A stretch of DNA of 64,000 nucleotides from contig RFHH01000164.1 in assembly GCA_003696075.1 (NCBI GenBank), positions 12,749-76,748 of the forward strand, written 5' to 3'. Numbering within the stretch: position 1 is the first letter of the stretch; each line of letters starts with the position of its first letter. The DNA comes from Acidobacteriota bacterium (lineage in GTDB: Bacteria > Acidobacteriota > Polarisedimenticolia > J045). Below, piece by piece: positions 1 to 64,000 of this stretch. The notes under the pieces are model-generated. The model ran no database searches. It had not been told where the DNA came from and saw only the letters and a program-made list of their open reading frames with translations. The position numbers and the translations under genes were made by a program.

Positions 1-387
1 GGACTCGTTGCCGCCGCCCACCGCCATGCCGTTCAGCCGGGCGATCGTCACCTTGCCGCTTTTCACGATGCTCTCGATGTAGCGGCTGAACAGGCTCATG
101 TACTTCCAGTAATCCCGCGGGCGCTGCGTGTAGACGGCGGCGTACTCCTTGACGTCGCCTCCGGTGCAGAAGGCCTTGTCTCCCGCTCCGGTGAACACGA
201 TCACCCCGACCTTGTCGTCGTGCGAGGCGTCGGTGAAGGCGGCCGTCAGCTCGCGAAGGGTGTTCGTCGTGTAGGCGTTGTACGCGTGCGGCCGGTTGAT
301 GGTGATCCTCGCCACCATGTCCCGCTTTTCGTAGAGGATATCCTTGAAGTCGAACTCTTCCGCCGGCTTCGAAGCAAAGTACTCCAT
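1..387 (-). CDS. Enoyl-CoA hydratase/isomerase (crotonase) family protein, MenB/BadI-like; N-terminal part only, gene continues off the window
   Basis: The reverse-strand translation MEYFASKPAEEFDFKDILYEKRDMVARITINRPHAYNAY...VIVFTGAGDKAFCTGGDVKEY...NGMAVGGGNE carries crotonase-fold oxyanion-hole motifs. An ATG at 385-387 is preceded by a GGAGGAGGG Shine-Dalgarno sequence. Confidence 0.8.
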   Translation of the reverse strand, partial: MEYFASKPAEEFDFKDILYEKRDMVARITINRPHAYNAYTTNTLRELTAAFTDASHDDKVGVIVFTGAGDKAFCTGGDVKEYAAVYTQRPRDYWKYMSLFSRYIESIVKSGKVTIARLNGMAVGGGNES

Positions 388-408
388 CGGTCGCCCTCCT
401 CCGATTTC

Positions 409-1626
409 TCAGTGCACGGTCACTCGGATCACCAGCGCCGCCGCGCTGTCGCCCGCGGCGCACCCCGTGAACAGGCCGTAACCCCCGCCCGCGCCCGCGA
501 GGTCCTCGATCAGCTCCATCAGGGCGCGCAGACCCGTCGGGCCCTGGGGGTGGCCCCAGATGAGCGAACATCCGTAGCGGTTCATCTTCTCCGGGTCGAT
601 CCCCAGCTCGCGCGCCAGGTAGACGTCGTTGACGGCGAACGGCACGTGGGTCGTCACGGCGGTGAGGTCCGCGACGTCGATGCCCGCCGCCTCGAGGGCC
701 TTCCGCGAGGCGGGAACGTTGGCCATCGGCATCAGCCCCTTGCCGACGCGGGCCTGCGCGAACGCGAGCACGCGGATCTCGATGGCGGGATCGCGGCTCA
801 GCTCCTTGGCAGCCTCCTTGCCGCAAATCAGCATCCCGGCGTTGCCGTCGGCGGGGTAGGTCTGGGTGCCGAAGGTGACCGTTCCTCCGGGAAGAACCGG
901 CTTCAGTTTCTGGAGCCCTTCTCGCGTGGTGGGATAGACCCCTTCGTCTCCCTCCACGGTCGCCACGACCTTCCGCCCGCGGGGATCCCTGACCTCGACG
1001 GGAAGGAGCATGTACCGGCGCTGGAAAGCGGCGCCGTCGGCGAGCGCCCGCTGATATTGCCGGTGGCGCAGCAGCGTGAGCTCCTCCTGTTCCTCGCGGC
1101 TGATGCCGGCCTCCTTCGCCACGTTCTCCGCGGTCTGGATCATCGAGTTCTTGGCGAAGGGGTCGTGACCGAAGCTGTCCAGGACCCAGTCCTCGTGCTC
1201 ACCCGTTCCGCCCGGACCGGCGGGGTTCGGGTAGTAGACGTGCGGGCCGTTGCTCGTGCGGTCGGCGGCCACCGCGAGAAAAACCTTCGACTGGCCGGTA
1301 GCGACCTCCTGGGCGCCCAGGGCGACGCAACGGGCGGACGTCGCGCAGGCCTGGTTGATCGTCGGTCCGGTGAGCGTCTCGAGACCGGCCAGGCCGGCGA
1401 GCCACGGTGCGCCGTAGAACGAATGGTGCGACGGGATCGTCAGCCCCAGACAGAGGCCGTCGATCCGCTTGCGGTCGATCTCTCGCTCCTCGAGCGCCCT
1501 GCGGGTCATCTCCGCGGCGAACGGAATCGGCGGCAGCGTGGCGAAGCTGCCCTGCCATTTGCAGAACGGCGTCGACCAGTAGCCGCCGTAGGGGATGTAG
1601 ACATTGTCGAATGCGGCCACTTTCAC
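409..1626 (-). CDS. Thiolase-family acyl-CoA C-acyltransferase
   Basis: The 405-aa ORF has thiolase hallmarks: an N-terminal nucleophile region (INQACATSARCV) and the C-terminal motifs GHPQGPTG and GCAAGD. Confidence 0.8.
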   Translation of the reverse strand: MKVAAFDNVYIPYGGYWSTPFCKWQGSFATLPPIPFAAEMTRRALEEREIDRKRIDGLCLGLTIPSHHSFYGAPWLAGLAGLETLTGPTINQACATSARCVALGAQEVATGQSKVFLAVAADRTSNGPHVYYPNPAGPGGTGEHEDWVLDSFGHDPFAKNSMIQTAENVAKEAGISREEQEELTLLRHRQYQRALADGAAFQRRYMLLPVEVRDPRGRKVVATVEGDEGVYPTTREGLQKLKPVLPGGTVTFGTQTYPADGNAGMLICGKEAAKELSRDPAIEIRVLAFAQARVGKGLMPMANVPASRKALEAAGIDVADLTAVTTHVPFAVNDVYLARELGIDPEKMNRYGCSLIWGHPQGPTGLRALMELIEDLAGAGGGYGLFTGCAAGDSAAALVIRVTVH

Positions 1627-1638
1627 CCTCCTCCTCGA

Positions 1639-2547
1639 TCACGTGCCCCGTTCCGCCTCCGCGGGGCGCAGCGCCGCGGGTCGGAACTGCTCGCTCATCT
1701 TTTCGATTTTCCGCCGCCCGTAGCGAACCGCCTGGATCTCCGCCGCGATCGCCAGGGCGATCTCCCCGGGCGTTCGCCCGCCGAGATCGAGCCCGATCGG
1801 CGCGTGGACGCGAGCCAGGCGGCGCCGGGCCTCCTCGCTCGTCGCGACCGCCCGGAAGAGCCGCGCGACCTTGGCCCGGCTCCCGATCATGCCCAGGTAG
1901 GCCCAGGGTCGCGGCAAGCAGGCGCGCAGGACCGCCTCGTCCTCGGTGTGCCCGTGTGTGACGATGACCGCGTAGGTCCGCTCGTCGAAGGGCAGTTCCG
2001 CGATCACTTCCTGGAACGGCCCCTCCCGCAGCTCCACCTCCGCGGGAAACCGGTCCCGCACCGCGAAGCCGGGCCGCGGATCGACCACCGTCACGCGGAA
2101 GCCCGCACCCGCGGCGATGGGGGCCAGCGCGCGGCCGATGTGACCGGCGCCGAAGATGAACAGCTTCGGGCGCGGGAGCGCCGGCTGGATGAAGAAGTCG
2201 GTCTTCCCGGTGCAGGCCTTGTCGAGGTTCTGTTCCGGGCCGCCGGAGAAATCGTAGTGGAGGAGCCGGGCCCTTCCGTCCCGCAGCGCCTCGAGGGCCT
2301 GTTCGATGACGAGCAGCTCCAGGCTCCCCCCGCCCACGGTGCCAACGATGCTGCCGTCGGCCCGGACGGCCATGGCGCCGCCCATGCCTCGCGGCGCCGA
2401 ACCTTCCGCGTCGACCACCGTGACGAGAGCGACCGGGCGGCCGGCGTCGGCGAGGCGCACGAACTCGCGGTAGGCGTCCAGTTCGACCTGCTCGCGACCG
2501 TCGGAGATCCGGCGGAGCGGATCGTGCGGATCAACTCGCCCGCGCAT
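1639..2547 (-). CDS. xdhC: XdhC/CoxI-family molybdenum-cofactor insertion accessory protein
   Basis: The motifs VALVTVVDAEGSAPRGMGGAMAV...GTVGGGSLE and the Rossmann-like stretch IFGAGHIGRALA are typical of XdhC. The start was chosen at MRGR; the track ORF extends to 2583. Confidence 0.75.
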   Translation of the reverse strand: MRGRVDPHDPLRRISDGREQVELDAYREFVRLADAGRPVALVTVVDAEGSAPRGMGGAMAVRADGSIVGTVGGGSLELLVIEQALEALRDGRARLLHYDFSGGPEQNLDKACTGKTDFFIQPALPRPKLFIFGAGHIGRALAPIAAGAGFRVTVVDPRPGFAVRDRFPAEVELREGPFQEVIAELPFDERTYAVIVTHGHTEDEAVLRACLPRPWAYLGMIGSRAKVARLFRAVATSEEARRRLARVHAPIGLDLGGRTPGEIALAIAAEIQAVRYGRRKIEKMSEQFRPAALRPAEAERGT

Positions 2548-3184
2548 CCGCCACCTCCCGGCCCTCCAGTGCCCGGCGGACATCCCCGGGACGGTTGAGG
2601 TTGTCCAGGACGGCCCGATCGAGGACCTCGAGCCGCACCGGTGTTCGGCCCCCCGACCGCATCAGCTCGCGCAGGTGTCCCCGGTCGGGGGCCGACGCGA
2701 GCCTCTCGAGCGTCGGGCGGCCCAGGACGACCGGGTGCCCGCCGCGCCCGCGGTAGACCGGCACCACGTCGGCACCGGGCCGCCGCCGCGCCGCACCGGC
2801 GAGGGCGGCGACCGTCTCCGTCGCCACCGCCGGGCAGTCCACCGGCCAGAGCACCAGCGCGAGCGGACGGGTAGCGTGGCCGGCCCGGGTCAGCGCCCAC
2901 CGAGCCGCGAGCCGCACGGAAGTGAAGCGGCCCCGGTCCGCGTGAGGGTTGACGAGGGGGAACCCGCCGGCGCGGAGAGCTTCGATGCGCACGGCCTCGG
3001 CGCCAGGAGCGACCACGACCGCCGGGCGGAGGATCCCCGCCGCGCGGAGCGTGTGCAGGATGGTCCCGAGGAAAGTTCCGCCGTTCCAGGCGACCAGCGG
3101 CTTCGGGACGCCCATGCGTGCCGAGTGGCCGGCGGCGGTGATCGCCGCAAGGACGAGGAGATCGCCGCCCGTGCGGGTTCGCAC
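2531..3184 (-). CDS. MobA/MocA-like molybdenum-cofactor nucleotidyltransferase, probable MCD-forming cytidylyltransferase
   Basis: LLVLAAITAAGHSARMGVPKPL is the N-terminal NTP-transferase motif of the MobA family. A GTG start at 3182-3184 lies 6 nt downstream of GGAGGA and directly after the TetR stop. The location next to XdhC suggests a MocA-type role. Confidence 0.6.
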   Translation of the reverse strand: MRTRTGGDLLVLAAITAAGHSARMGVPKPLVAWNGGTFLGTILHTLRAAGILRPAVVVAPGAEAVRIEALRAGGFPLVNPHADRGRFTSVRLAARWALTRAGHATRPLALVLWPVDCPAVATETVAALAGAARRRPGADVVPVYRGRGGHPVVLGRPTLERLASAPDRGHLRELMRSGGRTPVRLEVLDRAVLDNLNRPGDVRRALEGREVADARAS

Positions 3185-3186
3185 CG

Positions 3187-3831
3187 TCAGCTCCTCCCCC
3201 GCGCCACCGCGCGCACGCCGTGGAGCACGAGATCGACGACCTCGTCGGCAAGAGCGTCGACCGGGCCGTCCCGTTCGGGGTCGAACCACATGAAAATCCA
3301 GTTCAGGCTGCCGAAGACGAACAGCGTGGCGTGCCGGACGGCCCGGTCCGTTTCCGGGTTCCCGCCGTCACGCCCCATCAGCTCCGCGATCACGCCGGCC
3401 GCCAGGCGGTAGTACCGGCGCCGAACCGCCTCGATCTCGCGGTACGCCTCCTCGCTCAGCGACTCGAGCTCGAAGGTGCAGACCTTCAGTTCGTTGAAAT
3501 GCTCGACGAAGAAGCCGAGATGGCCCCTGACGAACCGGCGGAGCCGTTCCTCCGCTGTTCCGCCGCGGGCGAGTGCCTCCTGCTGCTGCTCCAGGAGCGA
3601 GGTGAACGTCCTCAACTGGATCTGGAACAGCAGATCCTCTTTGCTCTTGAAGTAGTAGTACATGCCGGCCAGGCTGTAGCCGGTGGCCCGCGCCACGTCG
3701 CGGATCGTCGTCTGGCTGAAGCCCTGCCGCGCCATCAGCTCGGCCGCGGCGGCGAGGAGGCGGTCGAGCTTCTGCTCCGTCCGCGACGGCTCCGCCTCGC
3801 CCTGTGGCGTCGGGCCCGCATCCTGGCTCAT
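3187..3831 (-). CDS. TetR/AcrR-family transcriptional regulator
   Basis: The N-terminal helix-turn-helix RLLAAAAELMARQGFSQTTIRDVARATGYSLAGMYYYF and the 214-aa size fit the TetR family. Confidence 0.85.
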   Translation of the reverse strand: MSQDAGPTPQGEAEPSRTEQKLDRLLAAAAELMARQGFSQTTIRDVARATGYSLAGMYYYFKSKEDLLFQIQLRTFTSLLEQQQEALARGGTAEERLRRFVRGHLGFFVEHFNELKVCTFELESLSEEAYREIEAVRRRYYRLAAGVIAELMGRDGGNPETDRAVRHATLFVFGSLNWIFMWFDPERDGPVDALADEVVDLVLHGVRAVARGRS

Positions 3832-3847
3832 GCCGCCCCCCCGGCCG

Positions 3848-6703
3848 TCATCGCTTCTTCTTCTCCAGCTCGGCCAGCCCGCGCAGGATCTTCTCCGGCG
3901 TGATCGGCAGCGACGTCACCCTCACACCGGTCGCGTCGTAGATGGCGTTGGCGATCGCGGGGATCACGGGTAGCAGGCATCCCTCCCCGATCTCCTTGGC
4001 GCCGAAGGGCCCGCGCGGCTCGTAGCTCTCCACCGCCTTCGTCATGATCTTCGGGGTCTCGCAGATCGTCGGGACCAGATAATCGTGAAGGGTGGGATTG
4101 ATCAGCTCGCCCCGCTCGTCGGCCAGCGTGTCCTCGAGAAGGGTCTCTCCGAGGCCCATGACGATGCCGCCCTCGACCTGGCCGTGGAACGTGACCGGGT
4201 TGATCACGGTACCGGCGTCGCTGAAGTCGGTGAAACGGTCCACCTGGACGTAACCCGTCTCGAGGTCGACCGTCACTTCCGCCACCGCGGTGGAGAAACT
4301 GTAGGCCGGCGAGGTGCCGACGGTCCCGCCCTTGAAATCCCCGCCGAGGTTCTTCGGCGGTTGGTAGTAGCCGGTGCCCACCACCGGTCCGCTCTGGGAG
4401 AAGGCGATCCGGGCCGCCTCGGCCCATTCCATGCCGACGTCGGGGTGCTCCGCGACGAAGATCCGCCCGTTTCTCGCCACCAGCGCCCCGGGGTCGCAGC
4501 CAAGCTTCCGGCCGGCCACCTGCAGCAGCTTCCGGCGGACCTCGGCTGCCGCCATGCGGACGGCATTGCCACCCATCAGCGTGACGCGGCTCGAGTACGA
4601 GCCGAGATCCGTGGGGCTCAGGACCGAATCGCAGTCCACCAGCCATACCCGGTCGTACGGGATCCCGAGCTCCTCGGCGGCGATCTGCGTCAGGATGGTG
4701 TCGCAACCCTGGCCGATCTCGGCGGCCGCGATGTGAAGCGAGACCCCCGTGCCGTCCTCGTGGACGCGAATCATCGCGTTCGAGTGGGGGAAATCGGAGC
4801 GGTAGATCGGATACCCGGCACCGGAGACGAAACCGCCGCAGCCGACGCCGATTCCCTTTCCGCGCGGCAGCTTGCCCTTCTTCTCCCGCCAGCCGCTCGC
4901 CTCCCTCGCCCGTTCGAGGGTCGCCTTGAACTCGCAGGAGGAGATATCGAGCGCGTTGCAGGTGCGCGTGTTCGGCTCCATCGCGTTGCGCAGCCGGATC
5001 TCGAAGGGATCGAGCCCGAGATCCTCCGCGATCATGTCGAGGAGGCACTCGAACGCGAACCTCGGCTGCGGAACGCCGTGCCCGCGCATGGCCCCACTCG
5101 CGGGCAAGTTCGTGTAGACGCGGAACCCGTCGTACTTGAAATTCGGGATCTTGTACAGCGTCGGCAGCATCGAGCCGGCGTAGTAGGCGGTGATCACCCC
5201 GAACGACGTGTAGGCCCCTCCGTCGAGGATGGTCCGCGACTGGACGGCGGTGATCGTGCCGTCCTTCTTGACGCCGACCTTGAGATCGACGATCTGCTTG
5301 TGGCGCCCGCGGAAGTGGAGGAACATCTCCCTCCGCGAGTACTTCATCATCACGGGCCGGCCGGTTCTCTTCGCCAGAATCGCGGCGCAGAAGTCGAGCG
5401 GTGTCGTCTCCGCCTTCCCTCCGAAGCCGCCGCCCACCGCCGGCTTGATCACCCGGATGTCGCCTTTCGGCACCCCGAGAACGCGGGAGAGCATGTGCTG
5501 CACGTAGTGCGGCACCTGCGTCGCCGACCAGAGCGTCAGCTTGGAGCCGTGGTGTTCCCAGCGGGCGAGCGCCGCGTGCGGCTCGATCGGCGCCTGGTAG
5601 GTGCGGTTCCCGACGAACCTCTCCTCCCGGATGTGGTCGGCCTCGGCGAAGCCGCGCTCCACGTCGCCGAAGTGCCACTCCACCCGCGTGTTGATGTTCC
5701 GCGCGAACCGGGGGTTCTCCGGGTGGATCAGCGGGGCGTCGGGCTCCATCGCCTTCTCGGCGTCGAACACCGCCGGGAGCTCCTCGTACTCCACCTCGAT
5801 CAGCTCGAGGGCCCTCTCGGCCGTCTCCTCGTCGACGGCCGCCACGGCGGCGACCTCGTCGCCGACGTAACGGACACGGTCCTTGGCCAGAACGTGCTCG
5901 TCGTACCTCGCCGGGCTCACGCCGTAGGTCACGTCGGGGACGTCCGCGCCGGTGATCACGTCGACCACGCCGGGGAGCTCCCGCGCCCGGCTCGTGTCGA
6001 TACGCTTGATCAATCCGTGCGGGATGGGGCTGCCCAGGATCTTCCCGTAGAGCATCCCGGGCAGCCGGAGATCCGCCGTGTACTTCGCCCGCCCGGTGAC
6101 CTTGTCCGGCGCGTCGTAGCGCGGCACGCCCCGGCTGACCACCTCCAGATCGCGCTCCTGGTCGCGTTCCCGATCGTCGAGGGGCGCGGTGTCGAGCGGT
6201 TCCTTCGCGAACGAGCGCCAGTCCCGAACGGCCCGGATGATGCGCTCGTACGTGCCGCACCGGCACAGGTTGCCCGCGAGCGCCTCCCGGATCTCCTCCT
6301 CGCTCGGGTCGGGATTCCGGTCGATCAAGGCCTTCGCGGCCATGATCATCCCCGGCGTGCAGAAACCGCACTGAAGCGCACCGTGCTTGACGAATGCCTT
6401 CTGCAACGGGTGGAGATCGCCGCCCCGCGACAGGCCCTCGATCGTCACGACCTCCGATCCCTCGGCATCGGCGGCGAGGACCAGGCAGGAGGCGACCGGA
6501 TCGCCGTTCATCAGGACGGTGCACGCCCCGCAGTCGCCCATGCCGCACCCGTCCTTCGTCCCGGTGAGACCCAGCTCCTCCCTCAGGAGCTGCTGGAGCG
6601 TGGTGTTGGGCTTCACCGCGAGCGTGTGCGGCTGTCCGTTGACCGTCAGCGAGACCATCACCCGCCCGGTCGCCTGGCCCCCGTCCGTCGGACGAACGCT
6701 CAT
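3848..6703 (-). CDS. Xanthine-dehydrogenase-family molybdoenzyme subunit with an N-terminal [2Fe-2S] domain fused to the molybdopterin-binding large domain
   Basis: After MSVRPTDGG the protein has plant-type and four-helix 2Fe-2S motifs ([11 protein letters not shown]; CGFCTPGM; CRCGTY), then continues without a stop into an aldehyde-oxidase/CoxL-like Mo domain. The ATG at 6701-6703 overlaps the upstream gene's stop (ATGA). The upstream part of the 1399-aa track ORF is run-on in another gene's region. Confidence 0.85.
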
Positions 6704-7578
6704 CGTCCCGCCTCCACCGCCCGAGCCGACGCCTCCTCCAGCGCCCTCCGGGTGAGCACCTCCACCAGCCGCCGCCGGAATTCCGCCGAGCCGCGCACGT
6801 CGCAGATCGGCCGCGCCTCCTCCGCGGCGGCCCGCGCCGCCTTGGCGAAGATCTCCGGGCCGGGCCGCCCTCCCTCGAGTTCGCGCGCGGCGGCGCGGGC
6901 GAGCAGCGGCGTCGGGGCGACCGCACCGAGGGCGATGCGCGCGCCCGCGATCGTTCCCGAGGAGATCACCAGGCGGACGGCCACCGACGCCACGGCGACC
7001 GCCGAGCCTCGCCGGAGACCGAACCGCTGGAAGGACGCCCCCGCGCCCGCCGGCTGGGGCGGTATCCGGATCTCGGCGAGGATCTCGCCTTGCCGGAGAG
7101 CGGTCTGCCGCGGCCCGGTGAACAGATCCTCGGCGGGGATCTCCCGCGAGCCCTCCGGCCCGGCGATCCGCACCGAGGCCTCGCCCACCAGGCAGGGCGG
7201 CGGCGTGTCGGCACACGGGACCGCGCCGCAGAAGTTGCCGCCGATCGTCGCCCGGCTCCGGATCTGCTCGCTGCCGAGAAGCGCGGCGGCTTCGGCGAGC
7301 ACCGGGAACTGTTCGCGGACCAGAGGTGAGCGCGCCACGTCCCGGATCGTCGTCAGCGCGCCGATGACGAGCGTCCCGCTCTCGACGCGGATTCCGCGCA
7401 GCTCGTCGAGACGCGCGAGGGAGATGACATCGCTCGGCACCGGCTCGCCGGGCTTGCGCCGGACGAGAAGTTCCGTGCCCCCCGCCAGAACACGCGCCCG
7501 GTCGCCGAGTTCGCGCGCGAGTCTGCAGGCCTCGGCGAGACTCTCCGGGCGGTGGTAGCGCTCGATCGGCAACCGCAT
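6700..7578 (-). CDS. FAD-binding medium subunit (CoxM/XdhB-like) of the molybdoenzyme
   Basis: MRLPIERYHRPESLAEACRLARELGDRARVLAGGTELL is the canonical FAD-binding N-terminus of CO-dehydrogenase / xanthine-dehydrogenase medium subunits. The start is at the internal Met of the track ORF, and the stop overlaps the next gene's ATG. Confidence 0.85.
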   Translation of the reverse strand: MRLPIERYHRPESLAEACRLARELGDRARVLAGGTELLVRRKPGEPVPSDVISLARLDELRGIRVESGTLVIGALTTIRDVARSPLVREQFPVLAEAAALLGSEQIRSRATIGGNFCGAVPCADTPPPCLVGEASVRIAGPEGSREIPAEDLFTGPRQTALRQGEILAEIRIPPQPAGAGASFQRFGLRRGSAVAVASVAVRLVISSGTIAGARIALGAVAPTPLLARAAARELEGGRPGPEIFAKAARAAAEEARPICDVRGSAEFRRRLVEVLTRRALEEASARAVEAGR

Positions 7579-7630
7579 GGCGCAGGCTCCCACCGGCCCC
7601 ACCGCGGGGCGGACGCGGCGAAGACTCGAA

Positions 7631-7640
7631 CGAACGTTCG
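7631..7640. promoter_or_regulatory. Perfect 10-bp palindrome CGAACGTTCG in the divergent intergenic region; candidate operator, possibly for the locus TetR
   Basis: The sequence equals its own reverse complement. It lies about 50 nt upstream of the FAD-subunit start and within a 190-bp divergent promoter region. Confidence 0.3.
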
Positions 7641-7700
7641 ACAGGATAGGCTTTCGAGTAACCGCCCGCAACAGGGCGGATCGTTGCGTCCGGGCGCGGG

Positions 7701-7729
7701 TTGACAGGGTTGGAACGGCGGGTTATCCA
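7701..7729 (+). promoter_or_regulatory. Sigma-70-like promoter candidate for the BNR gene (TTGACA, 17-nt spacer, TATCCA)
   Basis: A consensus -35 hexamer lies at 7701-7706 and a -10-like TATCCA at 7724-7729, about 38 nt upstream of the ATG at 7768. Confidence 0.35.
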
Positions 7730-7767
7730 GGGGCGGGGAACCGGGTGGAGTCGGCGGGAGACTCTCG

Positions 7768-9816
7768 ATGAAAAAGCTGTGGCCCTTGGCGGCCGGGCTT
7801 TTCGGCCTGGGGTCGGCCGCGGTGTCGGCGCAGACCTATGTGGACGAAGCGCGGACCGTCGCCATCGACGTTCGCCGCGGGGCGGACGAACTGGTGGACT
7901 ACGCCGCCCTCGTGCGGATCGGCCCCTGGGACGACCGCAACTACGACCTGACGCGAGCCGACCTCGCGCTCCTTCCCCCGAACGAGGCGGAGCTGCGCTC
8001 GCCCATCCCCGCCTTCTTCCGGGTGGGATTGCGCCGTGCGCTTCCATCCCTAAGGGGCGATCCGGCGGCGCGCTACCCGCTGAGCGCGTTCAACGCCTTC
8101 CGCCTCAGGTTCGGCGGCTACCTCGTCGACGGCCGGCTCTACACCGAAGCCCACCGGAAAGGCGGCCGTTACTACGTGGTTCTCGAAAAGCCCGCGGCCG
8201 CCGGGCCCACGGGATCCGGGAACGACTTCGTCTCGGGCGACGTCCGGGTGACCTCCCCGGAGGGAGCAGCGGAGTCGGCGATCGCCGTGGATCCCGCCGA
8301 CACCAACCGACTCGTGGCCGGGACCAACGGGCCGAACGGTGGGCAACGCATGCACTACTCGACGGACGGGGGGGCGAGCTGGACACAGGTGGAGCTGCCG
8401 CAAGGCGGAACCTGCTGTGACCCCACCGTCGAGTGGTCTTCGGACGGGCGGTACGCCTACACCGCTACGCTCGGCGGCTGCTTCTTTTTCTGCCGCTTGT
8501 GGTTCTACCGCTCGGACGACGGCGGACTCACCTGGAACGGCCTCGAGAACGTGACGCCGGGGAACCCGCGCCGGGAGATCAGCAACAACGCCGACCGGGA
8601 ATACCTCCACGTCGACCGGTCGGCAGCGTCGCCCTACAAGGACAGCATCTACCTCATGTATCACGAGGGAAACGTGATGCAGTTCGCCCGATCGACCGAT
8701 TTCGGGAACACCTGGTCCACGCTGTCCTTTTCGAACGCGTCGGCCGACCGGGGCATCGCAGGGGACATCGCCACCGACCGCGGGGGAACGATCTACTACG
8801 CCTGGCCCGCCTTCAACAGCCGGACGATCCGCCTCCGCGTGTCGCACGACGGCGGGGCGACTTTCGGACCGGTATCGGTCGTCGCCGACACCAATGCCTC
8901 GTTCTCCTACCCGCTACCGTCGCAGGAGAGCCGCGAGGTCGCCGTCTACCTGGCGATGGATGCCGATACCTCGAGCGGACCCTACACCGACTCGGTCTAC
9001 ATCGCCTGGCCGGACACCACGGCGCCGCCCTCCGGCGTTCCTGCCGACAACCACTCGCAGATCCACGTCGCGTACTCGCGGGACGGTGGCGCCACCTGGC
9101 ACGAGTCGATCCCTCACGAGACGGCCGACGTGCTCACGGTCGACCGGTGGCAGCCATTCCTCGCGGTGGGTCCCGACGGCACCGTGCACGTGATCTACAA
9201 CGACACCCGGATCGGGGACCGGACCAGCTCCGATGTCTTCTACAGCTACTCCACGGACGGGGCTCGGACATGGTCCGCCCCCCGGCGCGTCACGGGGGCG
9301 ACCTCCCCCAACATCGCGGACGGCTTCGAGTTCGGCGACTACTCCGGACTCGACATCGTGATGAACGACTTGATCGCCATCTTCACCGACAACCGGAACG
9401 AGGCGGGCGGCGGGGGGGACTCCATCGACGTCTACGCCTCCGGGATCGCGCCGGGAGGTGGGGGTGGCGGCGCCGGCCGGATACCCGGCGCGCGGGGTGT
9501 CTCCGGAGGCGCCCCGCTCACGGTCGCCCGGAGCGGTGGGGACCTCCAGCTCGACTGGTCGCCCGCCTGCGGCGCCGGTTCCGACTACGGCGTCTACGAG
9601 GGGGAACTCGGCCTTCCAGACAGCGCCGCCCCCGTGCAGTGCACGACGGGAGGCCAGACCTCGGCCACGATCACGCCCTCGATGGGACAGCGGTTCTACC
9701 TCGTCGTGGCCCAGTCCGGTGGCAATGAGGGTTCCTACGGGCGCCGGAGCGACGACACCGAACGCCCACCCGCCGCGAACGCCTGCCTGCCCCAGGCCAT
9801 CGGCACCTGCCCGTAG
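7768..9816 (+). CDS. Secreted BNR/Asp-box repeat protein (sialidase / glycosyl-hydrolase-like) with a C-terminal Cys-containing domain
   Basis: The protein has a signal peptide (MKKLWPLAAGLFGLGSAAVSA) and at least five Asp-box repeats: STDGGASW, SDDGGLTW, SHDGGATF, SRDGGATW and STDGARTW. The C-terminal 100 aa are homologous to the C-terminus of the M23 protein at 13923-15452. Confidence 0.8.
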   Translation: MKKLWPLAAGLFGLGSAAVSAQTYVDEARTVAIDVRRGADELVDYAALVRIGPWDDRNYDLTRADLALLPPNEAELRSPIPAFFRVGLRRALPSLRGDPAARYPLSAFNAFRLRFGGYLVDGRLYTEAHRKGGRYYVVLEKPAAAGPTGSGNDFVSGDVRVTSPEGAAESAIAVDPADTNRLVAGTNGPNGGQRMHYSTDGGASWTQVELPQGGTCCDPTVEWSSDGRYAYTATLGGCFFFCRLWFYRSDDGGLTWNGLENVTPGNPRREISNNADREYLHVDRSAASPYKDSIYLMYHEGNVMQFARSTDFGNTWSTLSFSNASADRGIAGDIATDRGGTIYYAWPAFNSRTIRLRVSHDGGATFGPVSVVADTNASFSYPLPSQESREVAVYLAMDADTSSGPYTDSVYIAWPDTTAPPSGVPADNHSQIHVAYSRDGGATWHESIPHETADVLTVDRWQPFLAVGPDGTVHVIYNDTRIGDRTSSDVFYSYSTDGARTWSAPRRVTGATSPNIADGFEFGDYSGLDIVMNDLIAIFTDNRNEAGGGGDSIDVYASGIAPGGGGGGAGRIPGARGVSGGAPLTVARSGGDLQLDWSPACGAGSDYGVYEGELGLPDSAAPVQCTTGGQTSATITPSMGQRFYLVVAQSGGNEGSYGRRSDDTERPPAANACLPQAIGTCP

Positions 9817-10542
9817 GCCGCCCCGGCGCCGAAGTCGATTCGCAGAGCGATTCCCCCGGGAAGCGGCTCCCACCGCCACCGGAGCCGGGCCGGCGGCGGC
9901 CGCGGCGTGAAGTGGCTGACCTTCCGCCGGGCGTGCGCCTCGCACAGCGCCCGGCCCGCGCCGAGGCCGGCCATCATCCCGAGGAAGGCATCGGGCGCCC
10001 AATGTTTGTCCTGATCGATTCGCTGGTAGGCCGTGAGCGCTGCCCCGGCGTAGAGCAGGCCGAGCGTGCCGCGGCGAATGGCGCGATGGGCGCGGCCTTC
10101 ACCGGCGCGGGGCAGCAGGTATTGGCACCGGAGCGGCCACACGAGCGAAGCCGCGAGCGCGGCGTCTCCGGAGACCCCGTGGCCACCGGCGCGCAGGAAG
10201 CGGATCGCCTCCCCCCTCTCGGGCCTCTCCGTTGCGAGGACGAGTTGGCCGGCACCGGCCAGCATCTGTGAGAGCGCCGCCGACTCCAGCAGAAGCGTTG
10301 CCGTTTCCCGTTCGCGGTCCTCATGGGTTGCGAGCGACGCGGCCCAGGCGGCAGCGGCGCCGAGCGGGGCGACCGCACCTTTTCCCAGCGTCCTCACGTC
10401 AGTCAGAAAGCGCGTGAGTCCCGGGCTCGCGTGATCGCGCGCGAAAGACCGGATCCCGTCACGGGCGAGGTACAGCGCGCCGGTGCCGGCGGCGATCCAC
10501 AGCCAGCGCCGCCGCCGCGCGCGGCCGGGGTGAATCAGCATC
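9735..10542 (-). CDS. Putative PAP2-superfamily (phosphatidic acid phosphatase type 2-like) membrane protein
   Basis: Only the C-terminal 268 aa of the 657-aa track ORF look protein-like. Loose PAP2 motifs are present (RAGGHGVSGD; YQRIDQDKHWAPD). The upstream part is Arg/Pro/Gly junk. The 3' end overlaps the BNR gene by about 80 nt. Confidence 0.4.
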
Positions 10543-11660
10543 GAGGCCAGATCGCGCGCGTCGGCGCGCACCGCCCGGAGTCCGTGCGACGCGTCCGTTC
10601 GCATGGGCGGCGCGTCCGAAAGTCCCGGGAGCGACGCGGCGAGCGCGGCGATCGACGTGGCCACGGCTCGCCCGACGCCGGCGAACGACGGGCGGGGAGG
10701 CGGGCCCCACCGCCGACACGGCCCCTCGGCCCCGCTCCAGCTTGGTGGCGGGCCGCCGATGGCGCCTTTCCGCGTCCCGGCCATCTCGACGATTCCGGCC
10801 GGCGTCTCGCCGCCTCTCCCGCGTGCCGGCGGGCCGATCGTACAGCGAGTCGGCAGCGGAGGCGCCATGCCGGGGACTCCCCCCGGCCGCGTGCGCAACC
10901 CGGCTGCGCCATCGGCGGGCACGCGCACCCGATGATGAGGCGGGTGGTTCAGCGACCACAGCGGATGGCCCCGCCGCTTCCGACACTTCTTCGGCGACAC
11001 CGTGGCCGGCGGCACCCGCGGGCGCCGCCGGATCACGCGGGAACGGACTGGGAGGCCGCTGCTCGAGGAGGGGCGGCCGCGGAAGCCGCCTTCAGGGGCC
11101 GGGCCCATCGGCCGTCGATCCGGCGGACCGCATCGACCGGGGGTGGCAGGGGCGCCGCCCGCCTCGAGGACACTCCGGGTTGCCCCCAAGCGGTCCCACC
11201 GGCCCGCGCGCCGTCGGCCTCGCCTCGGGACGCGCCCGCCGGGAACCGCCCGCGAAGGCGGCAGGAAGGCCGGACGCCCACGGAAGGGATCGAACGTCAG
11301 GCGGAGAGGGCTCGTCCGAGCCCGGCACCCCCTCGTCCAACACGTTGAAACGCGGGTGGTTCGCCGAGTCGAACGTTTGCCGGATGGATCGGCGCGCGGT
11401 GCCGCCGCACACTGCGCGTGGTACCGGACCCTTGAGTCAGGCGGGTGTGGGCCCGTCGGGTTTCGCCCTCGACTCAGCCAGTACCGGCATGCTGCGCTCC
11501 CCAACGTGCCACTGCCCTGGCTCGCGGCTGGCTCGCCCGGGGGGAAGCGGGACGGAGGAGAAGCCTCCGGCCGCTCCGACGGATCGCAGCTCCGGTCGCC
11601 GACGGGCGCCGCACCCGCCGTCGTTCCTTTCCCCTCCTCTGCAACCCTCCCGGAACGAAT

Positions 11661-11683
11661 GACCCGCCCCCCGGGGGCGGGTC
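11661..11683. terminator. Perfect GC-rich hairpin (9-bp stem GACCCGCCC/GGGCGGGTC), candidate terminator downstream of the LuxR gene
   Basis: An inverted repeat lies about 22 nt past the stop of the minus-strand LuxR gene. The U-tract is weak. Confidence 0.3.
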
Positions 11684-11704
11684 CGTCTGTTCGGGAGGGA
11701 TGCC

Positions 11705-12313
11705 TCATCCCCTTCGCTTCCCCTCCCTGCGCTCCGCGGCGCCCGTGCCGGTGGGCGCGGGCGACCGGTCACCGCCCGGCGCCCCCGCTCCTTCGGTGCG
11801 GACCGGAAGGAGGTCCTCGAGGAAGAAGGCCGACAGCTCGGACCGCCCGCTGAGCCCCGCCTTGAGATAGAGGGAGCGGGCTTGCTGGCGCACGGTCCGC
11901 TCGCTCGTGTCGCGCAGGGCCGCGATCTCCTTGTGACTCAACCCCTTGAGAAGGAGCAGCCCGATCTCCATCTCGGCGGGCGTGAGCTTCCAGCGCCGGA
12001 ACTGCCGCTCGATCGCCTCGCCGAGCCCGCGGAGAATCTCCCGGCTCTCCTCGCGCCACCTCCTGGCCTCTTCCCGCGCTGCGTCGAGATCCCGCTCCAG
12101 CAGCCGGGCGGCCTCCCGGGCATCGTCGAGTCGCCGCCAGATCAGCCCGAAGCCGAAGGCGGCCGAAACCATCAGGACCGCCTCCATGAGGACGTGCCAC
12201 TTCGTGACCACCCCCACATACTCCGTCAGCAGGTCGATGGTCACGAGGATGCCGATCAACGCGAAGATCCCGAGGAGGACCGCCGAGGTCCGCCGGTCGC
12301 CGGGTTCAGCCAT
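11705..12313 (-). CDS. Membrane-anchored LuxR-family (HTH) transcriptional regulator
   Basis: Two N-terminal hydrophobic helices (AVLLGIFALIGILVTIDLL; AVLMVSAAFGFGLIW) are followed by a LuxR-type helix-turn-helix (LTPAEMEIGLLLLKGLSHKEIAALRDTSERTVRQQARSLYLK). Confidence 0.8.
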   Translation of the reverse strand: MAEPGDRRTSAVLLGIFALIGILVTIDLLTEYVGVVTKWHVLMEAVLMVSAAFGFGLIWRRLDDAREAARLLERDLDAAREEARRWREESREILRGLGEAIERQFRRWKLTPAEMEIGLLLLKGLSHKEIAALRDTSERTVRQQARSLYLKAGLSGRSELSAFFLEDLLPVRTEGAGAPGGDRSPAPTGTGAAERREGKRRG

Positions 12314-12468
12314 GCCTCGATCGCCCCTTCGCGGCCCTCGTCCCGCGGATGCCGGCCGGGACCCGCCTCCCGTCGCCGCCGCCCGCCCCGCCCGGGGCCC
12401 GCGGGGTCAGGCTAGAACGCGGTCCCGGCGGGCGGCAAGCGCTCCGGGTGTCACACGGAATCGTGCCC

Positions 12469-13014
12469 ATGGCGACCAAGCGAACGGAGCTGGACGGGTG
12501 GACACCGATGCACTCTGACGCGCTGGCCGAGAGGTTGGAGGAACTCCACCCCGACAGCTTCGGCTGGGCCCTGAGCGTTTGCGGCGGGGATCCCGACCTC
12601 GCCGAGGAGGCGCTGCAGATGGCATACCTCAAGATCATCGAAGGCCGCGCGCGCTTCCACGGCCGGTCCAGCCTGAAGACGTGGCTGTTCGCGGTGATCC
12701 GCCACACGGCGCTGGACCTCCTCAGGCGGCGGGGCCGCGAGGCGGCCCGCCTGCGGCCGGTGGCCGCGGAGGCCCCGGGCCGCGGCGACCCGGAAGAGCA
12801 CGCCCTCGCCCGCGAGCGCTCCGATGCGATCCGGCGCGGTCTCGACCGGCTTTCCGACCGGCAGCGCGCCATCCTGCATCTGGTCTTCTACCAGGGGCTC
12901 ACCCTGGACGACGCGGCGCAGGTGCTGGGCATCTCCCCCGGCGCGGCACGCGTGCACTACGCGCGGGCCAAGGCTCGCCTCGCCGACCTGATTCCCTGCG
13001 AGGTGGCACGATGA
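12469..13014 (+). CDS. ECF (sigma-70 family) RNA polymerase sigma factor
   Basis: Region-2 and region-4 motifs are present (LQMAYLKI...TWLFAVIRHTALDLLRRR; LSDRQRAILHLVFYQGLTLDDAAQVLGISPGAARVHYARAK). The ATG at 12469 is an internal Met of the track ORF. Confidence 0.85.
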   Translation: MATKRTELDGWTPMHSDALAERLEELHPDSFGWALSVCGGDPDLAEEALQMAYLKIIEGRARFHGRSSLKTWLFAVIRHTALDLLRRRGREAARLRPVAAEAPGRGDPEEHALARERSDAIRRGLDRLSDRQRAILHLVFYQGLTLDDAAQVLGISPGAARVHYARAKARLADLIPCEVAR

Positions 13015-13400
13015 GCGGACGGGATCTCGAGCGTGAGCTGGAACGCTACTTCGCCGCCGAGCGCGCGGCCGTCCGGGCGCAGGCCCCCCCCTTCTCCCGC
13101 GTGTGGGGCGAGGCGCGAAGGGCGGCGGCGGGTCGGAAGACGTGGAGGGTCGCCGCGGCCCTCGGAGCCCTGGCAGCCGCCGCCGCGGGCTTGGCGATCC
13201 TCGTGACCGGCACGCGGCCGCCCATCGAGGAAGAAGTCGTGCAGCGGGCCCGCCGGCTGTCCGAGTGGGAGGCGCCCACCGACGAGATCTGGAACCTCGG
13301 GAATCTTGCATCTCTCCCCGGGGTTCCCGACCTGAACCTGAGCACGCTGACGTTCGAGCAAACCGCACCGGAGCCGTCGGCGTCGGACGGCGACGCATGA
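13011..13400 (+). CDS. Putative anti-sigma factor (single-pass membrane protein)
   Basis: An ATGA overlap with the sigma-factor stop, and the 129-aa protein has one transmembrane helix (VAAALGALAAAAAGLAILV). This is the typical partner arrangement for an ECF sigma factor. Confidence 0.6.
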   Translation: MSGRDLERELERYFAAERAAVRAQAPPFSRVWGEARRAAAGRKTWRVAAALGALAAAAAGLAILVTGTRPPIEEEVVQRARRLSEWEAPTDEIWNLGNLASLPGVPDLNLSTLTFEQTAPEPSASDGDA

Positions 13401-13444
13401 CCGGGCTCCGGCCCACCCTTCCCCAAGGAAAGGAGGCACGTACG

Positions 13445-13915
13445 ATGAAGCGAACGCTCCTCGTCCTCACCGCCGCGCTGGCGCTGTCCGCGCCGGTGTT
13501 CGCCTTCCCGGGAGGCCCCGGACCGCACGGCGGCCCGCACGGGATGATGGGACCGCACGGTCCCGGAATCGAGCGGTTCCTGTTCCCTCCCGAGATGGTG
13601 CTCCAGAACCAGATCGCGCTCGGCCTGACCGACGAGCAGCTCGAGGCGATCAAGAAGATGATCAACGAGACCCACTCCCAGGTGCTCGACTATCAGACCG
13701 AACTCCAGCGGCTCAGCGAGCAGCTCCGGGGGATCCTCGATTCCCCGACGGTCGACGAAGCCGCAGCGCTCGAGACGGCGGGCCGGGCGATGCAGCTCGA
13801 GTCCGAGGTGAAAAAGGCGCATCTGTCGCTGGCCATCAGGATCAAGAATCTCCTGACGCCCGAGCAGCAGGAGAAGCTGCGCGCGATGCGGAAGCCGCCG
13901 CACCCGGAGCGGTAG
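13445..13915 (+). CDS. Periplasmic Spy/CpxP-like (LTxxQ-motif) stress protein
   Basis: The gene has a strong Shine-Dalgarno sequence (AAGGAAAGGAGG) and a signal peptide (MKRTLLVLTAALALSAPVFA), and the protein contains the motifs LTDEQLEAIKKM and LLTPEQQEKLRAM. Confidence 0.7.
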   Translation: MKRTLLVLTAALALSAPVFAFPGGPGPHGGPHGMMGPHGPGIERFLFPPEMVLQNQIALGLTDEQLEAIKKMINETHSQVLDYQTELQRLSEQLRGILDSPTVDEAAALETAGRAMQLESEVKKAHLSLAIRIKNLLTPEQQEKLRAMRKPPHPER

Positions 13916-13922
13916 GATCCCG

Positions 13923-15452
13923 GTGACGGTCCGTTCCGGTTCCGGACTGCTGTTCGCCGCGGCGGTCCTCTTGGGGCCGGCGGCCGCCCTCCCCGCGGCC
14001 GCCGGCCCGTCTTCGTTCCGCCTTCTCTGCGGGCGCCCGCCGGACGGCCACAGCGGGGGCAGCGACGGGCCGGCCGCTCCGCTCGAACCGCTCGACCCGG
14101 CGGAGAGGACGCGGTTCGAGGAACGGGTCCGGAGAAACGTCGCGCGCCTGCGCGCCGAGGGACGCCTCGAGGCGGCGTCGGCCGGCCAACCGGTCCTCTT
14201 CTCCTGGCCGCTGGCGCTCGCCCGCGGACTCTCCGACCCCGGCTACCACGGCGTTTCGGGGTTCGTGGACCACGATCCGTCTTTCCCCGATGCCCTGTTG
14301 GACTACGAATGCGGAGACAGGACCTACGACACCGCGGGCGGCTACAACCACCGCGGGACCGATTACTTTCCGTCTCCGCACGGCTGGTACAAGATGGAGC
14401 ACGAGCATGTGCTCGTGGTTGCAGCGGCGGACGGCCAGATCGTCGTCCGCGAGGACGGCCACGAGGACCACAACTGCCAGGGAGGCGGCACCTGGAACGC
14501 GATCGTGCTCCGCCATGCGGACGGCAGCGAGAGCTGGTACGGACACCTGAAGAAGGGGTCTCTCACGCCAAAGCAGGTCGGGGGTACGGTCGCGGAGGGG
14601 GAGTATCTGGGGGTCATCGGCAGTTCGGGCAACTCCAGCGGTCCTCACCTCCACTTCGAGGTCCACGATTCGACCGGGAAGGTCGTCGATCCTTACTCAG
14701 GTCCCTGCAACAACGCGCCATCGCGCTGGCAGGACCAGCGCCCGTACGACGACTCGGCACTCAACAAGATCACCACTGGTGATGCCGCGCCGGAAAAGCC
14801 GCCGTGCCCGGGCGTCGAGAACCCCCACGCCCGGGCGACGTTCCCCATCCCGGCGACCATCTACTTCACCGCCTACTACCGGGATCAGCTCGCGGGGCAG
14901 GTCTCCCACTACACCATCCGCCGTCCCGACGGCAGCGTCTTCGCCGAGTGGGATCACAGCAGCCCCGCCCCTCACCTCGCGTCCTCTCACTGGACCTGGT
15001 TCTGGCATATCGGCACCGACGAGCCCGCGGGACGCTGGCGCTTCGAGGTGACCTATCTCGGGAGGACGCTCGCGCGCGAGTTCGTCCGCGGTAGCCCTGT
15101 CGCGAGCGGCCGTGTCCCCCAATTCCCGGTCCAGGGAGCGCTGCTGGAGGTTTCGCGCGCCGCCGGCGGCCGGCTGAGACTGACCTGGGGACCCTCCTGC
15201 GTCGCCTCCGACGACGACTTCGCCGTCTATGAGGGCCGGCTTGGCGATTTCCAAAGCCACCGGCCGGTCCTGTGCAGCACGGGCGGTCAGCGGAGCGCCT
15301 CGATCACTCCCGCCCTCGGGTCGACCTACTACCTCGTCGCTCCCCGCAACGCCGAACGGGAGGGGTCGCTGGGAGTCACCGGGGATGAGACACCGCGCGC
15401 GGAGGGGGCCGGCCGTTGCCTGCCGCGCGACGTGATTGCGTGTCCCTATTGA
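13923..15452 (+). CDS. Secreted M23-family (LytM-like) metallopeptidase with a C-terminal Cys-containing domain
   Basis: The gene starts with GTG and encodes a signal peptide. M23 motifs are present (HRGTDYF...; GVIGSSGNSSGPHLHFEVHD). The C-terminal 105 aa are homologous to the C-terminus of the BNR protein. Confidence 0.8.
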   Translation: MTVRSGSGLLFAAAVLLGPAAALPAAAGPSSFRLLCGRPPDGHSGGSDGPAAPLEPLDPAERTRFEERVRRNVARLRAEGRLEAASAGQPVLFSWPLALARGLSDPGYHGVSGFVDHDPSFPDALLDYECGDRTYDTAGGYNHRGTDYFPSPHGWYKMEHEHVLVVAAADGQIVVREDGHEDHNCQGGGTWNAIVLRHADGSESWYGHLKKGSLTPKQVGGTVAEGEYLGVIGSSGNSSGPHLHFEVHDSTGKVVDPYSGPCNNAPSRWQDQRPYDDSALNKITTGDAAPEKPPCPGVENPHARATFPIPATIYFTAYYRDQLAGQVSHYTIRRPDGSVFAEWDHSSPAPHLASSHWTWFWHIGTDEPAGRWRFEVTYLGRTLAREFVRGSPVASGRVPQFPVQGALLEVSRAAGGRLRLTWGPSCVASDDDFAVYEGRLGDFQSHRPVLCSTGGQRSASITPALGSTYYLVAPRNAEREGSLGVTGDETPRAEGAGRCLPRDVIACPY

Positions 15453-15500
15453 AGACCGGGGGTGCGGGAGCCGGGTGATCCCGGCTCCCGCGCCCGATCG

Positions 15501-17711
15501 TCAGCGGTGGGAGGTGAAGCTGACGACGTCCACCGGGCCGAAGCGGTCGCCCGGCGACAGCGGCTCGGAGCAGGAGGTGTGGATGCGCACCTCGCCGAGC
15601 ACCTCTCCGGTCGCCGCAATGCTCACCCGGAACACGAGATCGCCGGGCAGGCGCTTCTTGTGCTTCTTCTCGCGCTTGCGCTTCTCCGGCTTGTTCGCGC
15701 TCTCGGGCTTCGGCGGCACGTCGTAGTAGTGGACCGTGACCTGGTCCCCGATCATCACGTTGGGCTGCTCGAGGATCACCCGTCCCTTCTTGTCGAGCAC
15801 CGTGATCTGCACGCCGTCGGTGAACAGCGCGTCACCCTCGCAGACCACCTTGCCGTTCTGGTCCTGTGTCATCGTGGTGCAGGGCTCGCCGGTGTAGGCA
15901 ACGGTGATGTCCTCGAGCCCGTCCTCGCAGAACTGCCCCTCGAGCGCATCGTCCTCGTCCGGCACGACGGGCGGCGGCAGGAAGGTCTGCGTGACGGTCC
16001 CCGTCGCCTGGCAGTCCGCCGAGCCGTCGGCCACCGCGTCGTAGGTCTGGGTCTTCCAGGTCGTCGCCGTGTGGGTGAGGACCGCCTGCTCGCCGGGAGC
16101 GAGATTGCTGATGCGTCCCACCTCGCCGAACAGGTCGTCGGTCACCACCACCTCGCCGGAATCGGCGGTGCCGTTGTTCGTCACCGTGTAGGTCAGCGTG
16201 GTCGTCGTCTCGAGCGTCGACGTCGTGCCGGACATGGAGGTGAAGCCGACGAGCAGGAAGCTGCCGAACTGGTCGCCGAGGACCAGCTCGTCGTCGCACT
16301 CGGTCTTCGCCTCGACCGTCTCCAGCAGCTCGCCGGTATCCGGATCGATCACCCGCCACTCGACCTTGCCCAGCCGGTCGAGACCGGCCTCGGCGGCGTT
16401 GAAGGTGAGGAGGTCACCCAGCATGACGTTCGAGCGGGTGCCGATCAGGGCACCGTTCTTCTGGTAGAGCTCGACGGTGACCGGCTCCCGGAACTGTGCG
16501 TTGCCGCTGCACTTCGCATCGAACGCCTGCTGGTGCTCGCTGGCGATGCAACCCTGGCCGGTGTACTCGACGCGGACCTCCTGGAGCGGGCCGTCGCAGT
16601 CGACGACCGGCGGCGCCGGAACCTCGAGCGGATCGACCGACATGTCCATCGCGAGCTCGCAGGTTCCCGTGGTCGGCGTGCCGGTGCCGCACGCGCGGTC
16701 GTACTCGAGCGTGGCCGCGAACGTCACGAAGTTCTGGGCGAACTCGTTGGTCCGCATCTTCGGCAGCATCTCGTGCTGGAAGCAGGCGTGGGTGCTGCCC
16801 TGGGTCAGCGGCACATTGGCGGAAAAGATGCCGATCTGCATTCCCCGGAAGCCGAACTGGCTGTTCGTGAACTTGTTCGCCTCGAGAAGCTGGGTGGTGC
16901 CCAGCAGCGAGGCCGGCGGGGTCGTGGAGGTCGTCGTGAACCAGGTCTGCTCCGGCGAGCCGTAGGCGATCCGGGTCGTGCCCGGCACCGGGTGGACGTC
17001 CTCCATGACCCCGCCCGCGGCGATGCTGAGGATTCCGACCTGATCGCAAGCGAGCGGCTGGAAGTCGAAGCAGATCACCTCGCTGTGAGTCTGGTCCTGG
17101 TAACCGGGCATCCGGTAGTAGCGATCGTAGTTCGAGATGTCCGCCCCCTCGAGCGCGATCACCTCCCGGTCCCCGACTCCTGCGGGCACCTGGTAGGCGA
17201 CCACCATCGCCACACCGTACTGCTGGCGGTAGATGCGGAGCAGAGTGGTCGGATCGCGTTCGTTGAAGTTGCTGATGACGAAGACGTTCACGCCCTGCTG
17301 GAACGCATACACCGGCACGTCCGCCTTCATGACGACCTCACCGGCGGTGTTCGTCTCGTCGGCGAAGACGGTGTAGCGCCGGCCGACCTCGTAGCCGTAC
17401 AGATCCTCCGGCTGCACGAGCGCCCCCCCGGAAAGGGTGACCGCCGGATCGACGGCCCCGGTCTCCCGGGTACTCCCGGCCCAGTACAGCCAGGCGGCGA
17501 GCGGCTCGCCGGGCACGTTGATCTCGAAGACGTGATCCCCTTCCTGCGTGCCGACCCCCGAGACCGCGACGTGGACCTCCCCGCCCGCGAGACGGTAGAA
17601 CTCGGTCAGGGGAGTGTCGAAGGAGCCGGACGGCGGCGGCACGGTGGCGAACGCCGCCGGACCCACGGTCAGGGCCAGCGCGACGGTACCGGCAAATATG
17701 CGATGACGCAT
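15501..17711 (-). CDS. Large secreted repeat protein with a DUF11-like domain
   Basis: The Met at 17709-17711 is preceded by GGAGGGAGG and followed by a signal peptide (MRHRIFAGTVALALTVGPAAFA). A DUF11-like motif (TLTYTVTNNGTADSGEVVVTDDL) and internal YTG..C repeats are present. The C-terminus has a Lys-rich patch (KPEKRKREKKHKKR). Confidence 0.75.
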   Translation of the reverse strand: MRHRIFAGTVALALTVGPAAFATVPPPSGSFDTPLTEFYRLAGGEVHVAVSGVGTQEGDHVFEINVPGEPLAAWLYWAGSTRETGAVDPAVTLSGGALVQPEDLYGYEVGRRYTVFADETNTAGEVVMKADVPVYAFQQGVNVFVISNFNERDPTTLLRIYRQQYGVAMVVAYQVPAGVGDREVIALEGADISNYDRYYRMPGYQDQTHSEVICFDFQPLACDQVGILSIAAGGVMEDVHPVPGTTRIAYGSPEQTWFTTTSTTPPASLLGTTQLLEANKFTNSQFGFRGMQIGIFSANVPLTQGSTHACFQHEMLPKMRTNEFAQNFVTFAATLEYDRACGTGTPTTGTCELAMDMSVDPLEVPAPPVVDCDGPLQEVRVEYTGQGCIASEHQQAFDAKCSGNAQFREPVTVELYQKNGALIGTRSNVMLGDLLTFNAAEAGLDRLGKVEWRVIDPDTGELLETVEAKTECDDELVLGDQFGSFLLVGFTSMSGTTSTLETTTTLTYTVTNNGTADSGEVVVTDDLFGEVGRISNLAPGEQAVLTHTATTWKTQTYDAVADGSADCQATGTVTQTFLPPPVVPDEDDALEGQFCEDGLEDITVAYTGEPCTTMTQDQNGKVVCEGDALFTDGVQITVLDKKGRVILEQPNVMIGDQVTVHYYDVPPKPESANKPEKRKREKKHKKRLPGDLVFRVSIAATGEVLGEVRIHTSCSEPLSPGDRFGPVDVVSFTSHR

Positions 17712-18034
17712 CAACCCTCCTCCCTCCGGCGGGGATGGCGTGGATGCGCAAGCATCTCGCGCCGCCCGCGGGTGGCGGCTTGAGCCCGACTCCACCTTCC
17801 CGGGAAAAGCCCCTCCGAACGGGCTAGGTACCCCGTCGGCAGCAGAATGCAACAGGAATTTCCCGCCCGGCGGAGGGCGGTCCGGCCGGGCGGTCCCCGG
17901 CCGGAGCGCGGCGAAAGAATCCGGACTATCTCGGACCCGGGAGGCCGCGATACAATGGGCGCCGCGAAGGGGAAGGCCCGAACGGCAGACATGGGCGCTT
18001 CCCGCGAGGACGCCCCTACTAAAGGAGAAGGATC

Positions 18035-18436
18035 GTGAGACATCTCATCGCCCTGTGCGGCGCCCTGTTGGTGGTCGCTGCCGCGGCCTGCAGCGGGCAG
18101 AAGTCGGAGCCGGAAGCGCAGGCGCCTGCCGCCATGGAGCAGCCCGCCGAGTCCGCGGCCCCGGCGGCCGCGACCGAGGCGCCGGCCCTCGAGGTCGGGC
18201 AGGCCCTGTCGATCGAAGGCACGATGGGCTGCGGCCACTGCACGTTCCACAAGACCGACGACTGCGCCGCGGCCGTCCAGACCGCCGACGGCCGGGTCTT
18301 CATTCTCGATGTCGGCGAGGACCACGAGCTGTTCACGTCGCGAACCGACGGGAAGGCGGTGAGGATCGAGGGGACGGTGGTCGACGCCGGTGATCCGCCC
18401 CATCTCACCGTCACGAACTACTCCATCGGGTCCTGA
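18035..18436 (+). CDS. Small lipoprotein with a CGHC motif
   Basis: The gene starts with GTG after AAAGGAGAAGG. The protein has a lipobox (LLVVAAAAC), an Ala/Pro-rich linker, and the motifs GCGHCTF and DDC. Confidence 0.65.
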   Translation: MRHLIALCGALLVVAAAACSGQKSEPEAQAPAAMEQPAESAAPAAATEAPALEVGQALSIEGTMGCGHCTFHKTDDCAAAVQTADGRVFILDVGEDHELFTSRTDGKAVRIEGTVVDAGDPPHLTVTNYSIGS

Positions 18437-18564
18437 GGTTCCGGGCGGCGGCCGGAGCGCCTCCGGCCGCCCGACCGGCCCGCCGGGCGCGATTGCCGGA
18501 CGGGAACCGCCCCCCTAGATTCGACCCTGCCGTAAGAGAGGTTCTCCGCTCGGCAGAGGGCCCG

Positions 18565-19491
18565 ATGCCGGTCGATTCGACGACGGAGCAGGAACGCGTC
18601 CTCGGCGGTAGCCCGCTCGAGTACGAGGGCCGGACGTTCGACGAATGGTTCCGGCTGATCTGCGTACCCGAGCTGGTGCCGAGGGCGCGATCGGTCCGGA
18701 TCTTGCTGCGGGATCCGCGCTCGCGGCTGAGGCGACCGCGGCCGCTTTCCTGGGAAGTCTGCCACGAGATCCTCGCCTATCGGGAGTACTCCGGGCGGCG
18801 GTACTCCGTGCGGCGACTGATCCGAATGTCGAACGACCGGTACCGCCGTCTCGCAGCCCTCTGGCCCGGCGAGGCCCCCACCCGCGAGGAGCTGGACGCC
18901 TTCTACGAGCGGAGCGCCGAGGTGCTCCCCTGGGGGCACGGCGTGTTCCTTTTCGATCACGACGTCGAAGGCCGACGCCGCTGCTGGATGCGGCGCGTCG
19001 TGCTGCTGCGGGAACTCCAGCGCCGCGGCGCTCGCAGCCTGCTCGACTTCGGCGCCGGGGGTGGTCACACGAGCCTGCTAGCGCTGGCGCTCGGCTTTCG
19101 GCGCGTCGTGCACCACGAGTACCCTGTTTTCCACGACTACGTTCTGTGGAGAGCGCACCGGCTCGCGGCCCCGGCCGGAGGCCGCTTCGAGGTGTCGAGC
19201 GCGCGGCGCGCCCTCGAGTTGGCCGAGCCGGTCGACGCAGCCTGCTGTCTCGACGTGGCCGAGCACGTCGCGGACCCCGAGCGGATGCTGGACGAGATCG
19301 CGCGCGCCCTCCGGCCGGGCGGGCTCCTCGTCTGGGTCGCCTGCTTCGAGCCGAGCATCGCGTGTCACCTGCACTTCCACCTGCGCGGCTGCGAGGAGGA
19401 TCTGCTCGACCGCCACGGCTTCGAGAGAATCGGCGATTTGCCGGTGCGCTACCTGGGCCACACCGGGCTCTACCGGCGCCGGCGCGCCTGA
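18565..19491 (+). CDS. Class I SAM-dependent methyltransferase
   Basis: Motif I (LLDFGAGGGHTS) and the post-motif ALRPGGLLVW are present. The start was chosen at MPVD; the track ORF begins at 18493. Confidence 0.7.
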   Translation: MPVDSTTEQERVLGGSPLEYEGRTFDEWFRLICVPELVPRARSVRILLRDPRSRLRRPRPLSWEVCHEILAYREYSGRRYSVRRLIRMSNDRYRRLAALWPGEAPTREELDAFYERSAEVLPWGHGVFLFDHDVEGRRRCWMRRVVLLRELQRRGARSLLDFGAGGGHTSLLALALGFRRVVHHEYPVFHDYVLWRAHRLAAPAGGRFEVSSARRALELAEPVDAACCLDVAEHVADPERMLDEIARALRPGGLLVWVACFEPSIACHLHFHLRGCEEDLLDRHGFERIGDLPVRYLGHTGLYRRRRA

Positions 19492-19507
19492 GGGCGTCTC
19501 CCGGAAT

Positions 19508-20482
19508 TCAGGCCGGCGCGCCGCCGTCCGCCTCGGCGACGGCCCGGGCCGCCCCTTTGAGAGCCAGGGTCCCGTCCAGCACCACACGGACCGGCACGCG
19601 CTCGAGCAACTCCCGGTAGCGTCCCTTGTCCCGGAAGGCCTGAAGGAACGGGCCGGAGCGGAGCCGCTCGAGGATGGCCGGCGCGATGCCCCCGGCGACG
19701 TAGACGCCACCCCGCGCGAGCGCCTTCAGCGCGAGGTTCCCCGCCTCCGCACCGTAGATGGAACAGAACCGGTCCAGAGCCGCGACCGCCGCGGGGCAGG
19801 CGCCGCTGAGTCCGGCGCGGCTGATCGCGGCGGCGCGGTCCTCGCCTTCCCGGAAGGGGATGGGGGAAACCGAACGCCTTTCGGTTTCGAACGCGTAGAG
19901 GTCGACCAGCCCGGGCCCGGAAACGATCCTCTCGTAGGAAACGTGCCCGTGGCGCTTCCTGAGAAACCGCCAGAGCTCGACCTCTTCCTCGTCCCGAGGG
20001 CCGAAGTCGGTGTGGCCACCCTCCGAGGCGCAGGGGAACCACCGCCCGCCGTGCCGCAGGATCAGCGCTTCGCCGAGTCCCGTGCCGGCCGCGATCACCG
20101 CGCGGTTTCCCTCCGCCGGCTCCCCCTCCTGGAGCGTGGCCAGATCTTCGGGGGCGGCGAGGAGCACGCCGTGCGCCGCCGCCTCGAGGTCGTTGACCAG
20201 CACCACGCGGCACCCGAGCTTTCGCTGGAGCTCGTCGGCGTCGACGACCCACGGGAGATTCGTCGTTCGGACGCGGCGTCCGGTGACCGGACCGGGGATT
20301 CCGAATCCGGCGGCTTCCACCGCCCCGCTCCAGCCCTCCAGATAGCGCTCCACGAGGCGAGCCAGGCCCGCCGCGGGATCGGAGGGGAAGACCTTCGTGC
20401 CGTGCAGGCGGAATCGGCCGCCGACGCGCTCCGCCAGGGCCAGGCGCGTGTGGGTTCCGCCGACGTCGCCGCAGAGGATCAT
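19508..20482 (-). CDS. glk: Glucokinase (Glk family)
   Basis: MILCGDVGGTHTRLAL is the Glk N-terminal ATP motif. The ATGA overlap with the pabC stop confirms this start. Confidence 0.8.
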   Translation of the reverse strand: MILCGDVGGTHTRLALAERVGGRFRLHGTKVFPSDPAAGLARLVERYLEGWSGAVEAAGFGIPGPVTGRRVRTTNLPWVVDADELQRKLGCRVVLVNDLEAAAHGVLLAAPEDLATLQEGEPAEGNRAVIAAGTGLGEALILRHGGRWFPCASEGGHTDFGPRDEEEVELWRFLRKRHGHVSYERIVSGPGLVDLYAFETERRSVSPIPFREGEDRAAAISRAGLSGACPAAVAALDRFCSIYGAEAGNLALKALARGGVYVAGGIAPAILERLRSGPFLQAFRDKGRYRELLERVPVRVVLDGTLALKGAARAVAEADGGAPA

Positions 20483-21306
20483 TGACCGAGTTCTTCCCGC
20501 ACTCTCCGCCGGTAGGCGCGCGAGAGTGCCCGCGTGACCGGACCCGGACGGCCGATCTCGCGTTGGCCGATCTTCGCCACGGGAACGATCTCCATCATCG
20601 AGCTGGTGACGAACACCTCGTCCGACGCGACCAGCCGGCGCAATGACAACGGACGTTCCACGATCGCGAGACCCTCCCCGGCGGCGAGGTCGAGAACGAC
20701 GCGCCGGGTCACGCCGGGCAGGATACCGGATGCGGGCGGCGTGAGAAGCGCACCTCTGCGCACCGCGAACAGGTTCGAGCGCGTTCCCTCGAGCACGTGA
20801 CCGGAGGGAGAGAGAAGGATCGCGTCGATGGCCCCCGCCCGCTCCGCCTGGCGGCGCGCCAGCATCAGCTCGTGATAGCTGAGGCTCTTGTGGCCGGCGA
20901 GGGGGGCTCGCGGATCGCGGCGCCACGGCGCCACCTCCAGGCGGGCACCCTCCCGGTAGACACGCCGCGGCGGCAGGCGACAGGGTTCCGCGCTCACCAG
21001 CACACGCCCGCCGCCCGTGCAGACGATCCGGACCCGCGCCTCCCGGAGCCCGTTGCGCCGGAGCAGGCCGGCGACGACCGGCTCCAGCGCCGGAATCTCG
21101 ACCTCGAGGCCGATCGCCGCCGCCGAGCGGCGGAGCCGGTCGACGTGATCGGCCAGCCGGAAGCAGCGGCCTTTGTACGCCCGCACCGTTTCGAAAAGAC
21201 CGACGCCCCGGCGAACCGCCGGATCGTCCACCGGGATCCGAGCCCGATCCCGGCGGAGATACCGCCCGTCGAGCCAGACGACCGGCTTCCGGTCCCTCGC
21301 CGTCAT
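20479..21306 (-). CDS. pabC: Class IV aminotransferase-fold protein, probable aminodeoxychorismate lyase
   Basis: The motifs VGLFETVRAY...EGTRSNLF...PGVTR indicate the BCAT/PabC fold. The gene is translationally coupled (ATGA) to the upstream pabB-like gene. Confidence 0.7.
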   Translation of the reverse strand: MTARDRKPVVWLDGRYLRRDRARIPVDDPAVRRGVGLFETVRAYKGRCFRLADHVDRLRRSAAAIGLEVEIPALEPVVAGLLRRNGLREARVRIVCTGGGRVLVSAEPCRLPPRRVYREGARLEVAPWRRDPRAPLAGHKSLSYHELMLARRQAERAGAIDAILLSPSGHVLEGTRSNLFAVRRGALLTPPASGILPGVTRRVVLDLAAGEGLAIVERPLSLRRLVASDEVFVTSSMMEIVPVAKIGQREIGRPGPVTRALSRAYRRRVREELGQ

Positions 21307-22652
21307 CGCAGCTCGAGCCCCAGCGCGGCGGCCATCCCCCGCGACTTGACCAGCGTCTCCTCGTACTCCGCCTCGGGGCGGGAGTCCCAGACGATCCCCC
21401 CGCCCACCTGAAACGTCGCCACTCCGCCCTGCCAGAGAATCGTCCGGATCGCGATGCTCGTCACCATCTCGCCGGCCGGGGTCAGGTAGCCGATCGCGCC
21501 GGTGAACAGCGCCCGCCGTGTCGGCTCCAACTCGTCGAGCACGGCCATCGCCCGCAGTTTCGGGGCCCCCGTGACCGACCCGCCGGGAAAGGCGGCCTCG
21601 ACCAGATCGAGCGCGTCCCTTCCCCGCGCCAGCCTCCCTTCCACCGTGGCGACGAGGTGAAGGACGTGGGGGTGTTTTTCGAGTTCGCGCAGTCGGGTGA
21701 CGCGCACGCTCCCCGGCTCGCAGACGCGGCCGAGGTCGTTCCGCTCGAGATCGACGATCATCGTGAGCTCGGCCGCATCCTTGGCGCTGCCGAGCAGCTC
21801 CCGTTGCAGCCGCGCGTCCTCCTCGGATGTGTGACCCCGGGGACGCGTGCCCTTGATCGGCCTCGTGCGCACGGAGGATCCGCGGACCTCGAGAAACAGC
21901 TCCGGCGACGACGAGATCACCGCCCGCTCGCCGAAGCGGAGGTAGGCGGCGTAGGGGGCCGGGCTGACCGCCCGCAGGCGCCGGTAGAGTTCCAGCGGCG
22001 GGGCGTCCCATCGCGCGGCGAACCGCTGCGACAGGTTGGCCTGATAGATCTCGCCCCGAGCGATGAGACGCCGCACCTCCTCCACCGCCGCAAGGTAGCG
22101 CCGCCGGTCGAAGTTCCTCTCCGGCAGAGCGGGAGGCGGTCCCCCGAACGCGGCCATCTCGCCGGACCTGTCGAGCGCGGGCGGCTGCGGCCGGCCCGCT
22201 CGAACCTCGACGAACCTTCGCTCCACGGGAATCCAGCGGATCCACCGGTCGTAAGCCGCGAAGAGGAGATCGGGGAAGTCCTGATCGCGGACGGCCCTTT
22301 GCGGGGGAAGCCGTTCGAGTTCCCACGCGAGGTCGTAGCCGAAGAATCCGACGAGGAGGGCCTCGCGGTGCCCGCGCGCGGCGCAGTCCAAGAGCAAGCG
22401 GCGCAACGCCTCCAGAGGCGGCAGCTCCACCTCGCTCGCGGCGCCGCGGCTCCACAGCCGCACCCTTCCCTGCCGCGCCTCGAGCACCGCGAAGGGGGAG
22501 GCGCCCATCAGGACGCGCCCCGGTGCCGCGCCCGCCGTTTCGAGGAGGAAGGGGAGAGGCAGCCGTTCGAGGCCGGCGAACCGGTCCAGGATCTCCTTTC
22601 TCGGAGCGGCCGCGACGCGGGTTCGGAGCGCTCGGGGCATGGGGCGGTGCAT
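21303..22652 (-). CDS. pabB: Chorismate-utilising enzyme, aminodeoxychorismate / anthranilate synthase component I
   Basis: The C-terminal chorismate-binding domain motifs are present (IKGTRPRG; MIVDLERNDLGRV; FPGGSVTGAPKLRAM; GAIGY). The start was chosen at MHRPMPRAL. Confidence 0.8.
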   Translation of the reverse strand: MHRPMPRALRTRVAAAPRKEILDRFAGLERLPLPFLLETAGAAPGRVLMGASPFAVLEARQGRVRLWSRGAASEVELPPLEALRRLLLDCAARGHREALLVGFFGYDLAWELERLPPQRAVRDQDFPDLLFAAYDRWIRWIPVERRFVEVRAGRPQPPALDRSGEMAAFGGPPPALPERNFDRRRYLAAVEEVRRLIARGEIYQANLSQRFAARWDAPPLELYRRLRAVSPAPYAAYLRFGERAVISSSPELFLEVRGSSVRTRPIKGTRPRGHTSEEDARLQRELLGSAKDAAELTMIVDLERNDLGRVCEPGSVRVTRLRELEKHPHVLHLVATVEGRLARGRDALDLVEAAFPGGSVTGAPKLRAMAVLDELEPTRRALFTGAIGYLTPAGEMVTSIAIRTILWQGGVATFQVGGGIVWDSRPEAEYEETLVKSRGMAAALGLELR

Positions 22653-22728
22653 TATAGGTGCGAGCGCCGAGTCTCCGGCGGGCCGCGTTGCCCCCCCTGC
22701 CCGGCGCGGCCATCTTGACCGGAGAGAC

Positions 22729-23997
22729 ATGACCAGCGGATCCGAGAGCGCCGAAGCCCGCCCGTCCCGCGGAGACGGACCGGACCGGTCGCGGCCGCGC
22801 GTGCTGGTGCTCGACGAGGAGCCGCCCGTCCCGCCCCACACGGGGAAGAAGATCCGCACGCTGGCGCTGTTGTCCCGCCTGGCGGACAGGTACGAGATCG
22901 ACTTGCTCGTTCACGGGCGAGGCGTTTCGCCGGATCAAATCGAGGCGATGCGCCGGATCGGCGTGGCGCTCCACCTCGCTCCCGGCGGGCTGCCGCCGAA
23001 GCGCGGGCCGGCCTTCGTGGCGCGGGTCGCGCTCAGCCTCGCGTCGCCCTATCCCTACAGCGTCTCCAGCCATCACCGGCCCGGCTACCGCCGCGCGCTC
23101 CGTTCGATGCTCCGGCGGAACCGCTACGACGTGTTGCACTGCGAGTGGACACCGTACGCGCGCTACCTCGTGGACCGGCTGCCGCAGGCCGTCGTCTCGG
23201 CTCACAACGTGGAGTGCGAGGTGTGGCGGCGCTTGTCCAGAAGCGAACGCTTCCCTCTCCGGCGGTGGCTGTTCGCGCTGCAGGCGAAGAGGATGGAGAA
23301 CTTCGAGCGGGCGGTCTTCGCGCGGGCCGGCTGGGCGACAGCGGTGTCCGAGCGCGACGCCGGCACTCTCCGTTCTTTCGGCTGCCGGCGCGTGACCGTG
23401 GTTCCCAACGGCGTCGATCTCGACTACTTCCAGCCTCAGGGACCGCCGCCGGCGGGCCGCGACCTCGTCTTCACCGGCTCGCTCGATTGGCGGCCGAACC
23501 AGGAAGCGGTGGAGTGGTTCGTGCGGGAGGTCTTCCCGCGCCTGCGCACGCTGGGCTGCCGCTTTTCGATCGTCGGCCGCCGGCCGCCGCCCGAACTGGA
23601 TCGTCTCGCGCGCGCCTCGGGCGGCGCGATCGAGCTCGCCGCGGACGTGCCCGACATCAGGCCTTACGTCCGCCGGGCCGCCGCCTACGTCGTCCCGCTC
23701 CTCTCGGGGGGCGGCTCGCGGCTCAAGATCCTCGAGGCGATGGCCATGGAGCGCCCCGTGATCTCGACCCCGGTCGGCGCCGAAGGTCCCGACCTGGCGC
23801 CGGGGCGGCACTACCTCGCGGCGGCCGACGCCGCCGGGTTCGCGGCCGCGGTGGAGCGCGTGCTGGTCGACCGGGAGCTCGCCCTTCGCCTGGCGGCCGA
23901 GGGCCGGAGGTTCGTCACGGCGCACCACGGATGGGACTCGATCGCCGGCCGCCTCGCCTCGGTCTGGGAGGAGGCCGCGGGGGCCCCTGGAGGGTGA
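22729..23997 (+). CDS. GT4-family glycosyltransferase
   Basis: The E-X7-E region (RLKILEAMAMERPVISTPVGAEG) and the glycosyl-transferase N-terminal region are present. The start was chosen at MTSGSES. Confidence 0.8.
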   Translation: MTSGSESAEARPSRGDGPDRSRPRVLVLDEEPPVPPHTGKKIRTLALLSRLADRYEIDLLVHGRGVSPDQIEAMRRIGVALHLAPGGLPPKRGPAFVARVALSLASPYPYSVSSHHRPGYRRALRSMLRRNRYDVLHCEWTPYARYLVDRLPQAVVSAHNVECEVWRRLSRSERFPLRRWLFALQAKRMENFERAVFARAGWATAVSERDAGTLRSFGCRRVTVVPNGVDLDYFQPQGPPPAGRDLVFTGSLDWRPNQEAVEWFVREVFPRLRTLGCRFSIVGRRPPPELDRLARASGGAIELAADVPDIRPYVRRAAAYVVPLLSGGGSRLKILEAMAMERPVISTPVGAEGPDLAPGRHYLAAADAAGFAAAVERVLVDRELALRLAAEGRRFVTAHHGWDSIAGRLASVWEEAAGAPGG

Positions 23998-24019
23998 GGC
24001 CCGCCGGCCGGAACGGCTT

Positions 24020-25165
24020 TCAGCGCGGCGACACCTGGCCGAGGAGTGCGGCGATGTGCTCGCGATAGCGGCGCGCCACCCGGCTCGCCTCGAACTCCGC
24101 GGCCTTTTCTCTCGCCGCGTCCCCGAACCGCCCGCGCAGCTCCGGCTCGGCGACGAGCCGCCGCCAGGCAGCAGCCAAGGCCTCCGGATCGCCGGCCGGG
24201 ACGAGAAACCCGGTCGCTCCGTGCTCGACGAGTTCCGGGTTTCCTCCGGTATCGGTGGCCACCACCGGCAGGCCGGCCGCCATGTACTCGAGGATCGTGT
24301 TCGACAGGCCCTCCGTGTCGGAGGTGAGCGTTCCGATCTGCCACGTCGCCATGAGGCTCCGGCTGTCCTCGCGCTGTCCCCGGAAAGCGACGCGGCCGGC
24401 GATCCCCAGCTCGCGGGCGAGCCGCTCCAGCCGGACGCGCTCCGGCCCGTCGCCGACCACTTCGAACCGCGCCTCTTCCGGTCCGAGACGCCTCGCGGCT
24501 TCGAGGAAGATGTCGACGCGCTTCACCGGCCGCAGGTTGGCCGCGATCCCGATCGTCACCGGCGAGCCCGCCGCGGGCGCGGCCCGGGGAACGCCGTCGA
24601 TCTCGACGAGGTTGGGCAAGTAGGCGACGGGAGGGGCCCACGCCGGCGCCTCGCCGGCGAGGATCTCGGCGGCCCGGCGGCTGTTGCACAGGATCTCGGT
24701 GGCGTGGCGGCTCACCCGCCACCGGGCTCGCAGGAACCACGGCGGCTCGGTGGCCCCGAAGTTTCTCTGCGCGAAGATTCGGACCGGAACGGCGGCTTCA
24801 CGCGCCGCCTTGAGCCCGACCCACCGCCCCATCGGAAAGAACGCGATGAGTGCGTCGGGGCGGAGGTCCCGAAGCCAGCTCGCGATCCGGCGCTGCGCGA
24901 GGGGGTAGAGGTAGCGCTTGAGGGAGACGCCCAGCACGACGCTCCCTTCCGGAAGTTGCAGCCTCGGGGAAGGCGCCCGCATGAGCGCCAGCACGGGCGC
25001 GACGCCCCACCGGGGTAGATGCCGGCAGAGGAGCAGCACCTGGCGTTCCGTCCCGGCCGTCCACCCGCAGATCTCGTCGATCAGCAGGACGAGCACGATG
25101 CGGCCGGGCCTACCGGGCCGCGCGCCGGCGGCGGTCGCGCCGCGAGTGGGTCGGACGTCGATCAT
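24020..25165 (-). CDS. GT4-family glycosyltransferase
   Basis: The motif SDTEGLSNTILEYMAAGLPVVATDTGGNPELVEHGATGFLV is characteristic of GT4. The start at MIDV overlaps (ATGA) the upstream gene's stop. Confidence 0.8.
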   Translation of the reverse strand: MIDVRPTRGATAAGARPGRPGRIVLVLLIDEICGWTAGTERQVLLLCRHLPRWGVAPVLALMRAPSPRLQLPEGSVVLGVSLKRYLYPLAQRRIASWLRDLRPDALIAFFPMGRWVGLKAAREAAVPVRIFAQRNFGATEPPWFLRARWRVSRHATEILCNSRRAAEILAGEAPAWAPPVAYLPNLVEIDGVPRAAPAAGSPVTIGIAANLRPVKRVDIFLEAARRLGPEEARFEVVGDGPERVRLERLARELGIAGRVAFRGQREDSRSLMATWQIGTLTSDTEGLSNTILEYMAAGLPVVATDTGGNPELVEHGATGFLVPAGDPEALAAAWRRLVAEPELRGRFGDAAREKAAEFEASRVARRYREHIAALLGQVSPR

Positions 25166-26094
25166 CGCCTCGCGGGAATCAGCCGCACGTTGTCGATCCA
25201 CAGGCTCGCCGGCGGCGACTCCGGAAGGATGAAAACTAGCGCATCCAGGCGGCCGAGGTCGAGATCCCTGCCCGAGGGCGTGCGGCGAAGCCGCGCGATC
25301 GGCAGGCGCACCGAGGAGCCCCCCACCGGAATCTCGATCGTCTCCTCGTGACGGGTCGCCGGGTTCGCGTAACCGCGACGGTCCGTCAGGCGTAAGCGGA
25401 GAGGAACGGTGTGCGGGCCGGGGTTCCACGCTTCGAAAGCGAGGCTTTCGGCCGAGCCCCAGTCTCCGGGCGGATCGTGGAGGACCAGGTAGGCCGGTCC
25501 CGGTCCCGCGCGGCGGATCTTCAGGCTGCTCCGGCCCTCTGCCGACCAGAGCGCCGAGAGAGAGGCCCGGCACCGGCCTCGCGCCATCCAGGCGTACAGT
25601 TCCGCCCGGCGCTCGAAGCGTCCCAGCAGCGGGACCTCCGCGTGGCGGAGCCGCTCCGATCGGAACAGCGCGGCGCCTTCCGCGACCGGGACGAGGGCCG
25701 CGGCGGCCGCGGCGGCCACCGCGAGGCGCGACGCCCCGCCGGCCATCCACAAGGCGGCGGCCACGGCCCCGACGATGTCATGGGCGACGTCCAGCAAAGA
25801 AGGGGTCCCCCAAGCGGTGAGCGCCTGGATCGCCTCGACGGCGATGCCGGCCGAAACGGCGGCGGCCGCGGCGCGGGCGGCCCGCCGCCGCCCCGACCCG
25901 GGCCCGAAACCGAGGAGGAGAACCAGCGCCGCCGCCCACGGGATGTGCGCCAGGTCGCGCATGAGGGCCAGCGCGGGAATCCTCGACGGGCCGAGGGGAT
26001 CCAGAATCGGGGCGAGTCCGAGCGCGGCTGCCGCTACGATGCGCGCGGGCCCGGTCCGCCGGCGTCCCGGCGCCGCCGCCAGGGGGCCGCTCAT
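25162..26094 (-). CDS. VanZ-like membrane protein with a C-terminal extracytoplasmic domain
   Basis: An N-terminal polytopic region resembling VanZ (DIVGAVAAALWMAGG) is followed by a soluble C-terminal domain of about 180 aa. Only the C-terminal 311 aa of the track ORF are protein-like. The start overlaps the upstream GT2 stop. Confidence 0.5.
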   Translation of the reverse strand: MSGPLAAAPGRRRTGPARIVAAAALGLAPILDPLGPSRIPALALMRDLAHIPWAAALVLLLGFGPGSGRRRAARAAAAAVSAGIAVEAIQALTAWGTPSLLDVAHDIVGAVAAALWMAGGASRLAVAAAAAAALVPVAEGAALFRSERLRHAEVPLLGRFERRAELYAWMARGRCRASLSALWSAEGRSSLKIRRAGPGPAYLVLHDPPGDWGSAESLAFEAWNPGPHTVPLRLRLTDRRGYANPATRHEETIEIPVGGSSVRLPIARLRRTPSGRDLDLGRLDALVFILPESPPASLWIDNVRLIPARR

Positions 26095-27140
26095 CGGGGT
26101 GGCGGAAGGTGGCCGCGCCTGAGGAGCGACCAGAGAAACCCGGTGCCGAGCCCGAAGTGGATCACCGGGAAGATCGCCGCGAAGTGGGGCCAGCGCCACC
26201 ACCCGTGCCGCCGGGCCAGGCGGGTCGACTCGATCAGCACGAGGAGTCCGTAGGCGGCTACGGGCACGGCCCACAGTGCCGCCGCGGGTAGGCCCCCGAG
26301 GAGGAAGGCGGGGCCGCTCAGGGTCCAGGCCACGAATCCCGGCAACGCCGCCTGCTCCCAAGTCAGACGGCGTGGGTGCTTGAGCAGGAACTTGCAGCGG
26401 CCGAACCCGTAGCGGAACATCTGCCGCCACAGCCCCGGAAGGTCCCGGCGCGCGTGGTAGAAGACGGTCAGGCGCGGGCTGATGTAGCAGCGCATCCCCG
26501 CCTCGTCGAGTCTCGTGTTGAACTCGACGTCCTCGCAGGCGTCGAAATCCTCGTCCAGGTAACCGATCTTCTCGAAGACCTCCCGCCGGTAGGCTGCGCC
26601 GACGCTCGCCGCGGGAACGAACCCCTCCGCGTCGCTGTAGATGAACGAACTCCGGCTGTGTCCCAGCCAGGAAGCCCTCGCCAAGGCGATCGATTCCGAC
26701 CAGCGGCTTCCGGGCACCGGGATCAGCGGCTGCGGCCGGCCGAGGCACTCCGCGCCGGTCCTCTCGAAGATCTCCGCCACGGTGCGGAGAAGATCACGTC
26801 CCGGAATCTCCACGTGCCCGTCGATGACGAGGGCGTAGTCTCCCCGCGCGTTCCGGAAACCGACGTTCCTTCCGGCGGAGCTGCGGATGCCCGGATTGTC
26901 GAGCAGGCGGACGCGCGTGTCGCGAGCGGCGACCGCCGCGACGACTCGACGGGTTCCGTCCGTGCTCCTTCCGTCGCACACCAGAATCTCGAAGCGGTCC
27001 TCCGGGTAGTCCTGCTCCAGGAGTCGCTCGAGGACCCTGCCGACCGTCGCCTCCTCGTTCCGCACCGGAACGACGACGGAAATGAAGGGCGGCCCGCTCC
27101 CCTGCCGCGAGGGACGGTCCCGTGGCACGCGCGCGCTCAT
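26091..27140 (-). CDS. GT2-family glycosyltransferase with a C-terminal transmembrane segment
   Basis: The motifs ISVVVPVRNEE...LVCDGRSTDGT...DGH are typical of the GT2 fold. The start at MSARVP overlaps the upstream GT4 stop. Confidence 0.8.
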   Translation of the reverse strand: MSARVPRDRPSRQGSGPPFISVVVPVRNEEATVGRVLERLLEQDYPEDRFEILVCDGRSTDGTRRVVAAVAARDTRVRLLDNPGIRSSAGRNVGFRNARGDYALVIDGHVEIPGRDLLRTVAEIFERTGAECLGRPQPLIPVPGSRWSESIALARASWLGHSRSSFIYSDAEGFVPAASVGAAYRREVFEKIGYLDEDFDACEDVEFNTRLDEAGMRCYISPRLTVFYHARRDLPGLWRQMFRYGFGRCKFLLKHPRRLTWEQAALPGFVAWTLSGPAFLLGGLPAAALWAVPVAAYGLLVLIESTRLARRHGWWRWPHFAAIFPVIHFGLGTGFLWSLLRRGHLPPPR

Positions 27141-28354
27141 CCGCCGCCCGACAGCCGCTCGGCAGCGCGCGCGACGGCGGCGTGGCCGGCGGCCCGAGGA
27201 GCGAGGGCGTCGTAGATGGCGGCGAGGGCCCTGGTCTGCCGCTCCGGATCGAACTCGCGCGACAGACGTTCCCGGGCGCGTTCCGCGCGCCGCTGCGCCT
27301 CCGCCGGCGATCGCAGGGCCTGCTCGATCGCCCCCGCGAGCGCCTCCGGATCGTCGGGGGGGACCGTCCACCCGGTTTCCCCGTCCACGACCGCTTCGGG
27401 GACCCCCCCGACCTCGGTGGCCACCACCGGGGTTCCCACGCGGAACGCCTCCAGGATCACGTTCGGCAGCCCCTCGCTTCGGGAGGGATTCACCAGCAGG
27501 TCGGCACCCGCGATCCAGCGGGGAAGCTCGTGTCGGAACCCGGCGAGCCGAACCGAGTCGGCGAGCCGCTCGCGCCGAATGAGCCGCTCCAGGCGGCGGC
27601 GCCGCGCCCCTTCCCCGAGAATCGCCGCGAGGACCGGCCTTCCCCGTTCCCGCAGGTGCGCGACGGCGCGAACCAACACGTCCTGTCCCTTCTCGGGGCT
27701 CAGCCGTCCCGCGGCGATCAACACCGGCCGCGGATCTCCTTCCCATCCCAGCGCTCGCCGCACGTCGATCGGGGCACCGAAGCCGTCTTCCCGGACGTCG
27801 GCGTTTCGGACCACGCAGATGCGCTCCGCCCGTACGCCGATCCGCAACGCCAGCCGCCGCATCGCCTCCGATACCGCCACGACCCGGTCCGCCCGCCGGA
27901 GCGACCAGCGGTAGGCGCGCTCGTACAACCTCACCTTGAGATTCTCGCCGGTGAGGCCGCGGAGGAAGGCGATGCGCGGTATCCCGACCTTCGCCGCCGC
28001 GAGGTGCCCGTAGATGTCCGCCTTGTAGCCGTGGGTCGCGAGGACCTCGACGCGCATCTCGCTCAGGAAACGGGCCAACTGGCGCGCATTGTCGGGGCTG
28101 AACGGCGAGGCGGTATCGACGAGGAACGCCGGCCGCCCGCGTTCTCGGGCCCTTTCGACGATCTCGACCGCCGGCCGGCCCTCCCTGAACGAGCCGATCA
28201 CCGCCTCCCAGCCGTAGCGGCCGAGACGCGCGGCGTGCCCCAGGATCTGCCTCTCCGGACCGCCGAAGAAATTGCTGGCGATCAGGTGCGCGACGCGCCT
28301 CCGCGCAGGAGGGGTCTGTGGGCCGGGGCGCGCGGGCGAACGACGTCGCGTCAT
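27137..28354 (-). CDS. GT4-family glycosyltransferase
   Basis: The motif SRSEGLPNVILEAFRVGTPVVATEVGGVPEAVVDGETGWTV is characteristic of GT4. The start was chosen at MTRRRS. Confidence 0.8.
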   Translation of the reverse strand: MTRRRSPARPGPQTPPARRRVAHLIASNFFGGPERQILGHAARLGRYGWEAVIGSFREGRPAVEIVERARERGRPAFLVDTASPFSPDNARQLARFLSEMRVEVLATHGYKADIYGHLAAAKVGIPRIAFLRGLTGENLKVRLYERAYRWSLRRADRVVAVSEAMRRLALRIGVRAERICVVRNADVREDGFGAPIDVRRALGWEGDPRPVLIAAGRLSPEKGQDVLVRAVAHLRERGRPVLAAILGEGARRRRLERLIRRERLADSVRLAGFRHELPRWIAGADLLVNPSRSEGLPNVILEAFRVGTPVVATEVGGVPEAVVDGETGWTVPPDDPEALAGAIEQALRSPAEAQRRAERARERLSREFDPERQTRALAAIYDALAPRAAGHAAVARAAERLSGGG

Positions 28355-29343
28355 GGCGCCGCCGTCCCCGCTGCGGCCCAGCCGGGAACGAGGGCGTTCC
28401 CTCGGACGCTGTACACGGCGAGGTGGCGGCTCTCGGGAGAGGCGAGCCACTCGCCGATCGGCATCGCTCTCAGCACCGAGAGCAGAGCATCCAGCCTTGT
28501 CTCCATGCGGGAGAGATTACGGTAGTGGCGCACGCGCGTCACCGGCCCGACGGGCAACCGCGGCTGCCCCGGATCGAGTTCCCACGGGTGAAGGTAGAGG
28601 ACGGCGGGTCGCCGGTGCGCCCGGGTCATTCGCCGCAGGCCCCATCGGACGAGGACGAACGGGAGATGCCGCCAGTAGGCGCCCCCGGCGAGAGGAATCC
28701 GCAGCCTCCCCACGCGCAGGGTCGCGGGCGGCAGCTCGAGCAGGTCTCCCCCCGGCGTCAGGGCCACGAACGGCTCGGTGGGGGCCGCGGGAAGGCGGCA
28801 CCGGCGATAGACCGGAAAGATGCTGGAATCGTAGCGGAAGCCGTGCGCGGCGAGAACCTCCAGAGCCCAGAGGTTTTCCTTCCCGATCGAGAAGGACGGC
28901 GCGCGGTAGCCGGCCGGCCTCGCGCCGCAAGCCGATCCGATCGCTTCCACCGCGAGGGCGGTGTCCTCCGCGAACCGTTCCGGATCGAGGGAATCGACCC
29001 GCCGGTGGTGGTAGGAGTGGCACGCGATTTCGTGACCGGCCTCGGCGATTTCGCGCACGAGATCGGGGTAGCGGTCGGCGATCCACCCCAGGACGAACCA
29101 TGTGGCCCGCGCTTCGTGGCGCGCCAGGATTTCCAGGAGCTTGCGGACGTTGCGCGCCACCCGGGCCGGATACCACTCCCAGTCATCGCGCTGGACGATG
29201 GACCGGAACGCCTCGACCTGGAAGTAGTCCTCGAGATCGATCGAGAGAAGAGCCGGCGCGGCCGCGTTGCCGTCCAGGACTCCCGCCGGCCGGGGCCGCC
29301 CGCTGTCCCGCGACGCCTGCAGACCAGCCGGGTCGAGCTCCAC
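28351..29343 (-). CDS. Polysaccharide deacetylase, XrtA/PEP-CTERM-locus-associated subfamily (DUF3473-like)
   Basis: The motifs LLSIDLEDYFQVEAF...ATWFVLGWIADRYPDLVREIAEAGHEIACHSYHHRRV define this deacetylase subfamily. A GTG start at 29341-29343 lies 6 nt after GGAGG. Confidence 0.75.
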   Translation of the reverse strand: MELDPAGLQASRDSGRPRPAGVLDGNAAAPALLSIDLEDYFQVEAFRSIVQRDDWEWYPARVARNVRKLLEILARHEARATWFVLGWIADRYPDLVREIAEAGHEIACHSYHHRRVDSLDPERFAEDTALAVEAIGSACGARPAGYRAPSFSIGKENLWALEVLAAHGFRYDSSIFPVYRRCRLPAAPTEPFVALTPGGDLLELPPATLRVGRLRIPLAGGAYWRHLPFVLVRWGLRRMTRAHRRPAVLYLHPWELDPGQPRLPVGPVTRVRHYRNLSRMETRLDALLSVLRAMPIGEWLASPESRHLAVYSVRGNALVPGWAAAGTAAP

Positions 29344-29512
29344 GACTCGCCTCCATGTTTCGCGGGATCCCGGGCGCCGGCGCGGCGGCGCCGTCGCCGC
29401 TGGGGCTATATATATGTGCCGATGATCCGGATCAACGCTCGTCCCGAACGGCCTCGCCCCGTCGCGCCAGCGGCGCGATGTCTCTAGGCTCTCCCCGGAA
29501 CGCCCACCGCCG

Positions 29513-30622
29513 ATGGAAGCGTTCGCCCTGGAGACCCTCGAGAGCGTCGGGTCTCTCCGCGCCGAGTGGGACGACCTGCTCGCACGCTGTCCCGGCTCGC
29601 CGCTGTTTCGGACCCCCGAGTGGGTGCTCACCTGGTACGAGGTCCTGGCGGACCGCTTCCGACCGCTGGTCCTCGCCTTCCGCGAGTCCGGGCGGCTGAT
29701 CGGGCTCCTCCCGCTGGCACGGCGCCGGGACGGCCGGAGGATCGAATTCGCGGGGGAGGCGCTCGCCTCCGGCGACCACCTCGGTCTCGTCGCGAGAGCG
29801 GAGGAGCTGGATCGACTCTGGGACGCGGCGGCGGGCCTCCTCGAGCCGGAGCTCCGGCGGGCGCGCGTCCTCAGGCTGGCGATGCTCGATCGCGGACCCG
29901 AGGTGGAGGCCGCACGTCGAGCGGCGGACCGGCGCGGCTGGACCGTCGTCGCCTCCGCCGGCATCGAGGCGCCCGTGGCGCGGCTTCCCTCCGATCCGGA
30001 AGACCTCCTCCGCCGGCTCCGAAAGAAGCGGCGGGCCGACGTGAGACGGCGCCGGCGGGATCTCGAACAGCGGGAAGGCGCCGCCTTTTCCACGATCACC
30101 GGCGCCGAGGACGTCGGCACGGGCCTGGAGATCCTGTTCGCGCTTCATGCGGCCCGCTGGCGGAGCCGTGGCAGCGAAGGGACGCTCGGCGACCCTGTCA
30201 AGCGCCGCTTCCTCGGCACCTTCTGCCGGTCGGCCGCGGAACGTGGATGGCTGCGCCTCCACGTGTGCCGCGCGCGCGGGAGACCGATCGGCGCTCTGCT
30301 CGCCTTTCACCGCGACGGCACCGCGAGCTATCTGCAATCGGGCTGGGATCCGGAGTTCCGCCGCTACGGAGTGGGAGAACTGCTCGTGCTCTTCGGCATG
30401 GAGGAGGCGGTCCGCGAGGGCCTGCGGTGGTTCGACTTCCTGCGCGGCGACGAGCCGTACAAGGCGCGCTGGTCCACCGAGACCCGCACGCTGGTCACGC
30501 TGGAAGCCGCGTGCCGCCTCCCCGGGCGGGCCGAACTCCGCCTGCGCGCGCTCGCCTCCGGCCTCCGGCGCCGCCTGCGTGCCCGACTCGCGGGTGACCG
30601 CCGCGCGGAGGGCGGCCGGTGA
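29513..30622 (+). CDS. FemAB-family / CelD-like (Acetyltransf_6) acyltransferase, PEP-CTERM-system-associated type
   Basis: The GNAT-like C-terminal region (FLGTFCRSAAERGWLRLHVCRARGRPIGALLAFHRDGTASYLQSGWDPEFRRYGVGELL) is typical of FemAB-related exopolysaccharide proteins. Confidence 0.7.
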   Translation: MEAFALETLESVGSLRAEWDDLLARCPGSPLFRTPEWVLTWYEVLADRFRPLVLAFRESGRLIGLLPLARRRDGRRIEFAGEALASGDHLGLVARAEELDRLWDAAAGLLEPELRRARVLRLAMLDRGPEVEAARRAADRRGWTVVASAGIEAPVARLPSDPEDLLRRLRKKRRADVRRRRRDLEQREGAAFSTITGAEDVGTGLEILFALHAARWRSRGSEGTLGDPVKRRFLGTFCRSAAERGWLRLHVCRARGRPIGALLAFHRDGTASYLQSGWDPEFRRYGVGELLVLFGMEEAVREGLRWFDFLRGDEPYKARWSTETRTLVTLEAACRLPGRAELRLRALASGLRRRLRARLAGDRRAEGGR

Positions 30623-31626
30623 GCTCGCTCGGACGCTCAGCCACGGCGCGTCTGCTCCGCCACGCCTTCTGGTGGCTGCGCGTCGCCCTCGGTGCCCGGA
30701 GGGCCCGTCAGGAGGGCGCGCTGCGGATCCTCACCTACCACGGGGTCGTCGCCGACGCCGCGGCGGCGGAGCCGCTGGTGCCGCCTTACTACGTCACGGA
30801 ACGGCAGCTCGCCCGGCAGTTGCGGGCCCTGCGCCGCTGGGCTCGGTTCGCCTCGGCCGAAGAGCTCCGGTTCGACGCGCGGGAGGGCCTCGTCTGGGAC
30901 CCGGACGGACTGAGCGTGCTCGTCACGTTCGACGATGGGGCGCGGAACGTCGTCGAACTCGCGCAACCGGTCCTCGACTCCTGCGGCGTCCACGCGGTGC
31001 TGTTCGTGACCACGGGTCACATCGGAACGGACCGCCCGTTCCCGGCGGACGCTCTCCGCGCTCTCCGCCTCCTCGGCGCACCGGGGAGGAGCGGCGCGGC
31101 GGCGAGCGATCCGTGCCTCCGCGAGCTGCTGGAGCGGCCGGCGGCTTGGAAGGAGTTGCCCTCCGCCCGGTACCGGGAGCGGTTGCAGCGGGCGTGGGAA
31201 GAGCTTCCGCCGGAGGAACGCTCGCGCGTGCTGCGCCTCCTCGGCCCCGCCCACTGGGACGAACTCCTCGCCTTCGCCGCCGCGGGGCACACGTTGGGGG
31301 CGCACACCGCCCACCATGCCATCCTGTCGCGGGAACCCTTGGAGACGATGCAGCGGGAGATCGAGGATTCGTTCGCCGAGCTTCGATCGCGAGGCGTGAC
31401 GGGTCGAATTCCGTTCGCCTACCCCAACGGCTCCCGCGGCGACTACACGGACGATTGCATCGCGGTTCTCCGTGCCTTGGATGCCGCCTGGGCGGCCACC
31501 ACCGTCCCCGGCCCCAACCGATCCGGTAGCCCGCGCTTCGAGCTCAGGAGGAACCCGGTGGCGATGGGCTATCCGCTGAGCCGCCTCCGCGCCGAGCTGC
31601 TCGGACTCGCGGACGGGTGGGAATGA
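30619..31626 (+). CDS. Polysaccharide deacetylase (NodB-homology domain)
   Basis: The motifs LTYHGV...VLVTFDDGARN...AHTAHH are present. The GTG start overlaps the upstream stop (GTGA). Confidence 0.75.
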   Translation: MSSLGRSATARLLRHAFWWLRVALGARRARQEGALRILTYHGVVADAAAAEPLVPPYYVTERQLARQLRALRRWARFASAEELRFDAREGLVWDPDGLSVLVTFDDGARNVVELAQPVLDSCGVHAVLFVTTGHIGTDRPFPADALRALRLLGAPGRSGAAASDPCLRELLERPAAWKELPSARYRERLQRAWEELPPEERSRVLRLLGPAHWDELLAFAAAGHTLGAHTAHHAILSREPLETMQREIEDSFAELRSRGVTGRIPFAYPNGSRGDYTDDCIAVLRALDAAWAATTVPGPNRSGSPRFELRRNPVAMGYPLSRLRAELLGLADGWE

Positions 31627-33007
31627 GGTGCCGCGAGCGGGCCGCCGTGTCCCCGGCATCGCGGGCCAGTTCCGCGCCGGCACCCAGGAAGGCCCCCAAC
31701 CAGAACCAGTTGTACTCGTACAGGTTGTGGCCGGGAACTCCGAACAGGAGCATCAAGAGGAAACTCGCTCCCGCGGCGTCGACCAGCTCCGCGAGCCGCT
31801 CTGCCGGATCGCCTCGCGCGCTCCGCGCGGCGCGCCGCAGCCTGTGCCGGGCACGGCCCCACGTTCCCAGACAGGCGGCGCAGAACGCCGCGAACCCGAC
31901 GAGGCCGACCAGGCCGGTTTCCCCGAGCAGCTGGCCCGGAAGGTTGTGGGGCTGCAAGCCGACCACCTCGAAGGACAGCCGGCCGAGATAGAGATGGCTG
32001 ATGGTGAAGCAGTTCGGCCCGACCCCGGCGAGCGGCCGCATCTTGAACAGCGCCCACCCTTTGAGCAGCCCGATCCGCCGGCCTTCGGCCGACTCGTGGG
32101 CCGACTTGTTCAACTCAGGATCGAGGAGCGTCTGGTAGCGCTCGACGATGGGATCGGGAATCCAGATGACGAGAACCAGCGCCGCCGCGCCGAGGGCCAG
32201 GGCCGCGCGCCACCTCCGCCGGGACGACCAGAAGGCGGCAAGCGCCCAGGCGGCGAGCCCGATCAGCCCCGCCCGCGAACCGGTCAGCACGACGACCGCC
32301 ACCGACTGGACCGCGGCCGCGGCCAGGACCCACCGGAGCCAGCGCCGCTGCTCGGTCCGCCACAGGGCGAGAAGGAAGGGCATCACGAGGACGGTCTTCG
32401 CCGCGAAGGTGTTCGGATCGCCGTAGGTGGTCTCGATGCCGATCAGCCGCCAGATCCCCATGCGGTAGACGCCGCGCCCGTGCATCGCGTATTCCCAGAG
32501 CGCCTTCGACTGGTAGAGGGCCATCCAGCCCACCCAGCACAGGGCGAGCCCCCGCATGTCGGCGGGCCGCCGGATCGCCCCCCACATCGCCAGCGCGAAC
32601 AGCGCCGTCTTCGCCGTCTGCGACGTGGTCGCCCAGCTCCTCCCGGGCTCGAGGGCCAGCGCCGTGGCGACCAGCAACGCCGCGAGGAAACCGGCGGCCG
32701 CCCAGGGAATCGATCCCCGCCGCCAGCGCCACTCGCGCCCGACGAAGACGCGCGCGAGAACGACGAGCGCGACCACCTTCTCGAAGGGAATCGCCTGAAG
32801 CGAAGGGACGAGGCTCTCCCACGGGCGGATGAGGAACACGCCCATGTACAGGGCGAGCCAGGGAACGGCCGCGTTGACCGGCCCGTCGCCGCCGCCGAGG
32901 AGCGTGCGGAGCCAGCCCGCGGTGCGGCGCCGCCCCGGGCGCGTTCCCGGCTCCCGGCGGGGGTCCGTCTCGAAGGAGCGGACCGCCATCGCGTCAGTGC
33001 GTCGCAT
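31544..33007 (-). CDS. O-antigen ligase / Wzy-like polysaccharide polymerase family membrane protein
   Basis: The protein is polytopic, with a Wzy_C-like region (LTGSRAGLIGLAAWALAAF...). The start is ambiguous between 32989 and 33007. The 3' end overlaps the convergent deacetylase by about 80 nt. Confidence 0.6.
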   Translation of the reverse strand: MRRTDAMAVRSFETDPRREPGTRPGRRRTAGWLRTLLGGGDGPVNAAVPWLALYMGVFLIRPWESLVPSLQAIPFEKVVALVVLARVFVGREWRWRRGSIPWAAAGFLAALLVATALALEPGRSWATTSQTAKTALFALAMWGAIRRPADMRGLALCWVGWMALYQSKALWEYAMHGRGVYRMGIWRLIGIETTYGDPNTFAAKTVLVMPFLLALWRTEQRRWLRWVLAAAAVQSVAVVVLTGSRAGLIGLAAWALAAFWSSRRRWRAALALGAAALVLVIWIPDPIVERYQTLLDPELNKSAHESAEGRRIGLLKGWALFKMRPLAGVGPNCFTISHLYLGRLSFEVVGLQPHNLPGQLLGETGLVGLVGFAAFCAACLGTWGRARHRLRRAARSARGDPAERLAELVDAAGASFLLMLLFGVPGHNLYEYNWFWLGAFLGAGAELARDAGDTAARSRHLIPTRPRVRAARRGGGSADSPSPPGSS

Positions 33008-33225
33008 CCGCCGGTCGCCGGCCCTGGCACCGTGCGACCCGGACCGGATGTCCGCCCCCCGTGGGTCCGATCGTGGAACGCCTGTCCATCGTGGCATTAC
33101 TACCTTCGGCAAGCCGTTCGCGCCAGAGACGGCTCGGAAGCGCGTGCCGGGCGGAGGATGTGGTGGATAATCCGCAGCGCCCGCCAGACCGCCGGTGGCC
33201 GGCGGCCGCGGGGCATGGACCCTCG

Positions 33226-34143
33226 ATGAACGAGATCGACGTCGTCATCCCGGCCCACAACGCAGAGCCTTTCCTGGCGGAAGCGGTGCGATCGGCTCTC
33301 CGGCAGACTCTCGCTCCGAAACGGGTGATCGTCGTGGATGACGGATCGACCGACCGCACCGCGGAGGTCGCCGCATCGTTCGGCGAGCGCGTGATCCTGG
33401 TCCGGCACGAGAGGTGCCGAGGGCTGCCGGCAGCCCGCAACTCGGGCATCCGCGCCGGTGATGCGCCGCTGGTGGCGCTGCTCGACGCCGATGACGCCTG
33501 GCTCGAACGGCACCTGGAGAGGGCCGCTGCCGAGTTCGCCCGGCATCCCCACATCGGCCTCTGCTACGCGCAGGTCGTCGACTGCGACGAGAACCTGCGG
33601 CCGATTTCGACCCGGAAATTCCGCCGCCGCGAAGCCGAGGACGTGTTCGATGAGCTCTACATGAGCGCGTTTCCGATCCCCCCGAGCGCGGCGGTCCTCC
33701 GGCGGGAGGCCCTCGAACGCTGCGGGATGTTCGACGAGCGGCTGCTCAAAGCGCAGGACTTCGAATGCTGGCTGCGGATCGCCATGCTCTATCCGATCTC
33801 CTGCATCGACGAACCGCTCTGCCTGAGGCGGAACCACGCCCGGTCGATCACGCAGGGAAGCGATCCGGAGCGGGTGCTCCACTACGACGCGCTCTGCTTC
33901 AAGGCCTGCGAGGAAGCCGCAGCCCGGCTCGGACGGCGGCTCCCCATCCCGGCGGAGCGCCGGATCGTCATCGGCCGCCGGCGCCGGATGCGCGAGGCCC
34001 TCGCCGGAGGCGACCTCGAGGCGGCTCGGGTCTTCCGCGAGACTCTCCGGCGGGAAGGCGCGCTCCGCGCGGCCGACCGGGTCCGGTTCGCGGCGGGAGC
34101 GGCCCTCGTGCTCGCCCGGCGGGCCGTGCGCCGGTTTCGCTGA
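33226..34143 (+). CDS. GT2-family glycosyltransferase
   Basis: The motifs IDVVIPAHNAEPFL...VIVVDDGSTDRT...LLDADD indicate GT2. Confidence 0.8.
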   Translation: MNEIDVVIPAHNAEPFLAEAVRSALRQTLAPKRVIVVDDGSTDRTAEVAASFGERVILVRHERCRGLPAARNSGIRAGDAPLVALLDADDAWLERHLERAAAEFARHPHIGLCYAQVVDCDENLRPISTRKFRRREAEDVFDELYMSAFPIPPSAAVLRREALERCGMFDERLLKAQDFECWLRIAMLYPISCIDEPLCLRRNHARSITQGSDPERVLHYDALCFKACEEAAARLGRRLPIPAERRIVIGRRRRMREALAGGDLEAARVFRETLRREGALRAADRVRFAAGAALVLARRAVRRFR

Positions 34144-34495
34144 GAGCTCCGGAACACACGGGGTTACGCTCTCGTCCCGCCGGTTACGATCCTGCCACCC
34201 GACGGCGGCCTGCCTCGGGGCACCGCCGCGCAGGCGACGACCGACCATCGAACCTCGAAACGAAACCCCGCCGGTGCCGCCGGTCGACCCGCACCTCGAT
34301 CCGGGTCCCGCGGACGTGCCGCCTCGCCCGCGGACTCGCGCTCGTAGCCCGCGCCCTCGCCGATGACTCCGGGATCGCCGCGATTGGCCTGCGGAAGGCG
34401 GTTGGCAGTAGTTTTGCTTAATCGGATAGGATCCGGCGCCGGACCGGGTGGGCGGACCCCTGGATTCCGGCGACCGAACGGCGAGGACCGAGAGG

Positions 34496-36712
34496 GTGAA
34501 TCGGACGAGGATCGAGTCCTTCCGGCGCGCGTTGCGTCTCGATCGCCGGCGGTTCCTGGCCGGCACCGCCGTCACGATCGCGGCGGCGATCGCACCCGTG
34601 GCGGGTCAGACGCCGGTGAGCGGGCCGGCGGTCCTCGACCAGCCCGGCGAAACCTACGTCGTCACCGCCGATTTCACCGCCCCGGGCACGGCGTTCGTCA
34701 TCGCGGCCGACGACATCACCCTCGACCTCAACGGCCACACCGTCGTGTTCGGCGACGCTCCCGTGGTCCGCGTCCCGAACGCGGGCTTCGAGCAAGGCAG
34801 CGGCGCGACGCCGGCCGAGTGGGACCTGAGCGCGGCCCCGGGAGCGCGGCGCACCGCCCGCCAGTGGTACTGGGAGAACTGGGAACTCCATGTGGACATG
34901 ACGGCGTCGTCCGTCCAGACGCTGCGGTCGGCGCCGGTCACCCTGCCGGGCGACCAGACCTACATCGCCTTCGGTTGGGTCCGCGGAACGAGCAGCGACA
35001 GCGCCACGCTCCGGGTGCGGCGCACGTCGGACGGGGCCGTCGTCGCGGAGAGCAGCCGCACCGGCATCAACAGGGGCTTCGCCCTCGAGGCGCGCTTCAA
35101 ACCTGCGGCGGCGACCGAGGTCTACGTGGAGCTGGAACTGCACGGCTCGTCGGAGATGTGGTGCGACGAGATCGACATCAAGCCGGCGTTCCAGTACGGG
35201 GTGGCCAGCTACGATTGGCAGGATCCCGACCTGTTCCCCGACCTGCCGCCGGGCCAGGTGAAGCACGGAGCGAGACTCACGATCAAGAACGGCGTGCTGC
35301 GGCAGGGCCGCGCTCAGGCCGTCCGCTCGGCGGCGGTGAAGTCCAAGGGGCCCGACCTGACCATCACGGGTGTGACCCTCGAGACGAACTCCATCAACTC
35401 GAACACGCTCGATTACTACTGGGGCGGCGGACTCACGATCGAAAACTCCACGATCACCGCGACATCGCTCGGGGTGTTCAACCGCATGTCGCCGGTGGCC
35501 CTCGTGAACGCCACCCGCACCAAGGGCGACGTCGTTATCCGCAACAGCACGATCGAGGGCGGCGCCCAGCAGGGAATCGCGCTCTACCGCCGGTATGCGG
35601 AGAGCGGCTCCGGGTCGCGGATCTTGATCGAAAACAACACGATCAAGAACCACGAGAAAGTGACCAACGGGTACGGGATCGGGATGACGGGATGCCGGAA
35701 CTTCACCATTCGCAACAACGTCATCGCCCCCGTCTTCGGCAGAGGCCTCCTGATCGACACGGCCGGCACCGACGGTACCAACAGCGACGGTGAGATCTAC
35801 GGCAACACGATCAGCGTCAAGGAGAAAGCCAATCACGAGTTCGGCCCCGAGTCGCTGCAGGTGGCCGGCATCCGGCTGCGGACCTACCCGCCGAAGGGCA
35901 ACTTCCGGATCCACATCCACGACAACGAGATCACCGCGTACACGGACGAATCGCTCGTCTCCCAGGCCAACGGCATCACCGCGACGCTGCGGTCCTCCGG
36001 GGAGGACGTGGTCATCGAGAACAACGTCATCCGCTCCCAGGTGGTCGGCGCCGGCCGGACCGGACAGGCGTTGCTGTTCGAGGAGACGCTGGCCGTTTCG
36101 AACACCGTGGCCCGCAACAATGTTCTCGAGGGCAATCACACGATCGTCCGGTTCGGGGACTTCGACGGCAAGTCGACCAGCGGAATCCTCCTCGACGGCA
36201 ACACTCTCCGCCGCGGAACCCCTGCGCGAGCGGACTTCCGGAGCGTGCGCATCGGTTACTGGAACGGCACCGAGAGCGGCCTGGAGCTGCGCGACACGTC
36301 CTACGAATCGGGCGCCGACGTCGACGACATGGAGTTCATCGGCTCCGGAACCAAGGACGTGACCGTGAGCTGGTATCTGACCGTGAGGGTGACCGATGGG
36401 AGCGGAGCGCCCCTCGGCGGGGCCCAGGTGACGGTCACGGACGCCAGCGGCGGCACGACCACCGGAACGACCGGCTCCGACGGGACCTGGACCACGGCTC
36501 TTCCGGAATACCGGCGGGCCGGGGCCTCCGGCGCCGACCGAACCGAGTACAATCCTTACACCGTCACGGTCCGGTACGGCTCGGCATCGTCGACGCAGAA
36601 CGTGACTCTCGACCGCAGTCAAGCCGTCGATTTCGTCTTCGAAGACACCGGAGGCAACGCGCCTCCCAGCCCCGTGCGCAATAACCGGCGAGGGGACGTC
36701 GAGACGCCCTGA
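34496..36712 (+). CDS. Tat-secreted right-handed parallel beta-helix repeat protein (candidate polysaccharide lyase, hydrolase or epimerase)
   Basis: A twin-arginine signal (LDRRRFLAGTAVTIAAAIAPVAG) is followed by many PbH1-type repeats (ENNTIKNH, RNNVIAP, ENNVIRS, RNNVLEGN). The start is GTG at 34496, or alternatively 34448. Confidence 0.7.
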   Translation: MNRTRIESFRRALRLDRRRFLAGTAVTIAAAIAPVAGQTPVSGPAVLDQPGETYVVTADFTAPGTAFVIAADDITLDLNGHTVVFGDAPVVRVPNAGFEQGSGATPAEWDLSAAPGARRTARQWYWENWELHVDMTASSVQTLRSAPVTLPGDQTYIAFGWVRGTSSDSATLRVRRTSDGAVVAESSRTGINRGFALEARFKPAAATEVYVELELHGSSEMWCDEIDIKPAFQYGVASYDWQDPDLFPDLPPGQVKHGARLTIKNGVLRQGRAQAVRSAAVKSKGPDLTITGVTLETNSINSNTLDYYWGGGLTIENSTITATSLGVFNRMSPVALVNATRTKGDVVIRNSTIEGGAQQGIALYRRYAESGSGSRILIENNTIKNHEKVTNGYGIGMTGCRNFTIRNNVIAPVFGRGLLIDTAGTDGTNSDGEIYGNTISVKEKANHEFGPESLQVAGIRLRTYPPKGNFRIHIHDNEITAYTDESLVSQANGITATLRSSGEDVVIENNVIRSQVVGAGRTGQALLFEETLAVSNTVARNNVLEGNHTIVRFGDFDGKSTSGILLDGNTLRRGTPARADFRSVRIGYWNGTESGLELRDTSYESGADVDDMEFIGSGTKDVTVSWYLTVRVTDGSGAPLGGAQVTVTDASGGTTTGTTGSDGTWTTALPEYRRAGASGADRTEYNPYTVTVRYGSASSTQNVTLDRSQAVDFVFEDTGGNAPPSPVRNNRRGDVETP

Positions 36713-36876
36713 CGGGTGCCACGCGTCCGGGGAAACACCGCCGGTCGCACCGTTGGTTCACGAGGCGCGAGGCACTATGCTTGCCGTGCGGAACGGCGCC
36801 GGGTGAGCTCCGGCCGCGGGGCGCGGGAGCTCCGCGCCGGCCGGCGGAGGCGCGCGCGCCACGTCCTGGCGGACGA

Positions 36877-38259
36877 ATGACGACTCCTCAGCCGAAAGGC
36901 CGCATCGCCGCCGCCGTGGTCAGGGGAATCGTCGCCCCCCTGTGGGCGCGTTGGGAATCCTCGCCGTACCTCCGGGTGGCCCGCGAACTGGCCGGTCGCG
37001 AAGCGGAGGGCCTGGAATCCCGGCTCGCGCGGCAGTGGGAGCGGTTGAGGGAGATCGTCGCCCACGCCTACCGGGAAACCCCGTTCTATCGCCGCCGCTT
37101 CGACGAGATCGGCTTCGCCCCCGAGGACCTGCGGGAGTGGGACGACCTGCGCCGGCTCCCGGTGCTCCGCAAGTCGGACATCCAGCGTTCCGCGGCGGAG
37201 CTGCGGGCCAGGACCATCCCCGACGAGCGTACCGAGCCGAGGAAGACCTCGGGCTCGACCGGCTCGCCGCTCCGGTTGGTGGTCGACATCCCCTCGTCGC
37301 AGTGGAAACGGGGCGTGACCCTCTATCGGGACGGCTGGACCGGGTGGCGCCTCGGGGAGTGGCGTGCGGCGCTGTGGGGCAATCCCGAACATCTGGCCCA
37401 TTGGCGCGGGCGTCTTCGCAACCGCCTGCTCGAGAGGATGATCTTTCTCGACACTCTCAAGATGGACTCCGCCGAGGTCGCTGCCTTCGCTTCCCGCGTG
37501 CGAAAGATCGCTCCGACGCTCCTCTTCGGACACGCCCACAGCCTGTACCTGCTGGCGCGCGAATGGCGGAACGCGGGCTGGCCGACCTTCCGCCCGCGAG
37601 CCGTCCTCAGCACCGCCATGGTTCTCCACGAACACGAGCGGCGGCTCATCGGTGAGGTCTTCGAGTGCCCCGTCTTCGACCGCTACGGCTGTGAGGAGGT
37701 CAGCCTGATCGCGAGCGAATGCGAGGCCCACAGCGGCTTGCACGTGAACACCGACACCCTGGTCGTGGAGGTCGTCGACGCCGACGGGCGGCCGGCGGGG
37801 CCCGGCGTTCCCGGGAGGGTCCTCGTGACCGACCTGACCAATCGCGCCATGCCGGTGATCCGGTACGAAGTCGGGGACATGGCGGTCCCGGCGGCAGGAT
37901 CTTGCCCCTGCGGCCGGAGCTATCCGCTCCTCTCCCGCATCGCTGGCCGCGTGGCCGACTACCTTGTCACGCCCGAAGGCGAACTGATCTCCGGGATCTC
38001 CCTCACGGAGAACTTCGCCAACATGGTGCCCGGGATCGAGCAGATGCAGATCGTGCAAGACCGGCGGGATCACCTCCGGATCCGGGTGGTCCCGGCGCCG
38101 TCGTTCGGCGAAGGGTCGGTCTCGACGATCGCCGAGTTGGTGCGGCGGCGGTTCGGAGATCGCATGCGTTTCGACCTCGAGAAGGTCGGACGGATCGCGC
38201 CCACCCCCGGCGGCAAGTATCGCTTCACCATCCGGGAGATTCCTCTCGACGATGCCTGA
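36877..38259 (+). CDS. Phenylacetate-CoA ligase-like (CapK / F390-synthetase-like) adenylate-forming enzyme
   Basis: The motifs RKTSGSTGSPL (AMP-binding P-loop), RYEVGD and PGGKYRF are characteristic of the PaaK/CapK family. Confidence 0.75.
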   Translation: MTTPQPKGRIAAAVVRGIVAPLWARWESSPYLRVARELAGREAEGLESRLARQWERLREIVAHAYRETPFYRRRFDEIGFAPEDLREWDDLRRLPVLRKSDIQRSAAELRARTIPDERTEPRKTSGSTGSPLRLVVDIPSSQWKRGVTLYRDGWTGWRLGEWRAALWGNPEHLAHWRGRLRNRLLERMIFLDTLKMDSAEVAAFASRVRKIAPTLLFGHAHSLYLLAREWRNAGWPTFRPRAVLSTAMVLHEHERRLIGEVFECPVFDRYGCEEVSLIASECEAHSGLHVNTDTLVVEVVDADGRPAGPGVPGRVLVTDLTNRAMPVIRYEVGDMAVPAAGSCPCGRSYPLLSRIAGRVADYLVTPEGELISGISLTENFANMVPGIEQMQIVQDRRDHLRIRVVPAPSFGEGSVSTIAELVRRRFGDRMRFDLEKVGRIAPTPGGKYRFTIREIPLDDA

Positions 38260-39787
38260 TCGGCCCGCGGCGCCGCGCGCGCCCTCGGAAAACTCCCCGG
38301 GACCCTCCCGGGCCGCCCGCGAGACGGCCACGATCGCGCGGCACGCCGCCGTGTACGGCCTGGCGAACGTTCTCAACCGCGCCGTGGCCTTTCTGATGCT
38401 ACCCGTCTACACGCGGTTCCTGACGCCGGCCGACTACGGCACCCTCGAGATCCTCTACCTGCTGACGGCCGTGCTGGCGATCCTGCTGGGGATCGGGGTC
38501 GGCGACGTCGTGATCCGCTTCTACGTCGAGGGACGATCCGAGCGGGAGAGATTCCATACGGTGGCGACGGTGTTCTGCGGCCTGGCCCTCGTCAGCGCCG
38601 CACCGATCGGAGCCGCCGCCGCGGGAAGCCCGGCGCTGGCCCGGGCGATCCTCGACGACGCCGGCAAGTCCGGACTGGTCCTCCTCGCCCTCGGCGGGCT
38701 CTACTTCGATCTCCTGCTCGCCGTGTGGCTGAGCTACCTGCGCGCCTCCCAGAGGAGCGTCGCGCTGTTGACGGTGGCATCGGCGCGGCTCGGGCTGAAC
38801 GTCGTCCTCAACGTCTGGCTTCTCGTCTCGGGGTGGAAGGTCGCCGCGATCCTCACCTCGACACTCGCCACCAACATCGTTCTGGTAGCGGTGCTCTCGG
38901 CGATCTTCTTCCTGCGGTGGGGGTTGACGCCACACTGGCGGCTCGTGCCGCAGATGCTTCGCTTCGGGCTTCCGCTGATACCCTCCAACCTCGCCTCGTA
39001 CATTCTCGTCGCCGCGGATCGCTACCTTTTGAAGGAATTCCGCTCCTTCGCGGATGCCGGTCTCTATGCGCTGGGCTACAAGCTCGGAAGCGTCATCCAC
39101 GAGTTCGTCACGGTCCCCTTCCGGCAGATCTGGGCGCCGCGGCGGCTGGACAACTGGGGACCCGAGGCCGAGGGCCTCTACGGCCGGATCTTCTCCTACT
39201 TCACCGCGCTCCTCGCCTGGGCCGCCCTCGCCGCATCCGTTCTGGCGACCGACGTGGTGCGGCTCGCAGCCAGCGATCCCGCATACTGGCCGGCGGCCCG
39301 GGTGGTGCCGCTGGTGGCCTGCGCCCACGTGCTGATGGGCCTTTACTACCACTTCGACATCAACGTTCTGGCCCGGCGCCGGACCGAGTACCTCATGCTG
39401 GTGAACGGCGCGAGCGCCGTGTTCAACATCGGGGCCAACCTCTTTCTGATTCCGCGCTATGGGGCCATGGGGGCGGCGGGGGCCACCGTGGCCACCTATG
39501 CGGTCCGATCCGGCCTCGTCTTTTTCATCTCGCGCGCGCTCGGCCCGCTGTCGTTCTCCTGGCTGCGCTTCGCCCACCTCGCGGCCTCCGCAACGGCGGT
39601 GTGGTGGGTCGCCGAGCGGATGATTCGGGGCCACGGAATCGGCTCGGTGGCGCTTCGCCTCCTCGCCGTCGCCTCGCTCCCCCTTTTGCTGGCGGCGACC
39701 GGTTACGTGCGGGCCGGAGATGCGAAACGCGCGCTGGCGCTGTGGCGCGCGCGGCGGGCCGCCCCCGCGGGGTCCGGGGAGGGCTGA
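38252..39787 (+). CDS. Wzx-like polysaccharide flippase (MOP superfamily)
   Basis: The 511-aa polytopic protein has the N-terminal motif ATIARHAAVYGLANVLNRAVAFLMLPVYTRFLTPADYG and the C-terminal FLIPRYGAMGAAGATV. The gene overlaps the upstream stop by 8 nt. Confidence 0.75.
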   Translation: MPDRPAAPRAPSENSPGPSRAARETATIARHAAVYGLANVLNRAVAFLMLPVYTRFLTPADYGTLEILYLLTAVLAILLGIGVGDVVIRFYVEGRSERERFHTVATVFCGLALVSAAPIGAAAAGSPALARAILDDAGKSGLVLLALGGLYFDLLLAVWLSYLRASQRSVALLTVASARLGLNVVLNVWLLVSGWKVAAILTSTLATNIVLVAVLSAIFFLRWGLTPHWRLVPQMLRFGLPLIPSNLASYILVAADRYLLKEFRSFADAGLYALGYKLGSVIHEFVTVPFRQIWAPRRLDNWGPEAEGLYGRIFSYFTALLAWAALAASVLATDVVRLAASDPAYWPAARVVPLVACAHVLMGLYYHFDINVLARRRTEYLMLVNGASAVFNIGANLFLIPRYGAMGAAGATVATYAVRSGLVFFISRALGPLSFSWLRFAHLAASATAVWWVAERMIRGHGIGSVALRLLAVASLPLLLAATGYVRAGDAKRALALWRARRAAPAGSGEG

Positions 39788-39865
39788 TCCGGCGGCCCTT
39801 GCCCGCCCTCCCGCCGCTGCCGAATATTGCCGGGGGGGCCGCGGCCCGATTCCGGAGGGTGGGCG

Positions 39866-41029
39866 TTGTCGAAGGGGCCGGCGTCACCGAGACCGGACGT
39901 GATCCTGCTGGCCGGGACGCGCCCGGAAGTGATCAAGCTCGCTCCGGTGCTGTGGTCGCTGCGGCGGCTGTCTCGCTCCGTTCGAGCCTCCTTCGTCCTC
40001 ACCGGCCAGCATCACGACCTCGTCGCCCCCCTGCTCGGGCCGCTCGGGATCACCCCGGAAGCGGACCTCGGGGTCATGACGGAGGGCCAGCGGCCCACCG
40101 AGGTGCTGTCCGCGATCCTGGCCGGCCTGGCCCCCCTGCTCCGGAGCCGCCGCCCCTCGCTCCTCGTCGTGCAGGGAGACACCACCTCGGCCTTCGCCGG
40201 CGCGGTGGCCGGCTACTACGAGAGGATCCCGGTGGCCCATGTCGAGGCGGGGCTGCGGTCGGGGAACGACGACCACCCGTTCCCGGAGGAGATGCAGCGT
40301 TCCCTCATCACGCGGCTGGCGACGATTCACTTCGCTCCGACCGCCGGGAACGCCGAGAGGCTCGTCGCGGAGGGGGTGCCGCGCGAGGCGGTGCTGGTCA
40401 CCGGCAATCCGGTCGTCTCCGCGCTCGACGCGGTGCTCGAGCGCTTTCCACCGTCGCCGGCGGTCCAGGACCTGGTCGCGGAGGCGGAGGGGCGCAAACT
40501 CCTTCTCGTCACCACCCACCGGCGGGAGAGCTTCGGCCGCGTGATGCGGGAGCGACTGGCCTGCCTGCGGGAGTTCGTGGACCGGCACCCGGACGTCGTC
40601 CTGATCCTGCCGGTGCACCCGAACCCCGAGGTCCGGCGCGCGGTGCGGGAAGCGCTAGCCGGAGCCCCGCGGTGCCGGACCATCGATCCGGTGCCGTATC
40701 CCGATTTCCTGCACCTCGCGAGGCACGCCTGGCTCATCGTCAGCGACTCGGGAGGGATCCAGGAAGAGGCGCCGTCGTTGGGCGTGCCTCTCCTGGTGAT
40801 CCGGGAACACACGGAAAGACCGGAAGCCGTCAGCAGCGGTCACGCGAGGCTCATCGGCGGCGGCACCGAGCCGCTGCGCCGGGCGCTGGAGTCGGCCCAT
40901 GCGGAAGGCTGGCGGCCGGAGCCGGCGCCGGGGGCGAATCCCTTCGGCCGGCCGGACAGCGCCGAGGCGATCGCCCGTGCTATCGTCCGGTTCCTCGAAA
41001 CGGGAACCCTCGGGGAAGCGGGGCGATGA
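39866..41029 (+). CDS. wecB: UDP-N-acetylglucosamine 2-epimerase (non-hydrolysing)
   Basis: The motifs LAGTRPEVIKLAPV, VQGDTTS and HVEAGLRS are present. A TTG start at 39866 lies 6 nt after GGAGGG; the track ORF starts at 39827. Confidence 0.8.
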   Translation: MSKGPASPRPDVILLAGTRPEVIKLAPVLWSLRRLSRSVRASFVLTGQHHDLVAPLLGPLGITPEADLGVMTEGQRPTEVLSAILAGLAPLLRSRRPSLLVVQGDTTSAFAGAVAGYYERIPVAHVEAGLRSGNDDHPFPEEMQRSLITRLATIHFAPTAGNAERLVAEGVPREAVLVTGNPVVSALDAVLERFPPSPAVQDLVAEAEGRKLLLVTTHRRESFGRVMRERLACLREFVDRHPDVVLILPVHPNPEVRRAVREALAGAPRCRTIDPVPYPDFLHLARHAWLIVSDSGGIQEEAPSLGVPLLVIREHTERPEAVSSGHARLIGGGTEPLRRALESAHAEGWRPEPAPGANPFGRPDSAEAIARAIVRFLETGTLGEAGR

Positions 41030-42801
41030 AGGGAAGCGCGGTGGACGGTGGCGGTGGAGGCGCGGACGTCCTCCTCACGGTGGCCGTCGAGGAGTACTTC
41101 CAGGTCCAGGCCCTGCGCGCTTACATCCCGGCCAGCCGGTGGGATCGCTTCGAGTCGCGCGTCCGGCGCAACACCGAGAGAACCCTCGAACTCCTCGAAT
41201 CGGTGGGTGCCACGGCGACGTTTTTCGTCTCGGGATGGATCGCGGAGCGGCATCCGGCCGTCGTCCGCGAGGTCGCGGAGGCAGGCCACGAGGTAGCGTG
41301 CCTCGGGTACGATCACCGTCCCCTGCGGGAATTCGACGCCGCAGGCTTCCGCGCCGACGTCCGGAAGGGGAAGGCCGCCGTCGAGCAGGCGTCCGGTCGG
41401 GAGGCCATCGGCTACCGAATCCCCCACGGTTGGTTCGGCCCTGCGGACCTCTGGGCGCTCGACATCCTCGCCGAGGAGGGATTCCTCTACGACTCCAGCC
41501 TGTGCCCGGCGTTCAGGCGGTTCGCGGACGAGCCCTGGCGGCGCTTCATCCACGCCATCGAGCGGGGAGAAAGGCGCCTGATCGAGGTCCCGCCCGGAAC
41601 GGTCCGGCTCGCCGGCTTGGACTGGCCGATCGCCGGGGGCAACTACCTGCGCCAACTGCCGCGCGCCTGGCTGCGCTTCGGGATGGCCGCCTGGCGGCGT
41701 TCCACGACACAGCCCTTCGTGATGTACTTCCATGTCTGGGACCTCGACCCCGACCAGCCGCGCATCACCGCCGCGGGCTGGCTGCCCCGCCTGCGCCAGT
41801 ACCGGAACCTGCACCGCATGCGGGACTTTCTGCAACGGCACCTGGAAGGCGCCACGGCCACGAGCATCGCGGAGCACCTGCGCATGGCCGCCGGACGCCG
41901 CACCTTCGCCGAGCCCGCGGCCAGGCCGGCGGCCCGGCCCGCCGCGGCGGCGCGGGAAGAACGCCCGGCCGAGCGGGTCACGGTGGTGGTGCCCTGCTAC
42001 AACGAGGAGGCGGTCCTCCCTTACCTCGCCCAGACCCTCGCCAGCGTTCGGAAGGCCTACCGCGGCCGGTACCGGTTGTCCTTCGTCTTCGTCGACGACG
42101 CCAGCACCGATCGCACCTGGGAGGTTCTGCAGTCGCTCTTCGGCGGGAGCGACGACTGCCGGCTCCTCCGGCACGACACCAACCGCGGCGTCGCGGCCGC
42201 GGTGCTCACCGGGTTGCGCAACGCGGACACCGAACTGGTCGTGTCGATCGATTGCGACTGCAGTTACGATCCGCACGAGATCGGGCGCCTTCTCGATCGC
42301 CTGCGCCCCGGCGTGGCCCTGGTCACCGCCTCCCCGTATCACCTCCTGGGCGAAGTGCGGAACGTCCCGGGCTGGCGGCTCTTCCTGTCGCGGTCGCTGT
42401 CGCGCCTGTACCGGGCGCTGTTCCGGCAGAAACTGCACACCTACACCAGCTGTTTCAGGGCCTACAGGAGGTCGCTGGTCCTTCCGCTGGAACTCGAGCG
42501 GGGGGACTTCATGGGCATGACCGAGATGTTGGTGCGTCTCGATCTGCGGGGCGCCCGACTCGCCGAGGTGCCGGCGGTCCTCGAAGCGCGCCTGCTGGGA
42601 CACTCGAAGCTGCGCGCGCTCCCGACGATCCTGCGCCATCTGGCGCTCCTGGCCCAGTTGGTCTGGTGGAAACTGACACGCCGCGCCGGCAAGGGACCCG
42701 CTCCCGGCGGCGAGGCCGAGGAGATTTCCTATGAGCGAAGCGAGCCCGCCCCCACGGGTGCTCCCGAGCGACCAGAACGCCAGCGGAAGGTCGTTCGGTG
42801 A
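41026..42801 (+). CDS. Fusion protein: XrtA-type polysaccharide deacetylase (DUF3473-like) N-terminal domain plus GT2 glycosyltransferase C-terminal domain
   Basis: The N-terminal domain (LLTVAVEEYFQVQALRAY...ATFFVSGWIAERHPAVVREVAEAGHEVACLGYDH) is paralogous to 28351-29343. The C-terminal domain (VTVVVPCYNEE...VFVDDASTDRT...SIDCDCSYDP) is DPM1-like GT2. ATGA overlaps wecB. Confidence 0.75.
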   Translation: MKGSAVDGGGGGADVLLTVAVEEYFQVQALRAYIPASRWDRFESRVRRNTERTLELLESVGATATFFVSGWIAERHPAVVREVAEAGHEVACLGYDHRPLREFDAAGFRADVRKGKAAVEQASGREAIGYRIPHGWFGPADLWALDILAEEGFLYDSSLCPAFRRFADEPWRRFIHAIERGERRLIEVPPGTVRLAGLDWPIAGGNYLRQLPRAWLRFGMAAWRRSTTQPFVMYFHVWDLDPDQPRITAAGWLPRLRQYRNLHRMRDFLQRHLEGATATSIAEHLRMAAGRRTFAEPAARPAARPAAAAREERPAERVTVVVPCYNEEAVLPYLAQTLASVRKAYRGRYRLSFVFVDDASTDRTWEVLQSLFGGSDDCRLLRHDTNRGVAAAVLTGLRNADTELVVSIDCDCSYDPHEIGRLLDRLRPGVALVTASPYHLLGEVRNVPGWRLFLSRSLSRLYRALFRQKLHTYTSCFRAYRRSLVLPLELERGDFMGMTEMLVRLDLRGARLAEVPAVLEARLLGHSKLRALPTILRHLALLAQLVWWKLTRRAGKGPAPGGEAEEISYERSEPAPTGAPERPERQRKVVR

Positions 42802-43954
42802 GGAGGAGAGGAAAGCGCTCGCCGAGGTGCTGGCGGCCGGAACCCTGATCTCCACCAAGGGGTCGGTGGTCAAAGAGTTCGAGTCGGAATTCGCCGCCTG
42901 GCTCGGCGTCCGGCACGCCGTGGCCTGCTCCTCGGGCACCGCGGCGGTGCACACGGCGCTGGCCGCGCTCGATCTGGAACCGGGTGACGAGGTGATCACC
43001 ACCCCGATCACCGACATGGGCGCGTTGACTCCGATCCTCTACCAAGGGCTGATCCCGGTTTTCGCCGACGTCGATCCGAGCACCGGGCTTCTCGATCCCG
43101 CCAGCGTGGAGGACCGGATCGGCCCGCGCACCCGGGCGGTGATCGCCACCCATCTGTTCGGGCATCCCGGCTCGGCGGAACCCCTGGCCCGCGTCGCCGC
43201 CGATCGCGGCCTCGCCCTGATCGAGGACTGCGCCCAGGCCTACGGAGCGAGCACGCGGGGACGGAAGGTGGGCACCTTCGGGGCCCTCGCCTGCTTCAGC
43301 CTCCAGCAGGGGAAGCACATCACGTGCGGCGAAGGGGGCCTGGTCGTGACCGGCGACGACAGGCTCGCCCGCCGGTGCCGCCTGTTCGTGAACAAGGCGT
43401 GGCCCTACGGAGAGCCGGATCCCGACCACGAGTTCCTCGCGCCCAACTACCGCATGACGGAGCTTCAGGGAGCAGTGGCGCTGGCGCAGCTACGGAAGCT
43501 CGACCGCCTGCTCGACGCGCGCACCGAGACCGCCGAGGCGTTCTGCCGGAGCGCCCGCAATCTCCGGGGGGTGGCCGCACCGGTCCTCGGGCCGGAAGAC
43601 CGGCACGCCTACTGGCGCATCCCGCTCACCGTTTCCGGGGACGCGACGCGGCGCTCTCTGAAGGAGGTCGCGCGGGACCTGCAACGGGCGGGCATCGCGG
43701 CGAGCGCCGGCTACACGGGGCGGCCGGCGTTCGCCTGCCGTCTGTTTCGCGAGCAGGCGACTTTCGGCCGCAGCCGCTATCCCTTCACCCTGGCCCGACC
43801 GGAGGCGGTCGACTACCGCCCGGAGCGCTTTCCCGGCACCATGGAGTTCATCCGGCGCGTCCTCGTGATCGGTTGGAACGAGCGCATGGACCACGAGGAC
43901 ACCCGGTATGTCCTCGAGCGCCTGGAGGAGGCGCTCGGCCAGGGGGGCCGATGA
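42731..43954 (+). CDS. DegT/DnrJ/EryC1/StrS-family sugar aminotransferase (WbpE-like)
   Basis: The PLP-fold motifs CSSGTAAVHTALAAL, DMGAL and FSLQQGKHITCGEGG are present. The 5' end overlaps the previous gene by 70 nt; the true start may be the GTG at 42758. Confidence 0.75.
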   Translation: MSEASPPPRVLPSDQNASGRSFGEEERKALAEVLAAGTLISTKGSVVKEFESEFAAWLGVRHAVACSSGTAAVHTALAALDLEPGDEVITTPITDMGALTPILYQGLIPVFADVDPSTGLLDPASVEDRIGPRTRAVIATHLFGHPGSAEPLARVAADRGLALIEDCAQAYGASTRGRKVGTFGALACFSLQQGKHITCGEGGLVVTGDDRLARRCRLFVNKAWPYGEPDPDHEFLAPNYRMTELQGAVALAQLRKLDRLLDARTETAEAFCRSARNLRGVAAPVLGPEDRHAYWRIPLTVSGDATRRSLKEVARDLQRAGIAASAGYTGRPAFACRLFREQATFGRSRYPFTLARPEAVDYRPERFPGTMEFIRRVLVIGWNERMDHEDTRYVLERLEEALGQGGR

Positions 43955-44991
43955 CGGGCCGGGCGTCCGATCCACTGCGCCTCGCATTGATCGGCGCGGG
44001 GCGGATCGGTTCGGCGTACGCCGCGGCGGCTGCGGGCCTGAGGGAAGTGCGCCTCGTGGCGGTCGCCGACGTCGATCCCAGGCGAGCGGCGGCGGTGGCG
44101 GACATCTGCGGGGCGGAGCCGCGATCCGACTGGCGCGACGCGCTGGGGTCCGGGGCGGAAGCGGTGCTCATCTGCACGCCCCCCTGCTGGCATGCCGAGC
44201 AGGCGATGGCCGCAGCGGAACGAGGGCTGCATGTCCTGTGCGAAAAGCCTCTCGCGCTGAACGTTCGCGAGGCCATGGAGATGATCGACACCGCGCGCCG
44301 GCGCGGTGTTCTGCTCACCATGGCCTCGAAGTTCCGCTACGTCGACGACATTCCGAAAGCCAGGGCGCTGATCGACAGCGGTGAGATCGGTGACGTGGTG
44401 CTGCTCGAGAACTCCTTCACCTCGCGCCTCGACCTCACCGGCCGCTGGAACGCCGATCCCGCGATCAGCGGTGGTGGTGTCCTCATCGACAACGGAACCC
44501 ACTCGGTGGACATCGTCCGGTGCCTGCTGGGACCGATCGAAGCCGTCCGCGCGGTCGTGATCTCCCTCACCGCCCCCGGCGGGGTGGAGGACACGGTGCA
44601 CATGTTCGCGCGGTGCGCCGCCGGCCCGATGGCGAGCGTCCACTTGTCGTGGCGATTCGACCGGCGCTCCCGGTCGTATCTCGACATCTACGGTTCCGCA
44701 GGGGTCGTGCGCGTCGGCTGGCGCGGCTCCTGGTACCGCCGGGACAGGGACGAGAAGTGGATCCGGTTCGGCCGTGGCTACGACAAGATCCGCGCGCTGC
44801 GGAAGCAGCTCGCGGGATTCGCTCGCGCCGTGCGCGGCCGGGAACCGCTGGCCGTCTCGGACCAGGACGCCCTCGCTTCGGTCGAGGTGATCGCCGCCGC
44901 CTACCGCGCCGTCCGGTCGGGTGGCTGGGAAGCGGTCGGGAGCCAGGGAGCGACGGTCTCGGCCGCTCCTTCCCCGGAATCGGGCCGATGA
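43951..44991 (+). CDS. Gfo/Idh/MocA-family NAD(P)-dependent sugar oxidoreductase (WbpB-like)
   Basis: A Rossmann N-terminus (LRLALIGAGRIGSAYA) and the motif EKPLAL are present. ATGA overlap. Confidence 0.75.
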   Translation: MTGRASDPLRLALIGAGRIGSAYAAAAAGLREVRLVAVADVDPRRAAAVADICGAEPRSDWRDALGSGAEAVLICTPPCWHAEQAMAAAERGLHVLCEKPLALNVREAMEMIDTARRRGVLLTMASKFRYVDDIPKARALIDSGEIGDVVLLENSFTSRLDLTGRWNADPAISGGGVLIDNGTHSVDIVRCLLGPIEAVRAVVISLTAPGGVEDTVHMFARCAAGPMASVHLSWRFDRRSRSYLDIYGSAGVVRVGWRGSWYRRDRDEKWIRFGRGYDKIRALRKQLAGFARAVRGREPLAVSDQDALASVEVIAAAYRAVRSGGWEAVGSQGATVSAAPSPESGR

Positions 44992-45608
44992 GCGTCTTCA
45001 TCCATCCCACCGCGATCGTCGAGGACGGCGTGGAAATCGGCGACGGCACCTCCGTGTGGAGCCATGTTCACGTGCGGGGGCCGAGCCGGATCGGGCGGGA
45101 ATGCATCATCGGGGAAAAGAGCTACATCGCTTACGGTGTCGAGATCGGCGACCGGGTGAAGATCAACGCGTTCGTCTACATCTGCACGGCCGTCACGATC
45201 GAATCCGGAGTCATGGTCAGCGCCGGGACCATCTTCACCAACGACCGGAACCCGCGGGCCGCCACCCCGGATCTTTCCCGGTTGCTCCCTTCGGAACCGA
45301 ACGAGGAGACGCTGCCGACCCGCGTGCGCGCCGGCGCCACCATCGGCGCCGGCGCGGTCATCGGCTGCGGTCTGGAGATCGGCGAGTTCGCGATGGTCGG
45401 TATGGGCTCTGTGGTGACGAAGAGCGTGGCCCCCCACTCGCTGGTCTTTGGAAACCCCGCGCGCCCGGCCGGCCTGGTCTGCGCCTGCGGCAAGGTGCTG
45501 GTGCGCTTTCCCCGGCCGGGGGAAGCGGGCGCGCCGGAACAGCTTCGCTGCGGCGCCTGCGGCCGCCGGTACGCTTTCGACGGAAGCGGGCTGCGCGGGA
45601 TCGGATGA
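44988..45608 (+). CDS. Hexapeptide-repeat (left-handed beta-helix) N-acetyltransferase (WbpD-like) with a C-terminal 4-Cys zinc-ribbon-like tail
   Basis: Hexapeptide repeats (IHPTAIVEDGVEIGDGTSVW...) are followed by the tail CACGKVLVRF...CGACGRRY. ATGA overlap. Confidence 0.75.
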   Translation: MSVFIHPTAIVEDGVEIGDGTSVWSHVHVRGPSRIGRECIIGEKSYIAYGVEIGDRVKINAFVYICTAVTIESGVMVSAGTIFTNDRNPRAATPDLSRLLPSEPNEETLPTRVRAGATIGAGAVIGCGLEIGEFAMVGMGSVVTKSVAPHSLVFGNPARPAGLVCACGKVLVRFPRPGEAGAPEQLRCGACGRRYAFDGSGLRGIG

Positions 45609-46939
45609 GCGGAGCGGAACGGAGCCCGGCCGTGCCCGCCGGCGGCACGGCGGTCGTGGGGGGCGGCATGCTCGGCATCGGGGCCGCTCTCCTGCTCGCG
45701 GAGGCGGGGCGCCGCGTCACCCTGTTCGAGCGCGCCGACTGCCTGGGCGGCCTTGCCGCCGCCTGGTCGCTCGGACCCGTCCGGTGGGACAGGCACTACC
45801 ACGTGATCCTCGAATCGGACGAAGAGACGCTCGGACTCCTGGAGAAGCTCGACCTGGCCGGTCGGGTGGTCTGGAGCCGTCCGGGAACGGGCTGCTTCGC
45901 CGGGGGGCGCCTCTTCCCGGTCACCTCCGCCGCCGACATGCTGCGCCTTCCGGCGCTCGGCCTCGTCGACAAGTTCCGTTTGGGGCTGACCGTGCTCCGG
46001 GCCGCGCACGGCGGACGCCGTGGCCTCGACGAGATGACGGCGGAGCGCTGGCTGGTGCGTTGGTCGGGCAAGCGCGCCTACACGGCGTTCTGGAAGCCGC
46101 TTCTCGTGGCCAAGCTCGGGGCCTCGCATGGCCGAGCCTCCGCCGCGTTCATCCAGGCCACGATCCGGCGCCTGTACACCGCCCGCCGCGGCGCTTCGAA
46201 GCGCGAGAGGTTCGGTTACGTGCGCGGGGGCTACGCGGTGGTGCTCGACCGGGCCGAGCGGGCGCTTCGAGACCGCGGCTGCACGCTGCGGCTCGGCGCC
46301 GGCGTGAGCAGCATCGTCCGCGAGGGTTCGCGCGTCGCGGTGGCCGTGGGGGATCGCGTCGACCTCTTCGACGACGTGATCCTCACCCTGCCCCCTCCCA
46401 TCGCCGCCCGGCTGTGCCCGCAGCTCGACCACGACACCCGGAAGAAGCTGGAGTCGATCGAGTACATCGGGGTGATCTGTGCTTCTCTGCTGCTGGACCG
46501 CGCGCTGAGCGGTTACTACGTCACCAACGTGCTCGACGAGGGGCTGCCGTTCACCGCCGTCATCGAGATGACCGCCTGCGTGGATCCGGGCGACCTCCGA
46601 GGCCGCCACCTGATCTACCTCCCCCGCTACGCGCCATGGGACGATCCGTTCTGGGACCTGGACGACTCCGCCATCCGGGAAAGCCTGCTCGCGGGGCTCG
46701 AGCGGGTGCACCCCGGGCTGGGAGGTGCGCGCATCGAGGCCTTCCGCGTCTCGCGGCAGCGCTTCGTGTTGCCGCTCCCCGCCCCGGGCCTCGCCCGGCG
46801 CGTTCCCGGCATCGAGCCGGCGATCCCGGGGATCTGGATGCTGAGCTCCGCGCAGATCCGCGACGGAACGCCGAACGTGAACGACACCCTCCGCCTGGCG
46901 CGCCAGGGCGTGGCGGCCCTGCTCGGGGCAGTCTCGTGA
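45605..46939 (+). CDS. FAD/NAD(P)-binding oxidoreductase (amine-oxidase / PPO-like fold)
   Basis: An N-terminal dinucleotide-binding motif (AVVGGGMLGIGAALLLAEAGRRVTLFER) is present. ATGA overlap. Confidence 0.65.
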   Translation: MSGAERSPAVPAGGTAVVGGGMLGIGAALLLAEAGRRVTLFERADCLGGLAAAWSLGPVRWDRHYHVILESDEETLGLLEKLDLAGRVVWSRPGTGCFAGGRLFPVTSAADMLRLPALGLVDKFRLGLTVLRAAHGGRRGLDEMTAERWLVRWSGKRAYTAFWKPLLVAKLGASHGRASAAFIQATIRRLYTARRGASKRERFGYVRGGYAVVLDRAERALRDRGCTLRLGAGVSSIVREGSRVAVAVGDRVDLFDDVILTLPPPIAARLCPQLDHDTRKKLESIEYIGVICASLLLDRALSGYYVTNVLDEGLPFTAVIEMTACVDPGDLRGRHLIYLPRYAPWDDPFWDLDDSAIRESLLAGLERVHPGLGGARIEAFRVSRQRFVLPLPAPGLARRVPGIEPAIPGIWMLSSAQIRDGTPNVNDTLRLARQGVAALLGAVS

Positions 46940-46953
46940 AGGAGGGGCAGGCC

Positions 46954-47946
46954 GTGACCGCGCGGGCGAACCGGATGCCGGCGACCTTGTCGCTGGACCT
47001 CGACAACGAGTGGTCCTACCTCCGCGTCCGCGGCGATGCCCGATGGCGCTCGCATCCGTCCTACATTCCGCGGCTGATCGACCTCGTTCTGCCGATCCTC
47101 GACCGGCTGAACGTTTCGATCACGTTCTTTGTCGTGGGCCGGGACGCGGAGATCGACGCCCACCGGGCAGCGCTCGAGGAGGTGGCGCGCCGCGGACACG
47201 AGATCGGGAATCACTCGCACGAGCACGAGCCTTGGCTCCACCTCTACGCCGAGAAGGATCTCGCGGCGGAGATCGAGCGGTCCACGGCGGCGCTTCGAAA
47301 CGCCACGGGGCGCAGCCCGGTGGGCTTCCGGGGCCCCGGCTTCAGCGTCAGCCCCGCCGTGCTCCATGTCCTGTCGCGGGCCGGCTACGTCTACGACGCC
47401 TCGACGCTACCGACCTTCATCGGCCCGCTGGCGCGACTGTACTACCTGCGGACGGCGCCGGTCGCAGGGGAGGAGCGGGCCAAGCGCGCCCGGCTCTTCG
47501 GGCGATTCTCCGACGGATGGCGGCCCCTGCGGCCCTACCGGTGGCGGCTCGGGCCCCGGACGATCCTCGAGTTGCCGGTCACCACGGTGCCGCTGCTCCG
47601 CATCCCCTTCCACGTGAGCTATCTGCTTTTCCTGGCGCGGCGGTCTCACCTCGTGGCGACCCTCTACTTCCGCTTCGCGCTCCGTCTCTGCCGCATCCGA
47701 CGGGTCTCCCCCTCACTGCTGCTCCATCCCCTGGATTTCCTCGGAGGCGACGAGGTGCCCTCGCTCCGCTTTTTCCCCGCGATGGACCTGCCCGGCGACC
47801 GGAAACGGCAGTGGGTCTCGGCCTGGCTCGACGCCTACGTCCGCGACTTCGATGTGCTGCCCCTTGGCCGGTTCGCCGAAGAGCTCTCCGGGGCCGAGCT
47901 GCCGGAGTTTCCGCCCGGCTCAACCGCCTCGCCGCCGATCTCGTAG
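46954..47946 (+). CDS. Polysaccharide deacetylase (NodB-homology domain)
   Basis: The motifs LSLDLDNEW...ITFFVVGRD...GHEIGNHSHEHE are present. A GTG at 46954 follows AAGGAGGGG; the alternative GTG at 46936 overlaps the upstream stop. Confidence 0.7.
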   Translation: MTARANRMPATLSLDLDNEWSYLRVRGDARWRSHPSYIPRLIDLVLPILDRLNVSITFFVVGRDAEIDAHRAALEEVARRGHEIGNHSHEHEPWLHLYAEKDLAAEIERSTAALRNATGRSPVGFRGPGFSVSPAVLHVLSRAGYVYDASTLPTFIGPLARLYYLRTAPVAGEERAKRARLFGRFSDGWRPLRPYRWRLGPRTILELPVTTVPLLRIPFHVSYLLFLARRSHLVATLYFRFALRLCRIRRVSPSLLLHPLDFLGGDEVPSLRFFPAMDLPGDRKRQWVSAWLDAYVRDFDVLPLGRFAEELSGAELPEFPPGSTASPPIS

Positions 47947-49413
47947 ACGCACCACTCGCCGAACGCCGCGAGTTTCCGCAGCGGCAGCTCCGCGTCGATG
48001 ACGACGTGCGTGGCACCGTACCGGCGCGCCGCCTCGCGCACCGCGCCGGCGGTCAGCCGCCGGTAGCGCTCGGCCAGTTCCTCCTCTCCGGTTCCGCGAC
48101 CCACGGGCCCGAGCAGCAGATCGCAGCGCTCGCGCCATTCCCGGAACGAGGTGTAGGGGTGATAGACGCGGCTGGCCACGATGGCGCGCCGCGAGACGGA
48201 CCAGTTGCCCCGGAACCAGGGCGGCGCCACCAGAACCGCGTCCTCCGGAAGGCGGTCGCGGCACCAGCCCAGGGCCCGTTCGAGATCGGTCGGCGCCCGG
48301 AACCAGCTCGTCAGAGCCGGTCTGGCGGCGTCGGCGAGCCCGAACAGAGGACTGGGCACAGCGGCGAGCGCGGCGATCAGGAACGCTCTGAGGGCCATGC
48401 CCGCCTGCCGCCATCCCCCCTCCGCCGCCCATGCGCAGGCCCCGAGGAAGAAGAACAGCGGCGTCAGCAGGGGGAAGAGGCGGAACGGAAAGGTGGCCAG
48501 GAAGCGGTCGAAGCCCGCGACCCGGGCGACGCACCCCGCGGCAAAGACGGACGCGGCGGCCGCTTGCCACACGGTGGCGGCGCGCCAGAGGGGGCGCTCC
48601 CACAGTTGCGATCGGGCGACGAGGACGTTCACCGCGAACAGCACGCCGAGGAGGACGAGGCGCCTCACCGGCCAGGTCGCCGGGTCGAGGTGCTCGGGCA
48701 TCTTGACGAGCGCCATGTAGCGCCACTCCTCCGCCGACGTCACCCCCCCGGGCGCGAGAAGCAGCGGGAGGATCCCGACGGCAGCCGGGACGGCGAACAG
48801 CGCCGCCGCCGCTGCGGCGCGGCGGGCGGACGGGGGCCGCCGCAGCGCCGGTAGGAGGGTGATCGCCCCCCATCCTCCCACCGAGGGATGAAGGGCGGTG
48901 GCGAGGCCCGCCCACAGCCCGGCCTTCTCCACGGCGCTCCGGCTCACCGCCCGGAGCGACAAGAAAAGGGCCGCGTAAGCGAACGTCTTCGCCTCGAAGG
49001 TCTTGAGCATCCAGCTCCGGGCCACGATCGACTGGCCCGAGCCGAGCCACAGCGCCAGGGCAAGAGCGGCCAGCGGCGCGGTGAGCCCAGCCTCGCGCGC
49101 GACGACGAGGAGGACCGCGAGTCCGCCAATCCATCCGGCGAGACGCCCCATCGCGCCGAAGGTCTCGATGTCGAACGGGATGCTCAGCGGACCGGCGATG
49201 TGATTGAACAACCAGTGCTCGGGTGCCGGCTGGCGGAGCGTCCAGTCGTTCGCGAGGAAGTCCGGGTGCCCGAGGCGGTAGAGCCGGATCAGGTAGAAGT
49301 TCTCGTTACCCCACGGGACCGCGCCTCCGTGCTGGAGGCCGGTCAGGACGAGAAGGACGGCGAGCGCGGCCATCCAATGGTGCCGGCGTCCCGGCGTGCG
49401 CTTGTCGTCCATG
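47835..49413 (-). CDS. Polytopic membrane protein, possible GT-C-fold glycosyltransferase / polymerase
   Basis: The ATG at 49411-49413 follows GGAGGGAGGG. The protein has many transmembrane helices and a C-terminal soluble domain. The 3' end overlaps the convergent deacetylase by about 110 nt. Confidence 0.5.
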
Positions 49414-49444
49414 CCCTCCCTCCGCTTCGCGGCGTTCCGGCCCG

Positions 49445-50629
49445 TCAACCGCGCGCCGCACTCCGCGGCCTCCAGAACTCCCTCCCGAGAACGAGATCGC
49501 GATGCCGGCGCAGCACGTGGGCCATCCAGTCTACGTCCTCGTCGCGCAGATCCTGGTGCACGGGAAGCTCGACCACCGTCCGGCGCCACAGGTCCACCTG
49601 AGCGAAACGGCCCGGGGGGCAGGCCGGGTGATGGCGAGACCAGAACGAGATCGTCTCGATGCCGGCCTCGGCCAGGCGCGCCCGCAGCGCCGCCCGGTCG
49701 CGCGCGAGCACCGGGTAGGAGAGCGGGCAGGTCCCCTCGCCGAGCGGGGCGAGCGGACTGGGGGCCGCCTCGCCGGCCAGCTCGTGCAGCCGGAGGAAAT
49801 TTCGCCGCCGGCGGCTCACGATCTCCGCCCGGCGGGCGGCACGCGCCAGCCGCGCCACCCACGGGGAGACGCCGAGATCGAGCATCTCAGGATCGAGCTC
49901 CTCGGTGTCGACCCCGACCACCTCCGCTCTTCCGAGGCGCTTGAGCAGGCGGGCCGTGCGGGTGGCCAGGTCGGCGGCTCCCCGCCGGAGCCTCCCCCCG
50001 CCGAGCCGCGCGGCGTCGAGCAGGCGATGCAGCGTGAACGCGGCGGTGGAGAGTCGATCGGGCCTGCGGGCCGGCCCGGGAGGGGCGTCGCCGCCGCGGT
50101 TCCAGCGGAGCATCCCCCCGTGCGGGACCGGAAGCGTCTTGTAGAGGCAGAAAATCGCGAAGTCGCCGAAGGAGCCGAGCGGCCGCCCCCCCTCCTCGCC
50201 GTAAAGCGACAGCGCGCAGTCCTCGATCAGCGGGACACCCGCCTCGTCGCACAGGCGCCGGATCTCGGCGATCGGCTGCGGACGTCCCAGGTAGTGGGTG
50301 ACATACACCGCGGCGGGCCCTGCCGCGATCCGCCGGTGGAGCTCCTCGGGATCGGCGCGCAGGTCGGGACGAATGGGATAGAAGTCGAAGCGAACGCCCA
50401 GAACCCTGAGAACCTCGACCTCGATGCCGTGATGATAGGCCGGCATGAGAACCGTGCTGCCCGGACCGAGGCCCAACGCGCGCGCCCCTGCCCACAGCGC
50501 GTTGCGGGCCATGTAGTAGAAGCGCGATCGAGGATCGTCGAACGGCGGATCCGGAGCAGCCGGCTCCCTGGGGAGAACGTCGCCTGGGCGCAGCACCGGG
50601 TCGAACGTCACGTAGCGCGGCTTCGCCAT
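49445..50629 (-). CDS. DegT/DnrJ/EryC1-like PLP-dependent aminotransferase-fold protein
   Basis: The motifs MPAYHHGIEVEV and IEDCALSLYG are present. The start was chosen at MAKPRYVTF. Confidence 0.6.
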   Translation of the reverse strand: MAKPRYVTFDPVLRPGDVLPREPAAPDPPFDDPRSRFYYMARNALWAGARALGLGPGSTVLMPAYHHGIEVEVLRVLGVRFDFYPIRPDLRADPEELHRRIAAGPAAVYVTHYLGRPQPIAEIRRLCDEAGVPLIEDCALSLYGEEGGRPLGSFGDFAIFCLYKTLPVPHGGMLRWNRGGDAPPGPARRPDRLSTAAFTLHRLLDAARLGGGRLRRGAADLATRTARLLKRLGRAEVVGVDTEELDPEMLDLGVSPWVARLARAARRAEIVSRRRRNFLRLHELAGEAAPSPLAPLGEGTCPLSYPVLARDRAALRARLAEAGIETISFWSRHHPACPPGRFAQVDLWRRTVVELPVHQDLRDEDVDWMAHVLRRHRDLVLGREFWRPRSAARG

Positions 50630-51750
50630 CTCGCCGTCCAACGCTTGAGCCGCGGCACCGCGCCGAACTTCACCGCCTCGTGGAGCCGGCCCGCCGCCGT
50701 CGGAAGATAGAGGTACACCCAATAGACATCCCGGAGGGCCGGACGCCATTCCTGCTTGGCGGGCGTGACGTCGCCGAGAAAGTCGAACTCGCTCAGCCCT
50801 CTCCGGAAGGCGTCCCGGAGCAGTTCCTGCCACAGCAGCTGGCCCGGAGAATACCGCGCCATCTCCGGCGCGTACCCGATCTTCAGGCAGTACTCGCGGC
50901 CTTCGACTTCCAGGTTGAGATTGAACGCGATGCGGCGGCCCCCGGCGGTGAGGAAGCTGAGCCGCAGCCATCCGAGTTCGGCGGCGCGCGCGCACCACTC
51001 GGCGTAGAACGACGCCAGCTCCGGCCGGCAGCGGATCGCGCTGCCGCGGCGCCCCTTCCAGCCGGCCGCCTCGATCTCGAGAGCGTCGCCGAGAGCGCCC
51101 GCCAGCCGCTCTCCTCCCGTGACCGTTTCCACGGCGACTTCACCTTCCCGCTTCTCGAGGTTCCGGCGGCGCCGCCGAAGGTTGGCGCGGAACTTGGTGC
51201 GAAGACCCGCCTCGTAGGCCTCCCAGTCCCCTTCGATCCGGACGTAGGGAGACGGTACGGCCTTCCAGAGCCGGAACCGGCCGCCCGCCGCCTGCCAGCC
51301 CTCCAGCCAGGGGCGCAGACTCCGCGCGTCTCCCGGGACGAGCTCGAGGACGGCGGCGTCGCCGCGGTGGCGCAGCCACCGGAACAACGCCTCTCCGGCC
51401 TCCCCTGCGCGTTTCGGATCCACGAGCGGGGTGAACCGGTACGAGTGGTGGTTCGTCAGGGAGCGCCACAAGCGGGCGCGCGCCAGGCGCGCCGCGCCCG
51501 GGGGAACCACCAGCGGAAGGCCGAGCGCCGGCTCTCCGGCCGCGCGCAGCAGGAGCACCGCCGTGCGTCCTTCCGGTCCGAAGTGTTTCCAGAAGATCGA
51601 GACCCAGGAATGGCTGGCGAACGGATCGGCTGCGCCCACCGCGCGCCGTAACGCCTCCCATTCGGCCGCGCAGGCGTCGAAACGGCCGCGGTCCGCGATC
51701 GGCTCGACCTCGCAGTTCGCCGCGGCCGCCCGGCCCGCGGGCTCCGGCAT
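50608..51750 (-). CDS. FemAB-family / CelD-like (Acetyltransf_6) acyltransferase, second copy
   Basis: The protein is paralogous in architecture to 29513-30622 (ELGWLRLSFLTAGGRRIAFNLNLEVEGREYCLKIGYAPEMARYSPGQLL). Confidence 0.65.
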   Translation of the reverse strand: MPEPAGRAAAANCEVEPIADRGRFDACAAEWEALRRAVGAADPFASHSWVSIFWKHFGPEGRTAVLLLRAAGEPALGLPLVVPPGAARLARARLWRSLTNHHSYRFTPLVDPKRAGEAGEALFRWLRHRGDAAVLELVPGDARSLRPWLEGWQAAGGRFRLWKAVPSPYVRIEGDWEAYEAGLRTKFRANLRRRRRNLEKREGEVAVETVTGGERLAGALGDALEIEAAGWKGRRGSAIRCRPELASFYAEWCARAAELGWLRLSFLTAGGRRIAFNLNLEVEGREYCLKIGYAPEMARYSPGQLLWQELLRDAFRRGLSEFDFLGDVTPAKQEWRPALRDVYWVYLYLPTAAGRLHEAVKFGAVPRLKRWTARWRSRAT

Positions 51751-51832
51751 GATGTCCGCTCCCCTCGGCTCCGGCGCGCGCCGCACGCGCGTCGCGATCG
51801 CGCCCCGGGTTCCATAGTAACTTAGGCGCCAC

Positions 51833-53587
51833 GTGAGAGAAGACGAGCGCCACCGCCGGCCGACCGCGCCGCCGCCCGCCGGGGCCGGTTCCGCCTCCGC
51901 CCTCGCGGCGCGCGCGCTGCCGCCGCTGATCCTGTTGCTCGGACTGGCCCTTCACGGCATCGGGGTGCTCCAGCCGCTCGACCAGCCGCACTGGCGAACG
52001 ATCGACGACGCGGCGATCGCCCGGAACTTCGCCCGGGAGGGGCTCGACCCGGCGTTCCCGCGGGTCGACTGGCGGGGAGAGGGACCGGGCTTCGTCGAGA
52101 TGGAGTTCCCGTTCCTTCCGTGGGCGCTGGGCGTCGCGCACCGTGTCGCGGGCGTGCCGCTCCGGTGGGGACGCCTGCTGGCCTTTCTCGCCACGTGCGC
52201 GGCTGCCCTGATCTTCGACGCGCTGGCACGGCGGCGCCTGCCGCCGGCGGGCCGCGCGGTGGCGTTGGCCGCCTTCGTCCTCAATCCCACCCTCGCCGGC
52301 GTGTCGAACGAGATCCAGCCGGACGCGCTGATGCTCGCGCTGGCGCTCGGCGCCATCCTGAGCTTCGAGGCGTGGCTGTCGGCCCGGAGCGGCCGGCTGT
52401 GGCCGGCGTCGCTCCTCGCCGCTCTGGCCGTGCTGGCGAAGGCGCCGGCCGCTCTGATCCTGCCGGTCGTCGCCGTCCGCTCGCTCCGCCACCAGGGAGG
52501 GTGGCGCAAAGGCTTGTCGGGCGCCGCTCGCGTGAGCCTGGCCGCCGCGCTTCCCGCGGCCGTCTGGTACGGCCACGCCCACGGACTCTGGCTCCGTTAT
52601 GGGAACTCGCTCGGCTTGAGCGACGAGTCTCACTGGATCGGTGTCGACATGCTCGGGCATCCCGGCTTCTTGGCCGACATCGCGAAGCTCGAGTTCGCCG
52701 CGGTGATCCTGCCCGGCGGCGCGCTCCTCCTCCTGCTGGCGATCGCCGCCCGGTGGCGGGGCCGCGGATGCGACCTGGAGGTGGCCTGGCTCGGCGCGGC
52801 CTACCTGTTCTACCTCGCAGCAGGACGGACCACCGGGGACGCCTGGGCAGCCTACTACCACCTCGCCAGCCTCCCTCCGACAGCGCTCATGGTCGGTGCC
52901 GCCGCCCAGTTCCTCCTGGAGGCGGGGCGCGGGCGCGCTCTCCTTTTCGCCGCCCCGGCCGCCGCGATCGGAGGGGCGGCGTGGGGCCTCGCGCGCTCCG
53001 CCGACTCCGGCCTTTCTCCGCCGGCGCTCGTCTCGGCGGCCGCCGCCGGGGCCGCGGCGGGTGCGCTCGCCGCGGCGTTCCTCCTGCTCCCGGGGCGCGC
53101 GTCCGGTTCGCGCCGCACGGTGCTCGCGGCCCTCGGAGCCCTGGCTGCGACGGTCCTGGTTCTCGACGGGGCGAGGCGGAGCTGGTGGCACGACCGCCCG
53201 CGGCCTCCCCACGCTCTCCACGAGTGCGCACGATCCTTCGCGCCGCTCCTCGATGGCGCCCGCCGGATCGTCGCCAGCGGCGGCGACTGCCGCGACCCCA
53301 CGGGACGCCCGGTCGCCTACCACAAGCCCTACATGTTCTTCTGGACCGGGACCACGGGCTTTTCCGTCTGCCGCCAGGAGCTGGGATCGGTCGACGTGTC
53401 GAGGTTCCTCGCGGCGGGAGCCCGCTGGATGATCGTCGAGGTGCAGGACCTCGACGCCGCTCCTGGCGGGTGGCGGCTCGTCGAGCGTCACCGCGTGCGC
53501 GCGCGGTGCCCGGAGGCCTTCCTGATCGACCTGAGCGAGGAGCCGGTCACGCCGGCGAACGGAGCGAGTGGCGGGCGAGGAGGGTGA
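51833..53587 (+). CDS. GT-C-fold membrane glycosyltransferase (ArnT/PMT-like, GT39/GT83-like)
   Basis: The polytopic N-terminal half has the loop-1 motif FAREGLDPAFPRVDW typical of ArnT/PMT families. The start is GTG. Confidence 0.6.
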   Translation: MREDERHRRPTAPPPAGAGSASALAARALPPLILLLGLALHGIGVLQPLDQPHWRTIDDAAIARNFAREGLDPAFPRVDWRGEGPGFVEMEFPFLPWALGVAHRVAGVPLRWGRLLAFLATCAAALIFDALARRRLPPAGRAVALAAFVLNPTLAGVSNEIQPDALMLALALGAILSFEAWLSARSGRLWPASLLAALAVLAKAPAALILPVVAVRSLRHQGGWRKGLSGAARVSLAAALPAAVWYGHAHGLWLRYGNSLGLSDESHWIGVDMLGHPGFLADIAKLEFAAVILPGGALLLLLAIAARWRGRGCDLEVAWLGAAYLFYLAAGRTTGDAWAAYYHLASLPPTALMVGAAAQFLLEAGRGRALLFAAPAAAIGGAAWGLARSADSGLSPPALVSAAAAGAAAGALAAAFLLLPGRASGSRRTVLAALGALAATVLVLDGARRSWWHDRPRPPHALHECARSFAPLLDGARRIVASGGDCRDPTGRPVAYHKPYMFFWTGTTGFSVCRQELGSVDVSRFLAAGARWMIVEVQDLDAAPGGWRLVERHRVRARCPEAFLIDLSEEPVTPANGASGGRGG

Positions 53588-54740
53588 GCGCCTTCTCCCG
53601 CGACCGCCGCGGAAGGAGCAGCAGGAGCCGGGTCAGCAGGAGCACGGCCGTCGCCTTGGGGGCGAGCCAGCGGGAAGCGGGTGCGCCGGCCTTCAGGCGT
53701 GCGTATCGCAGCGAGAGCAGCGCCTCGTGCAGCACGCCCCGCCAGCGGAACGGGCCGGGCCACAGGAGTGCGCGCGCGAGGCAGGACTCGGCCCAGAACG
53801 GGCGCTCGACGCGCCCGAGAGCCGAGCGCAGGCAGGTCAGGCGCCTCGCCAGCCGCGCCGGCCGGGCCCGCACCGGCGCGCCGGTGCCGGGGCAGGCAGG
53901 GGCGATCCAGGGCCAGAGTTCCCGGGCGTAGCAGAGGGCGAGGTGGAAGTGCCTCCCCGCGCCGGAAGCCTCCGCGAACTCGGCCGCGCGTTCCAGCGTT
54001 CCGTCATCGGCGACCCGGCGCGCGAGACGGGCCACGTCACCCAGGTCGCGCAGCGTGACCGTGCCCGATGCGAGCGCGTGCCAGCTGAGGTACGCCAGCT
54101 CGTGGGCGGGATCGGGACGCAGGATGGAACCCAGCCTCCCGCCGGCGGGGCGGGCCTCGTTCCACCATGCGCCCATGTCGAACGAGACCGGATCGGTGCG
54201 AGGCGAGAGGTCCCAATGGAGCTCGACGACGGCGGCCGGTTTTCCCGGGCCCCGACTCCACGTCTCGTGATAGCGCTCGATTTCGGGATAGACGCTGGCG
54301 CGCCGGGTGTAACCCAGGCCGGCCATCGCCGTGCGCGCCGTCTCGAGTCCCTCCCGGTCGACCAGGATGTCGATGTCCTCGCACTCCCTCAGCGAGGGGT
54401 CCGCATAGAGGCTCTCGGCCAGAGCGACACCCTTGAGCGGCATGGCGCGCACGCCGCGCTGCGCCAGCAGGTCGAGCACTTCCCCTGCGAGGAGGAGCTG
54501 GGCGGCGTCGCGGGCCCGGAACTGCGCGTGGAGCGCCGCCGCCTCGGGATCGTCCCCGCGGCGCGCGCGCCACCAGGCGTAGAGGGGCAGCAGGCGATGG
54601 AGACGGGCCGTCTCGACCGCGCCACGAGGTTCCCGTCCGGCGGCCGGCCGCTCCGGGCGGAGGTCGGCCAGCGCCAAGTCCGCGAGCCATGCGAGAGGCT
54701 CCGGCAGGCCGGGCCTCACCGCTGCGATCGGCTCTTTCAT
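53547..54740 (-). CDS. Uncharacterised nucleotidyltransferase-family protein (PF14907 / NTP_transf_5-like)
   Basis: The nucleotidyltransferase core MPLKGVALAESLYADPSLRECEDIDILVD is present. The gene lies immediately downstream of lanA in the same orientation. The start was chosen at MKEPIAA. Confidence 0.6.
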   Translation of the reverse strand: MKEPIAAVRPGLPEPLAWLADLALADLRPERPAAGREPRGAVETARLHRLLPLYAWWRARRGDDPEAAALHAQFRARDAAQLLLAGEVLDLLAQRGVRAMPLKGVALAESLYADPSLRECEDIDILVDREGLETARTAMAGLGYTRRASVYPEIERYHETWSRGPGKPAAVVELHWDLSPRTDPVSFDMGAWWNEARPAGGRLGSILRPDPAHELAYLSWHALASGTVTLRDLGDVARLARRVADDGTLERAAEFAEASGAGRHFHLALCYARELWPWIAPACPGTGAPVRARPARLARRLTCLRSALGRVERPFWAESCLARALLWPGPFRWRGVLHEALLSLRYARLKAGAPASRWLAPKATAVLLLTRLLLLLPRRSREKALTLLARHSLRSPA

Positions 54741-54976
54741 CGGCGGCCGCCGGCCGCCTCGTGCCTCCGGGTCGGTTCGCGCACGTCGCTCCCCTCGTCC
54801 GGGCCCCCGCCGGCGGAGATATCGGATTATCGCCGAACCGCCCGGACAGCGGGTCGCCTCGGTCGATCGCCCGCTCCCCGGCGGGCGATCGAGGCCGTGG
54901 AGACCGGGGGCGGCCGAGCAGAAAAAGAGCAGAGTTCCCGATCGGAAGCCGGCCGGCCTCGTCCCGGAGAGCGAAC

Positions 54977-54998
54977 GGGCCGGGGAGATCCCCGGCCC
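54977..54998 (-). terminator. Perfect 9-bp GC stem-loop (GGGCCGGGG-AGAT-CCCCGGCCC) about 25 nt downstream of the lanA stop; candidate attenuator or transcript-stabilising hairpin
   Basis: An inverted repeat is read directly in the sequence. There is no canonical U-tract, so partial termination or read-through into the nucleotidyltransferase gene is possible. Confidence 0.3.
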
Positions 54999-55021
54999 GC
55001 CGCGGAAGAGGAAGCTGCCGG

Positions 55022-55216
55022 TCACAAGGTGATCGTGGGGCAATCGATGAAGGTGTGCGGGCACCAATTGGCCTGGGTGAAGCAGTAGATCTGCACCGTC
55101 CTTTTCTGCGCACCTCCGACGCGGGAGAGGTCCTCGCGCGTCAGGCGGCGGACGGTCTCGCGGTCGAGCGTGAGCCTCGGCTCGTCCCGCACGTCGTCGT
55201 TGCGTTCATGGTTCAT
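55022..55216 (-). CDS. lanA: Class I lanthipeptide precursor peptide (64 aa)
   Basis: The ATG at 55214-55216 is preceded by GGAGGA. The translation is MNHERNDDVRDEPRLTLDRETVRRLTREDLSRVGG|AQKRTVQIYCFTQANWCPHTFIDCPTITL. The leader has an FxLD-like box (LTLD) and a double-Gly cleavage site. The core has 3 Cys and 5 Thr. The gene sits next to the lanT/lanB/lanC genes. Confidence 0.8.
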   Translation of the reverse strand: MNHERNDDVRDEPRLTLDRETVRRLTREDLSRVGGAQKRTVQIYCFTQANWCPHTFIDCPTITL

Positions 55217-55401
55217 GGTCGGGTCCTCCAGGGCTCCCCGGAGCGTTCGCCCCGGGGGCCTCCACCCGGTTAGCACCGCGGCCGGGCGCATTTCACGCGA
55301 GGTTCTCCCGGCGAGACGGGCTTCCGGCGCCGCGGTCGCGCCCGGGTTTTGTCGTGGCACCGGGTTCATCGACTCGCCGGCCCTCGGATCCGCCCCTCGC
55401 C

Positions 55402-57690
55402 TCACGAACGCGCGGTCGCCGGACTCATCTGCGCGGCGACGAGGCGCGGGTAGATCCTCCCGTGCGCGAGCAGCTCGGCGTGCGTTCCGGTCTCCGCGAT
55501 CCGCCCGCGCTCGAGGACGACGATCCGGTCGGCATCGGCGACCGTGCTCAGCCGGTGGGCGATGACGATCTGCGTGACCCTCATCGATCTCAGGCGGTCG
55601 ACGACCGCGCGCTCGCCGAGCGCGTCGAGTTCGCTCGTCGCCTCGTCGAGGACGACGAGCGCCGGGCGGCGCGCGAAGACGCGGGCCAGCGCGAGCCGCT
55701 GGCGCTGCCCTCCGGAGAGCGACCGGCCGCCGTCCGGGAGCACGGTGTCGTAGCCGAGCGGCAGCGCGGCGATCTCCTCGTGGATCCCGGCGAGGCGAGC
55801 CGCCTCCACGATCCGCTCGCGCGTGCAGCGCGGATCGCCGAGCGAGACGTTGGCCGCCACCGAGGCGGCGAAGACGTAGGGGCGCTGGGGAACGATCCCC
55901 ATGCGCTGGCGGAGCGCGCCGGGGTCGAACGCTCTGCGGGGAACGCCGTCGTAGAGGATCTCGCCCTCCACGGGGTCCAGCAGACCGACGACGAGCCGGG
56001 CCAGCGTCGTCTTCCCGGCACCGGAGCGCCCGACGATCGCCACTCGCTCCCCGGGCCGGATCGCCAGGGAAACATCCCGGAGAACCCACGGCTCTCGCTC
56101 CCCGTAGCGGAAGGAAACCCGGCGGAGTTCCACGCCGCCCCGCAGCACGGGCGGCGCCGCAGACGGCGCCGGGCTCGAGTCGGCGGGAGTTTCGAGCACT
56201 TCGGCGATCCGCTCGGTGTGGCTGCGCAACCGCGCCAAGGAGAGACCGGTCGCGAGCATCCCGGCCAGCGGGGCGAGAAAGCCTCCCGCCAGCATCGACA
56301 GCGCCAGCATCGTCCCGACGGAGAGCCGTCCGTCGAGGACGGCCACGCCTGCCCCTCCGAGGACGGCCGCCGGCGCCGCCTGGCGAACGAGCAGCCCTGC
56401 GGCCTCGACCCAGGATTCCAGGCGGCCGCGCGCGAGCGCGGCGTTCAGCTCCTCGGCGTAGCGCTGCGCCCAGCTCCGGACGGCCTCACTCTCCGCGCCG
56501 AGCGCCTTGAGCGTTTCCATCCCCGCGAGCATCTCCACGAGCTCCCCCTGCTCCCGGGCGCGGCTTTCGAGTTCCGACGCGGCCAGTTCCCGCTCGCGCC
56601 GGCGCGACGCCGCGAGGAGCACCGCCTGCGCCGCCCCGGCCGAGAGCGCGATCGCCCCCGCGGGCGGCCAGATCCAGGCGAGCGCCGCCAGGTGGACCGC
56701 GGCGAACAGGGCGTCGAGCAGGCCGGAGAGGACGGCGCCGGTCAGCGCATCCCGCACGACGCGATTGCTCGCGAGGCGGGTGAGCAGGTCTCCCGAAGAG
56801 TGGGCCAGAAAGAAGGCGTACGGGAGGCGGGCCAGGTGCTCGACGAACGCGGTCGACAGCCGTTCCTCGAGGAGCGTGCGCAGGGCGACCAGCGCGCGCC
56901 CGCGGGCCAGCGTCGCCAGCGCCGATCCCGCGGCGACGCCCAGCAATCCCGCGACGAAGGCGACGAGGACGGCGCTCTTCGCCCCCGGCGCGATCCTGTC
57001 GACGAGGCTCCCCGTCAGCAGCGGAACCGCGAGCGCACCGAGCTGGACGGCGAGCGTGAGAGCGAGGCAGACCGCGACCCTCCCCTTGTGTCTCCAGAGG
57101 AGCGGGAGCAGCCAGTGACGCCGCCGAGACGAGGGAACGGCCGCCGGGCACGGGCGCGGCTCGAAGACCAGTGCCACCCCTGTGAACTCGCGGCGGAGGA
57201 GCTCGCGCGAGACCTTCCGCCGGCCGAACGAGGGATCGACGACGACGGCGCCGCGCCGGGTGGCCCGCTCGAAGACGACGAAGTGGTCGAATCCCCAGTG
57301 CAGGATCGACCCCGGGGGGAGGAAGCGAAGATCGCCCAGCGACAGCCGGAGGCCGCGGCCCGACAGGCCCCAGCGTTCCGCCGCGTCCACGATGTCGCGC
57401 GCCGTCGCGCCGCCCGCGCTCCGGCCCAGAGCGGCCCGCACGGTGCCAAGAGGGACGCGGCGCCCGTGCGCGGCGAGGACCATCGCCAGGCAGGCGGCGG
57501 CGCAGTCCGACTCCGAAAAGCCGGCGACGAAGGGGATCCGGCGGCGGCGGAAACGGCGCACCCGGACCGGCTCGCCGTAGCGTCCGCGCCGCGCGTGGTG
57601 GCGCAGCGCCTCCGCGCGGAACAGGGCCCGGCGGCCCGCTCTCGTCCCGTTTCCCCCGGCGCGGGCGCCCGTCTCCGGTCCGGTGCTCAT
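55402..57690 (-). CDS. lanT: Peptidase-C39-domain ABC transporter (bacteriocin / lanthipeptide processing exporter)
   Basis: An N-terminal C39 domain with catalytic Cys (FSESDCAAACLAMVLA) is followed by six transmembrane helices and an ABC ATPase with Walker A (GRSGAGKTT), signature (LSGGQRQR) and Walker B (LVVLDEATS) motifs. ATGA overlap with the lanB stop. Confidence 0.9.
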   Translation of the reverse strand: MSTGPETGARAGGNGTRAGRRALFRAEALRHHARRGRYGEPVRVRRFRRRRIPFVAGFSESDCAAACLAMVLAAHGRRVPLGTVRAALGRSAGGATARDIVDAAERWGLSGRGLRLSLGDLRFLPPGSILHWGFDHFVVFERATRRGAVVVDPSFGRRKVSRELLRREFTGVALVFEPRPCPAAVPSSRRRHWLLPLLWRHKGRVAVCLALTLAVQLGALAVPLLTGSLVDRIAPGAKSAVLVAFVAGLLGVAAGSALATLARGRALVALRTLLEERLSTAFVEHLARLPYAFFLAHSSGDLLTRLASNRVVRDALTGAVLSGLLDALFAAVHLAALAWIWPPAGAIALSAGAAQAVLLAASRRRERELAASELESRAREQGELVEMLAGMETLKALGAESEAVRSWAQRYAEELNAALARGRLESWVEAAGLLVRQAAPAAVLGGAGVAVLDGRLSVGTMLALSMLAGGFLAPLAGMLATGLSLARLRSHTERIAEVLETPADSSPAPSAAPPVLRGGVELRRVSFRYGEREPWVLRDVSLAIRPGERVAIVGRSGAGKTTLARLVVGLLDPVEGEILYDGVPRRAFDPGALRQRMGIVPQRPYVFAASVAANVSLGDPRCTRERIVEAARLAGIHEEIAALPLGYDTVLPDGGRSLSGGQRQRLALARVFARRPALVVLDEATSELDALGERAVVDRLRSMRVTQIVIAHRLSTVADADRIVVLERGRIAETGTHAELLAHGRIYPRLVAAQMSPATARS

Positions 57691-60600
57691 CGCGCCATGG
57701 CCCGGGGGGCGGTGGCCGGCGCGCGCGCGGCGCGGGAGGTCTCGATCCGCCCCAGGAAGTCGCCCACGACCAGCTCGCAGGCGCGGTGGAGGTCCCGCAT
57801 GATCCGGTTCACGGCCATGTGGGCGAGGCTCGCGGCGATCTCGGCGACCGAGCACGACAGGCGGCGCGAGCGCTCGAGAGAGCGCAACTCGAGCCCGAGC
57901 CGGCGGGCCGCCTCGTCGCGGCGCTCGAGGATGGCGAGCATCCCCGCCTCCCAGTCCTCCACCGCCTCGCCGGCGAGGAGCCGTTCGAGCCGTCCCCTCT
58001 CCTCGCGCAGCCTGGAAGCGAGCGCGCGGCGCAGTGCGGCGGCGTCCGGCAGGAAGCGCGCCGCCCCCTCGCGGATACCTCCGGCAAGGGCAGCCCGCGC
58101 TCCGGCTTCGAAGCCGAGTGCGGCCAGAAGGCGGCCGACCGACAGGAATGCCGCCAGCCAGCGCTCCGAGTCGCGGCCCGTTTCGCGGAGGATCTCCAGG
58201 AGATCGACCGCCGCGTCGCTGTCGGCACCGAAGAACCGCTCGACCCGCTCGATCGCCTCCGCTCCGCCGTAGCGCTCGATCTCGCGCCGGTAGGTGTCGA
58301 GCGCGACGCGCACGAGCCCGCCGTCCTCGAGCGCGCGGCGCGCCGGGCGGAGCAGCACCTCCTGCGCCTGTGCAACGTCCGGGCCGAGGGCGCGGACGCG
58401 CAGCCGGACGTGCGGATCGGGATCGGCGTACCGGACGAAAAACCAGCAGGCGGCGCTGCGCGAGGCGACCAGCGCGCGGGCCGCCGGGGCCATCTCCCGG
58501 AGGAGGAGATCCTCCGCCGAGGAGGGCCCGGCATAGAACTTCAACGTGATCCACTCGCTTCCCGGGGCGAAGCACCGGCGGGTGACCGCGGCGGGAGCGG
58601 GGCGCGGTGGCGCCGCGCGCGCGGGGCGGGGAGCGGAAAAGAACGGAACCACCGCCTCGACCGCGTAGGCGCCGTCCGGGCCCTGCCCGGGATAGCGGTC
58701 CGGCGGCGGGAACCACTCCCGCAGCTCGACGCGGCCGCGTGAGCGCGCGGTCCGCGCGAACAGCTCCGCCAGGAGGACGTTCTCGAAGTCGATGGGGAGT
58801 TCGTGATCGAACTCGGCGATCACCACCCGCCGGGGTAAGCCGCGCCGCTCGCGCCAGCTCCGCAGGCGGCGGATCAACGAGGCCCCGCGCTGATCCGCCC
58901 ACGCCTCCCAGTCGTCCCGCGCCACGGTCCAGCGGGCGCGCGCGAGCACGACGCCGCGCCACACGACCCGCGGGAGCCACCGCGCCGAGCCGACGGGGCC
59001 CCAGTCCCAGGCGACACCCGGGAGGAGATCCTGCGCGGCCAGGGAGGTCAGGAACCGGTAGACCGGAAGCGCGTTCGGCGCCACGTGATGGGCGCTCGAC
59101 AGGAGCGGAACGACCTCCCGCCCGTGCCGCCGCGAGTGCAGCACGACCCTCCCCTCCTCCACGGAGACCAGGAGGTCGTCCAAGGGCAGGACTTGCGGCG
59201 AGCCGCCGCGGCCGGCGAGGCAGGGGATCTCGTAACGCCGGAGGGCCGGCCGCTCGAGGACGTTCCCGGCGCTGCCGCCAGGGTCGTGCACGACCTCGGC
59301 GAGAAGCACGCCCGGCCACAGCTCCTCCTCGCGCCTGGCCAGCTCGCCAAGGTGCCGTTCGAGCTCGCCGTCGAGCGCTGCGAAGCGGGCGAGCAGGCGC
59401 GCCCCCGTGGGACCGCTCGCGCCGCGGAACAGGATCGACGGAGCGCGGCCCGAGGGACGCGCGAAGGCGACGAGGGCCGCGAGCGAGGGCGGCAACGGCC
59501 GCGGCGCAGCGGCCTCCATCCGGGCGATCGTCCGCTCGTCGAGCTCGATTTCGGCGGCGCCCGACTCCCAGGCGCGGCGGGCGAGATCCAGCAGCGCCTC
59601 CTCGCGGGGACCCCAGGGCGCGCGGCGCGCGGCGCGGGAACCCGGCGCGATCGGCAGCTCGCCGATCCACCCGGCGGCTGCCGGACGCGGTCCGGCGAAG
59701 GCCTCGAGCAGGCCCGTCTCCGCGTCGAGGGCAGCCAGGAGGGGCACGCGCTCGCGGCCGTAGCGTTCGACGAAGGCGTCCCGGAACCGGTCGAGATCGG
59801 TGGGCGCGGGCTCGGGCGCCGTCCGGTGGAGCAGGCGGATCGCGCCGGCGATCCGGGAGATCGACTCCTCGCCGAGCCGGATCCGCGACCCGGTGCGATA
59901 GCTGTCGGCGCGCACGAAGCGGGCGTCTTCCGCGCCGCCGGAAAGGCTCCGGAGATCGGCCCGGAGCCGCTCGCACGCGGCGGGCAGCGAAACGAGCGGA
60001 GCGGCGTCGATGCGATCGAGAACGGAAAGCGTCCGCGCAAGCACCCTCCCCGCGTCGGAACCGGCCCCGGCGAGGCGAGCGGCGAGATCGCGCTGCGGAT
60101 CCCGTCCCGTGAAGCACGGGCGGGCCTCCGGCTGGAGCAGCTGGCAGTCGACCAGCTCGCGAACGAAGGCCTCCGCGGCCTTTCGCTCGTGGCCCTCGGC
60201 GACCAGCAGGTCCACCGCCTCCCCGAAGCTCAGCCCCCGGCGAGCGGCGGCGACGAGGCGATCCAGCGGCCCGCTCGGTCGGACCGCCACCTCCTCGGCG
60301 CCCGTCTCGGTGCCGGGGAGGCCCGGCCTCGCCGCGAACCGCCACTTGCCGGCCGCGCGGTAGAGCGTTTCGTTGGCGGTGAGGCGCTCCGCCTCCGGGC
60401 CTTTCGTTCCGCGCCGGAACCGGGCGAGCCATCGCGCCAGGAACGCGGAATCGAGGCGGGTGCGGCGCCGGATCGACTCCCGCGACCCGATCCGGAACTC
60501 GTCGCCCCCGCCGACGTGCGCGAGGGCGCAGGCGGAGAACAGGCCGAACGGGGTGGGCCGGCACGACATGCGGAGGAGGTAGGACAGGGCCGCTTCCTCG

Positions 60601-60902
60601 ACCCGCGCGCCGGAGCCGGGGTGGCCGCCCGCCCAGAGATCGAAGCGTCGCGCCAGATCGGGCGAGGCGATCCAGATCGCGGCCCGCACCGAGGGATCGC
60701 GCCACCGCTCGCGGACGAAATCCCGCATCCGCTCGCGATCCCTCTCCGCCGCGGGGATCAGGTCGCCGCCGGACGCGGAGGGTGCGGCGAGGCCCTCGAA
60801 GACGGGCCGGACGGCGGATCCCGGAAAGAGGGGGATCCGCGCCAGGGCGAATCCGGCGGGCGTCAAGGGCACGGTGGCGTTCCCGCGGCGTTTCATCGCC
60901 AT
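57687..60902 (-). CDS. lanB: Lanthipeptide dehydratase (class I LanB, full length with C-terminal elimination domain)
   Basis: The N-terminal region (FALARIPLFP...) matches the Lant_dehydr_N family. The C-terminal SpaB_C / thiopeptide-type domain carries WFFVRYADPDPHVRLRV. At about 1071 aa it is a typical LanB size. Its start overlaps the lanC stop. Confidence 0.9.
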   Translation of the reverse strand: MAMKRRGNATVPLTPAGFALARIPLFPGSAVRPVFEGLAAPSASGGDLIPAAERDRERMRDFVRERWRDPSVRAAIWIASPDLARRFDLWAGGHPGSGARVEEAALSYLLRMSCRPTPFGLFSACALAHVGGGDEFRIGSRESIRRRTRLDSAFLARWLARFRRGTKGPEAERLTANETLYRAAGKWRFAARPGLPGTETGAEEVAVRPSGPLDRLVAAARRGLSFGEAVDLLVAEGHERKAAEAFVRELVDCQLLQPEARPCFTGRDPQRDLAARLAGAGSDAGRVLARTLSVLDRIDAAPLVSLPAACERLRADLRSLSGGAEDARFVRADSYRTGSRIRLGEESISRIAGAIRLLHRTAPEPAPTDLDRFRDAFVERYGRERVPLLAALDAETGLLEAFAGPRPAAAGWIGELPIAPGSRAARRAPWGPREEALLDLARRAWESGAAEIELDERTIARMEAAAPRPLPPSLAALVAFARPSGRAPSILFRGASGPTGARLLARFAALDGELERHLGELARREEELWPGVLLAEVVHDPGGSAGNVLERPALRRYEIPCLAGRGGSPQVLPLDDLLVSVEEGRVVLHSRRHGREVVPLLSSAHHVAPNALPVYRFLTSLAAQDLLPGVAWDWGPVGSARWLPRVVWRGVVLARARWTVARDDWEAWADQRGASLIRRLRSWRERRGLPRRVVIAEFDHELPIDFENVLLAELFARTARSRGRVELREWFPPPDRYPGQGPDGAYAVEAVVPFFSAPRPARAAPPRPAPAAVTRRCFAPGSEWITLKFYAGPSSAEDLLLREMAPAARALVASRSAACWFFVRYADPDPHVRLRVRALGPDVAQAQEVLLRPARRALEDGGLVRVALDTYRREIERYGGAEAIERVERFFGADSDAAVDLLEILRETGRDSERWLAAFLSVGRLLAALGFEAGARAALAGGIREGAARFLPDAAALRRALASRLREERGRLERLLAGEAVEDWEAGMLAILERRDEAARRLGLELRSLERSRRLSCSVAEIAASLAHMAVNRIMRDLHRACELVVGDFLGRIETSRAARAPATAPRAMAR

Positions 60903-62156
60903 CCTCCCACCTCGGGCGCGGAGAGCAGGAGCACGCGGTCCCAGGCCGGCGGTTCCGGTCCCAGTGCCTCGAGGAGCACGAGGCCGACACCCGCGGCCCC
61001 GATCAGGAAGCAGCGCCGCTCCCCCGGCGTCGGGGCCCGCCCCGGCGCCGGGCCCGGGACGGGCTCCAGCCCGGCGATCCCGCCGACGTCCGGCCGGTGG
61101 AAATCGACCGCCCGGCGCAGCCACCGGCGGGCGGCGCGGAGCAGAGCGGGGACACGCAGGGCGCGGCCGAGGCGGCCGCACAGGTGGGCCACGCCGGCCG
61201 CTCCGTGGCAGAGGCTGGCGTCGGCCACGCCCGCGAGCTTCGGCGGGAGAAAGCCGGCCCGCAGCGCGAGGGCCCGCGCCCGGGCGCACCAGCGCCGATC
61301 GCCCGTGACCCGAGACGCCATGGCCATCGCGGACGCGACGCCGAGATCGCCGTAGCACCACCCCAGCCGCGAGCGCGCGGGGCGACCGGCTGCACGGCCG
61401 GTCATCGCCGGGAACCGGAGCGCCCCCCCGCGACGCTGCATCCGCCAGGTCCAACGGAGCGCCCCGGAGATCACGGACCGCAGCTCCTCGTCGTCACCGG
61501 GGCCGGCCGCTGCCGCGCGCGCGAGGAAGGCGGCGACGCCGGGGACGCCGTGCGCCAGGCCGAGGTTGTACTCGTAGTCACCGAAAGGTGTGGCCCAGCG
61601 GACGCCGGACCCGTCGCGCTCGGCGCGGCGCACGATCCGCCGCACCGCCTCCTCGAGCGCCCGGCCGGCCTCGCGATTCCCGCCGCGCTCGAGCGCTGCG
61701 ACACCGTAGCCGGCGAGACCGTACATCAGCTCGACCGGCGCCGTATCGCCGGCCCGGCGGCACAGCCCGCCGATGAGAGCGTCGGCGGGCCGCACCGCGC
61801 GCTCGAAGGCCAGGGGAAGCAGGCCTTCGCGCGCGAGGTGGGCCGCGACCCAGACCGGGCCGAGGAGCCCGCCGAAGAGCGCCGCGCTCGAGCAGCGGCG
61901 CGGCGCGGCGGCCAGCGCCGCGGAGAGCCGGAGCGCGGCGGCGCGCGACCAGCGCTCCGAGCCGAACGAACGCCCGGCGTAGGCGAGGAAGAGCGCGACG
62001 CCGGCGGTGCCGGTGGCGAGGGTGGGGTCGTGTGCGTCCTCTTCATCGCCCGCCAGCGTCTCGGCGATGGCCTCGACCGAGGCCCGCGCGCGGCGGCCGA
62101 GCTGCCGGTCCACCGGAAGGAAGGCCGCGCGGGCGCGATCCTGGACAGCGGCTGCC
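60893..62156 (-). CDS. lanC: Lanthionine synthetase C-like cyclase
   Basis: The three zinc-ligand motifs of LanC are present: GLAHGVPG, WCYGDLG and LCHGAAG. The start was chosen at MAAAVQ; the track ORF extends to 62299. Confidence 0.85.
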
Positions 62157-62291
62157 ATCGGCTCCGGCTCCCGTACCGATGGCACCGCGGCGGCTCTCTT
62201 TTCACGGCGCGGCGAGCGGATGCCGGAGTAGGATGTGGCCAGCGCCGCCGGCCGCGCCGCGGTCCGGCGTGCGGCGGGAGAAGGCGAGCCG

Positions 62292-62555
62292 ATGGGCAAG
62301 AAGAAGGGCTACGGGCGGGTCATATGGCCCGGCTTTTCGTACAAGCCGGCACCCCGCCATCTCGTGAAGGTCGGCCGGAACGATCCCTGCCCCTGCGGGT
62401 CCGGCCGCAAGTACAAGGAGTGCCACGAAAGCGAAGGGGACGCGTTCCTGGAGCGGCTGGCGCTCGAGGAGCAGAAGCGCCGGATCCGGGAGCGGCGGGA
62501 GCAGCTCAAGCGGGAGGGCGTTCCCTGGTACAAGCGCCTGTTCCTCCGGCGCTGA
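62292..62555 (+). CDS. Small SEC-C-motif (zinc-binding) protein
   Basis: The gene has a GGAGAAGG Shine-Dalgarno sequence, and the motif [16 protein letters not shown] is the SEC-C metal-binding signature. Confidence 0.65.
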
Positions 62556-62696
62556 GCCGCTCGCGGAAGCGGTCGGGGCCCCGATCCGAAAACTGGCGAA
62601 CCATAACGAACAAGGAGCCAGCTCAAGTCGCGGCCCCTCCGGCCGAGGAGTCCGGCAGGGCGGGTGCGCGCCGCCGGTCGGGCCGAGGGAGCCGGC

Positions 62697-64000
62697 ATGC
62701 AGCTCAGCAGCACGGAAAAGGCGCTCTACGTCAAGCTCGTCTATTACGGGCCCGGGCTGTCCGGCAAGACGACCAACCTCGAGACGCTCCACCGCCTGAC
62801 CGATCCCGACGCGAAGCAGCCGATGGTCTCGCTCAAGACCAGCGGCGACCGGACCCTGTTCTTCGACCTTCTTCCGTTCGACCTGGGCAAGCTGTACGGG
62901 ATGGATGTCCGGCTGAAGCTGTACACGGTGCCGGGGCAGATCCACTACGACACCACGCGAAAGCAGGTGCTCGCCGGGGCGGACGGCGTCGTCTTCGTAG
63001 CGGACTCGGCGCCCGATCGACGGGACGCCAACAAGAACATGATCCGCTACCTGAAGAACAACCTGCAGTCCAACGGACTCGATCCCGAGACGATTCCTCT
63101 CGTCTTCCAGTGGAACAAGCGCGATCTTCCCGACGCGATGCCGGTCGAGCAGATGAACGCCGAGCTCAACTGGCGCGGCGTTCCAGCCCTGGAGGCGATC
63201 GCGACCCGCGGGGACGGGGTGATCGAGACGTTCAAAGAGATCACGGTGCTGACCCTCGAGGAGATCGCGTCACGCAGCGGCAGCGTGCTCGCCGGCCCGG
63301 TCGGATCGATCCGGGCGAAGGTGGAACAGGCGTTCGCGCGCTTCGCCCCGGCGGCCGCGGCGGCGCCCGCGAAGGCCGGCCGGACGCGGGCCGCGCCCCC
63401 GGCCGGGACGGGCTACGTCCACGAGGCTCCCCTCGAAACGGCCGCGCCGAACGCCGACAGCTCCTCCGAGCTGGACGAGCTCCTCAAGCAGGCGGTCGAA
63501 GCGAACCTGAAGATGTCGGAGAAGCTGGTCGCCGGACCGGATCGCGACGTCTTGCTCGCGAGGGCGCGGCGCGAGCGCAAGGCCCTGGCGCGGCTGGTGC
63601 AGATCGCCGGCGTCTCTCGCGAGCCGATCGCCCTGTACAAGCTCGCTCTTTCGTCGGCGCTCGCCGGTCTCGATCTTTCCGTCGGCTCGGCGCTGCTCAA
63701 CGCGGGCCCGGGCCAGCCGCTCAAGGAGATCGCCGTGAGCGGCCGGGACGCCGACCCGCTGAACAGCGTGCTCTCACCCGGCATCGGCTCCGTCGCCAGC
63801 GGCCTGCTCGAGCGCGGCCAGCCGCTGCTCACCCACGACATCGAGGGGGAGCTGATGTTCGGGCAGTCGCACGAGGCGGTGGCCGGGCTCCGCGCCGTCC
63901 TGAGCTGCCCGGTCGGGCGCTCGAAGGCCGGGCTCCTGCTCGCCTACGCCGGTCCCCGCGACCGCGACCTCGAGCCGGACGACCTCGAGTTCCTCGGCCT
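62697..64000 (+). CDS. MglA-like Ras-family small GTPase with a long C-terminal GAF-like extension; 3' end off the window
   Basis: The N-terminal 190 aa align residue-for-residue with MglA (LVYYGPGLSGKTTNL; LYTVPGQ; QWNKRDL). The ORF continues for more than 240 aa, with a GAF-like region (LLERGQPLLTHDIEGELMFG...), to the window edge. It is absent from the ORF track because no stop codon falls inside the window. Confidence 0.7.
   Translation, partial: MQLSSTEKALYVKLVYYGPGLSGKTTNLETLHRLTDPDAKQPMVSLKTSGDRTLFFDLLPFDLGKLYGMDVRLKLYTVPGQIHYDTTRKQVLAGADGVVFVADSAPDRRDANKNMIRYLKNNLQSNGLDPETIPLVFQWNKRDLPDAMPVEQMNAELNWRGVPALEAIATRGDGVIETFKEITVLTLEEIASRSGSVLAGPVGSIRAKVEQAFARFAPAAAAAPAKAGRTRAAPPAGTGYVHEAPLETAAPNADSSSELDELLKQAVEANLKMSEKLVAGPDRDVLLARARRERKALARLVQIAGVSREPIALYKLALSSALAGLDLSVGSALLNAGPGQPLKEIAVSGRDADPLNSVLSPGIGSVASGLLERGQPLLTHDIEGELMFGQSHEAVAGLRAVLSCPVGRSKAGLLLAYAGPRDRDLEPDDLEFLG

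Follow-up and report, generated by a model that had tools for sequence, protein, structure and literature searches.

A DUF3473 domain with a remodelled active site fused to a DPM1-like GT2 glycosyltransferase in an Acidobacteriota gene cluster

The window, a stretch of 64,000 nucleotides from an Acidobacteriota contig, contains a gene in which a deacetylase-like domain precedes a glycosyltransferase domain. This gene, its neighbours and a stand-alone paralogue of its first domain are the following.

28351..29343, - strand: stand-alone paralogue; true member of TIGR03006 ('XrtA system polysaccharide deacetylase') in which the D36/E38 and H109/H113 motifs are intact
39899..41029, + strand: WecB-type UDP-GlcNAc 2-epimerase (TIGR00236, 338.7 bits; alternative start TTG 39827)
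41026..42801, + strand: fused gene, 591 aa, with CE4/DUF3473-like domain, linker, GT2 domain and disordered tail
41068..41880, + strand: NodB/CE4 plus DUF3473 domain with remodelled active site, residues about 15-285; best PDB relative 3rxz
41881..41970, + strand: disordered interdomain linker, Ala/Pro/Arg-rich, residues about 286-315
41971..42678, + strand: GT2 domain of GT-A type, polyprenyl-phosphate glycosyltransferase class, residues about 316-551
42758..43954, + strand: DegT/DnrJ/EryC1 sugar aminotransferase, overlapping the 3' tail of the fusion (alternative start ATG 42731)
43987..44991, + strand: Gfo/Idh/MocA oxidoreductase resembling UDP-GlcNAc 3-dehydrogenase, syntenic in related loci
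44988..45608, + strand: left-handed beta-helix (hexapeptide) sugar N-acetyltransferase, syntenic in related loci
45605..46939, + strand: FAD-dependent amine-oxidase-like oxidoreductase (PRK07233), conserved partner of the fusion
46975..47946, + strand: CE4b, second gene of the polysaccharide deacetylase family, its canonical motifs D8-x-D10, H80-x3-H84, R119-G-P121 and H251 all intact
51833..53587, + strand: PMT_2 (ArnT-like GT-C) membrane glycosyltransferase (weak Pfam match, 26.9 bits against a cut-off of 26.1)

The preliminary description of the locus regarded 41026..42801 (+) as a single ORF of about 591 aa and a natural fusion. The ORF translates without internal stop, and all the strings quoted there (EEYFQV, FFVSGWIAERHP, GHEVACLGYDH, VVVPCYNEE, DDASTDRT and DCDCS) are present in the translation. 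Pfam places Polysacc_deac_1 (PF01522) at residues 45-136 (1.7e-16, 60.7 bits against a gathering threshold of 23.1), DUF3473 (PF11959) at residues 157-281 (1.2e-27, 96.9 bits against a gathering threshold of 29.6) and Glycos_transf_2 at residues 319-485 (2.1e-31). Start codon of the ORF and stop codon of the WecB gene before it overlap in ATGA (41026-41029), and the codon-usage score is above zero in the frame of the fusion over the entire ORF, junction included, but below zero in the other two forward frames. The protein is a 100% match to GenBank protein P0001 of an Acidobacteria MAG, annotated merely as 'glycosyltransferase'. Its AF2 model has a pLDDT of 82.5, dropping below 50 at residues 290-311 of the linker, which across the fused family shows 17% pairwise identity and a length of 28-91 residues, invariably in frame.

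The Polysacc_deac_1-DUF3473-GT2 architecture is common to all 120 best database homologues, and at least 599 species-representative genomes from five or more phyla contain the same fusion. It had been called unusual, but is frequent among Gemmatimonadota, Planctomycetota, Acidobacteriota, Myxococcota and some Proteobacteria. Since one and the same single-ORF architecture recurs among the best homologues and species genomes, the fusion is real rather than an artefact; together with the continuous coding score and the lack of stops this bears out a natural fusion, and the two-domain gene is genuine. That a frameshift or assembly artefact joined two genes, or that translation of the GT2 part begins at a start of its own within the ORF, is highly improbable. 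A weak GGAG lies 13 nt before an in-frame ATG (M287, nt 41884), and related long-read contig L084 has a 323-aa call comprising only the N-domain, followed by uncalled sequence; the single-ORF form is however found in hundreds of independent assemblies from several phyla, including the complete genome of cultured Defluviicoccus vanus, and the coding score is unbroken across the junction. A ribosome-binding site for the GT2 part would have spoken against a fusion: nothing SD-like precedes the GTG codons that open the domain, leaving the weak motif before M287, and this counts for little as the true gene starts of the operon likewise lack clear SD motifs.

The stand-alone paralogue proved real as well, a protein of 330 aa with 41% identity to the N-terminal half of the fusion. 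Against TIGR03006 it reaches 315.9 bits, exceeding the cut-off of 276.2, whereas the fusion stays below with 259.1 bits. This PEP-CTERM-associated family shares the Polysacc_deac_1 plus DUF3473 N-terminal architecture with the fusion, which differs by its C-terminal GT2, and some homologues bear the family's name: database labels range from 'glycosyltransferase' and 'DUF3473 domain-containing protein' to even 'XrtA system polysaccharide deacetylase'. A literature search found no publication mentioning DUF3473. The XrtA-associated GT families TIGR03087 and TIGR03088, as well as PEP_O_lig_1, match neighbouring genes, all below cut-off, and a scan of window genes that took in part of the small ORFs revealed no exosortase gene.

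Residue roles in the N-terminal domain were anchored by hhalign profile-profile alignment to CE4b and the HpPgdA structure, D8 of CE4b corresponding to D36 of the paralogue; the motif-1 equivalence rests on the profile alignment and on the residue lying where strand beta-1 ends. CE4 motif definitions were taken from PMC10967932. HpPgdA binds Zn by Asp14, His86 and His90, and holds the water by Asp12 and His247. In the window protein Ala20 (41083-41085) occupies the position of the motif 1 catalytic-base, water-activating Asp, which is D in 120/120 stand-alone relatives and A, V, G, H or I but never D in 120/120 close fused homologues. Leu93 (41302-41304) takes the place of the first Zn-binding His of motif 2 (H-x3-H) and pairs with this same His in the alignments to ArCE4A and 7y51; all 120 stand-alone relatives have His here, whereas 102 of the 120 fused homologues have Lys, and Lys, Arg, Ser, Gly and Leu account for 114, His being absent among the residues tallied. 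Glu22, the metal-binding acidic residue of motif 1 that corresponds to Asp14 of HpPgdA and D10 of CE4b, is invariant in fused and stand-alone proteins, and the window protein also keeps H88, H97 (second His of motif 2), R131 (motif 3 Arg) and H236 (motif 5 His).

In paralogue numbering, the fusion lacks D36, H109 and S152, which are invariant in 120/120 stand-alone members, and has Ile at the family-invariant A148. It also departs from near-invariant H180 (119/120), Y182 (118/120) and G183 (119/120), weaker markers since the window's own paralogue deviates there too (R, C, R). With the catalytic Asp and a zinc ligand missing, the label 'XrtA system polysaccharide deacetylase' is probably wrong for the fused clade.

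The fusion had been proposed to couple sugar transfer physically with de-N-acetylation. These losses from the fused CE4 of two residues invariant in the stand-alone family tell against that part of the description, as do further losses in distant fused members and the presence of an intact separate CE4 in the operon. Among representatives at 50% identity, D20 and H93 never occur together in the 30 fused non-canonical members, and H97 is kept in 16 and H236 in 18 of them, while position 93 is highly variable (K, R, Q, S, G, N and others); of 90 unfused representatives, 78 have the Asp, 76 H93, 85 H97 and 85 H236. The fused deacetylase half is therefore a likely pseudoenzyme, as judged from its residues, and not a canonical deacetylase. 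The domain has nonetheless been maintained. Mean pairwise identity across the fused family is 60% for the N-domain against 66% for GT2, and K93, W136, D141, Q210 and W223 are subfamily-specific conserved residues. This conservation indicates that the N-domain is under purifying selection. We consider it a descendant of an XrtA-type deacetylase; with the water-activating Asp and a Zn ligand gone and the sequence still constrained, it most likely serves as a non-catalytic module.

The coupling originally envisaged would require a bifunctional enzyme, an ArnC plus ArnD-type pair in one polypeptide, in which the CE4/DUF3473 domain de-N-acetylates the sugar that GT2 has just transferred by means of a non-canonical catalytic set. 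The fold of the N-domain is intact in the model (pLDDT mostly >85), such a set would suit the close family, which hardly varies at E22, D23 (Glu in the window protein), H88, H97, R131, H236, E239 and D241 and conserves K93, and PuuE is a CE4-fold hydrolase lacking the Asp-His-His triad, so that the N-domain might possibly be a non-canonical, even metal-independent hydrolase comparable to this allantoinase. Intact DUF3473 domains are moreover fused elsewhere to GtrB-type GT2, GT4 and Bac_transf enzymes, hence the coupling principle exists. However, the absence of the catalytic base from every close fused homologue and of the first Zn-binding His from all residues tallied, the Leu rather than Lys at position 93 of the window protein, and the loss of H97 and H236 from roughly 40-45% of the wider fused representatives are unlike a conserved alternative active site, and an intact CE4 is co-conserved in the same operon. 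We consider the bifunctional reading unlikely and retain a non-catalytic N-domain.

Degenerate or altered sites in the CE4 fold have been described for the Bacillus pseudoenzyme 4M1B and for metal-independent PuuE allantoinase, both of which, like the fusion, keep the NodB fold and have lost the MT1 Asp and/or an MT2 His (PMC10967932). These are stand-alone proteins, whereas the window protein is fused to a glycosyltransferase and encoded beside an intact CE4 paralogue. Catalytically intact fusions of CE4-DUF3473 with GtrB-like GT2 also exist, namely metagenomic P0274 and P0365, which have the domain order Polysacc_deac_1 - DUF3473 - Glycos_transf_2 of the window fusion but, unlike it, keep D/E and H/H (TIDVEEY...GHEVACHGFKH). 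Their GT2 has a canonical DADLQNDP and two C-terminal TM helices; as it shows merely 25-27% identity to the window GT2, they probably represent an independent fusion or an ancient split.

The GT2 half had been described as DPM1-like, which the searches confirmed. The best PDB matches by phmmer were PfDPMS 5mlz (2.1e-21), ArnC (8.4e-13) and GtrB (2.2e-8), and Foldseek with the AF2 model placed 5mlz first (4.4e-17), followed by ArnC and GtrB. The DXD motif is D409-C-D411 (42250-42258) within a motif DCDC[ST]YDP, the A-loop comprises R522...K528, four cysteines are family-invariant, and the domain ends in an amphipathic helix (531-551). By phmmer alignment, with residue roles from PMC5526996, PfDPMS E12, D89/D91, R131, S135, R202 and K208 correspond to E327, D409/D411, R451, S455, R522 and K528 of the fusion, all invariant over 30 sequences. 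At the acceptor-phosphate site (R117, R131 and S135 in PfDPMS), R117 aligns with invariant Pro437; K178 aligns with Met496 at a position that is not conserved. P. furiosus DPMS 5MLZ, human DPM1 and GtrB share with the fusion the GT-A fold, DXD, A-loop Arg/Lys and the interface-helix-1 Arg/Ser phosphate pair. By its best sequence and fold matches, the GT2 half is a member of the polyprenyl-phosphate glycosyltransferase class.

The fusion differs from dolichyl- and polyprenyl-phosphate hexose synthases by its DCDC[ST]YDP motif with the invariant cysteines, by the non-conserved equivalents of PfDPMS R117 and K178 and by its additional N-terminal NodB-like domain of 300 aa. GtrB, ArnC and PfDPMS are anchored in the membrane by C-terminal TM helices, whereas no TM helix was found in the fusion (Kyte-Doolittle 19-residue hydropathy maximum 1.15). 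Human DPM1 lacks a TM domain too, and TM anchoring is hence not universal in the class. Given the missing TM domain, similarity is what points to a polyprenyl-phosphate acceptor. The acceptor might instead be a growing Und-PP-oligosaccharide, a soluble phospho-metabolite (compare GpgS and MpgS) or exopolysaccharide, with the N-domain binding that glycan. This would accord with the lack of TM helices, with the non-conserved equivalents of R117 and K178, with fold matches to GpgS and MpgS (E about 1e-10) and with a locus that is a Wzx/Wzy-type EPS cluster containing several other GTs. Yet all best sequence and fold matches are polyprenyl-phosphate GTs, with E-values four to seven orders better than that of GpgS, the A-loop R/K and IFH1 R/S phosphate site is invariant, and PMT_2/GT-C genes, consumers of polyprenyl-P-sugars, are close by in the window and several related loci. 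We therefore hold another acceptor to be quite improbable and keep to polyprenyl phosphate.

The genes WecB, fusion, DegT, Gfo/Idh/MocA, acetyltransferase, FAD oxidoreductase and CE4b form a conserved module. WecB is translationally coupled to the fusion and adjoins it in 31/80 related loci; the DegT gene lies directly 3' of the fusion in 30 related loci and is fused to it in P0058. Among 28 related loci with full flanks, the FAD gene is present in 22, in many directly after the fusion, and CE4b in 21; both occur together with the fusion in 20, as in the window, and are missing within 10 kb of it in 6 and 7 loci, respectively. No close solved structure was found for the FAD oxidoreductase. CE4b has 56% identity to the CE4 of L001 (tblastn), and its DxD, HxxxH, RxP and motif-5 His are each at least 95% conserved in 51 sequences. 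On this evidence CE4b is likely the true deacetylase of the module, likelier than the fused domain. A PMT_2 gene lies close to the fusion in 6 of 80 loci and also in L001; in the periplasm, the PMT_2 protein of the window may use the lipid-linked sugar.

In the Arn polymyxin-resistance pathway, ArnC is the Und-P-L-Ara4FN transferase and ArnD the Und-P-L-Ara4FN deformylase; the GT2 puts an N-acylated amino sugar on undecaprenyl phosphate, the NodB-fold enzyme deacylates it and a GT-C transfers it (PMC4402001). ArnC is of the same GT2 structural class as the fusion and among its best matches, the DUF3473-type domain has as its best PDB matches the nearest structural relatives of ArnD (3RXZ, 3QBU, 1Z7A, 3S6O), and the window locus likewise has an aminotransferase and a PMT_2 GT-C. 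It differs from Arn in that the NodB-like domain precedes GT2 in one polypeptide and is missing both the catalytic Asp and a His that binds metal, with a separate intact CE4 besides; the GT2 is without TM helices and has D-C-D-C in place of D-A-D-L-Q; the FAD oxidoreductase is an extra conserved partner; and the locus is one for EPS rather than lipid A. The Francisella FlmF2/NaxD/FlmK system, with the deacetylase NaxD, is analogous, and FlmF2 is described as a glycosyltransferase that is potentially ArnC-like.

A DPM1/DPMS-like GT2 and the exact precedent of ArnC and ArnD (PMC4402001) make action at the lipid-linked stage, as originally suggested, plausible. Starting from the observed fusion, domain classes, residue losses, conservation and synteny, we infer acceptor, donor, role of the N-domain and order of steps as follows. 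WecB, Gfo/Idh/MocA, DegT and the acetyltransferase would make a UDP-sugar, plausibly a 2,3-diacetamido-2,3-dideoxy-hexose. The fusion would be a cytoplasmic or peripheral-membrane two-domain enzyme, the TM-less GT2 of which most likely moves the N-acetylated amino sugar from UDP-sugar to undecaprenyl phosphate, while the N-domain most likely serves to bind substrate or product, to promote oligomerisation or to dock the enzyme to the membrane. As the fused domain is a likely pseudoenzyme, N-deacetylation of the lipid-linked sugar is reassigned to the neighbouring CE4b; the FAD oxidoreductase would perform a flavin-dependent step of unspecified chemistry on the same sugar, and the product would finally serve a GT-C enzyme outside the cytoplasm. 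On balance, we regard this model as a whole, with carrier loading by GT2, a non-catalytic N-domain, modification by CE4b and FAD enzyme and subsequent use by GT-C, as somewhat probable.

A wider proposal, which we put forward as a tentative one that may well fail, is that at least 599 species in five or more phyla share an uncharacterised pathway. In it an XrtA-derived pseudo-deacetylase, itself non-catalytic, would be indispensable to a polyprenyl-phosphate amino-sugar transferase without TM helices. It would tether or oligomerise the transferase at the membrane and present the N-acetyl sugar on its lipid carrier to an intact CE4 and a dedicated flavoenzyme, which together would yield a new oxidised, deacetylated lipid-linked donor for GT-C. 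Fusion, FAD oxidoreductase and CE4 form a conserved three-gene core to which interchangeable UDP-sugar supply modules are added. This core, in the abundant soil and water phyla Gemmatimonadota, Planctomycetota and Acidobacteriota, offers a testable handle on an unstudied route of lipid-linked amino-sugar modification; the fusion is also carried by Defluviicoccus vanus Ben 114, named as a complete-genome strain and not a MAG, which makes experiments feasible. Fused domain and CE4b would constitute a natural enzyme/pseudoenzyme pair within the CE4 family.

The deacetylase-like and GT2 domains are encoded at 41026..42801 (+ strand) by one open reading frame of 591 aa with no internal stops, and every sequence string quoted for it in the preliminary description was found. 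The start ATG and the stop codon of the WecB gene upstream overlap. Polysacc_deac_1 (residues 45-136), DUF3473 (157-281) and Glycos_transf_2 (319-485) are detected by Pfam with scores well over thresholds, and a codon-usage score trained on confident window genes is positive across the junction in the frame of the fusion, while both other forward frames score negative. The same protein sequence is found in GenBank as entry P0001, from an Acidobacteria MAG. All 120 best cluster representatives, with 48-56% identity to the fusion, share the three-domain architecture, and a pattern scan, with each GTDB species represented by one genome, confirmed at least 599 loci, which among the matches listed are mainly from Gemmatimonadota, Planctomycetota, Acidobacteriota and Myxococcota, with some from Proteobacteria. 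One of these loci is from Defluviicoccus vanus Ben 114, whose genome is complete. The interdomain linker of the fused family shows 17% pairwise identity and varies from 28 to 91 residues, in frame throughout; in the window protein residues 290-311 are predicted to be disordered (pLDDT <50). A frameshift or assembly artefact was rejected given the recurrence of the architecture in homologues and many genomes and the unbroken coding signal, nor is the architecture rare, although it had been called unusual. As for a separate start of the GT2 part, M287 is the one in-frame ATG close to the junction, with a weak GGAG at -13, and no Shine-Dalgarno motif precedes the GTG codons where the GT2 domain begins. 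This test carries little weight, since the genuine gene starts of the operon also lack clear Shine-Dalgarno motifs.

The public protein P0243 (323 aa) consists of a fused-type N-domain only. It was considered as a natural split and set aside, a frameshifted fusion in its assembly being likelier; about 850 bp of mostly uncalled sequence separate its gene from a DegT gene. On the long-read metagenome contig L084 (2998..4816), where a fused-type N-domain is annotated as a protein of 323 aa and about 850 bp of mostly uncalled sequence lead up to DegT, a frameshifted copy or an assembly indel is more probable than a naturally split gene. Another public protein, P0058 (986 aa), is a triple fusion of a CE4-like domain with DUF3473, GT2 and a DegT aminotransferase, and mirrors the overlap of the 3' tail of the window fusion with the DegT start.

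The stand-alone paralogue reported in the preliminary description (28351..29343, - strand) is real. It has 41% identity to the N-terminal half of the fusion and, scoring 315.9 bits against a TIGR03006 cut-off of 276.2, is by its profile match a bona fide 'XrtA system polysaccharide deacetylase'; the fusion falls just under the cut-off with 259.1 bits. When 120 fused and 120 stand-alone domains were aligned together, the stand-alone family displayed the motifs S-[IL]-D-L-E-D-Y and G-H-E-x-A-[CS]-H-x-Y-x-H, with the first Asp and the middle His each in 120/120. The corresponding fused motifs are T-V-[AVG]-L-E-D-Y, with the first Asp in none of the 120, and G-H-E-x-A-S-K-G-Y-x-H, with Lys in 102 and His absent among the tallied residues. 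The window fusion itself has A20 and L93 at these active-site positions, and also departs from the family at position 23, with E for D. In HMMER alignments to PDB chains, position 93 falls on the first His of the classical H-x3-H motif of ArCE4A and 7y51. These alignments stop short of motif 1 because of a 45-residue insertion after strand beta-1, and this motif was therefore anchored by the HpPgdA DxD pattern and by profile-profile alignment with CE4b, the second CE4-family protein of the fusion operon, in which D36, E38, H109 and H113 of the stand-alone paralogue match D8, D10, H80 and H84 of the canonical CE4. In the structure of the related HpPgdA the Zn ligands are Asp14, His86 and His90, and Asp12 and His247 hold the nucleophilic water (PMC3084791). 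According to the general roles of CE4 motifs, the 'GHE' His that is retained in the fused family is a structural motif rather than a ligand (PMC10967932).

A wider survey, in which 1.84 billion representatives were scanned in full with HMMER, yielded 30 fused representatives with a non-canonical site. D20 and H93 occur together in none of these, whereas H97 is found in 16 and H236 in 18; among the 90 unfused representatives D20 is present in 78, H93 in 76, H97 in 85 and H236 in 85. By analogy with PuuE, the N-domain could possibly be a non-canonical hydrolase, but position 93 is K in only six of the 30 and R, Q, S, G, N or others in the rest, a scatter not suggestive of a conserved alternative active site. 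Judging from conservation, the domain is not decaying either: mean pairwise identity in the close fused family is 60% for the N-domain versus 66% for GT2, and W136, D141, Q210, W223 and K93 are conserved specifically in the subfamily. The most economical reading of these sequences is a pseudo-deacetylase kept for a non-catalytic role. The proposed coupling of sugar transfer and de-N-acetylation by the fused domain is not supported, the catalytic Asp being lost and the His replaced, by Lys in most close homologues and by Leu in the window protein.

By sequence, the GT2 domain most resembles, among solved structures, P. furiosus DPMS (2.1e-21), ArnC (8.4e-13) and GtrB (2.2e-8), and Foldseek with the AlphaFold model (mean pLDDT 82.5) gave the same ranking. 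Residues of PfDPMS were mapped by sequence alignment using published roles (PMC5526996), and invariance was judged in 30 family members. Invariant are E327 (PfDPMS E12, which contacts the A-loop), D409/D411 (D89/D91, the DXD motif), R451/S455 (R131/S135, the acceptor-phosphate pair on interface helix 1) and R522/K528 (R202/K208, A-loop). Not conserved are R117, which binds the acceptor phosphate and corresponds to Pro437, and K178, which contacts the product phosphoester oxygen and corresponds to Met496. These matches and mapped residues make the earlier label 'DPM1-like' a fair description, and polyprenyl phosphate is the best inference for the acceptor. No TM helix was found in the fusion (hydropathy maximum 1.15); the GT2 domain ends in an amphipathic helix in the AlphaFold model (531-551). 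Throughout the fused family the GT2 domain has four invariant cysteines, C324, C410, C412 and C476. Two of them are interleaved with the DXD aspartates (D-C-D-C), and the four could play a part in core packing or form a metal or redox site.

The fusion lies in a Wzx/Wzy-type EPS locus at about 22.8-54.7 kb. Its operon reads WecB, fusion, DegT aminotransferase, Gfo/Idh/MocA oxidoreductase, hexapeptide acetyltransferase, FAD amine-oxidase-like oxidoreductase and CE4b. The following genes at and beyond its 3' end are relevant here.

45605..46939, + strand: FAD-dependent amine-oxidase-like protein (PRK07233, 392 bits)
46975..47946, + strand: CE4b, directly after the FAD oxidoreductase, recovered by tblastn
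47835..49448, - strand: multi-pass membrane protein with DUF6798
51833..53587, + strand: PMT_2 (ArnT-like GT-C) protein

CE4b was missed by the codon-usage gene caller because its 3' end overlaps the convergent DUF6798 gene by about 110 nt. All its catalytic motifs are intact. It accompanies the fusion in 51 of 80 related loci, and D-x-D, H-x3-H, R-G-P and the motif-5 His are kept in at least 95% of 51 sequences. The module occurs in two versions in the 80 loci, [WecB] fusion DegT Gfo LbH FAD CE4b and fusion FAD CE4b AsnS-like UDP-sugar dehydrogenase, at times adjoined by PMT_2 genes. Where at least 9 kb is available on both sides (28 loci), the FAD gene is present in 22, CE4b in 21 and both in 20. 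The FAD oxidoreductase is the most constant neighbour and often translationally coupled to the fusion; a search for informative solved relatives matched its dinucleotide-binding motif only. Between the DUF6798 and PMT_2 genes lie genes for a second DegT-like aminotransferase and a GNAT protein, and the products of the flanking pair are candidates that may act at the periplasmic end of the pathway. A further Polysacc_deac_1 protein (30619..31626, + strand; 335 aa) has a long insertion and weak PgaB/IcaB/HfsH similarity, and its gene is preceded by a GNAT (Acetyltransf_6) gene; counting it, the window holds four CE4-type domains.

From these data a pathway can be proposed. WecB, the Gfo/Idh/MocA oxidoreductase, DegT and the acetyltransferase would convert UDP-GlcNAc to a modified UDP-N-acetyl-amino sugar, a supply set presumably comparable with the WbpB/E/D/I route by which 2,3-diacetamido sugars are made. 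Going by its class, the GT2 domain would move this sugar to undecaprenyl phosphate at the inner membrane face. The N-domain, apparently incapable of canonical CE4 chemistry, may bind the acetamido sugar and/or oligomerise and dock the TM-less transferase. GtrB and ArnC are tetramers. HpPgdA-type relatives also form tetramers (PMC3084791). Synteny suggests that CE4b and the flavoenzyme modify the lipid-linked sugar, and a GT-C enzyme would use the product on the outer face, a route that parallels ArnC/ArnD/ArnT (PMC4402001).

Two further clusters were observed in the window. A molybdenum hydroxylase cluster (1639..7602, - strand), unrelated to the fusion and resembling 4-hydroxybenzoyl-CoA reductase or xanthine dehydrogenase, comprises a fused gamma/alpha subunit (951 aa), an FAD subunit, an XdhC-like maturation factor and a MocA-like cytidylyltransferase. 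The other, a class I lanthipeptide cluster (55022..62158, - strand), contains the genes listed below and a likely precursor of 64 aa that ends at 55022 (MNHERNDD...GGAQKRTVQIYCFTQANWCPHTFIDCPTITL) and has a Cys/Thr-rich core.

55402-57690, - strand: ABC transporter with C39 peptidase domain
57687-60902, - strand: LanB dehydratase
60893-62158, - strand: LanC-like protein

The coupling postulated in the preliminary description is found in intact form elsewhere: the public proteins P0274 and P0365 carry a DUF3473 deacetylase with an intact catalytic site, joined to a GtrB-type GT2 that has a DADLQNDP motif and two TM helices. The window clade is a separate fusion, far more populous than these, and has a TM-less GT2 of the D[CA]DC[ST]YDP type and a degenerate CE4. 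Intact DUF3473 domains are fused elsewhere also to GT4 glycosyltransferases and to Bac_transf phosphoglycosyl transferase (P0274, P0365, P0315, P0339 and P0278 being the public proteins with intact fusions to one of the three transferase types). Public databases already contain the architecture, so the fusion in itself is no novelty, and no mention of DUF3473 was found in the literature searched. Three points seem to be undescribed so far: catalytic residues are lost systematically in the fused family, this clade is likely mis-annotated as 'XrtA system polysaccharide deacetylase', and fusion, FAD oxidoreductase and CE4b form a conserved core. The DUF3473 family is repeatedly wired to enzymes of lipid-linked glycan assembly.

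Follow-up and report, generated by a model that had tools for sequence, protein, structure and literature searches.

A probable class I lanthipeptide gene cluster of the double-glycine-leader subfamily in an uncultured Acidobacteriota genome

Does a compact run of minus-strand genes in an uncultured member of the Acidobacteriota encode a working class I lanthipeptide pathway, and does it represent a lineage that had escaped description? The 64,000-nucleotide stretch of DNA analyzed here (the window) comes from a genome of ~72% G+C that GenBank labels as an Acidobacteria/Acidobacteriota MAG. Five minus-strand genes lie between positions 53547 and 62158, in the order lanC-lanB-lanT-lanA followed by a PF14907 gene. 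A preliminary description of this DNA had placed the cluster at 53547-62156; the first coordinate stands, whereas the second must be moved to 62158 because the lanC start codon occupies 62158-62156. A GC3 frame plot of the 53.5-62.2 kb interval resolves a single minus-strand coding frame for each gene, and no cluster gene shows a frameshift or an internal stop, all of them retaining a strong codon bias of the coding type. The four lan genes had also been described as translationally coupled. This holds for lanC and lanB, which overlap by 10 nt (or 4 nt counted from a second lanB ATG), and for lanB and lanT, which overlap through an ATGA, but not for lanA, which follows lanT after a gap of 185 nt. 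Neither an immunity gene nor a regulator gene could be recognized at the cluster. Protein domains, catalytic residues and a leader match all agree with the central proposal of that description, a complete class I cluster in the order lanC-lanB-lanT-lanA, and the Pfam domains of LanB (both of them), LanC and the C39 ABC exporter all score far above their cutoffs. On this basis the locus is very probably a functional member of the double-glycine-leader subfamily, which is known from Gram-negative phyla.

Are the two modification enzymes intact? The cyclase gene lanC (60893..62158, minus strand; GC1/2/3 = 0.82/0.63/0.90) encodes a stand-alone protein of 421 aa that matches PF05147 at 9.8e-35 and whose best NCBIfam match is the LanM cyclase domain. 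The LAHG, WCYG and CHG motifs reported earlier are present: in alignments with LanC-like proteins of solved structure, GLAHG (His203), SRLGWCYG (Arg264, Cys268, Tyr269) and CHG (Cys317, His318) fall at the catalytic and zinc-ligand motifs. The Cys-Cys-His zinc ligands and the catalytic His are in place, and Arg264 lies four residues before the first Cys, Cys268. The dehydratase gene lanB (57687..60902, minus strand) encodes 1071 aa, or 1069 aa from the second ATG at 60896, in which case the start overlaps the stop codon of lanC as ATGA. Its product covers essentially the whole of both the glutamylation profile PF04738 (1.2e-127) and the elimination profile PF14028 (1.2e-51), and matches MibB (5EHK, 2.6e-37) and NisB (1.3e-27) over its full length. 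The equivalents of NisB R87, T89, D121, D299 and R464 are R115, T117, D151, D333 and R506, and those of R786, E823, R826 and H961 are R835, E874, R877 and H1028, the last assigned through the family motif HMxxNR rather than by direct alignment to NisB. These nine residues are invariant or nearly so among 33 relatives. With catalytic residues intact in both proteins, LanB and LanC look active as judged from their sequences.

What would these enzymes act upon? The 64-aa product of lanA (55022..55216, minus strand) is supported as a real precursor; a GGAGGA Shine-Dalgarno sequence lies 7 nt upstream of its ATG, and its GC1/2/3 of 0.57/0.46/0.88 is of coding type. The leader comprises residues 1-35 or 1-36 (55112..55216) and the core is (A)QKRTVQIYCFTQANWCPHTFIDCPTITL (55022..55111, including the stop codon), which contains five Thr, three Cys and no Ser. 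Within the leader, the stretch LTLDRETVRRL…VGG fits the LxLxKx5L...GG motif that Walker et al. reported in 2020 (PMC7268733) for precursors of class I accompanied by C39 exporters, reading L15-T-L17-D-R19-ETVRR-L25 with Arg replacing Lys. A custom leader HMM, trained on 24 precursors that neighbor related LanB genes and not on the window peptide, identifies lanA as its sole match in the window (27.6 bits, E 2.7e-6). The NCBIfam model NF038153 ('lant_leader_L1a') scores the leader at 12.3 bits (E 0.14), below the curated cutoff of 22 bits that 7 of 10 precursors from related loci exceed, and the N-terminus of the leader is acidic where those of its relatives are Lys-rich. Cleavage after G35-A36 would place V33, L30 and L25 at positions -4, -7 and -12, matching the relatives and the LahT150 complex, whereas cleavage after G34-G35 would place them at -3, -6 and -11. 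Leader spacing therefore favors GGA over GG as the predicted cleavage site.

An alternative hypothesis is that the true substrate of LanB and LanC is not the 64-aa peptide but one encoded at another site, or that the locus makes a different product that depends on LanB, for example a thiopeptide. The C-terminal domain of LanB is indeed named 'thiopeptide-type bacteriocin biosynthesis' by both JGI and NCBIfam, and the lanA core has no relatives in the databases searched (~5.8 billion proteins). However, hypervariable cores are the rule among related precursors, and the ORF combines the family leader and the GG site with five Thr and three Cys. Moreover, LanB is a full-length, unsplit protein accompanied by a stand-alone LanC, and no azoline-forming or pyridine-forming enzyme was detected when the cluster genes and their immediate neighbors were scanned with Pfam. 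We consider this alternative very improbable and retain LanA as the predicted substrate. Neither SxxxCTP(G/S)C nor TxTxEC, the lipid II-binding motifs that Walker et al. cite (PMC7268733), occurs in its core, and for this reason any bioactivity of the product cannot be predicted.

The exporter gene lanT (55402..57690, minus strand) encodes a peptidase-containing ABC exporter of 762 aa with an N-terminal C39 domain (Peptidase_C39, 1.6e-26), a membrane domain (ABC_membrane, 1.7e-24) and an ATPase (ABC_tran, 3.3e-29). Its best NCBIfam match is the NHLP bacteriocin exporter TIGR03796, under the cutoff of that model, and the C39 domain matches LahT150 (6MPZ) at 3.2e-21. Could the cluster nevertheless be cryptic or partly disabled, with a weakened C39 domain that exports the peptide uncleaved or leaves the leader to another protease? 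LanT has Gly at position 57, a site occupied by Gln in 37 of 39 relatives, and Ala follows the catalytic Cys ('DCA') where relatives have Gly ('DCG'); these substitutions could reduce protease activity. The role of the Gln is uncertain, however, since the LahT150 co-crystal structure places the equivalent residue 4.3 A from the oxyanion (PMC6363468). The catalytic triad (Cys63, His136, Asp152) is present together with the Walker A, signature, Walker B and H-loop motifs of the ATPase, and the codon bias and uninterrupted frames of the cluster genes likewise speak against decay. A disabled cluster is thus improbable, and a functional one remains the preferred reading.

We hypothesize a pathway for such a functional cluster in which LanA would first be made as the 64-aa precursor, whose leader (LxLxRx5L, then GG) would dock on LanB. 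The glutamyl-tRNA(Glu)-dependent LanB would glutamylate the five core Thr residues, and glutamate elimination would convert them to dehydrobutyrines. LanC, a zinc enzyme, would then join the three core Cys residues to dehydrobutyrines to form methyllanthionine rings. The simplest guess at the topology that we infer from the core is a succession of Thr5-Cys10, Thr12-Cys17 and Thr20-Cys24 rings, with Thr26 and Thr28 staying as dehydrobutyrine. LanT would export the peptide, and its C39 domain would cut off the leader at the double-glycine-type site. The viridisins provide a precedent for chemistry of this kind, being double-glycine-leader class I peptides shown to be modified by their own LanB/LanC pair, VdsCB (PMC9680876).

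Does the fifth gene (53547..54740, minus strand) belong to the cluster? It lies 281 nt beyond lanA, and this gap holds two strong hairpins. The preliminary description had noted a perfect 9-bp hairpin after the precursor, and this is found at 54977..54998, 24 nt past the lanA stop, with a G+C stem and a 4-nt loop; a second one, a perfect 12-bp inverted repeat with a 6-nt loop (54863..54892, minus strand; arms TCGATCGCCCGC/GCGGGCGATCGA), had gone unmentioned. The first stem, on the same strand, is extendable to ~14 pairs, and the RNA fold of 54940..55030 reaches -50.5 kcal/mol (z = -3.0), a stability that none of 200 shuffles matched. The sequence has no U tract directly after this stem, and a T-rich run, CTCTTTTTCTG, lies between the two hairpins at 54919..54929.

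The 397-aa product was earlier called an accessory nucleotidyltransferase, of which the family identity is confirmed (PF14907, 1.5e-39) and the cluster role is unproven. Its relatives share the DxD pair (D122, D124) without exception, and its predicted fold gives weak matches to polymerase-beta-type nucleotidyltransferases and FKRP, all at E >1e-3. One hypothesis is that the gene is a true cluster member encoding a tailoring enzyme, for example one that adds a nucleotide or phospho-sugar, and is co-transcribed via read-through past lanA. It shares the orientation of the lan genes, is the last before the convergent plus-strand glycosyltransferase gene (51833..53587) that its stop region overlaps, and retains an intact DxD metal site. 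Relatives of the protein also occur in RiPP clusters, namely those of lasso peptides (L085, L086 and 17 of 80 metagenome loci). In the pseudomycoidin lasso cluster, PsmN is an uncharacterized NTP transferase needed for hexose decoration of the phosphorylated peptide (PMC6993621). Both proteins are uncharacterized, combine a nucleotidyltransferase fold with a DxD site, lie beside a RiPP cluster and weakly resemble ANT(2'') enzymes in structure. PsmN, however, acts on phosphoserine from an HPr-kinase-like enzyme (PMC6993621), and tblastn with the HPr-kinase-like protein of L086 found no such partner in the window. Moreover, a PF14907 homolog occurs in 0 of 83 related LanB loci, and LanB or LanC in 0 of 80 loci carrying relatives of the PF14907 protein, a sample skewed to lasso-type relatives because a lasso cluster supplied one of the two sequences from which the search pattern was derived. 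Other relatives lie among glycosyltransferases (L084), and here a 26-kb polysaccharide locus adjoins the gene. Together with the two intervening hairpins, these observations make cluster membership unlikely, and a dedicated lanthipeptide tailoring enzyme, adding a nucleotide, phospho-sugar or similar group by means of a module otherwise seen in lasso peptide clusters, less likely still. If that proposal were true, the added group would be one undescribed for lanthipeptides.

Is the lineage itself new, as had been proposed? That claim is not supported, since the leader motif is published (PMC7268733), related precursors pass NF038153, and species-representative genomes contain at least 569 LanB relatives. 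Neither does the high-GC context point to novelty, as all three related loci for which it was computed (L001-L003) have 68-70% G+C, and 38 of the best 80 of these relatives are from Acidobacteriota (21 are from Myxococcota). The contextual clues invoked, an exopolysaccharide locus and an MglA-like GTPase, fare no better given the GenBank source label; the GTPase gene is immediately preceded by an ORF (62235..62555) with a SEC-C motif. The cluster belongs to a described subfamily that is common in public genomes, and it is the peptide sequence that is new.

We know of no experimentally characterized class I lanthipeptide from Acidobacteriota. Although the cluster leaves knowledge of lanthipeptide biosynthesis unchanged, it is a reasonable candidate for heterologous expression because it is compact and intact and its core lacks a relative among ~5.8 billion proteins. 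The GenBank annotation can be improved as well, since lanA (RMG43962.1) and lanB (RMG43964.1) are listed only as hypothetical proteins.

How does this cluster compare with known systems? The nisin system has an FNLD-type leader, the subtilisin-type protease NisP for leader removal, an exporter without a C39 domain, a precursor gene in first position, genes for immunity and genes for a two-component regulator. The present cluster shows none of this, whereas the dehydration chemistry is presumably the same, given that all NisB catalytic equivalents are kept, and so is the LanC zinc site. Closer are the known double-glycine-leader class I systems of Gram-negative bacteria: the pinensins (Chitinophaga), Ped15.1/15.2 (Pedobacter lusitanus), the thalassomonasins and viridisins (Thalassomonas) and the LxLxKx5L group of Walker et al. 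2020. These likewise combine separate full-length LanB and LanC proteins with an LxLx(K/R)x5L leader and a Gly-Gly-type end, and clusters of the LxLxKx5L group often encode a C39 exporter, as here, instead of a subtilisin-type LanP (PMC7268733). The LanM-cyclase resemblance of LanC was also reported for Bacteroidetes class I LanCs (PMC7268733), and the viridisin operon, with cyclase, dehydratase and then precursors according to its figure legend (PMC9680876), resembles the present order. The cluster described here differs from that set in its Acidobacteria MAG host of ~72% G+C, its unrelated core with Thr only, the position of lanA after lanT, the acidic leader N-terminus and sub-cutoff NF038153 score, and a C39 domain without the conserved Gln; in LanB, identity to the two Chitinophaga relatives recovered does not exceed 30%.

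Related systems also include uncultured Acidobacteriota and Myxococcota clusters (for example L017, L028 and L044 from Acidobacteriota/Thermoanaerobaculia, and L007 from Hyalangium), which have the same leader family, unrelated cores and LanB proteins 35-40% identical to this one; no LanB of the related uncultured clusters exceeds 40%, and none of these clusters has the PF14907 gene seen here. Within the DNA fetched, LanC accompanies LanB in 53 of 83 related loci and a C39 exporter in 39 of 83. In most of them lanC lies directly upstream of lanB, as it does here, and lanA lies just upstream of lanC, as it does not. The position of lanA after lanT is uncommon, though with precedent: permuting the C-B-T-A order described here cyclically gives the T-A-C-B order of L001, L017, L028 and L044, and in the Hyalangium cluster lanA likewise follows lanT.

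Because the window averages ~71% G+C, raw ORF lists are full of spurious frames. The gene calls used here come from a codon-position G+C plot, which assigns a single coding frame, on the minus strand, to each segment from 53.5 to 62.2 kb; these frames were translated and then scanned with Pfam. Five minus-strand genes result: lanC (60893..62158; 421 aa; LANC_like, 9.8e-35), lanB (57687..60902; 1071 aa; Lant_dehydr_N, 1.2e-127, and Lant_dehydr_C, 1.2e-51), lanT (55402..57690; 762 aa; Peptidase_C39, ABC_membrane and ABC_tran), lanA (55022..55216; 64 aa; no Pfam match) and a nucleotidyltransferase-fold gene (53547..54740; 397 aa; NTP_transf_5, PF14907, 1.5e-39). The LANC_like, Lant_dehydr_N/C and Peptidase_C39 matches bear out the proposal in the preliminary description that the locus is a complete class I lanthipeptide cluster, a prediction that we regard as sound. 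A thiopeptide cluster is ruled out by the full-length LanB, the presence of LanC and a search of the adjacent genes that turned up no azole-forming enzyme, and a lasso cluster hidden beside the nucleotidyltransferase gene is likewise ruled out, since no lasso markers were found in the window.

The lanC–lanB overlap is 10 nt long, shrinking to 4 nt (ATGA) when the second of two in-frame lanB ATGs (60902 and 60896, within 60893..60902) is taken as the start; because this second ATG combines the ATGA overlap with the lanC stop and a GGGAGG 6 nt upstream, LanB may be 1069 rather than 1071 aa long. lanB and lanT also share an ATGA overlap. Four translationally coupled genes had been proposed, and gene calls and junctions agree with that description except for lanA, which starts 185 nt past lanT and has its own GGAGGA ribosome-binding site (GC1/2/3 of 0.57/0.46/0.88). 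In GenBank, the source contig is labeled as an Acidobacteria/Acidobacteriota MAG, a label on which we reject a myxobacterial origin, and lanA (RMG43962.1; D6718_11065) and lanB (RMG43964.1; D6718_11075) are annotated as hypothetical proteins; neither LanA nor LanB gave a record in the contig index by exact look-up. An identical PF14907 protein and a longer lanA ORF call (search proteins P0052 and P0059) also occur on a 2.6-kb Logan contig derived from a different read set. Divergent from lanC on the plus strand lie a gene (62235..62555) whose 106-aa product bears a SEC-C metal-binding motif, which rules out an MglB identity for this ORF, and a gene for an Arf/Ras-like GTPase domain fused to a GAF domain (62607..63998), which runs off the window end.

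Are the encoded enzymes likely to be functional? The catalytic residues of LanB and LanC are intact, and none of the genes contains a frameshift or internal stop. The match of LanB to MibB (5EHK; 2.6e-37) spans the whole protein, and three shorter segments align with NisB. NisB R87, T89, D121, D299, R464, R786 and R826, as well as E823, each have a counterpart of identical residue type in LanB. When LanB is aligned with 32 relatives, its R115, T117, D151, D333, R506, R835, E874, R877 and H1028, the last within an HMxxNR motif, are invariant or nearly so. The LanC motifs GLAHG (His203), SRLGWCYG (Arg264, Cys268 and Tyr269) and CHG (Cys317 and His318) align with those of solved LanC-like proteins. 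For LanT, the ATPase retains its Walker A, signature, Walker B and H-loop elements, and the C39 domain retains Cys63, His136 and Asp152. This domain reads VAGFSESDCA around residues 57–63 (57502..57522). Gly57, six residues before the catalytic Cys, takes the place of a Gln that LahT150, PCAT1 and 37 of 39 related exporters have, and Ala replaces Gly after the catalytic Cys (‘DCA’ in place of ‘DCG’). The C39 Gln has been proposed to form the oxyanion hole; since it lies 4.3 Å from the relevant oxygen in the LahT150 co-crystal (PMC6363468), the effect of its loss in LanT is uncertain.

The full LanA sequence is without relatives: among 5.8 billion proteins, a word-indexed search recovered LanA alone, and exhaustive phmmer over 1.84 billion representatives added only two spurious repeat proteins (P0050 and P0051). 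Its leader, however, is conserved. Small ORFs read next to LanB relatives, which we treat as related precursors, share the leader KKLxLxKETLRxLxxxxLxxVxGG, followed by Cys/Thr/Ser-rich cores that are mutually unrelated. An HMM built on 24 of these leaders, with LanA excluded, scores LanA at 27.6 bits (E 2.7e-6), its sole match in the 64-kb window. The LanA motif L15-x-L17-x-R19-x5-L25 corresponds to LxLxKx5L, which Walker et al. (PMC7268733) described in class I precursors with a Gly-Gly leader end and, in many cases, a C39 protease encoded in the cluster. NCBIfam NF038153 (‘lant_leader_L1a’), which models the LxLxKx5L leader with a cutoff of 22 bits, is passed by 7 of 10 related precursors, but LanA reaches just 12.3 bits. 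Because the leader is conserved but scores below this cutoff, and the core is without relatives, LanA is, as judged from its sequence, divergent within a leader family that is already described, and its core is unique. Conservation in related genomes thus holds for the leader and fails for the full sequence and core, and a unique core on a shared leader is the usual pattern among these peptides.

Two of the loci with LanB relatives merit mention. In L013, an Acidobacteriota chromosome, an ORF (1963..2820, minus strand) encodes five tandem ‘LTDEQLxEVKGG’ plus ‘PGWCSxCGxVYSNHNETT’ units, and looks like a multi-core precursor with a double-glycine leader segment for each putative core. L002 (JGI Ga0268265_10000556) has five or more leader-family precursors, a pair of LanC genes and a PrmA/PRMT_C-type methyltransferase, a type that also adjoins the PF14907 genes of lasso clusters L085 and L086.

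Maturation would follow the established mechanism of NisB- and NisC-type enzymes. LanB would glutamylate core Thr residues with glutamyl-tRNA(Glu) and eliminate the glutamate to leave dehydrobutyrine, LanC would close methyllanthionine rings by catalyzing the addition of Cys thiols, and the exporter LanT would remove the leader during transport. Other LanBs are known to depend on the tRNA(Glu) and GluRS of their producer. The core contains five Thr, no Ser and three Cys, and the T5…C10, T12…C17 and T20…C24 spacing (core numbering) suggests three successive rings, although this is the simplest guess only. Where the leader is cut is ambiguous. Both the relatives and the LahT150–substrate complex place hydrophobic residues at −4, −7 and −12 from the cut, and in LanA this spacing would hold only with a cut after G35-A36 (VGGA|Q) and not after G34-G35. 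With all five Thr dehydrated, the core has a calculated neutral monoisotopic mass of 3307.588 Da for a cut after GG and of 3236.551 Da for one after GGA.

Downstream of lanA, the perfect 9-bp hairpin of the preliminary description is present at 54977..54998 (local fold z = −3.0). A second, which that description lacks, lies in the spacer to the PF14907 gene at 54863..54892 as a perfect 12-bp inverted repeat, TCGATCGCCCGC / GCGGGCGATCGA, with a 6-nt loop. Neither hairpin has an adjacent U tract, and of the four sites predicted by an intrinsic-terminator scan (chance expectation, 2.5), none coincides with these hairpins. Structure in the 281-nt spacer as a whole is not significant (z = −1.34), and the two local hairpins alone stand out. 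A sigma-70 promoter scan found no sites and a window-wide Rfam scan no match, and motifs common to the three intergenic regions do not exceed 9–10-mers, as chance alone could produce in G+C-rich DNA. Some 80–95 nt ahead of the PF14907 start codon, the stretch 54818..54834 includes a GATAAT element.

A further question is whether the nucleotidyltransferase, proposed earlier as an accessory protein, belongs to the cluster. A tailoring role on the lanthipeptide is conceivable, since hexose decoration of a phosphorylated lasso peptide requires PsmN, which resembles NTP transferases (PMC6993621). In favor of membership, the PF14907 gene is co-directional with the lan genes and the last before a convergent PMT_2-like glycosyltransferase gene, with which its stop region overlaps by 41 nt. 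However, that gene belongs to a large polysaccharide locus (27137..53587), which directly adjoins the PF14907 gene and encodes GT4, polysaccharide deacetylase, Wzy-like polymerase, GT2, beta-helix, Wzx-like flippase, UDP-GlcNAc 2-epimerase, DegT aminotransferase and FemAB-like acetyltransferase proteins, and the window has no lasso or kinase genes. A PF14907 homologue occurs in none of 83 related lan loci. Conversely, LanB or LanC occurs in none of 80 metagenome loci with the nearest PF14907 relatives (27–43% identity), of which 17 carry lasso-peptide and 4 glycosyltransferase markers; the sample is biased to lasso-associated relatives because the search pattern was a two-sequence alignment (A4; alignments A2 and A3 were too divergent) with one sequence from a lasso cluster. 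Contexts of both kinds occur among the relatives, a glycan locus (L084) and the lasso clusters L085 and L086. The predicted structure (pLDDT 72.7) weakly matches polymerase-beta-type nucleotidyltransferases, ANT(2'') and the phospho-ribitol transferase FKRP, all at E >1e-3. We consider a tailoring role unlikely, and the gene is best described as juxtaposed to the cluster, its membership unproven.

The preliminary description also saw an undescribed lanthipeptide lineage, a reading that the comparison does not support: the cluster falls in a double-glycine-leader class I subfamily that has already been described and is abundant among the genomes of Acidobacteriota and Myxococcota. What is new here is the core sequence, the divergent leader, the unusual substitution in the C39 active-site region and the juxtaposed PF14907 gene. 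The nearest LanB relatives are merely 35–40% identical, and at least 569 stretches in one-genome-per-species data contain relatives. By record titles, the best 80 of these comprise 38 Acidobacteriota (the placement of Candidatus Angelobacter in this phylum was checked), 21 Myxococcota or ‘delta’, 8 Actinomycetota, 5 Planctomycetota, 4 Bacteroidota-type, 2 Gammaproteobacteria, 1 Chloroflexota and 1 Bacillota. Of the 83 related loci, 53 carry LanC and 39 a C39 exporter within the retrieved flanks, and the commonest arrangement places lanC directly upstream of lanB, as in the window. Among 39 detectable precursors from 26 loci, 18 lie just upstream of lanC, six between lanC and lanB, and six after lanT, five of the latter in T-A-C-B loci (L001, L017, L028 and L044), a cyclic permutation of the window’s C-B-T-A, and the sixth in L007. 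Since six of 39 precursors follow lanT, and since the viridisin operon, drawn as cyclase, dehydratase and then precursors, resembles the window in placing precursors after both enzymes (PMC9680876), the predicted C-B-T-A order is uncommon but not new.

What the first reader, a model, noticed from the sequence alone, without database searches (positions are those of the whole stretch)
55022..55216. Unannotated 64-aa LanA precursor hidden inside a run-on track ORF
The six-frame track shows this only as the tail of a spurious 355-aa ORF (55022-56089). Read on the minus strand, an ATG with a GGAGGA Shine-Dalgarno sequence opens the peptide MNHERNDDVRDEPRLTLDRETVRRLTREDLSRVGGAQKRTVQIYCFTQANWCPHTFIDCPTITL. 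The leader has an FxLD-type LanB-recognition box (LTLD) and a GG site for the C39 peptidase. The 27-29-aa core has 3 Cys and 5 Thr and no Ser, which allows up to three methyllanthionine rings plus dehydrobutyrines. The core shows no obvious similarity to nisin-, epidermin- or Pep5-type cores, as far as can be judged by eye.
Basis: seen in the sequence. Interest (0 to 1): 0.85.

Follow-up and report, generated by a model that had tools for sequence, protein, structure and literature searches.

The report
Class I lanthipeptide precursor gene
This small gene very probably encodes the precursor of a ring-containing (lanthionine) peptide and sits inside a complete set of genes for modifying and exporting it; the peptide sequence is unique, but the type of system is already well known.

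Summary
The 64-codon ORF at 55216->55022 (minus strand) is real, and it is almost certainly a class I lanthipeptide precursor (LanA). It has an ATG start, a GGAGGA ribosome-binding site 7 nt upstream, and third-codon-position GC of 0.88. It lies in a same-strand operon, lanC-lanB-lanT(C39)-lanA. LanB is full length, LanC keeps its zinc and acid/base motifs, and the C39 peptidase keeps its catalytic Cys, His and Asp motifs.

The leader (LTLDRETVRRL...VGGA) is not a classic FxLD type. It belongs to the already described LxLxKx5L...Gly-Gly leader family. A profile built from 57 LanB-adjacent precursors in other phyla hits it at E=1.7e-8, and nothing else in the window is hit.

The family spacing puts the cut after GGA, giving a 28-aa core. 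Homology to the nearest relative favours a cut after GG, giving a 29-aa core. The core has 3 Cys, 5 Thr and no Ser. Its T-x4-C, T-x4-C, T-x3-C spacing suggests three methyllanthionine rings plus up to two Dhb residues.

The peptide is a singleton among 1.8-5.8 billion proteins. It is not unannotated: NCBI lists it as hypothetical protein D6718_11065 from an Acidobacteria MAG. It is a new member of a known kind, of modest interest.

The parts
55022..55216 (-). lanA: 64-codon precursor gene plus stop. Leader is residues 1-36 (55109-55216) if cut after GGA, or 1-35 if cut after GG. Core is 55025-55108 (28 aa, QKRTVQIYCFTQANWCPHTFIDCPTITL), or 29 aa with the preceding Ala. Stop codon is 55022-55024.
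   Evidence: Sequence and translation. GC3 0.88. Identical to NCBI D6718_11065. Hit by a profile built from other genomes' precursors at E=1.7e-8. Register analysis.
55224..55229 (-). Shine-Dalgarno GGAGGA, 7 nt upstream of the lanA ATG
   Evidence: Read directly from the sequence
55233..55260 (-). GC-rich stem-loop in the lanA 5' untranslated region (GGCCCCCGGGGCGAACGCUCCGGGGAGCC), just upstream of the SD
   Evidence: Minimum-free-energy and centroid folds of the 331-nt lanA region, z=-2.4. Related repeats D1 and I2. Any function is inferred.
54976..54999 (-). Perfect 11-bp GC-rich stem-loop 23 nt after the lanA stop, with no adjacent U-tract. Possibly a transcript-stabilising or attenuating hairpin between lanA and the next gene.
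   Evidence: Inverted repeat I10, 100% complementary. Folds. The consensus terminator scan did not call it.
55402..57690 (-). lanT: ABC exporter of 762 aa with an N-terminal C39 peptidase domain. Its ATG overlaps the lanB stop (ATGA).
   Evidence: Pfam Peptidase_C39 1.6e-26, ABC_membrane 1.7e-24, ABC_tran 3.3e-29. Full-length match to ComA and PCAT1 structures. Catalytic motifs SESDCAAACLAM and DHFVV...VVDP are present. Start codon.
57687..60902 (-). lanB: full-length class I lanthipeptide dehydratase (1069-1071 aa), with the glutamylation domain and the elimination domain. An internal ATG at 60896 overlaps the lanC stop (ATGA).
   Evidence: Pfam Lant_dehydr_N 1.2e-127 and Lant_dehydr_C 1.2e-51. 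MibB 5EHK 2.6e-37 over residues 60-1044, NisB 1.3e-27. Motifs RxxxRPTPFG, WFFxRYxDPxPHxRLR and YxxExERYGG are invariant among 30 relatives. NCBI D6718_11075, 1071 aa.
60893..62158 (-). lanC: lanthionine cyclase of 421 aa, counted from the ATG at 62158
   Evidence: Pfam LANC_like 1.5e-34. Motifs GLAHG, WCYG and CHG are present and align to solved LanC-like proteins. Start chosen because the longer ORF would overlap the divergent SEC-C gene.
53547..54740 (-). PF14907 (NTP_transf_5) putative nucleotidyltransferase of 397 aa. It is on the same strand, 281 nt downstream of lanA, and is the last gene before a convergent glycosyltransferase. Whether it belongs to the cluster is uncertain.
   Evidence: Pfam 2.7e-39. 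No homologue in 80 related LanB loci. Only one distant relative in the k-mer protein search.

Best explanation
The ORF is the structural gene (lanA) of a class I lanthipeptide cluster in an Acidobacteria metagenome-assembled genome. The operon order is lanC-lanB-lanT-lanA.

Inferred pathway:
1. The 64-aa prepeptide is bound through its leader (LxLxRx5L motif, residues 14-24) by the full-length LanB. LanB glutamylates Thr side chains using glutamyl-tRNA(Glu) and then eliminates glutamate to give dehydrobutyrines.
2. The zinc-dependent LanC adds the three Cys thiols to Dhb residues. From the spacing, the most economical topology is three consecutive N-to-C methyllanthionine rings. In 28-aa core numbering these are Thr4-Cys9, Thr11-Cys16 and Thr19-Cys23. 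Thr25 and Thr27 would remain as Dhb or be left unmodified.
3. The C39 domain of the ABC exporter LanT removes the leader at the double-glycine-type site during export. The cut is either VGGA|Q (family register) or VGG|A (homology to the nearest relative).

What is shown here: the gene is present and has coding character; the enzymes carry intact family motifs; the leader belongs to a leader family that sits next to related LanBs. What is inferred: the chemistry, the ring pattern, the cut site and any bioactivity.
For: - ORF, SD and codon bias.
- Operon: GC3 frame plot and ATGA overlaps between lanC/lanB and lanB/lanT.
- Enzymes: LanB N- and C-terminal domains at 1e-127 and 1e-51, with full-length alignment to MibB and NisB. 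LanC at 1.5e-34 with GxAHG, WCYG and CHG motifs. C39-ABC with the Cys and His/Asp motifs.
- Leader family: jackhmmer from the peptide against six-frame translations of 80 loci encoding related LanBs recovers about 70 small ORFs. Most lie immediately beside LanB, with leader KKLxLxKETLRxLxxxELxxVxGG and Cys/Ser/Thr-rich cores. 39 of 80 loci carry at least one, and some carry up to 8.
- Specificity: a profile of 57 of these, excluding the window, hits only this ORF in the window (E=1.7e-8).
- Spacing: the Leu-to-cut distance is 22 residues in 46 of 49, and the window fits with LSRVGGA.
- Nearest relative: a Solirubrobacteraceae precursor, 45% identical over 40 aa, sharing GGAQK...CFT. A second precursor there shares PTIT near the C-terminus.
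- Literature: the LxLxKx5L + GG + C39 combination is described in PMC7268733. Modification directed by double-Gly leaders in class I systems has been shown for VdsCB (PMC9680876).
Against: - There is no experimental or transcript evidence.
- There is no orthologue anywhere, so conservation of this particular core cannot be tested.
- The curated NCBIfam leader model lant_leader_L1a scores only 12.3 bits, against a cut-off of 22 (E=0.14).
- The leader family was collected by iterating from the window peptide, so the leave-one-out test is not fully independent.
- The fifth motif position is Arg rather than Lys, and the N-terminus is acidic where most relatives are Lys-rich.
- No immunity, regulator, membrane-fusion or outer-membrane export gene was found among the ORFs scanned at 44-64 kb.
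Confidence: 0.85

Rival explanations
1. Same gene and pathway, but the leader is cut literally after Gly-Gly (VGG|AQKRT...). This gives a 29-aa core that starts with Ala, rather than a cut after G-A. This rival concerns only one step (processing).
For: BLASTP aligns the window's GGAQK with GGAQK of the nearest relative (L039) and places a 1-residue gap in the window leader. In L039 the family register puts the cut after GG, before AQK. GG is the commonest pair in the family.
Against: With GG|A, the conserved hydrophobic leader positions would fall at -3, -6, -11 and -14. The family pattern is -4, -7, -12 and -15, kept by 46 of 49. With GA|Q they fall exactly in register. G-A sites and a second 'VGGA' member exist in the family.
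Confidence: 0.4
2. The ORF is a chance open frame in a GC-rich intergenic spacer, and the cluster's true substrate lies elsewhere or has been lost.
For: High-GC DNA produces many long spurious ORFs; there are 102 ORFs of at least 40 aa in 20 kb. There is no orthologue. The NCBIfam leader model scores below its cut-off.
Against: GC3 of 0.88 with GC2 of 0.46. A strong SD at ideal spacing. The only profile hit in 64 kb, at E=1.7e-8. Exact family spacing of motif to cut site. Cys and Thr are confined to the part after the cut site. No other Cys/Thr-rich small ORF with a leader was found at 53-64 kb.
Confidence: 0.03
3. The peptide is an unmodified double-glycine bacteriocin or signal peptide that uses only the C39 exporter. 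LanB and LanC act on another substrate.
For: C39-ABC exporters also serve unmodified class II bacteriocins and quorum-sensing peptides; the closest full-length solved structures are ComA and PCAT1.
Against: The leader carries the LxLxKx5L-type motif that co-occurs with LanB across phyla. lanC, lanB and lanT are translationally coupled immediately upstream. The core has the Thr-x(3-4)-Cys spacing expected of a ring-forming substrate. No other candidate substrate was found.
Confidence: 0.04
4. Translation starts further upstream in the same frame (ATG 55291 or GTG 55276), giving a longer leader of 84-89 aa.
For: These in-frame start codons exist, with no intervening stop.
Against: There is no comparable SD. 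There is no codon-position GC signal upstream of 55216 (windows around 55200). The region folds into a stable 5' hairpin. Family leaders have 8-15 residues before the LxL motif, as in the 64-aa version. NCBI calls the 64-aa form.
Confidence: 0.04

Closest known systems
Double-glycine-leader class I lanthipeptides of Gram-negative phyla: LxLxKx5L...GG LanAs of Bacteroidetes (Walker et al. 2020, PMC7268733); viridisins VdsA1/A2, thalassomonasins, Ped15.1/15.2 (PMC9680876)
   Same: Separate LanB and LanC enzymes. The leader has LxLx(K/R)x5L and ends in a Gly-Gly-type site. A C39 peptidase-ABC exporter is in the cluster. The core is Cys/Thr-rich and has no lipid II motif.
   Different: The host is an Acidobacteria MAG. 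There is a single precursor, whereas several of those clusters carry more than one. The leader N-terminus is acidic and Arg replaces the motif Lys. The core sequence is unrelated. LanB is only about 26-30% identical to the Bacteroidota LanBs retrieved here. The products of those systems have been made heterologously; this one has not.
Uncharacterised precursors beside the LanB of a Solirubrobacteraceae MAG (locus L039, DASVPR010000050.1)
   Same: Nearest sequence relatives. One is 45% identical over 40 aa, including GGAQK and the CFT of the first predicted ring. Another shares a PTIT motif near the C-terminus. Its LanB is 37% identical.
   Different: L039 has six tandem precursors with longer, different cores. 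The phylum differs (Actinomycetota). The window leader is one residue shorter before GG.
Nisin / NAI-107 (microbisporicin) type class I lantibiotics (NisABTCP, MibABCD)
   Same: The same two-enzyme chemistry: a full-length LanB related to MibB and NisB, and a LanC with the same motifs.
   Different: Those leaders carry FxLD and are removed by a subtilisin-like LanP or another protease, and NisT has no C39 domain (established knowledge). The window core lacks the SxxxCTP(G/S)C lipid II-binding motif (read directly; motif from PMC7268733). No LanP, LanFEG/I or LanRK was found.
Pinensins (Chitinophaga pinensis)
   Same: A class I lanthipeptide from a Gram-negative phylum. Walker et al. place pinensin in a precursor family (I 17) associated with a group of Bacteroidetes class I LanCs (PMC7268733).
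   Different: The pinensin dehydratase is split into PinB1/PinB2 (PMC9680876), whereas here LanB is a single 1071-aa protein. The cores are unrelated.

Membership tests
Class I lanthipeptide precursor (LanA) | Encoded in a cluster with separate LanB dehydratase and LanC cyclase genes | tested here: met
   LanB: PF04738 1.2e-127 + PF14028 1.2e-51. LanC: PF05147 1.5e-34. Same strand, 185 nt plus one gene upstream, translationally coupled.
Class I lanthipeptide precursor (LanA) | Leader carrying a LanB recognition motif (FxLD, or the LxLxKx5L variant) | tested here: met
   Residues 14-24 are LTLDRETVRRL, i.e. LxLx[R]x5L, with Arg for Lys. Motif definition from PMC7268733. It is not a true FxLD box, because Leu stands in place of Phe.
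Class I lanthipeptide precursor (LanA) | Core containing Ser/Thr and Cys that can form (methyl)lanthionine | tested here: met
   3 Cys and 5 Thr, all after the cut site, spaced T-x4-C, T-x4-C, T-x3-C
Class I lanthipeptide precursor (LanA) | Match to the curated leader model NCBIfam NF038153 (lant_leader_L1a) at its cut-off | tested here: not met
   12.3 bits against a cut-off of 22, E=0.14. A profile built here from 57 LanB-adjacent precursors gives 30 bits, E=1.7e-8.
Class I lanthipeptide precursor (LanA) | Dehydration and thioether rings actually installed | not testable with these tools
   Needs co-expression and mass spectrometry
Double-glycine leader peptide processed by a C39 (PCAT/AMS) exporter | G-G/G-A/G-S at -2/-1, with hydrophobic residues at -4, -7, -12 and -15 | tested here: met
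   With the cut after GGA: G(-2) A(-1), V(-4), L(-7), L(-12), V(-15). The heptad h-x-x-h-x-G-[GA] sits at the family's fixed offset. With the cut after GG the hydrophobic register is off by one.
Double-glycine leader peptide processed by a C39 (PCAT/AMS) exporter | Adjacent ABC exporter whose C39 domain keeps the catalytic Cys and His (not a degenerate C39-like domain) | tested here: met
   PF03412 1.6e-26. Motifs SESDCAAACLAM and DHFVV(x)nVVDP. Full-length similarity to ComA and PCAT1.
Double-glycine leader peptide processed by a C39 (PCAT/AMS) exporter | Cleavage at that site demonstrated | not testable with these tools
   Needs an in vitro protease assay or the product mass
Nisin/epidermin-type lipid II-binding lantibiotics | N-terminal SxxxCTP(G/S)C ring A/B motif | tested here: not met
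   Absent from the core QKRTVQIYCFTQANWCPHTFIDCPTITL (motif from PMC7268733). The mersacidin-type TxTxEC motif is also absent.
NHLP/Nif11-type bacteriocin export system (TIGR03796 NHLM_micro_ABC1) | Exporter reaches the equivalog cut-off and is paired with a second ABC subunit and a HlyD protein | tested here: not met
   536.5 bits against a cut-off of 853.3. No second ABC or HlyD gene among the ORFs scanned at 44-64 kb.

The most novel reading that the evidence does not exclude
The PF14907 nucleotidyltransferase-like gene directly downstream of lanA (53547-54740) could be a dedicated tailoring enzyme that decorates the lanthipeptide, for example by nucleotidylation or phospho-glycosylation. 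The lasso-peptide nucleotidyltransferase PsmN offers a loose precedent, being essential for glycosylation of pseudomycoidin (PMC11912497). Whether PsmN belongs to PF14907 was not checked. This would be a modification not known for lanthipeptides. The gene is on the same strand, is the last gene of the transcription unit, is absent from all 80 related LanB loci, and has almost no relatives. It may equally belong to the adjacent polysaccharide cluster.
Probability: 0.08. Interest if true: 0.6.

Novelty: new member of a known kind. Interest (0 to 1): 0.3.

Why it matters
This adds one previously uncharacterised class I lanthipeptide, with a core sequence found nowhere else in 1.8-5.8 billion public proteins. 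It comes from Acidobacteria, a phylum for which the literature searches run here found no isolated lanthipeptide. It also illustrates that the LxLxKx5L/Gly-Gly leader, first noted in Bacteroidetes, accompanies one LanB clade across Acidobacteriota, Myxococcota, Actinomycetota, Planctomycetota, Chloroflexota, Bacteroidota and a Paenibacillus, with a strikingly fixed 22-residue spacing from motif to cut site. The practical value is as a genome-mining lead (the expected masses are given). It does not change how these systems are understood, and standard tools such as antiSMASH or RODEO would be expected to flag it.

Tried and rejected
1. My first Pfam and NCBIfam scans of the large gene between lanC and lanT gave '0 families', which briefly suggested an orphan 1100-aa protein. 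This was my own frame error: the range 57687-60990 is out of frame. In frame it is a canonical LanB.
2. Orthologue searches for the peptide all found nothing real. The k-mer search of 5.8 billion proteins found only itself. The exact-sequence contig look-up had nothing on record. phmmer over 1.84 billion representatives returned itself plus two repeat-driven false positives, P0124 and P0125. The degenerate-DNA scan of JGI metagenomes gave only L081, which is part of a sigma-factor-like 804-aa ORF.
3. A second precursor in the cluster: none was found by the Cys/Ser/Thr small-ORF scan or by the family profile.
4. Conserved association of the PF14907 gene, the FemAB-like GNAT, PMT_2, DUF6798 or the amine oxidase with related LanB loci: none. 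I do not count any of them as cluster members.
5. Promoter and terminator consensus scans around lanA: no promoter-like site, and no minus-strand terminator.
6. Rfam on 53-64 kb: nothing at E<=0.1.
7. The literature search for PF14907 gave nothing relevant to RiPPs.

Full report
OBSERVATION. On the minus strand an ATG at 55216 is preceded by GGAGGA (55229-55224, 7-nt spacer). The mechanical ORF list shows this frame only as the end of a 355-aa GTG ORF at 55022-56089. A codon-position GC plot shows that from 55402 upward the coding frame is a different one. That other frame encodes a C39-ABC transporter with strong Pfam matches, so the 355-aa ORF is a run-on artefact of 72% GC DNA. Within the 64 codons, GC at positions 1/2/3 is 0.57/0.46/0.88, the local coding signature. 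The word 'unannotated' applies only to the track, because the identical 64-aa product is in NCBI as 'MAG: hypothetical protein D6718_11065 [Acidobacteria bacterium]' on a 78,792-bp contig.

CONTEXT. Four genes lie head to tail on the minus strand.
- lanC (62158->60893): PF05147 1.5e-34. The GLAHG, WCYG and CHG motifs are present and align to solved LanC-like proteins.
- lanB (60902->57687): PF04738 1.2e-127 plus PF14028 1.2e-51. It aligns over residues 60-1044 to MibB (5EHK, 2.6e-37) and to NisB (1.3e-27). The motifs RxxxRPTPFG, WFFxRYxDPxPHxRLR and YxxExERYGG are invariant in an alignment with 29 relatives.
- lanT (57690->55402): C39 peptidase, ABC membrane and ABC ATPase domains, with full-length similarity to the ComA and PCAT1 structures. 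The catalytic-Cys motif SESDCAAACLAM and the DHFVV...VVDP His/Asp motif are present.
- lanA follows, 185 nt downstream.

The lanC/lanB and lanB/lanT junctions are ATGA overlaps, which is consistent with translational coupling. Upstream of lanC a small SEC-C-motif gene runs divergently. An early '0 families' result for lanB was my own frame error and was corrected.

THE LEADER BELONGS TO A FAMILY THAT TRAVELS WITH THIS LanB CLADE. The nearest LanBs are at most 40% identical and come from Acidobacteriota, Myxococcota, Actinomycetota and other phyla. I fetched 80 genome loci encoding related LanBs, with up to 10-kb flanks, and searched their six-frame translations with the window peptide. phmmer, then jackhmmer, recovered about 70 small ORFs. 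Most lie just beside LanB, with a leader of the form (K/R)KLxLxKET(L/V)RxLxxxELxxVxGG followed by Cys/Ser/Thr-rich cores. 39 of the 80 loci have at least one such ORF, and some have up to eight. LanC is detectable in 49 of the loci and a C39-ABC in 41.

A profile built from 57 of these precursors, excluding the window sequence, hits the window ORF at E=1.7e-8 (30 bits) in a six-frame search of all 64 kb. The next hit is E=0.13. This test is not fully independent, because the family was gathered by iterating from the window peptide. [quoted passage not shown] In the window the motif reads L-T-L-D-R-ETVRR-L, with Arg for Lys. The curated NCBIfam model of this leader type (lant_leader_L1a) scores only 12.3 bits against a cut-off of 22, so formal membership of that model is not met.

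CUT SITE. Across the family, the distance from the first Leu of LxL to the residue after the double-glycine pair is exactly 22 in 46 of the 49 precursors that show the heptad h-x-x-h-x-G-[G/A]. In the window, the heptad at that fixed offset is L-S-R-V-G-G-A. This makes G-A the -2/-1 pair and puts Val, Leu, Leu and Val at -4, -7, -12 and -15, the classical double-glycine leader pattern (established knowledge). G-A sites occur in several family members, and one other member has the same VGGA. That predicts cleavage VGGA|QKRT and a 28-aa core.

Against this, BLASTP with the nearest relative (a Solirubrobacteraceae precursor, L039) aligns GGAQK with GGAQK and places a one-residue gap in the window leader. 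This would keep the cut after GG and give a 29-aa core. I weight these roughly 60:40 in favour of the 28-aa core and leave the question to experiment.

CORE AND MECHANISM (inferred). In 28-aa numbering the core is QKRT4VQIYC9FT11QANWC16PHT19FIDC23PT25IT27L. The three Thr-x(3-4)-Cys units suggest three sequential methyllanthionine rings. Two C-terminal Thr residues may become Dhb. From what is established for full-length LanBs and LanCs (NisB and MibB, NisC):
1. LanB would glutamylate Thr using Glu-tRNA(Glu) and then eliminate glutamate.
2. LanC would catalyse the thiol additions.
3. LanT would cleave the leader and export the product.

The expected masses are given. The core carries neither the nisin-type SxxxCTP(G/S)C motif nor the mersacidin-type TxTxEC lipid II motif (read directly; motifs), so its activity cannot be predicted. 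The lanA ORF is bracketed by GC-rich stem-loops: one in the 5' untranslated region (about 55233-55260), and a perfect 11-bp stem 23 nt after the stop (54976-54999). The 331-nt fold has z=-2.4. These could stabilise a lanA transcript or attenuate read-through, but this is speculative. No consensus promoter or minus-strand terminator was called, and there is no Rfam match.

UNIQUENESS. No orthologue exists in the collections searched.
- The k-mer search of 5.8 billion proteins found only the peptide itself.
- phmmer over 1.84 billion representatives found itself plus two repeat-protein artefacts.
- A degenerate-DNA scan of JGI metagenome contigs returned one false positive, inside a sigma-factor-like gene.

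At that level it is passed, because family members keep the G-G/G-A site and Cys-rich cores.

NEIGHBOURS. Downstream on the same strand, 281 nt after lanA, is a PF14907 (NTP_transf_5) gene. It has no counterpart in any of the 80 related loci and has only one distant relative in the k-mer search. Beyond it, from about 24 to 53 kb, lies a polysaccharide-biosynthesis region. It encodes GT1/GT4, a deacetylase, Wzy_C, GT2, a flippase, UDP-GlcNAc 2-epimerase, a DegT aminotransferase, a FemAB-like GNAT and PMT_2. The PF14907 gene could belong to either unit. A tailoring role would be new for lanthipeptides, but I give that low probability. No LanP, LanFEG/I, LanRK, HlyD or TolC-like gene was seen among the ORFs scanned at 44-64 kb.

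COMPARISON AND VERDICT. The system works like, and by every testable criterion except the NCBIfam leader cut-off is a member of, the double-glycine-leader class I lanthipeptides. These are known from Bacteroidota and Gammaproteobacteria: Ped15.1/2, thalassomonasins and viridisins, while the Bacteroidota pinensins belong to the same broader group (their leader type was not checked here) and have a split dehydratase (PMC7268733, PMC9680876). The differences here are the host phylum, a unique core, an acidic leader N-terminus, Arg in place of the motif Lys, and a one-residue-shorter spacing before GG. It is a new member of a known kind. The finding is a routine genome-mining lead rather than a surprise, so I score its interest at 0.3.

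Noticed in passing
window 53547-54740 (-): A PF14907 (NTP_transf_5) putative nucleotidyltransferase lies directly downstream of lanA on the same strand. It is a near-orphan, with one 31%-identical relative in 5.8 billion proteins. It is absent from all 80 related LanB loci. The Pol-beta-type motif (KGVALAESLY...EDIDILV) looks intact by eye.
   Followed up: partly
window 54940-55270 (-): The lanA ORF is bracketed by two GC-rich hairpins with related sequence: direct repeat D1 (54955-54984 and 55257-55286, 70%), and a 17-nt, 88% complementary pair (54971-54987 and 55234-55250) that could pair the 5' and 3' untranslated regions. In 72% GC DNA this may be chance.
   Followed up: partly
L001-L080 (precursors next to LanB): The LxLxKx5L...G-G/G-A leader has an almost invariant 22-residue distance from the first Leu to the cut site (46 of 49). 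It accompanies related LanBs in Acidobacteriota, Myxococcota, Actinomycetota, Planctomycetota, Chloroflexota (Kouleothrix), Bacteroidota and a Paenibacillus. This is much wider than the Bacteroidetes for which it was first described. Some loci carry 5-8 tandem precursors (L063, L039, L079).
   Followed up: partly
window ~24000-53600: A large polysaccharide or cell-envelope glycan biosynthesis region: GT1/GT4 (24020-25777), polysaccharide deacetylase (30598-31626), Wzy_C O-antigen ligase-like (31544-33244), GT2 (32878-34143), beta-helix/NosD protein (34430-36712), flippase (37988-39787), UDP-GlcNAc 2-epimerase (39788-41029), DegT aminotransferase (42677-43954), amine oxidase (44921-46939), DUF6798 membrane protein (47835-49862), FemAB-like GNAT (50608-51786) and PMT_2 (51833-53587).
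   Followed up: no
window 62292-62555 (+) and 62607-63998 (+): Divergent from lanC are a small (88-aa) SEC-C-motif protein and then a Ras/Arf-like small GTPase domain fused to a GAF domain. The second gene runs off the window end.
   Followed up: no
window 15501-18044 (-): An 847-aa protein with a CARDB domain and two stretches matching DUF7467. Its function is unknown.
   Followed up: no
window 409-8089 (-): Housekeeping block: thiolase, XdhC, a TetR regulator, and a long frame (3848-8089) carrying 2Fe-2S, hammerhead and molybdopterin-binding domains of a xanthine dehydrogenase/aldehyde oxidase family enzyme. The long frame is probably more than one gene read through in a stop-poor frame.
   Followed up: no
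P0124 (2017 aa), P0125 (231 aa): These are the only non-self phmmer hits to the peptide in 1.84 billion proteins, and both are repeat proteins. P0124 contains dozens of 'HTQEDLSRVGGELNHPV' units. The scores are inflated by repetition and do not reflect homology.
   Followed up: yes
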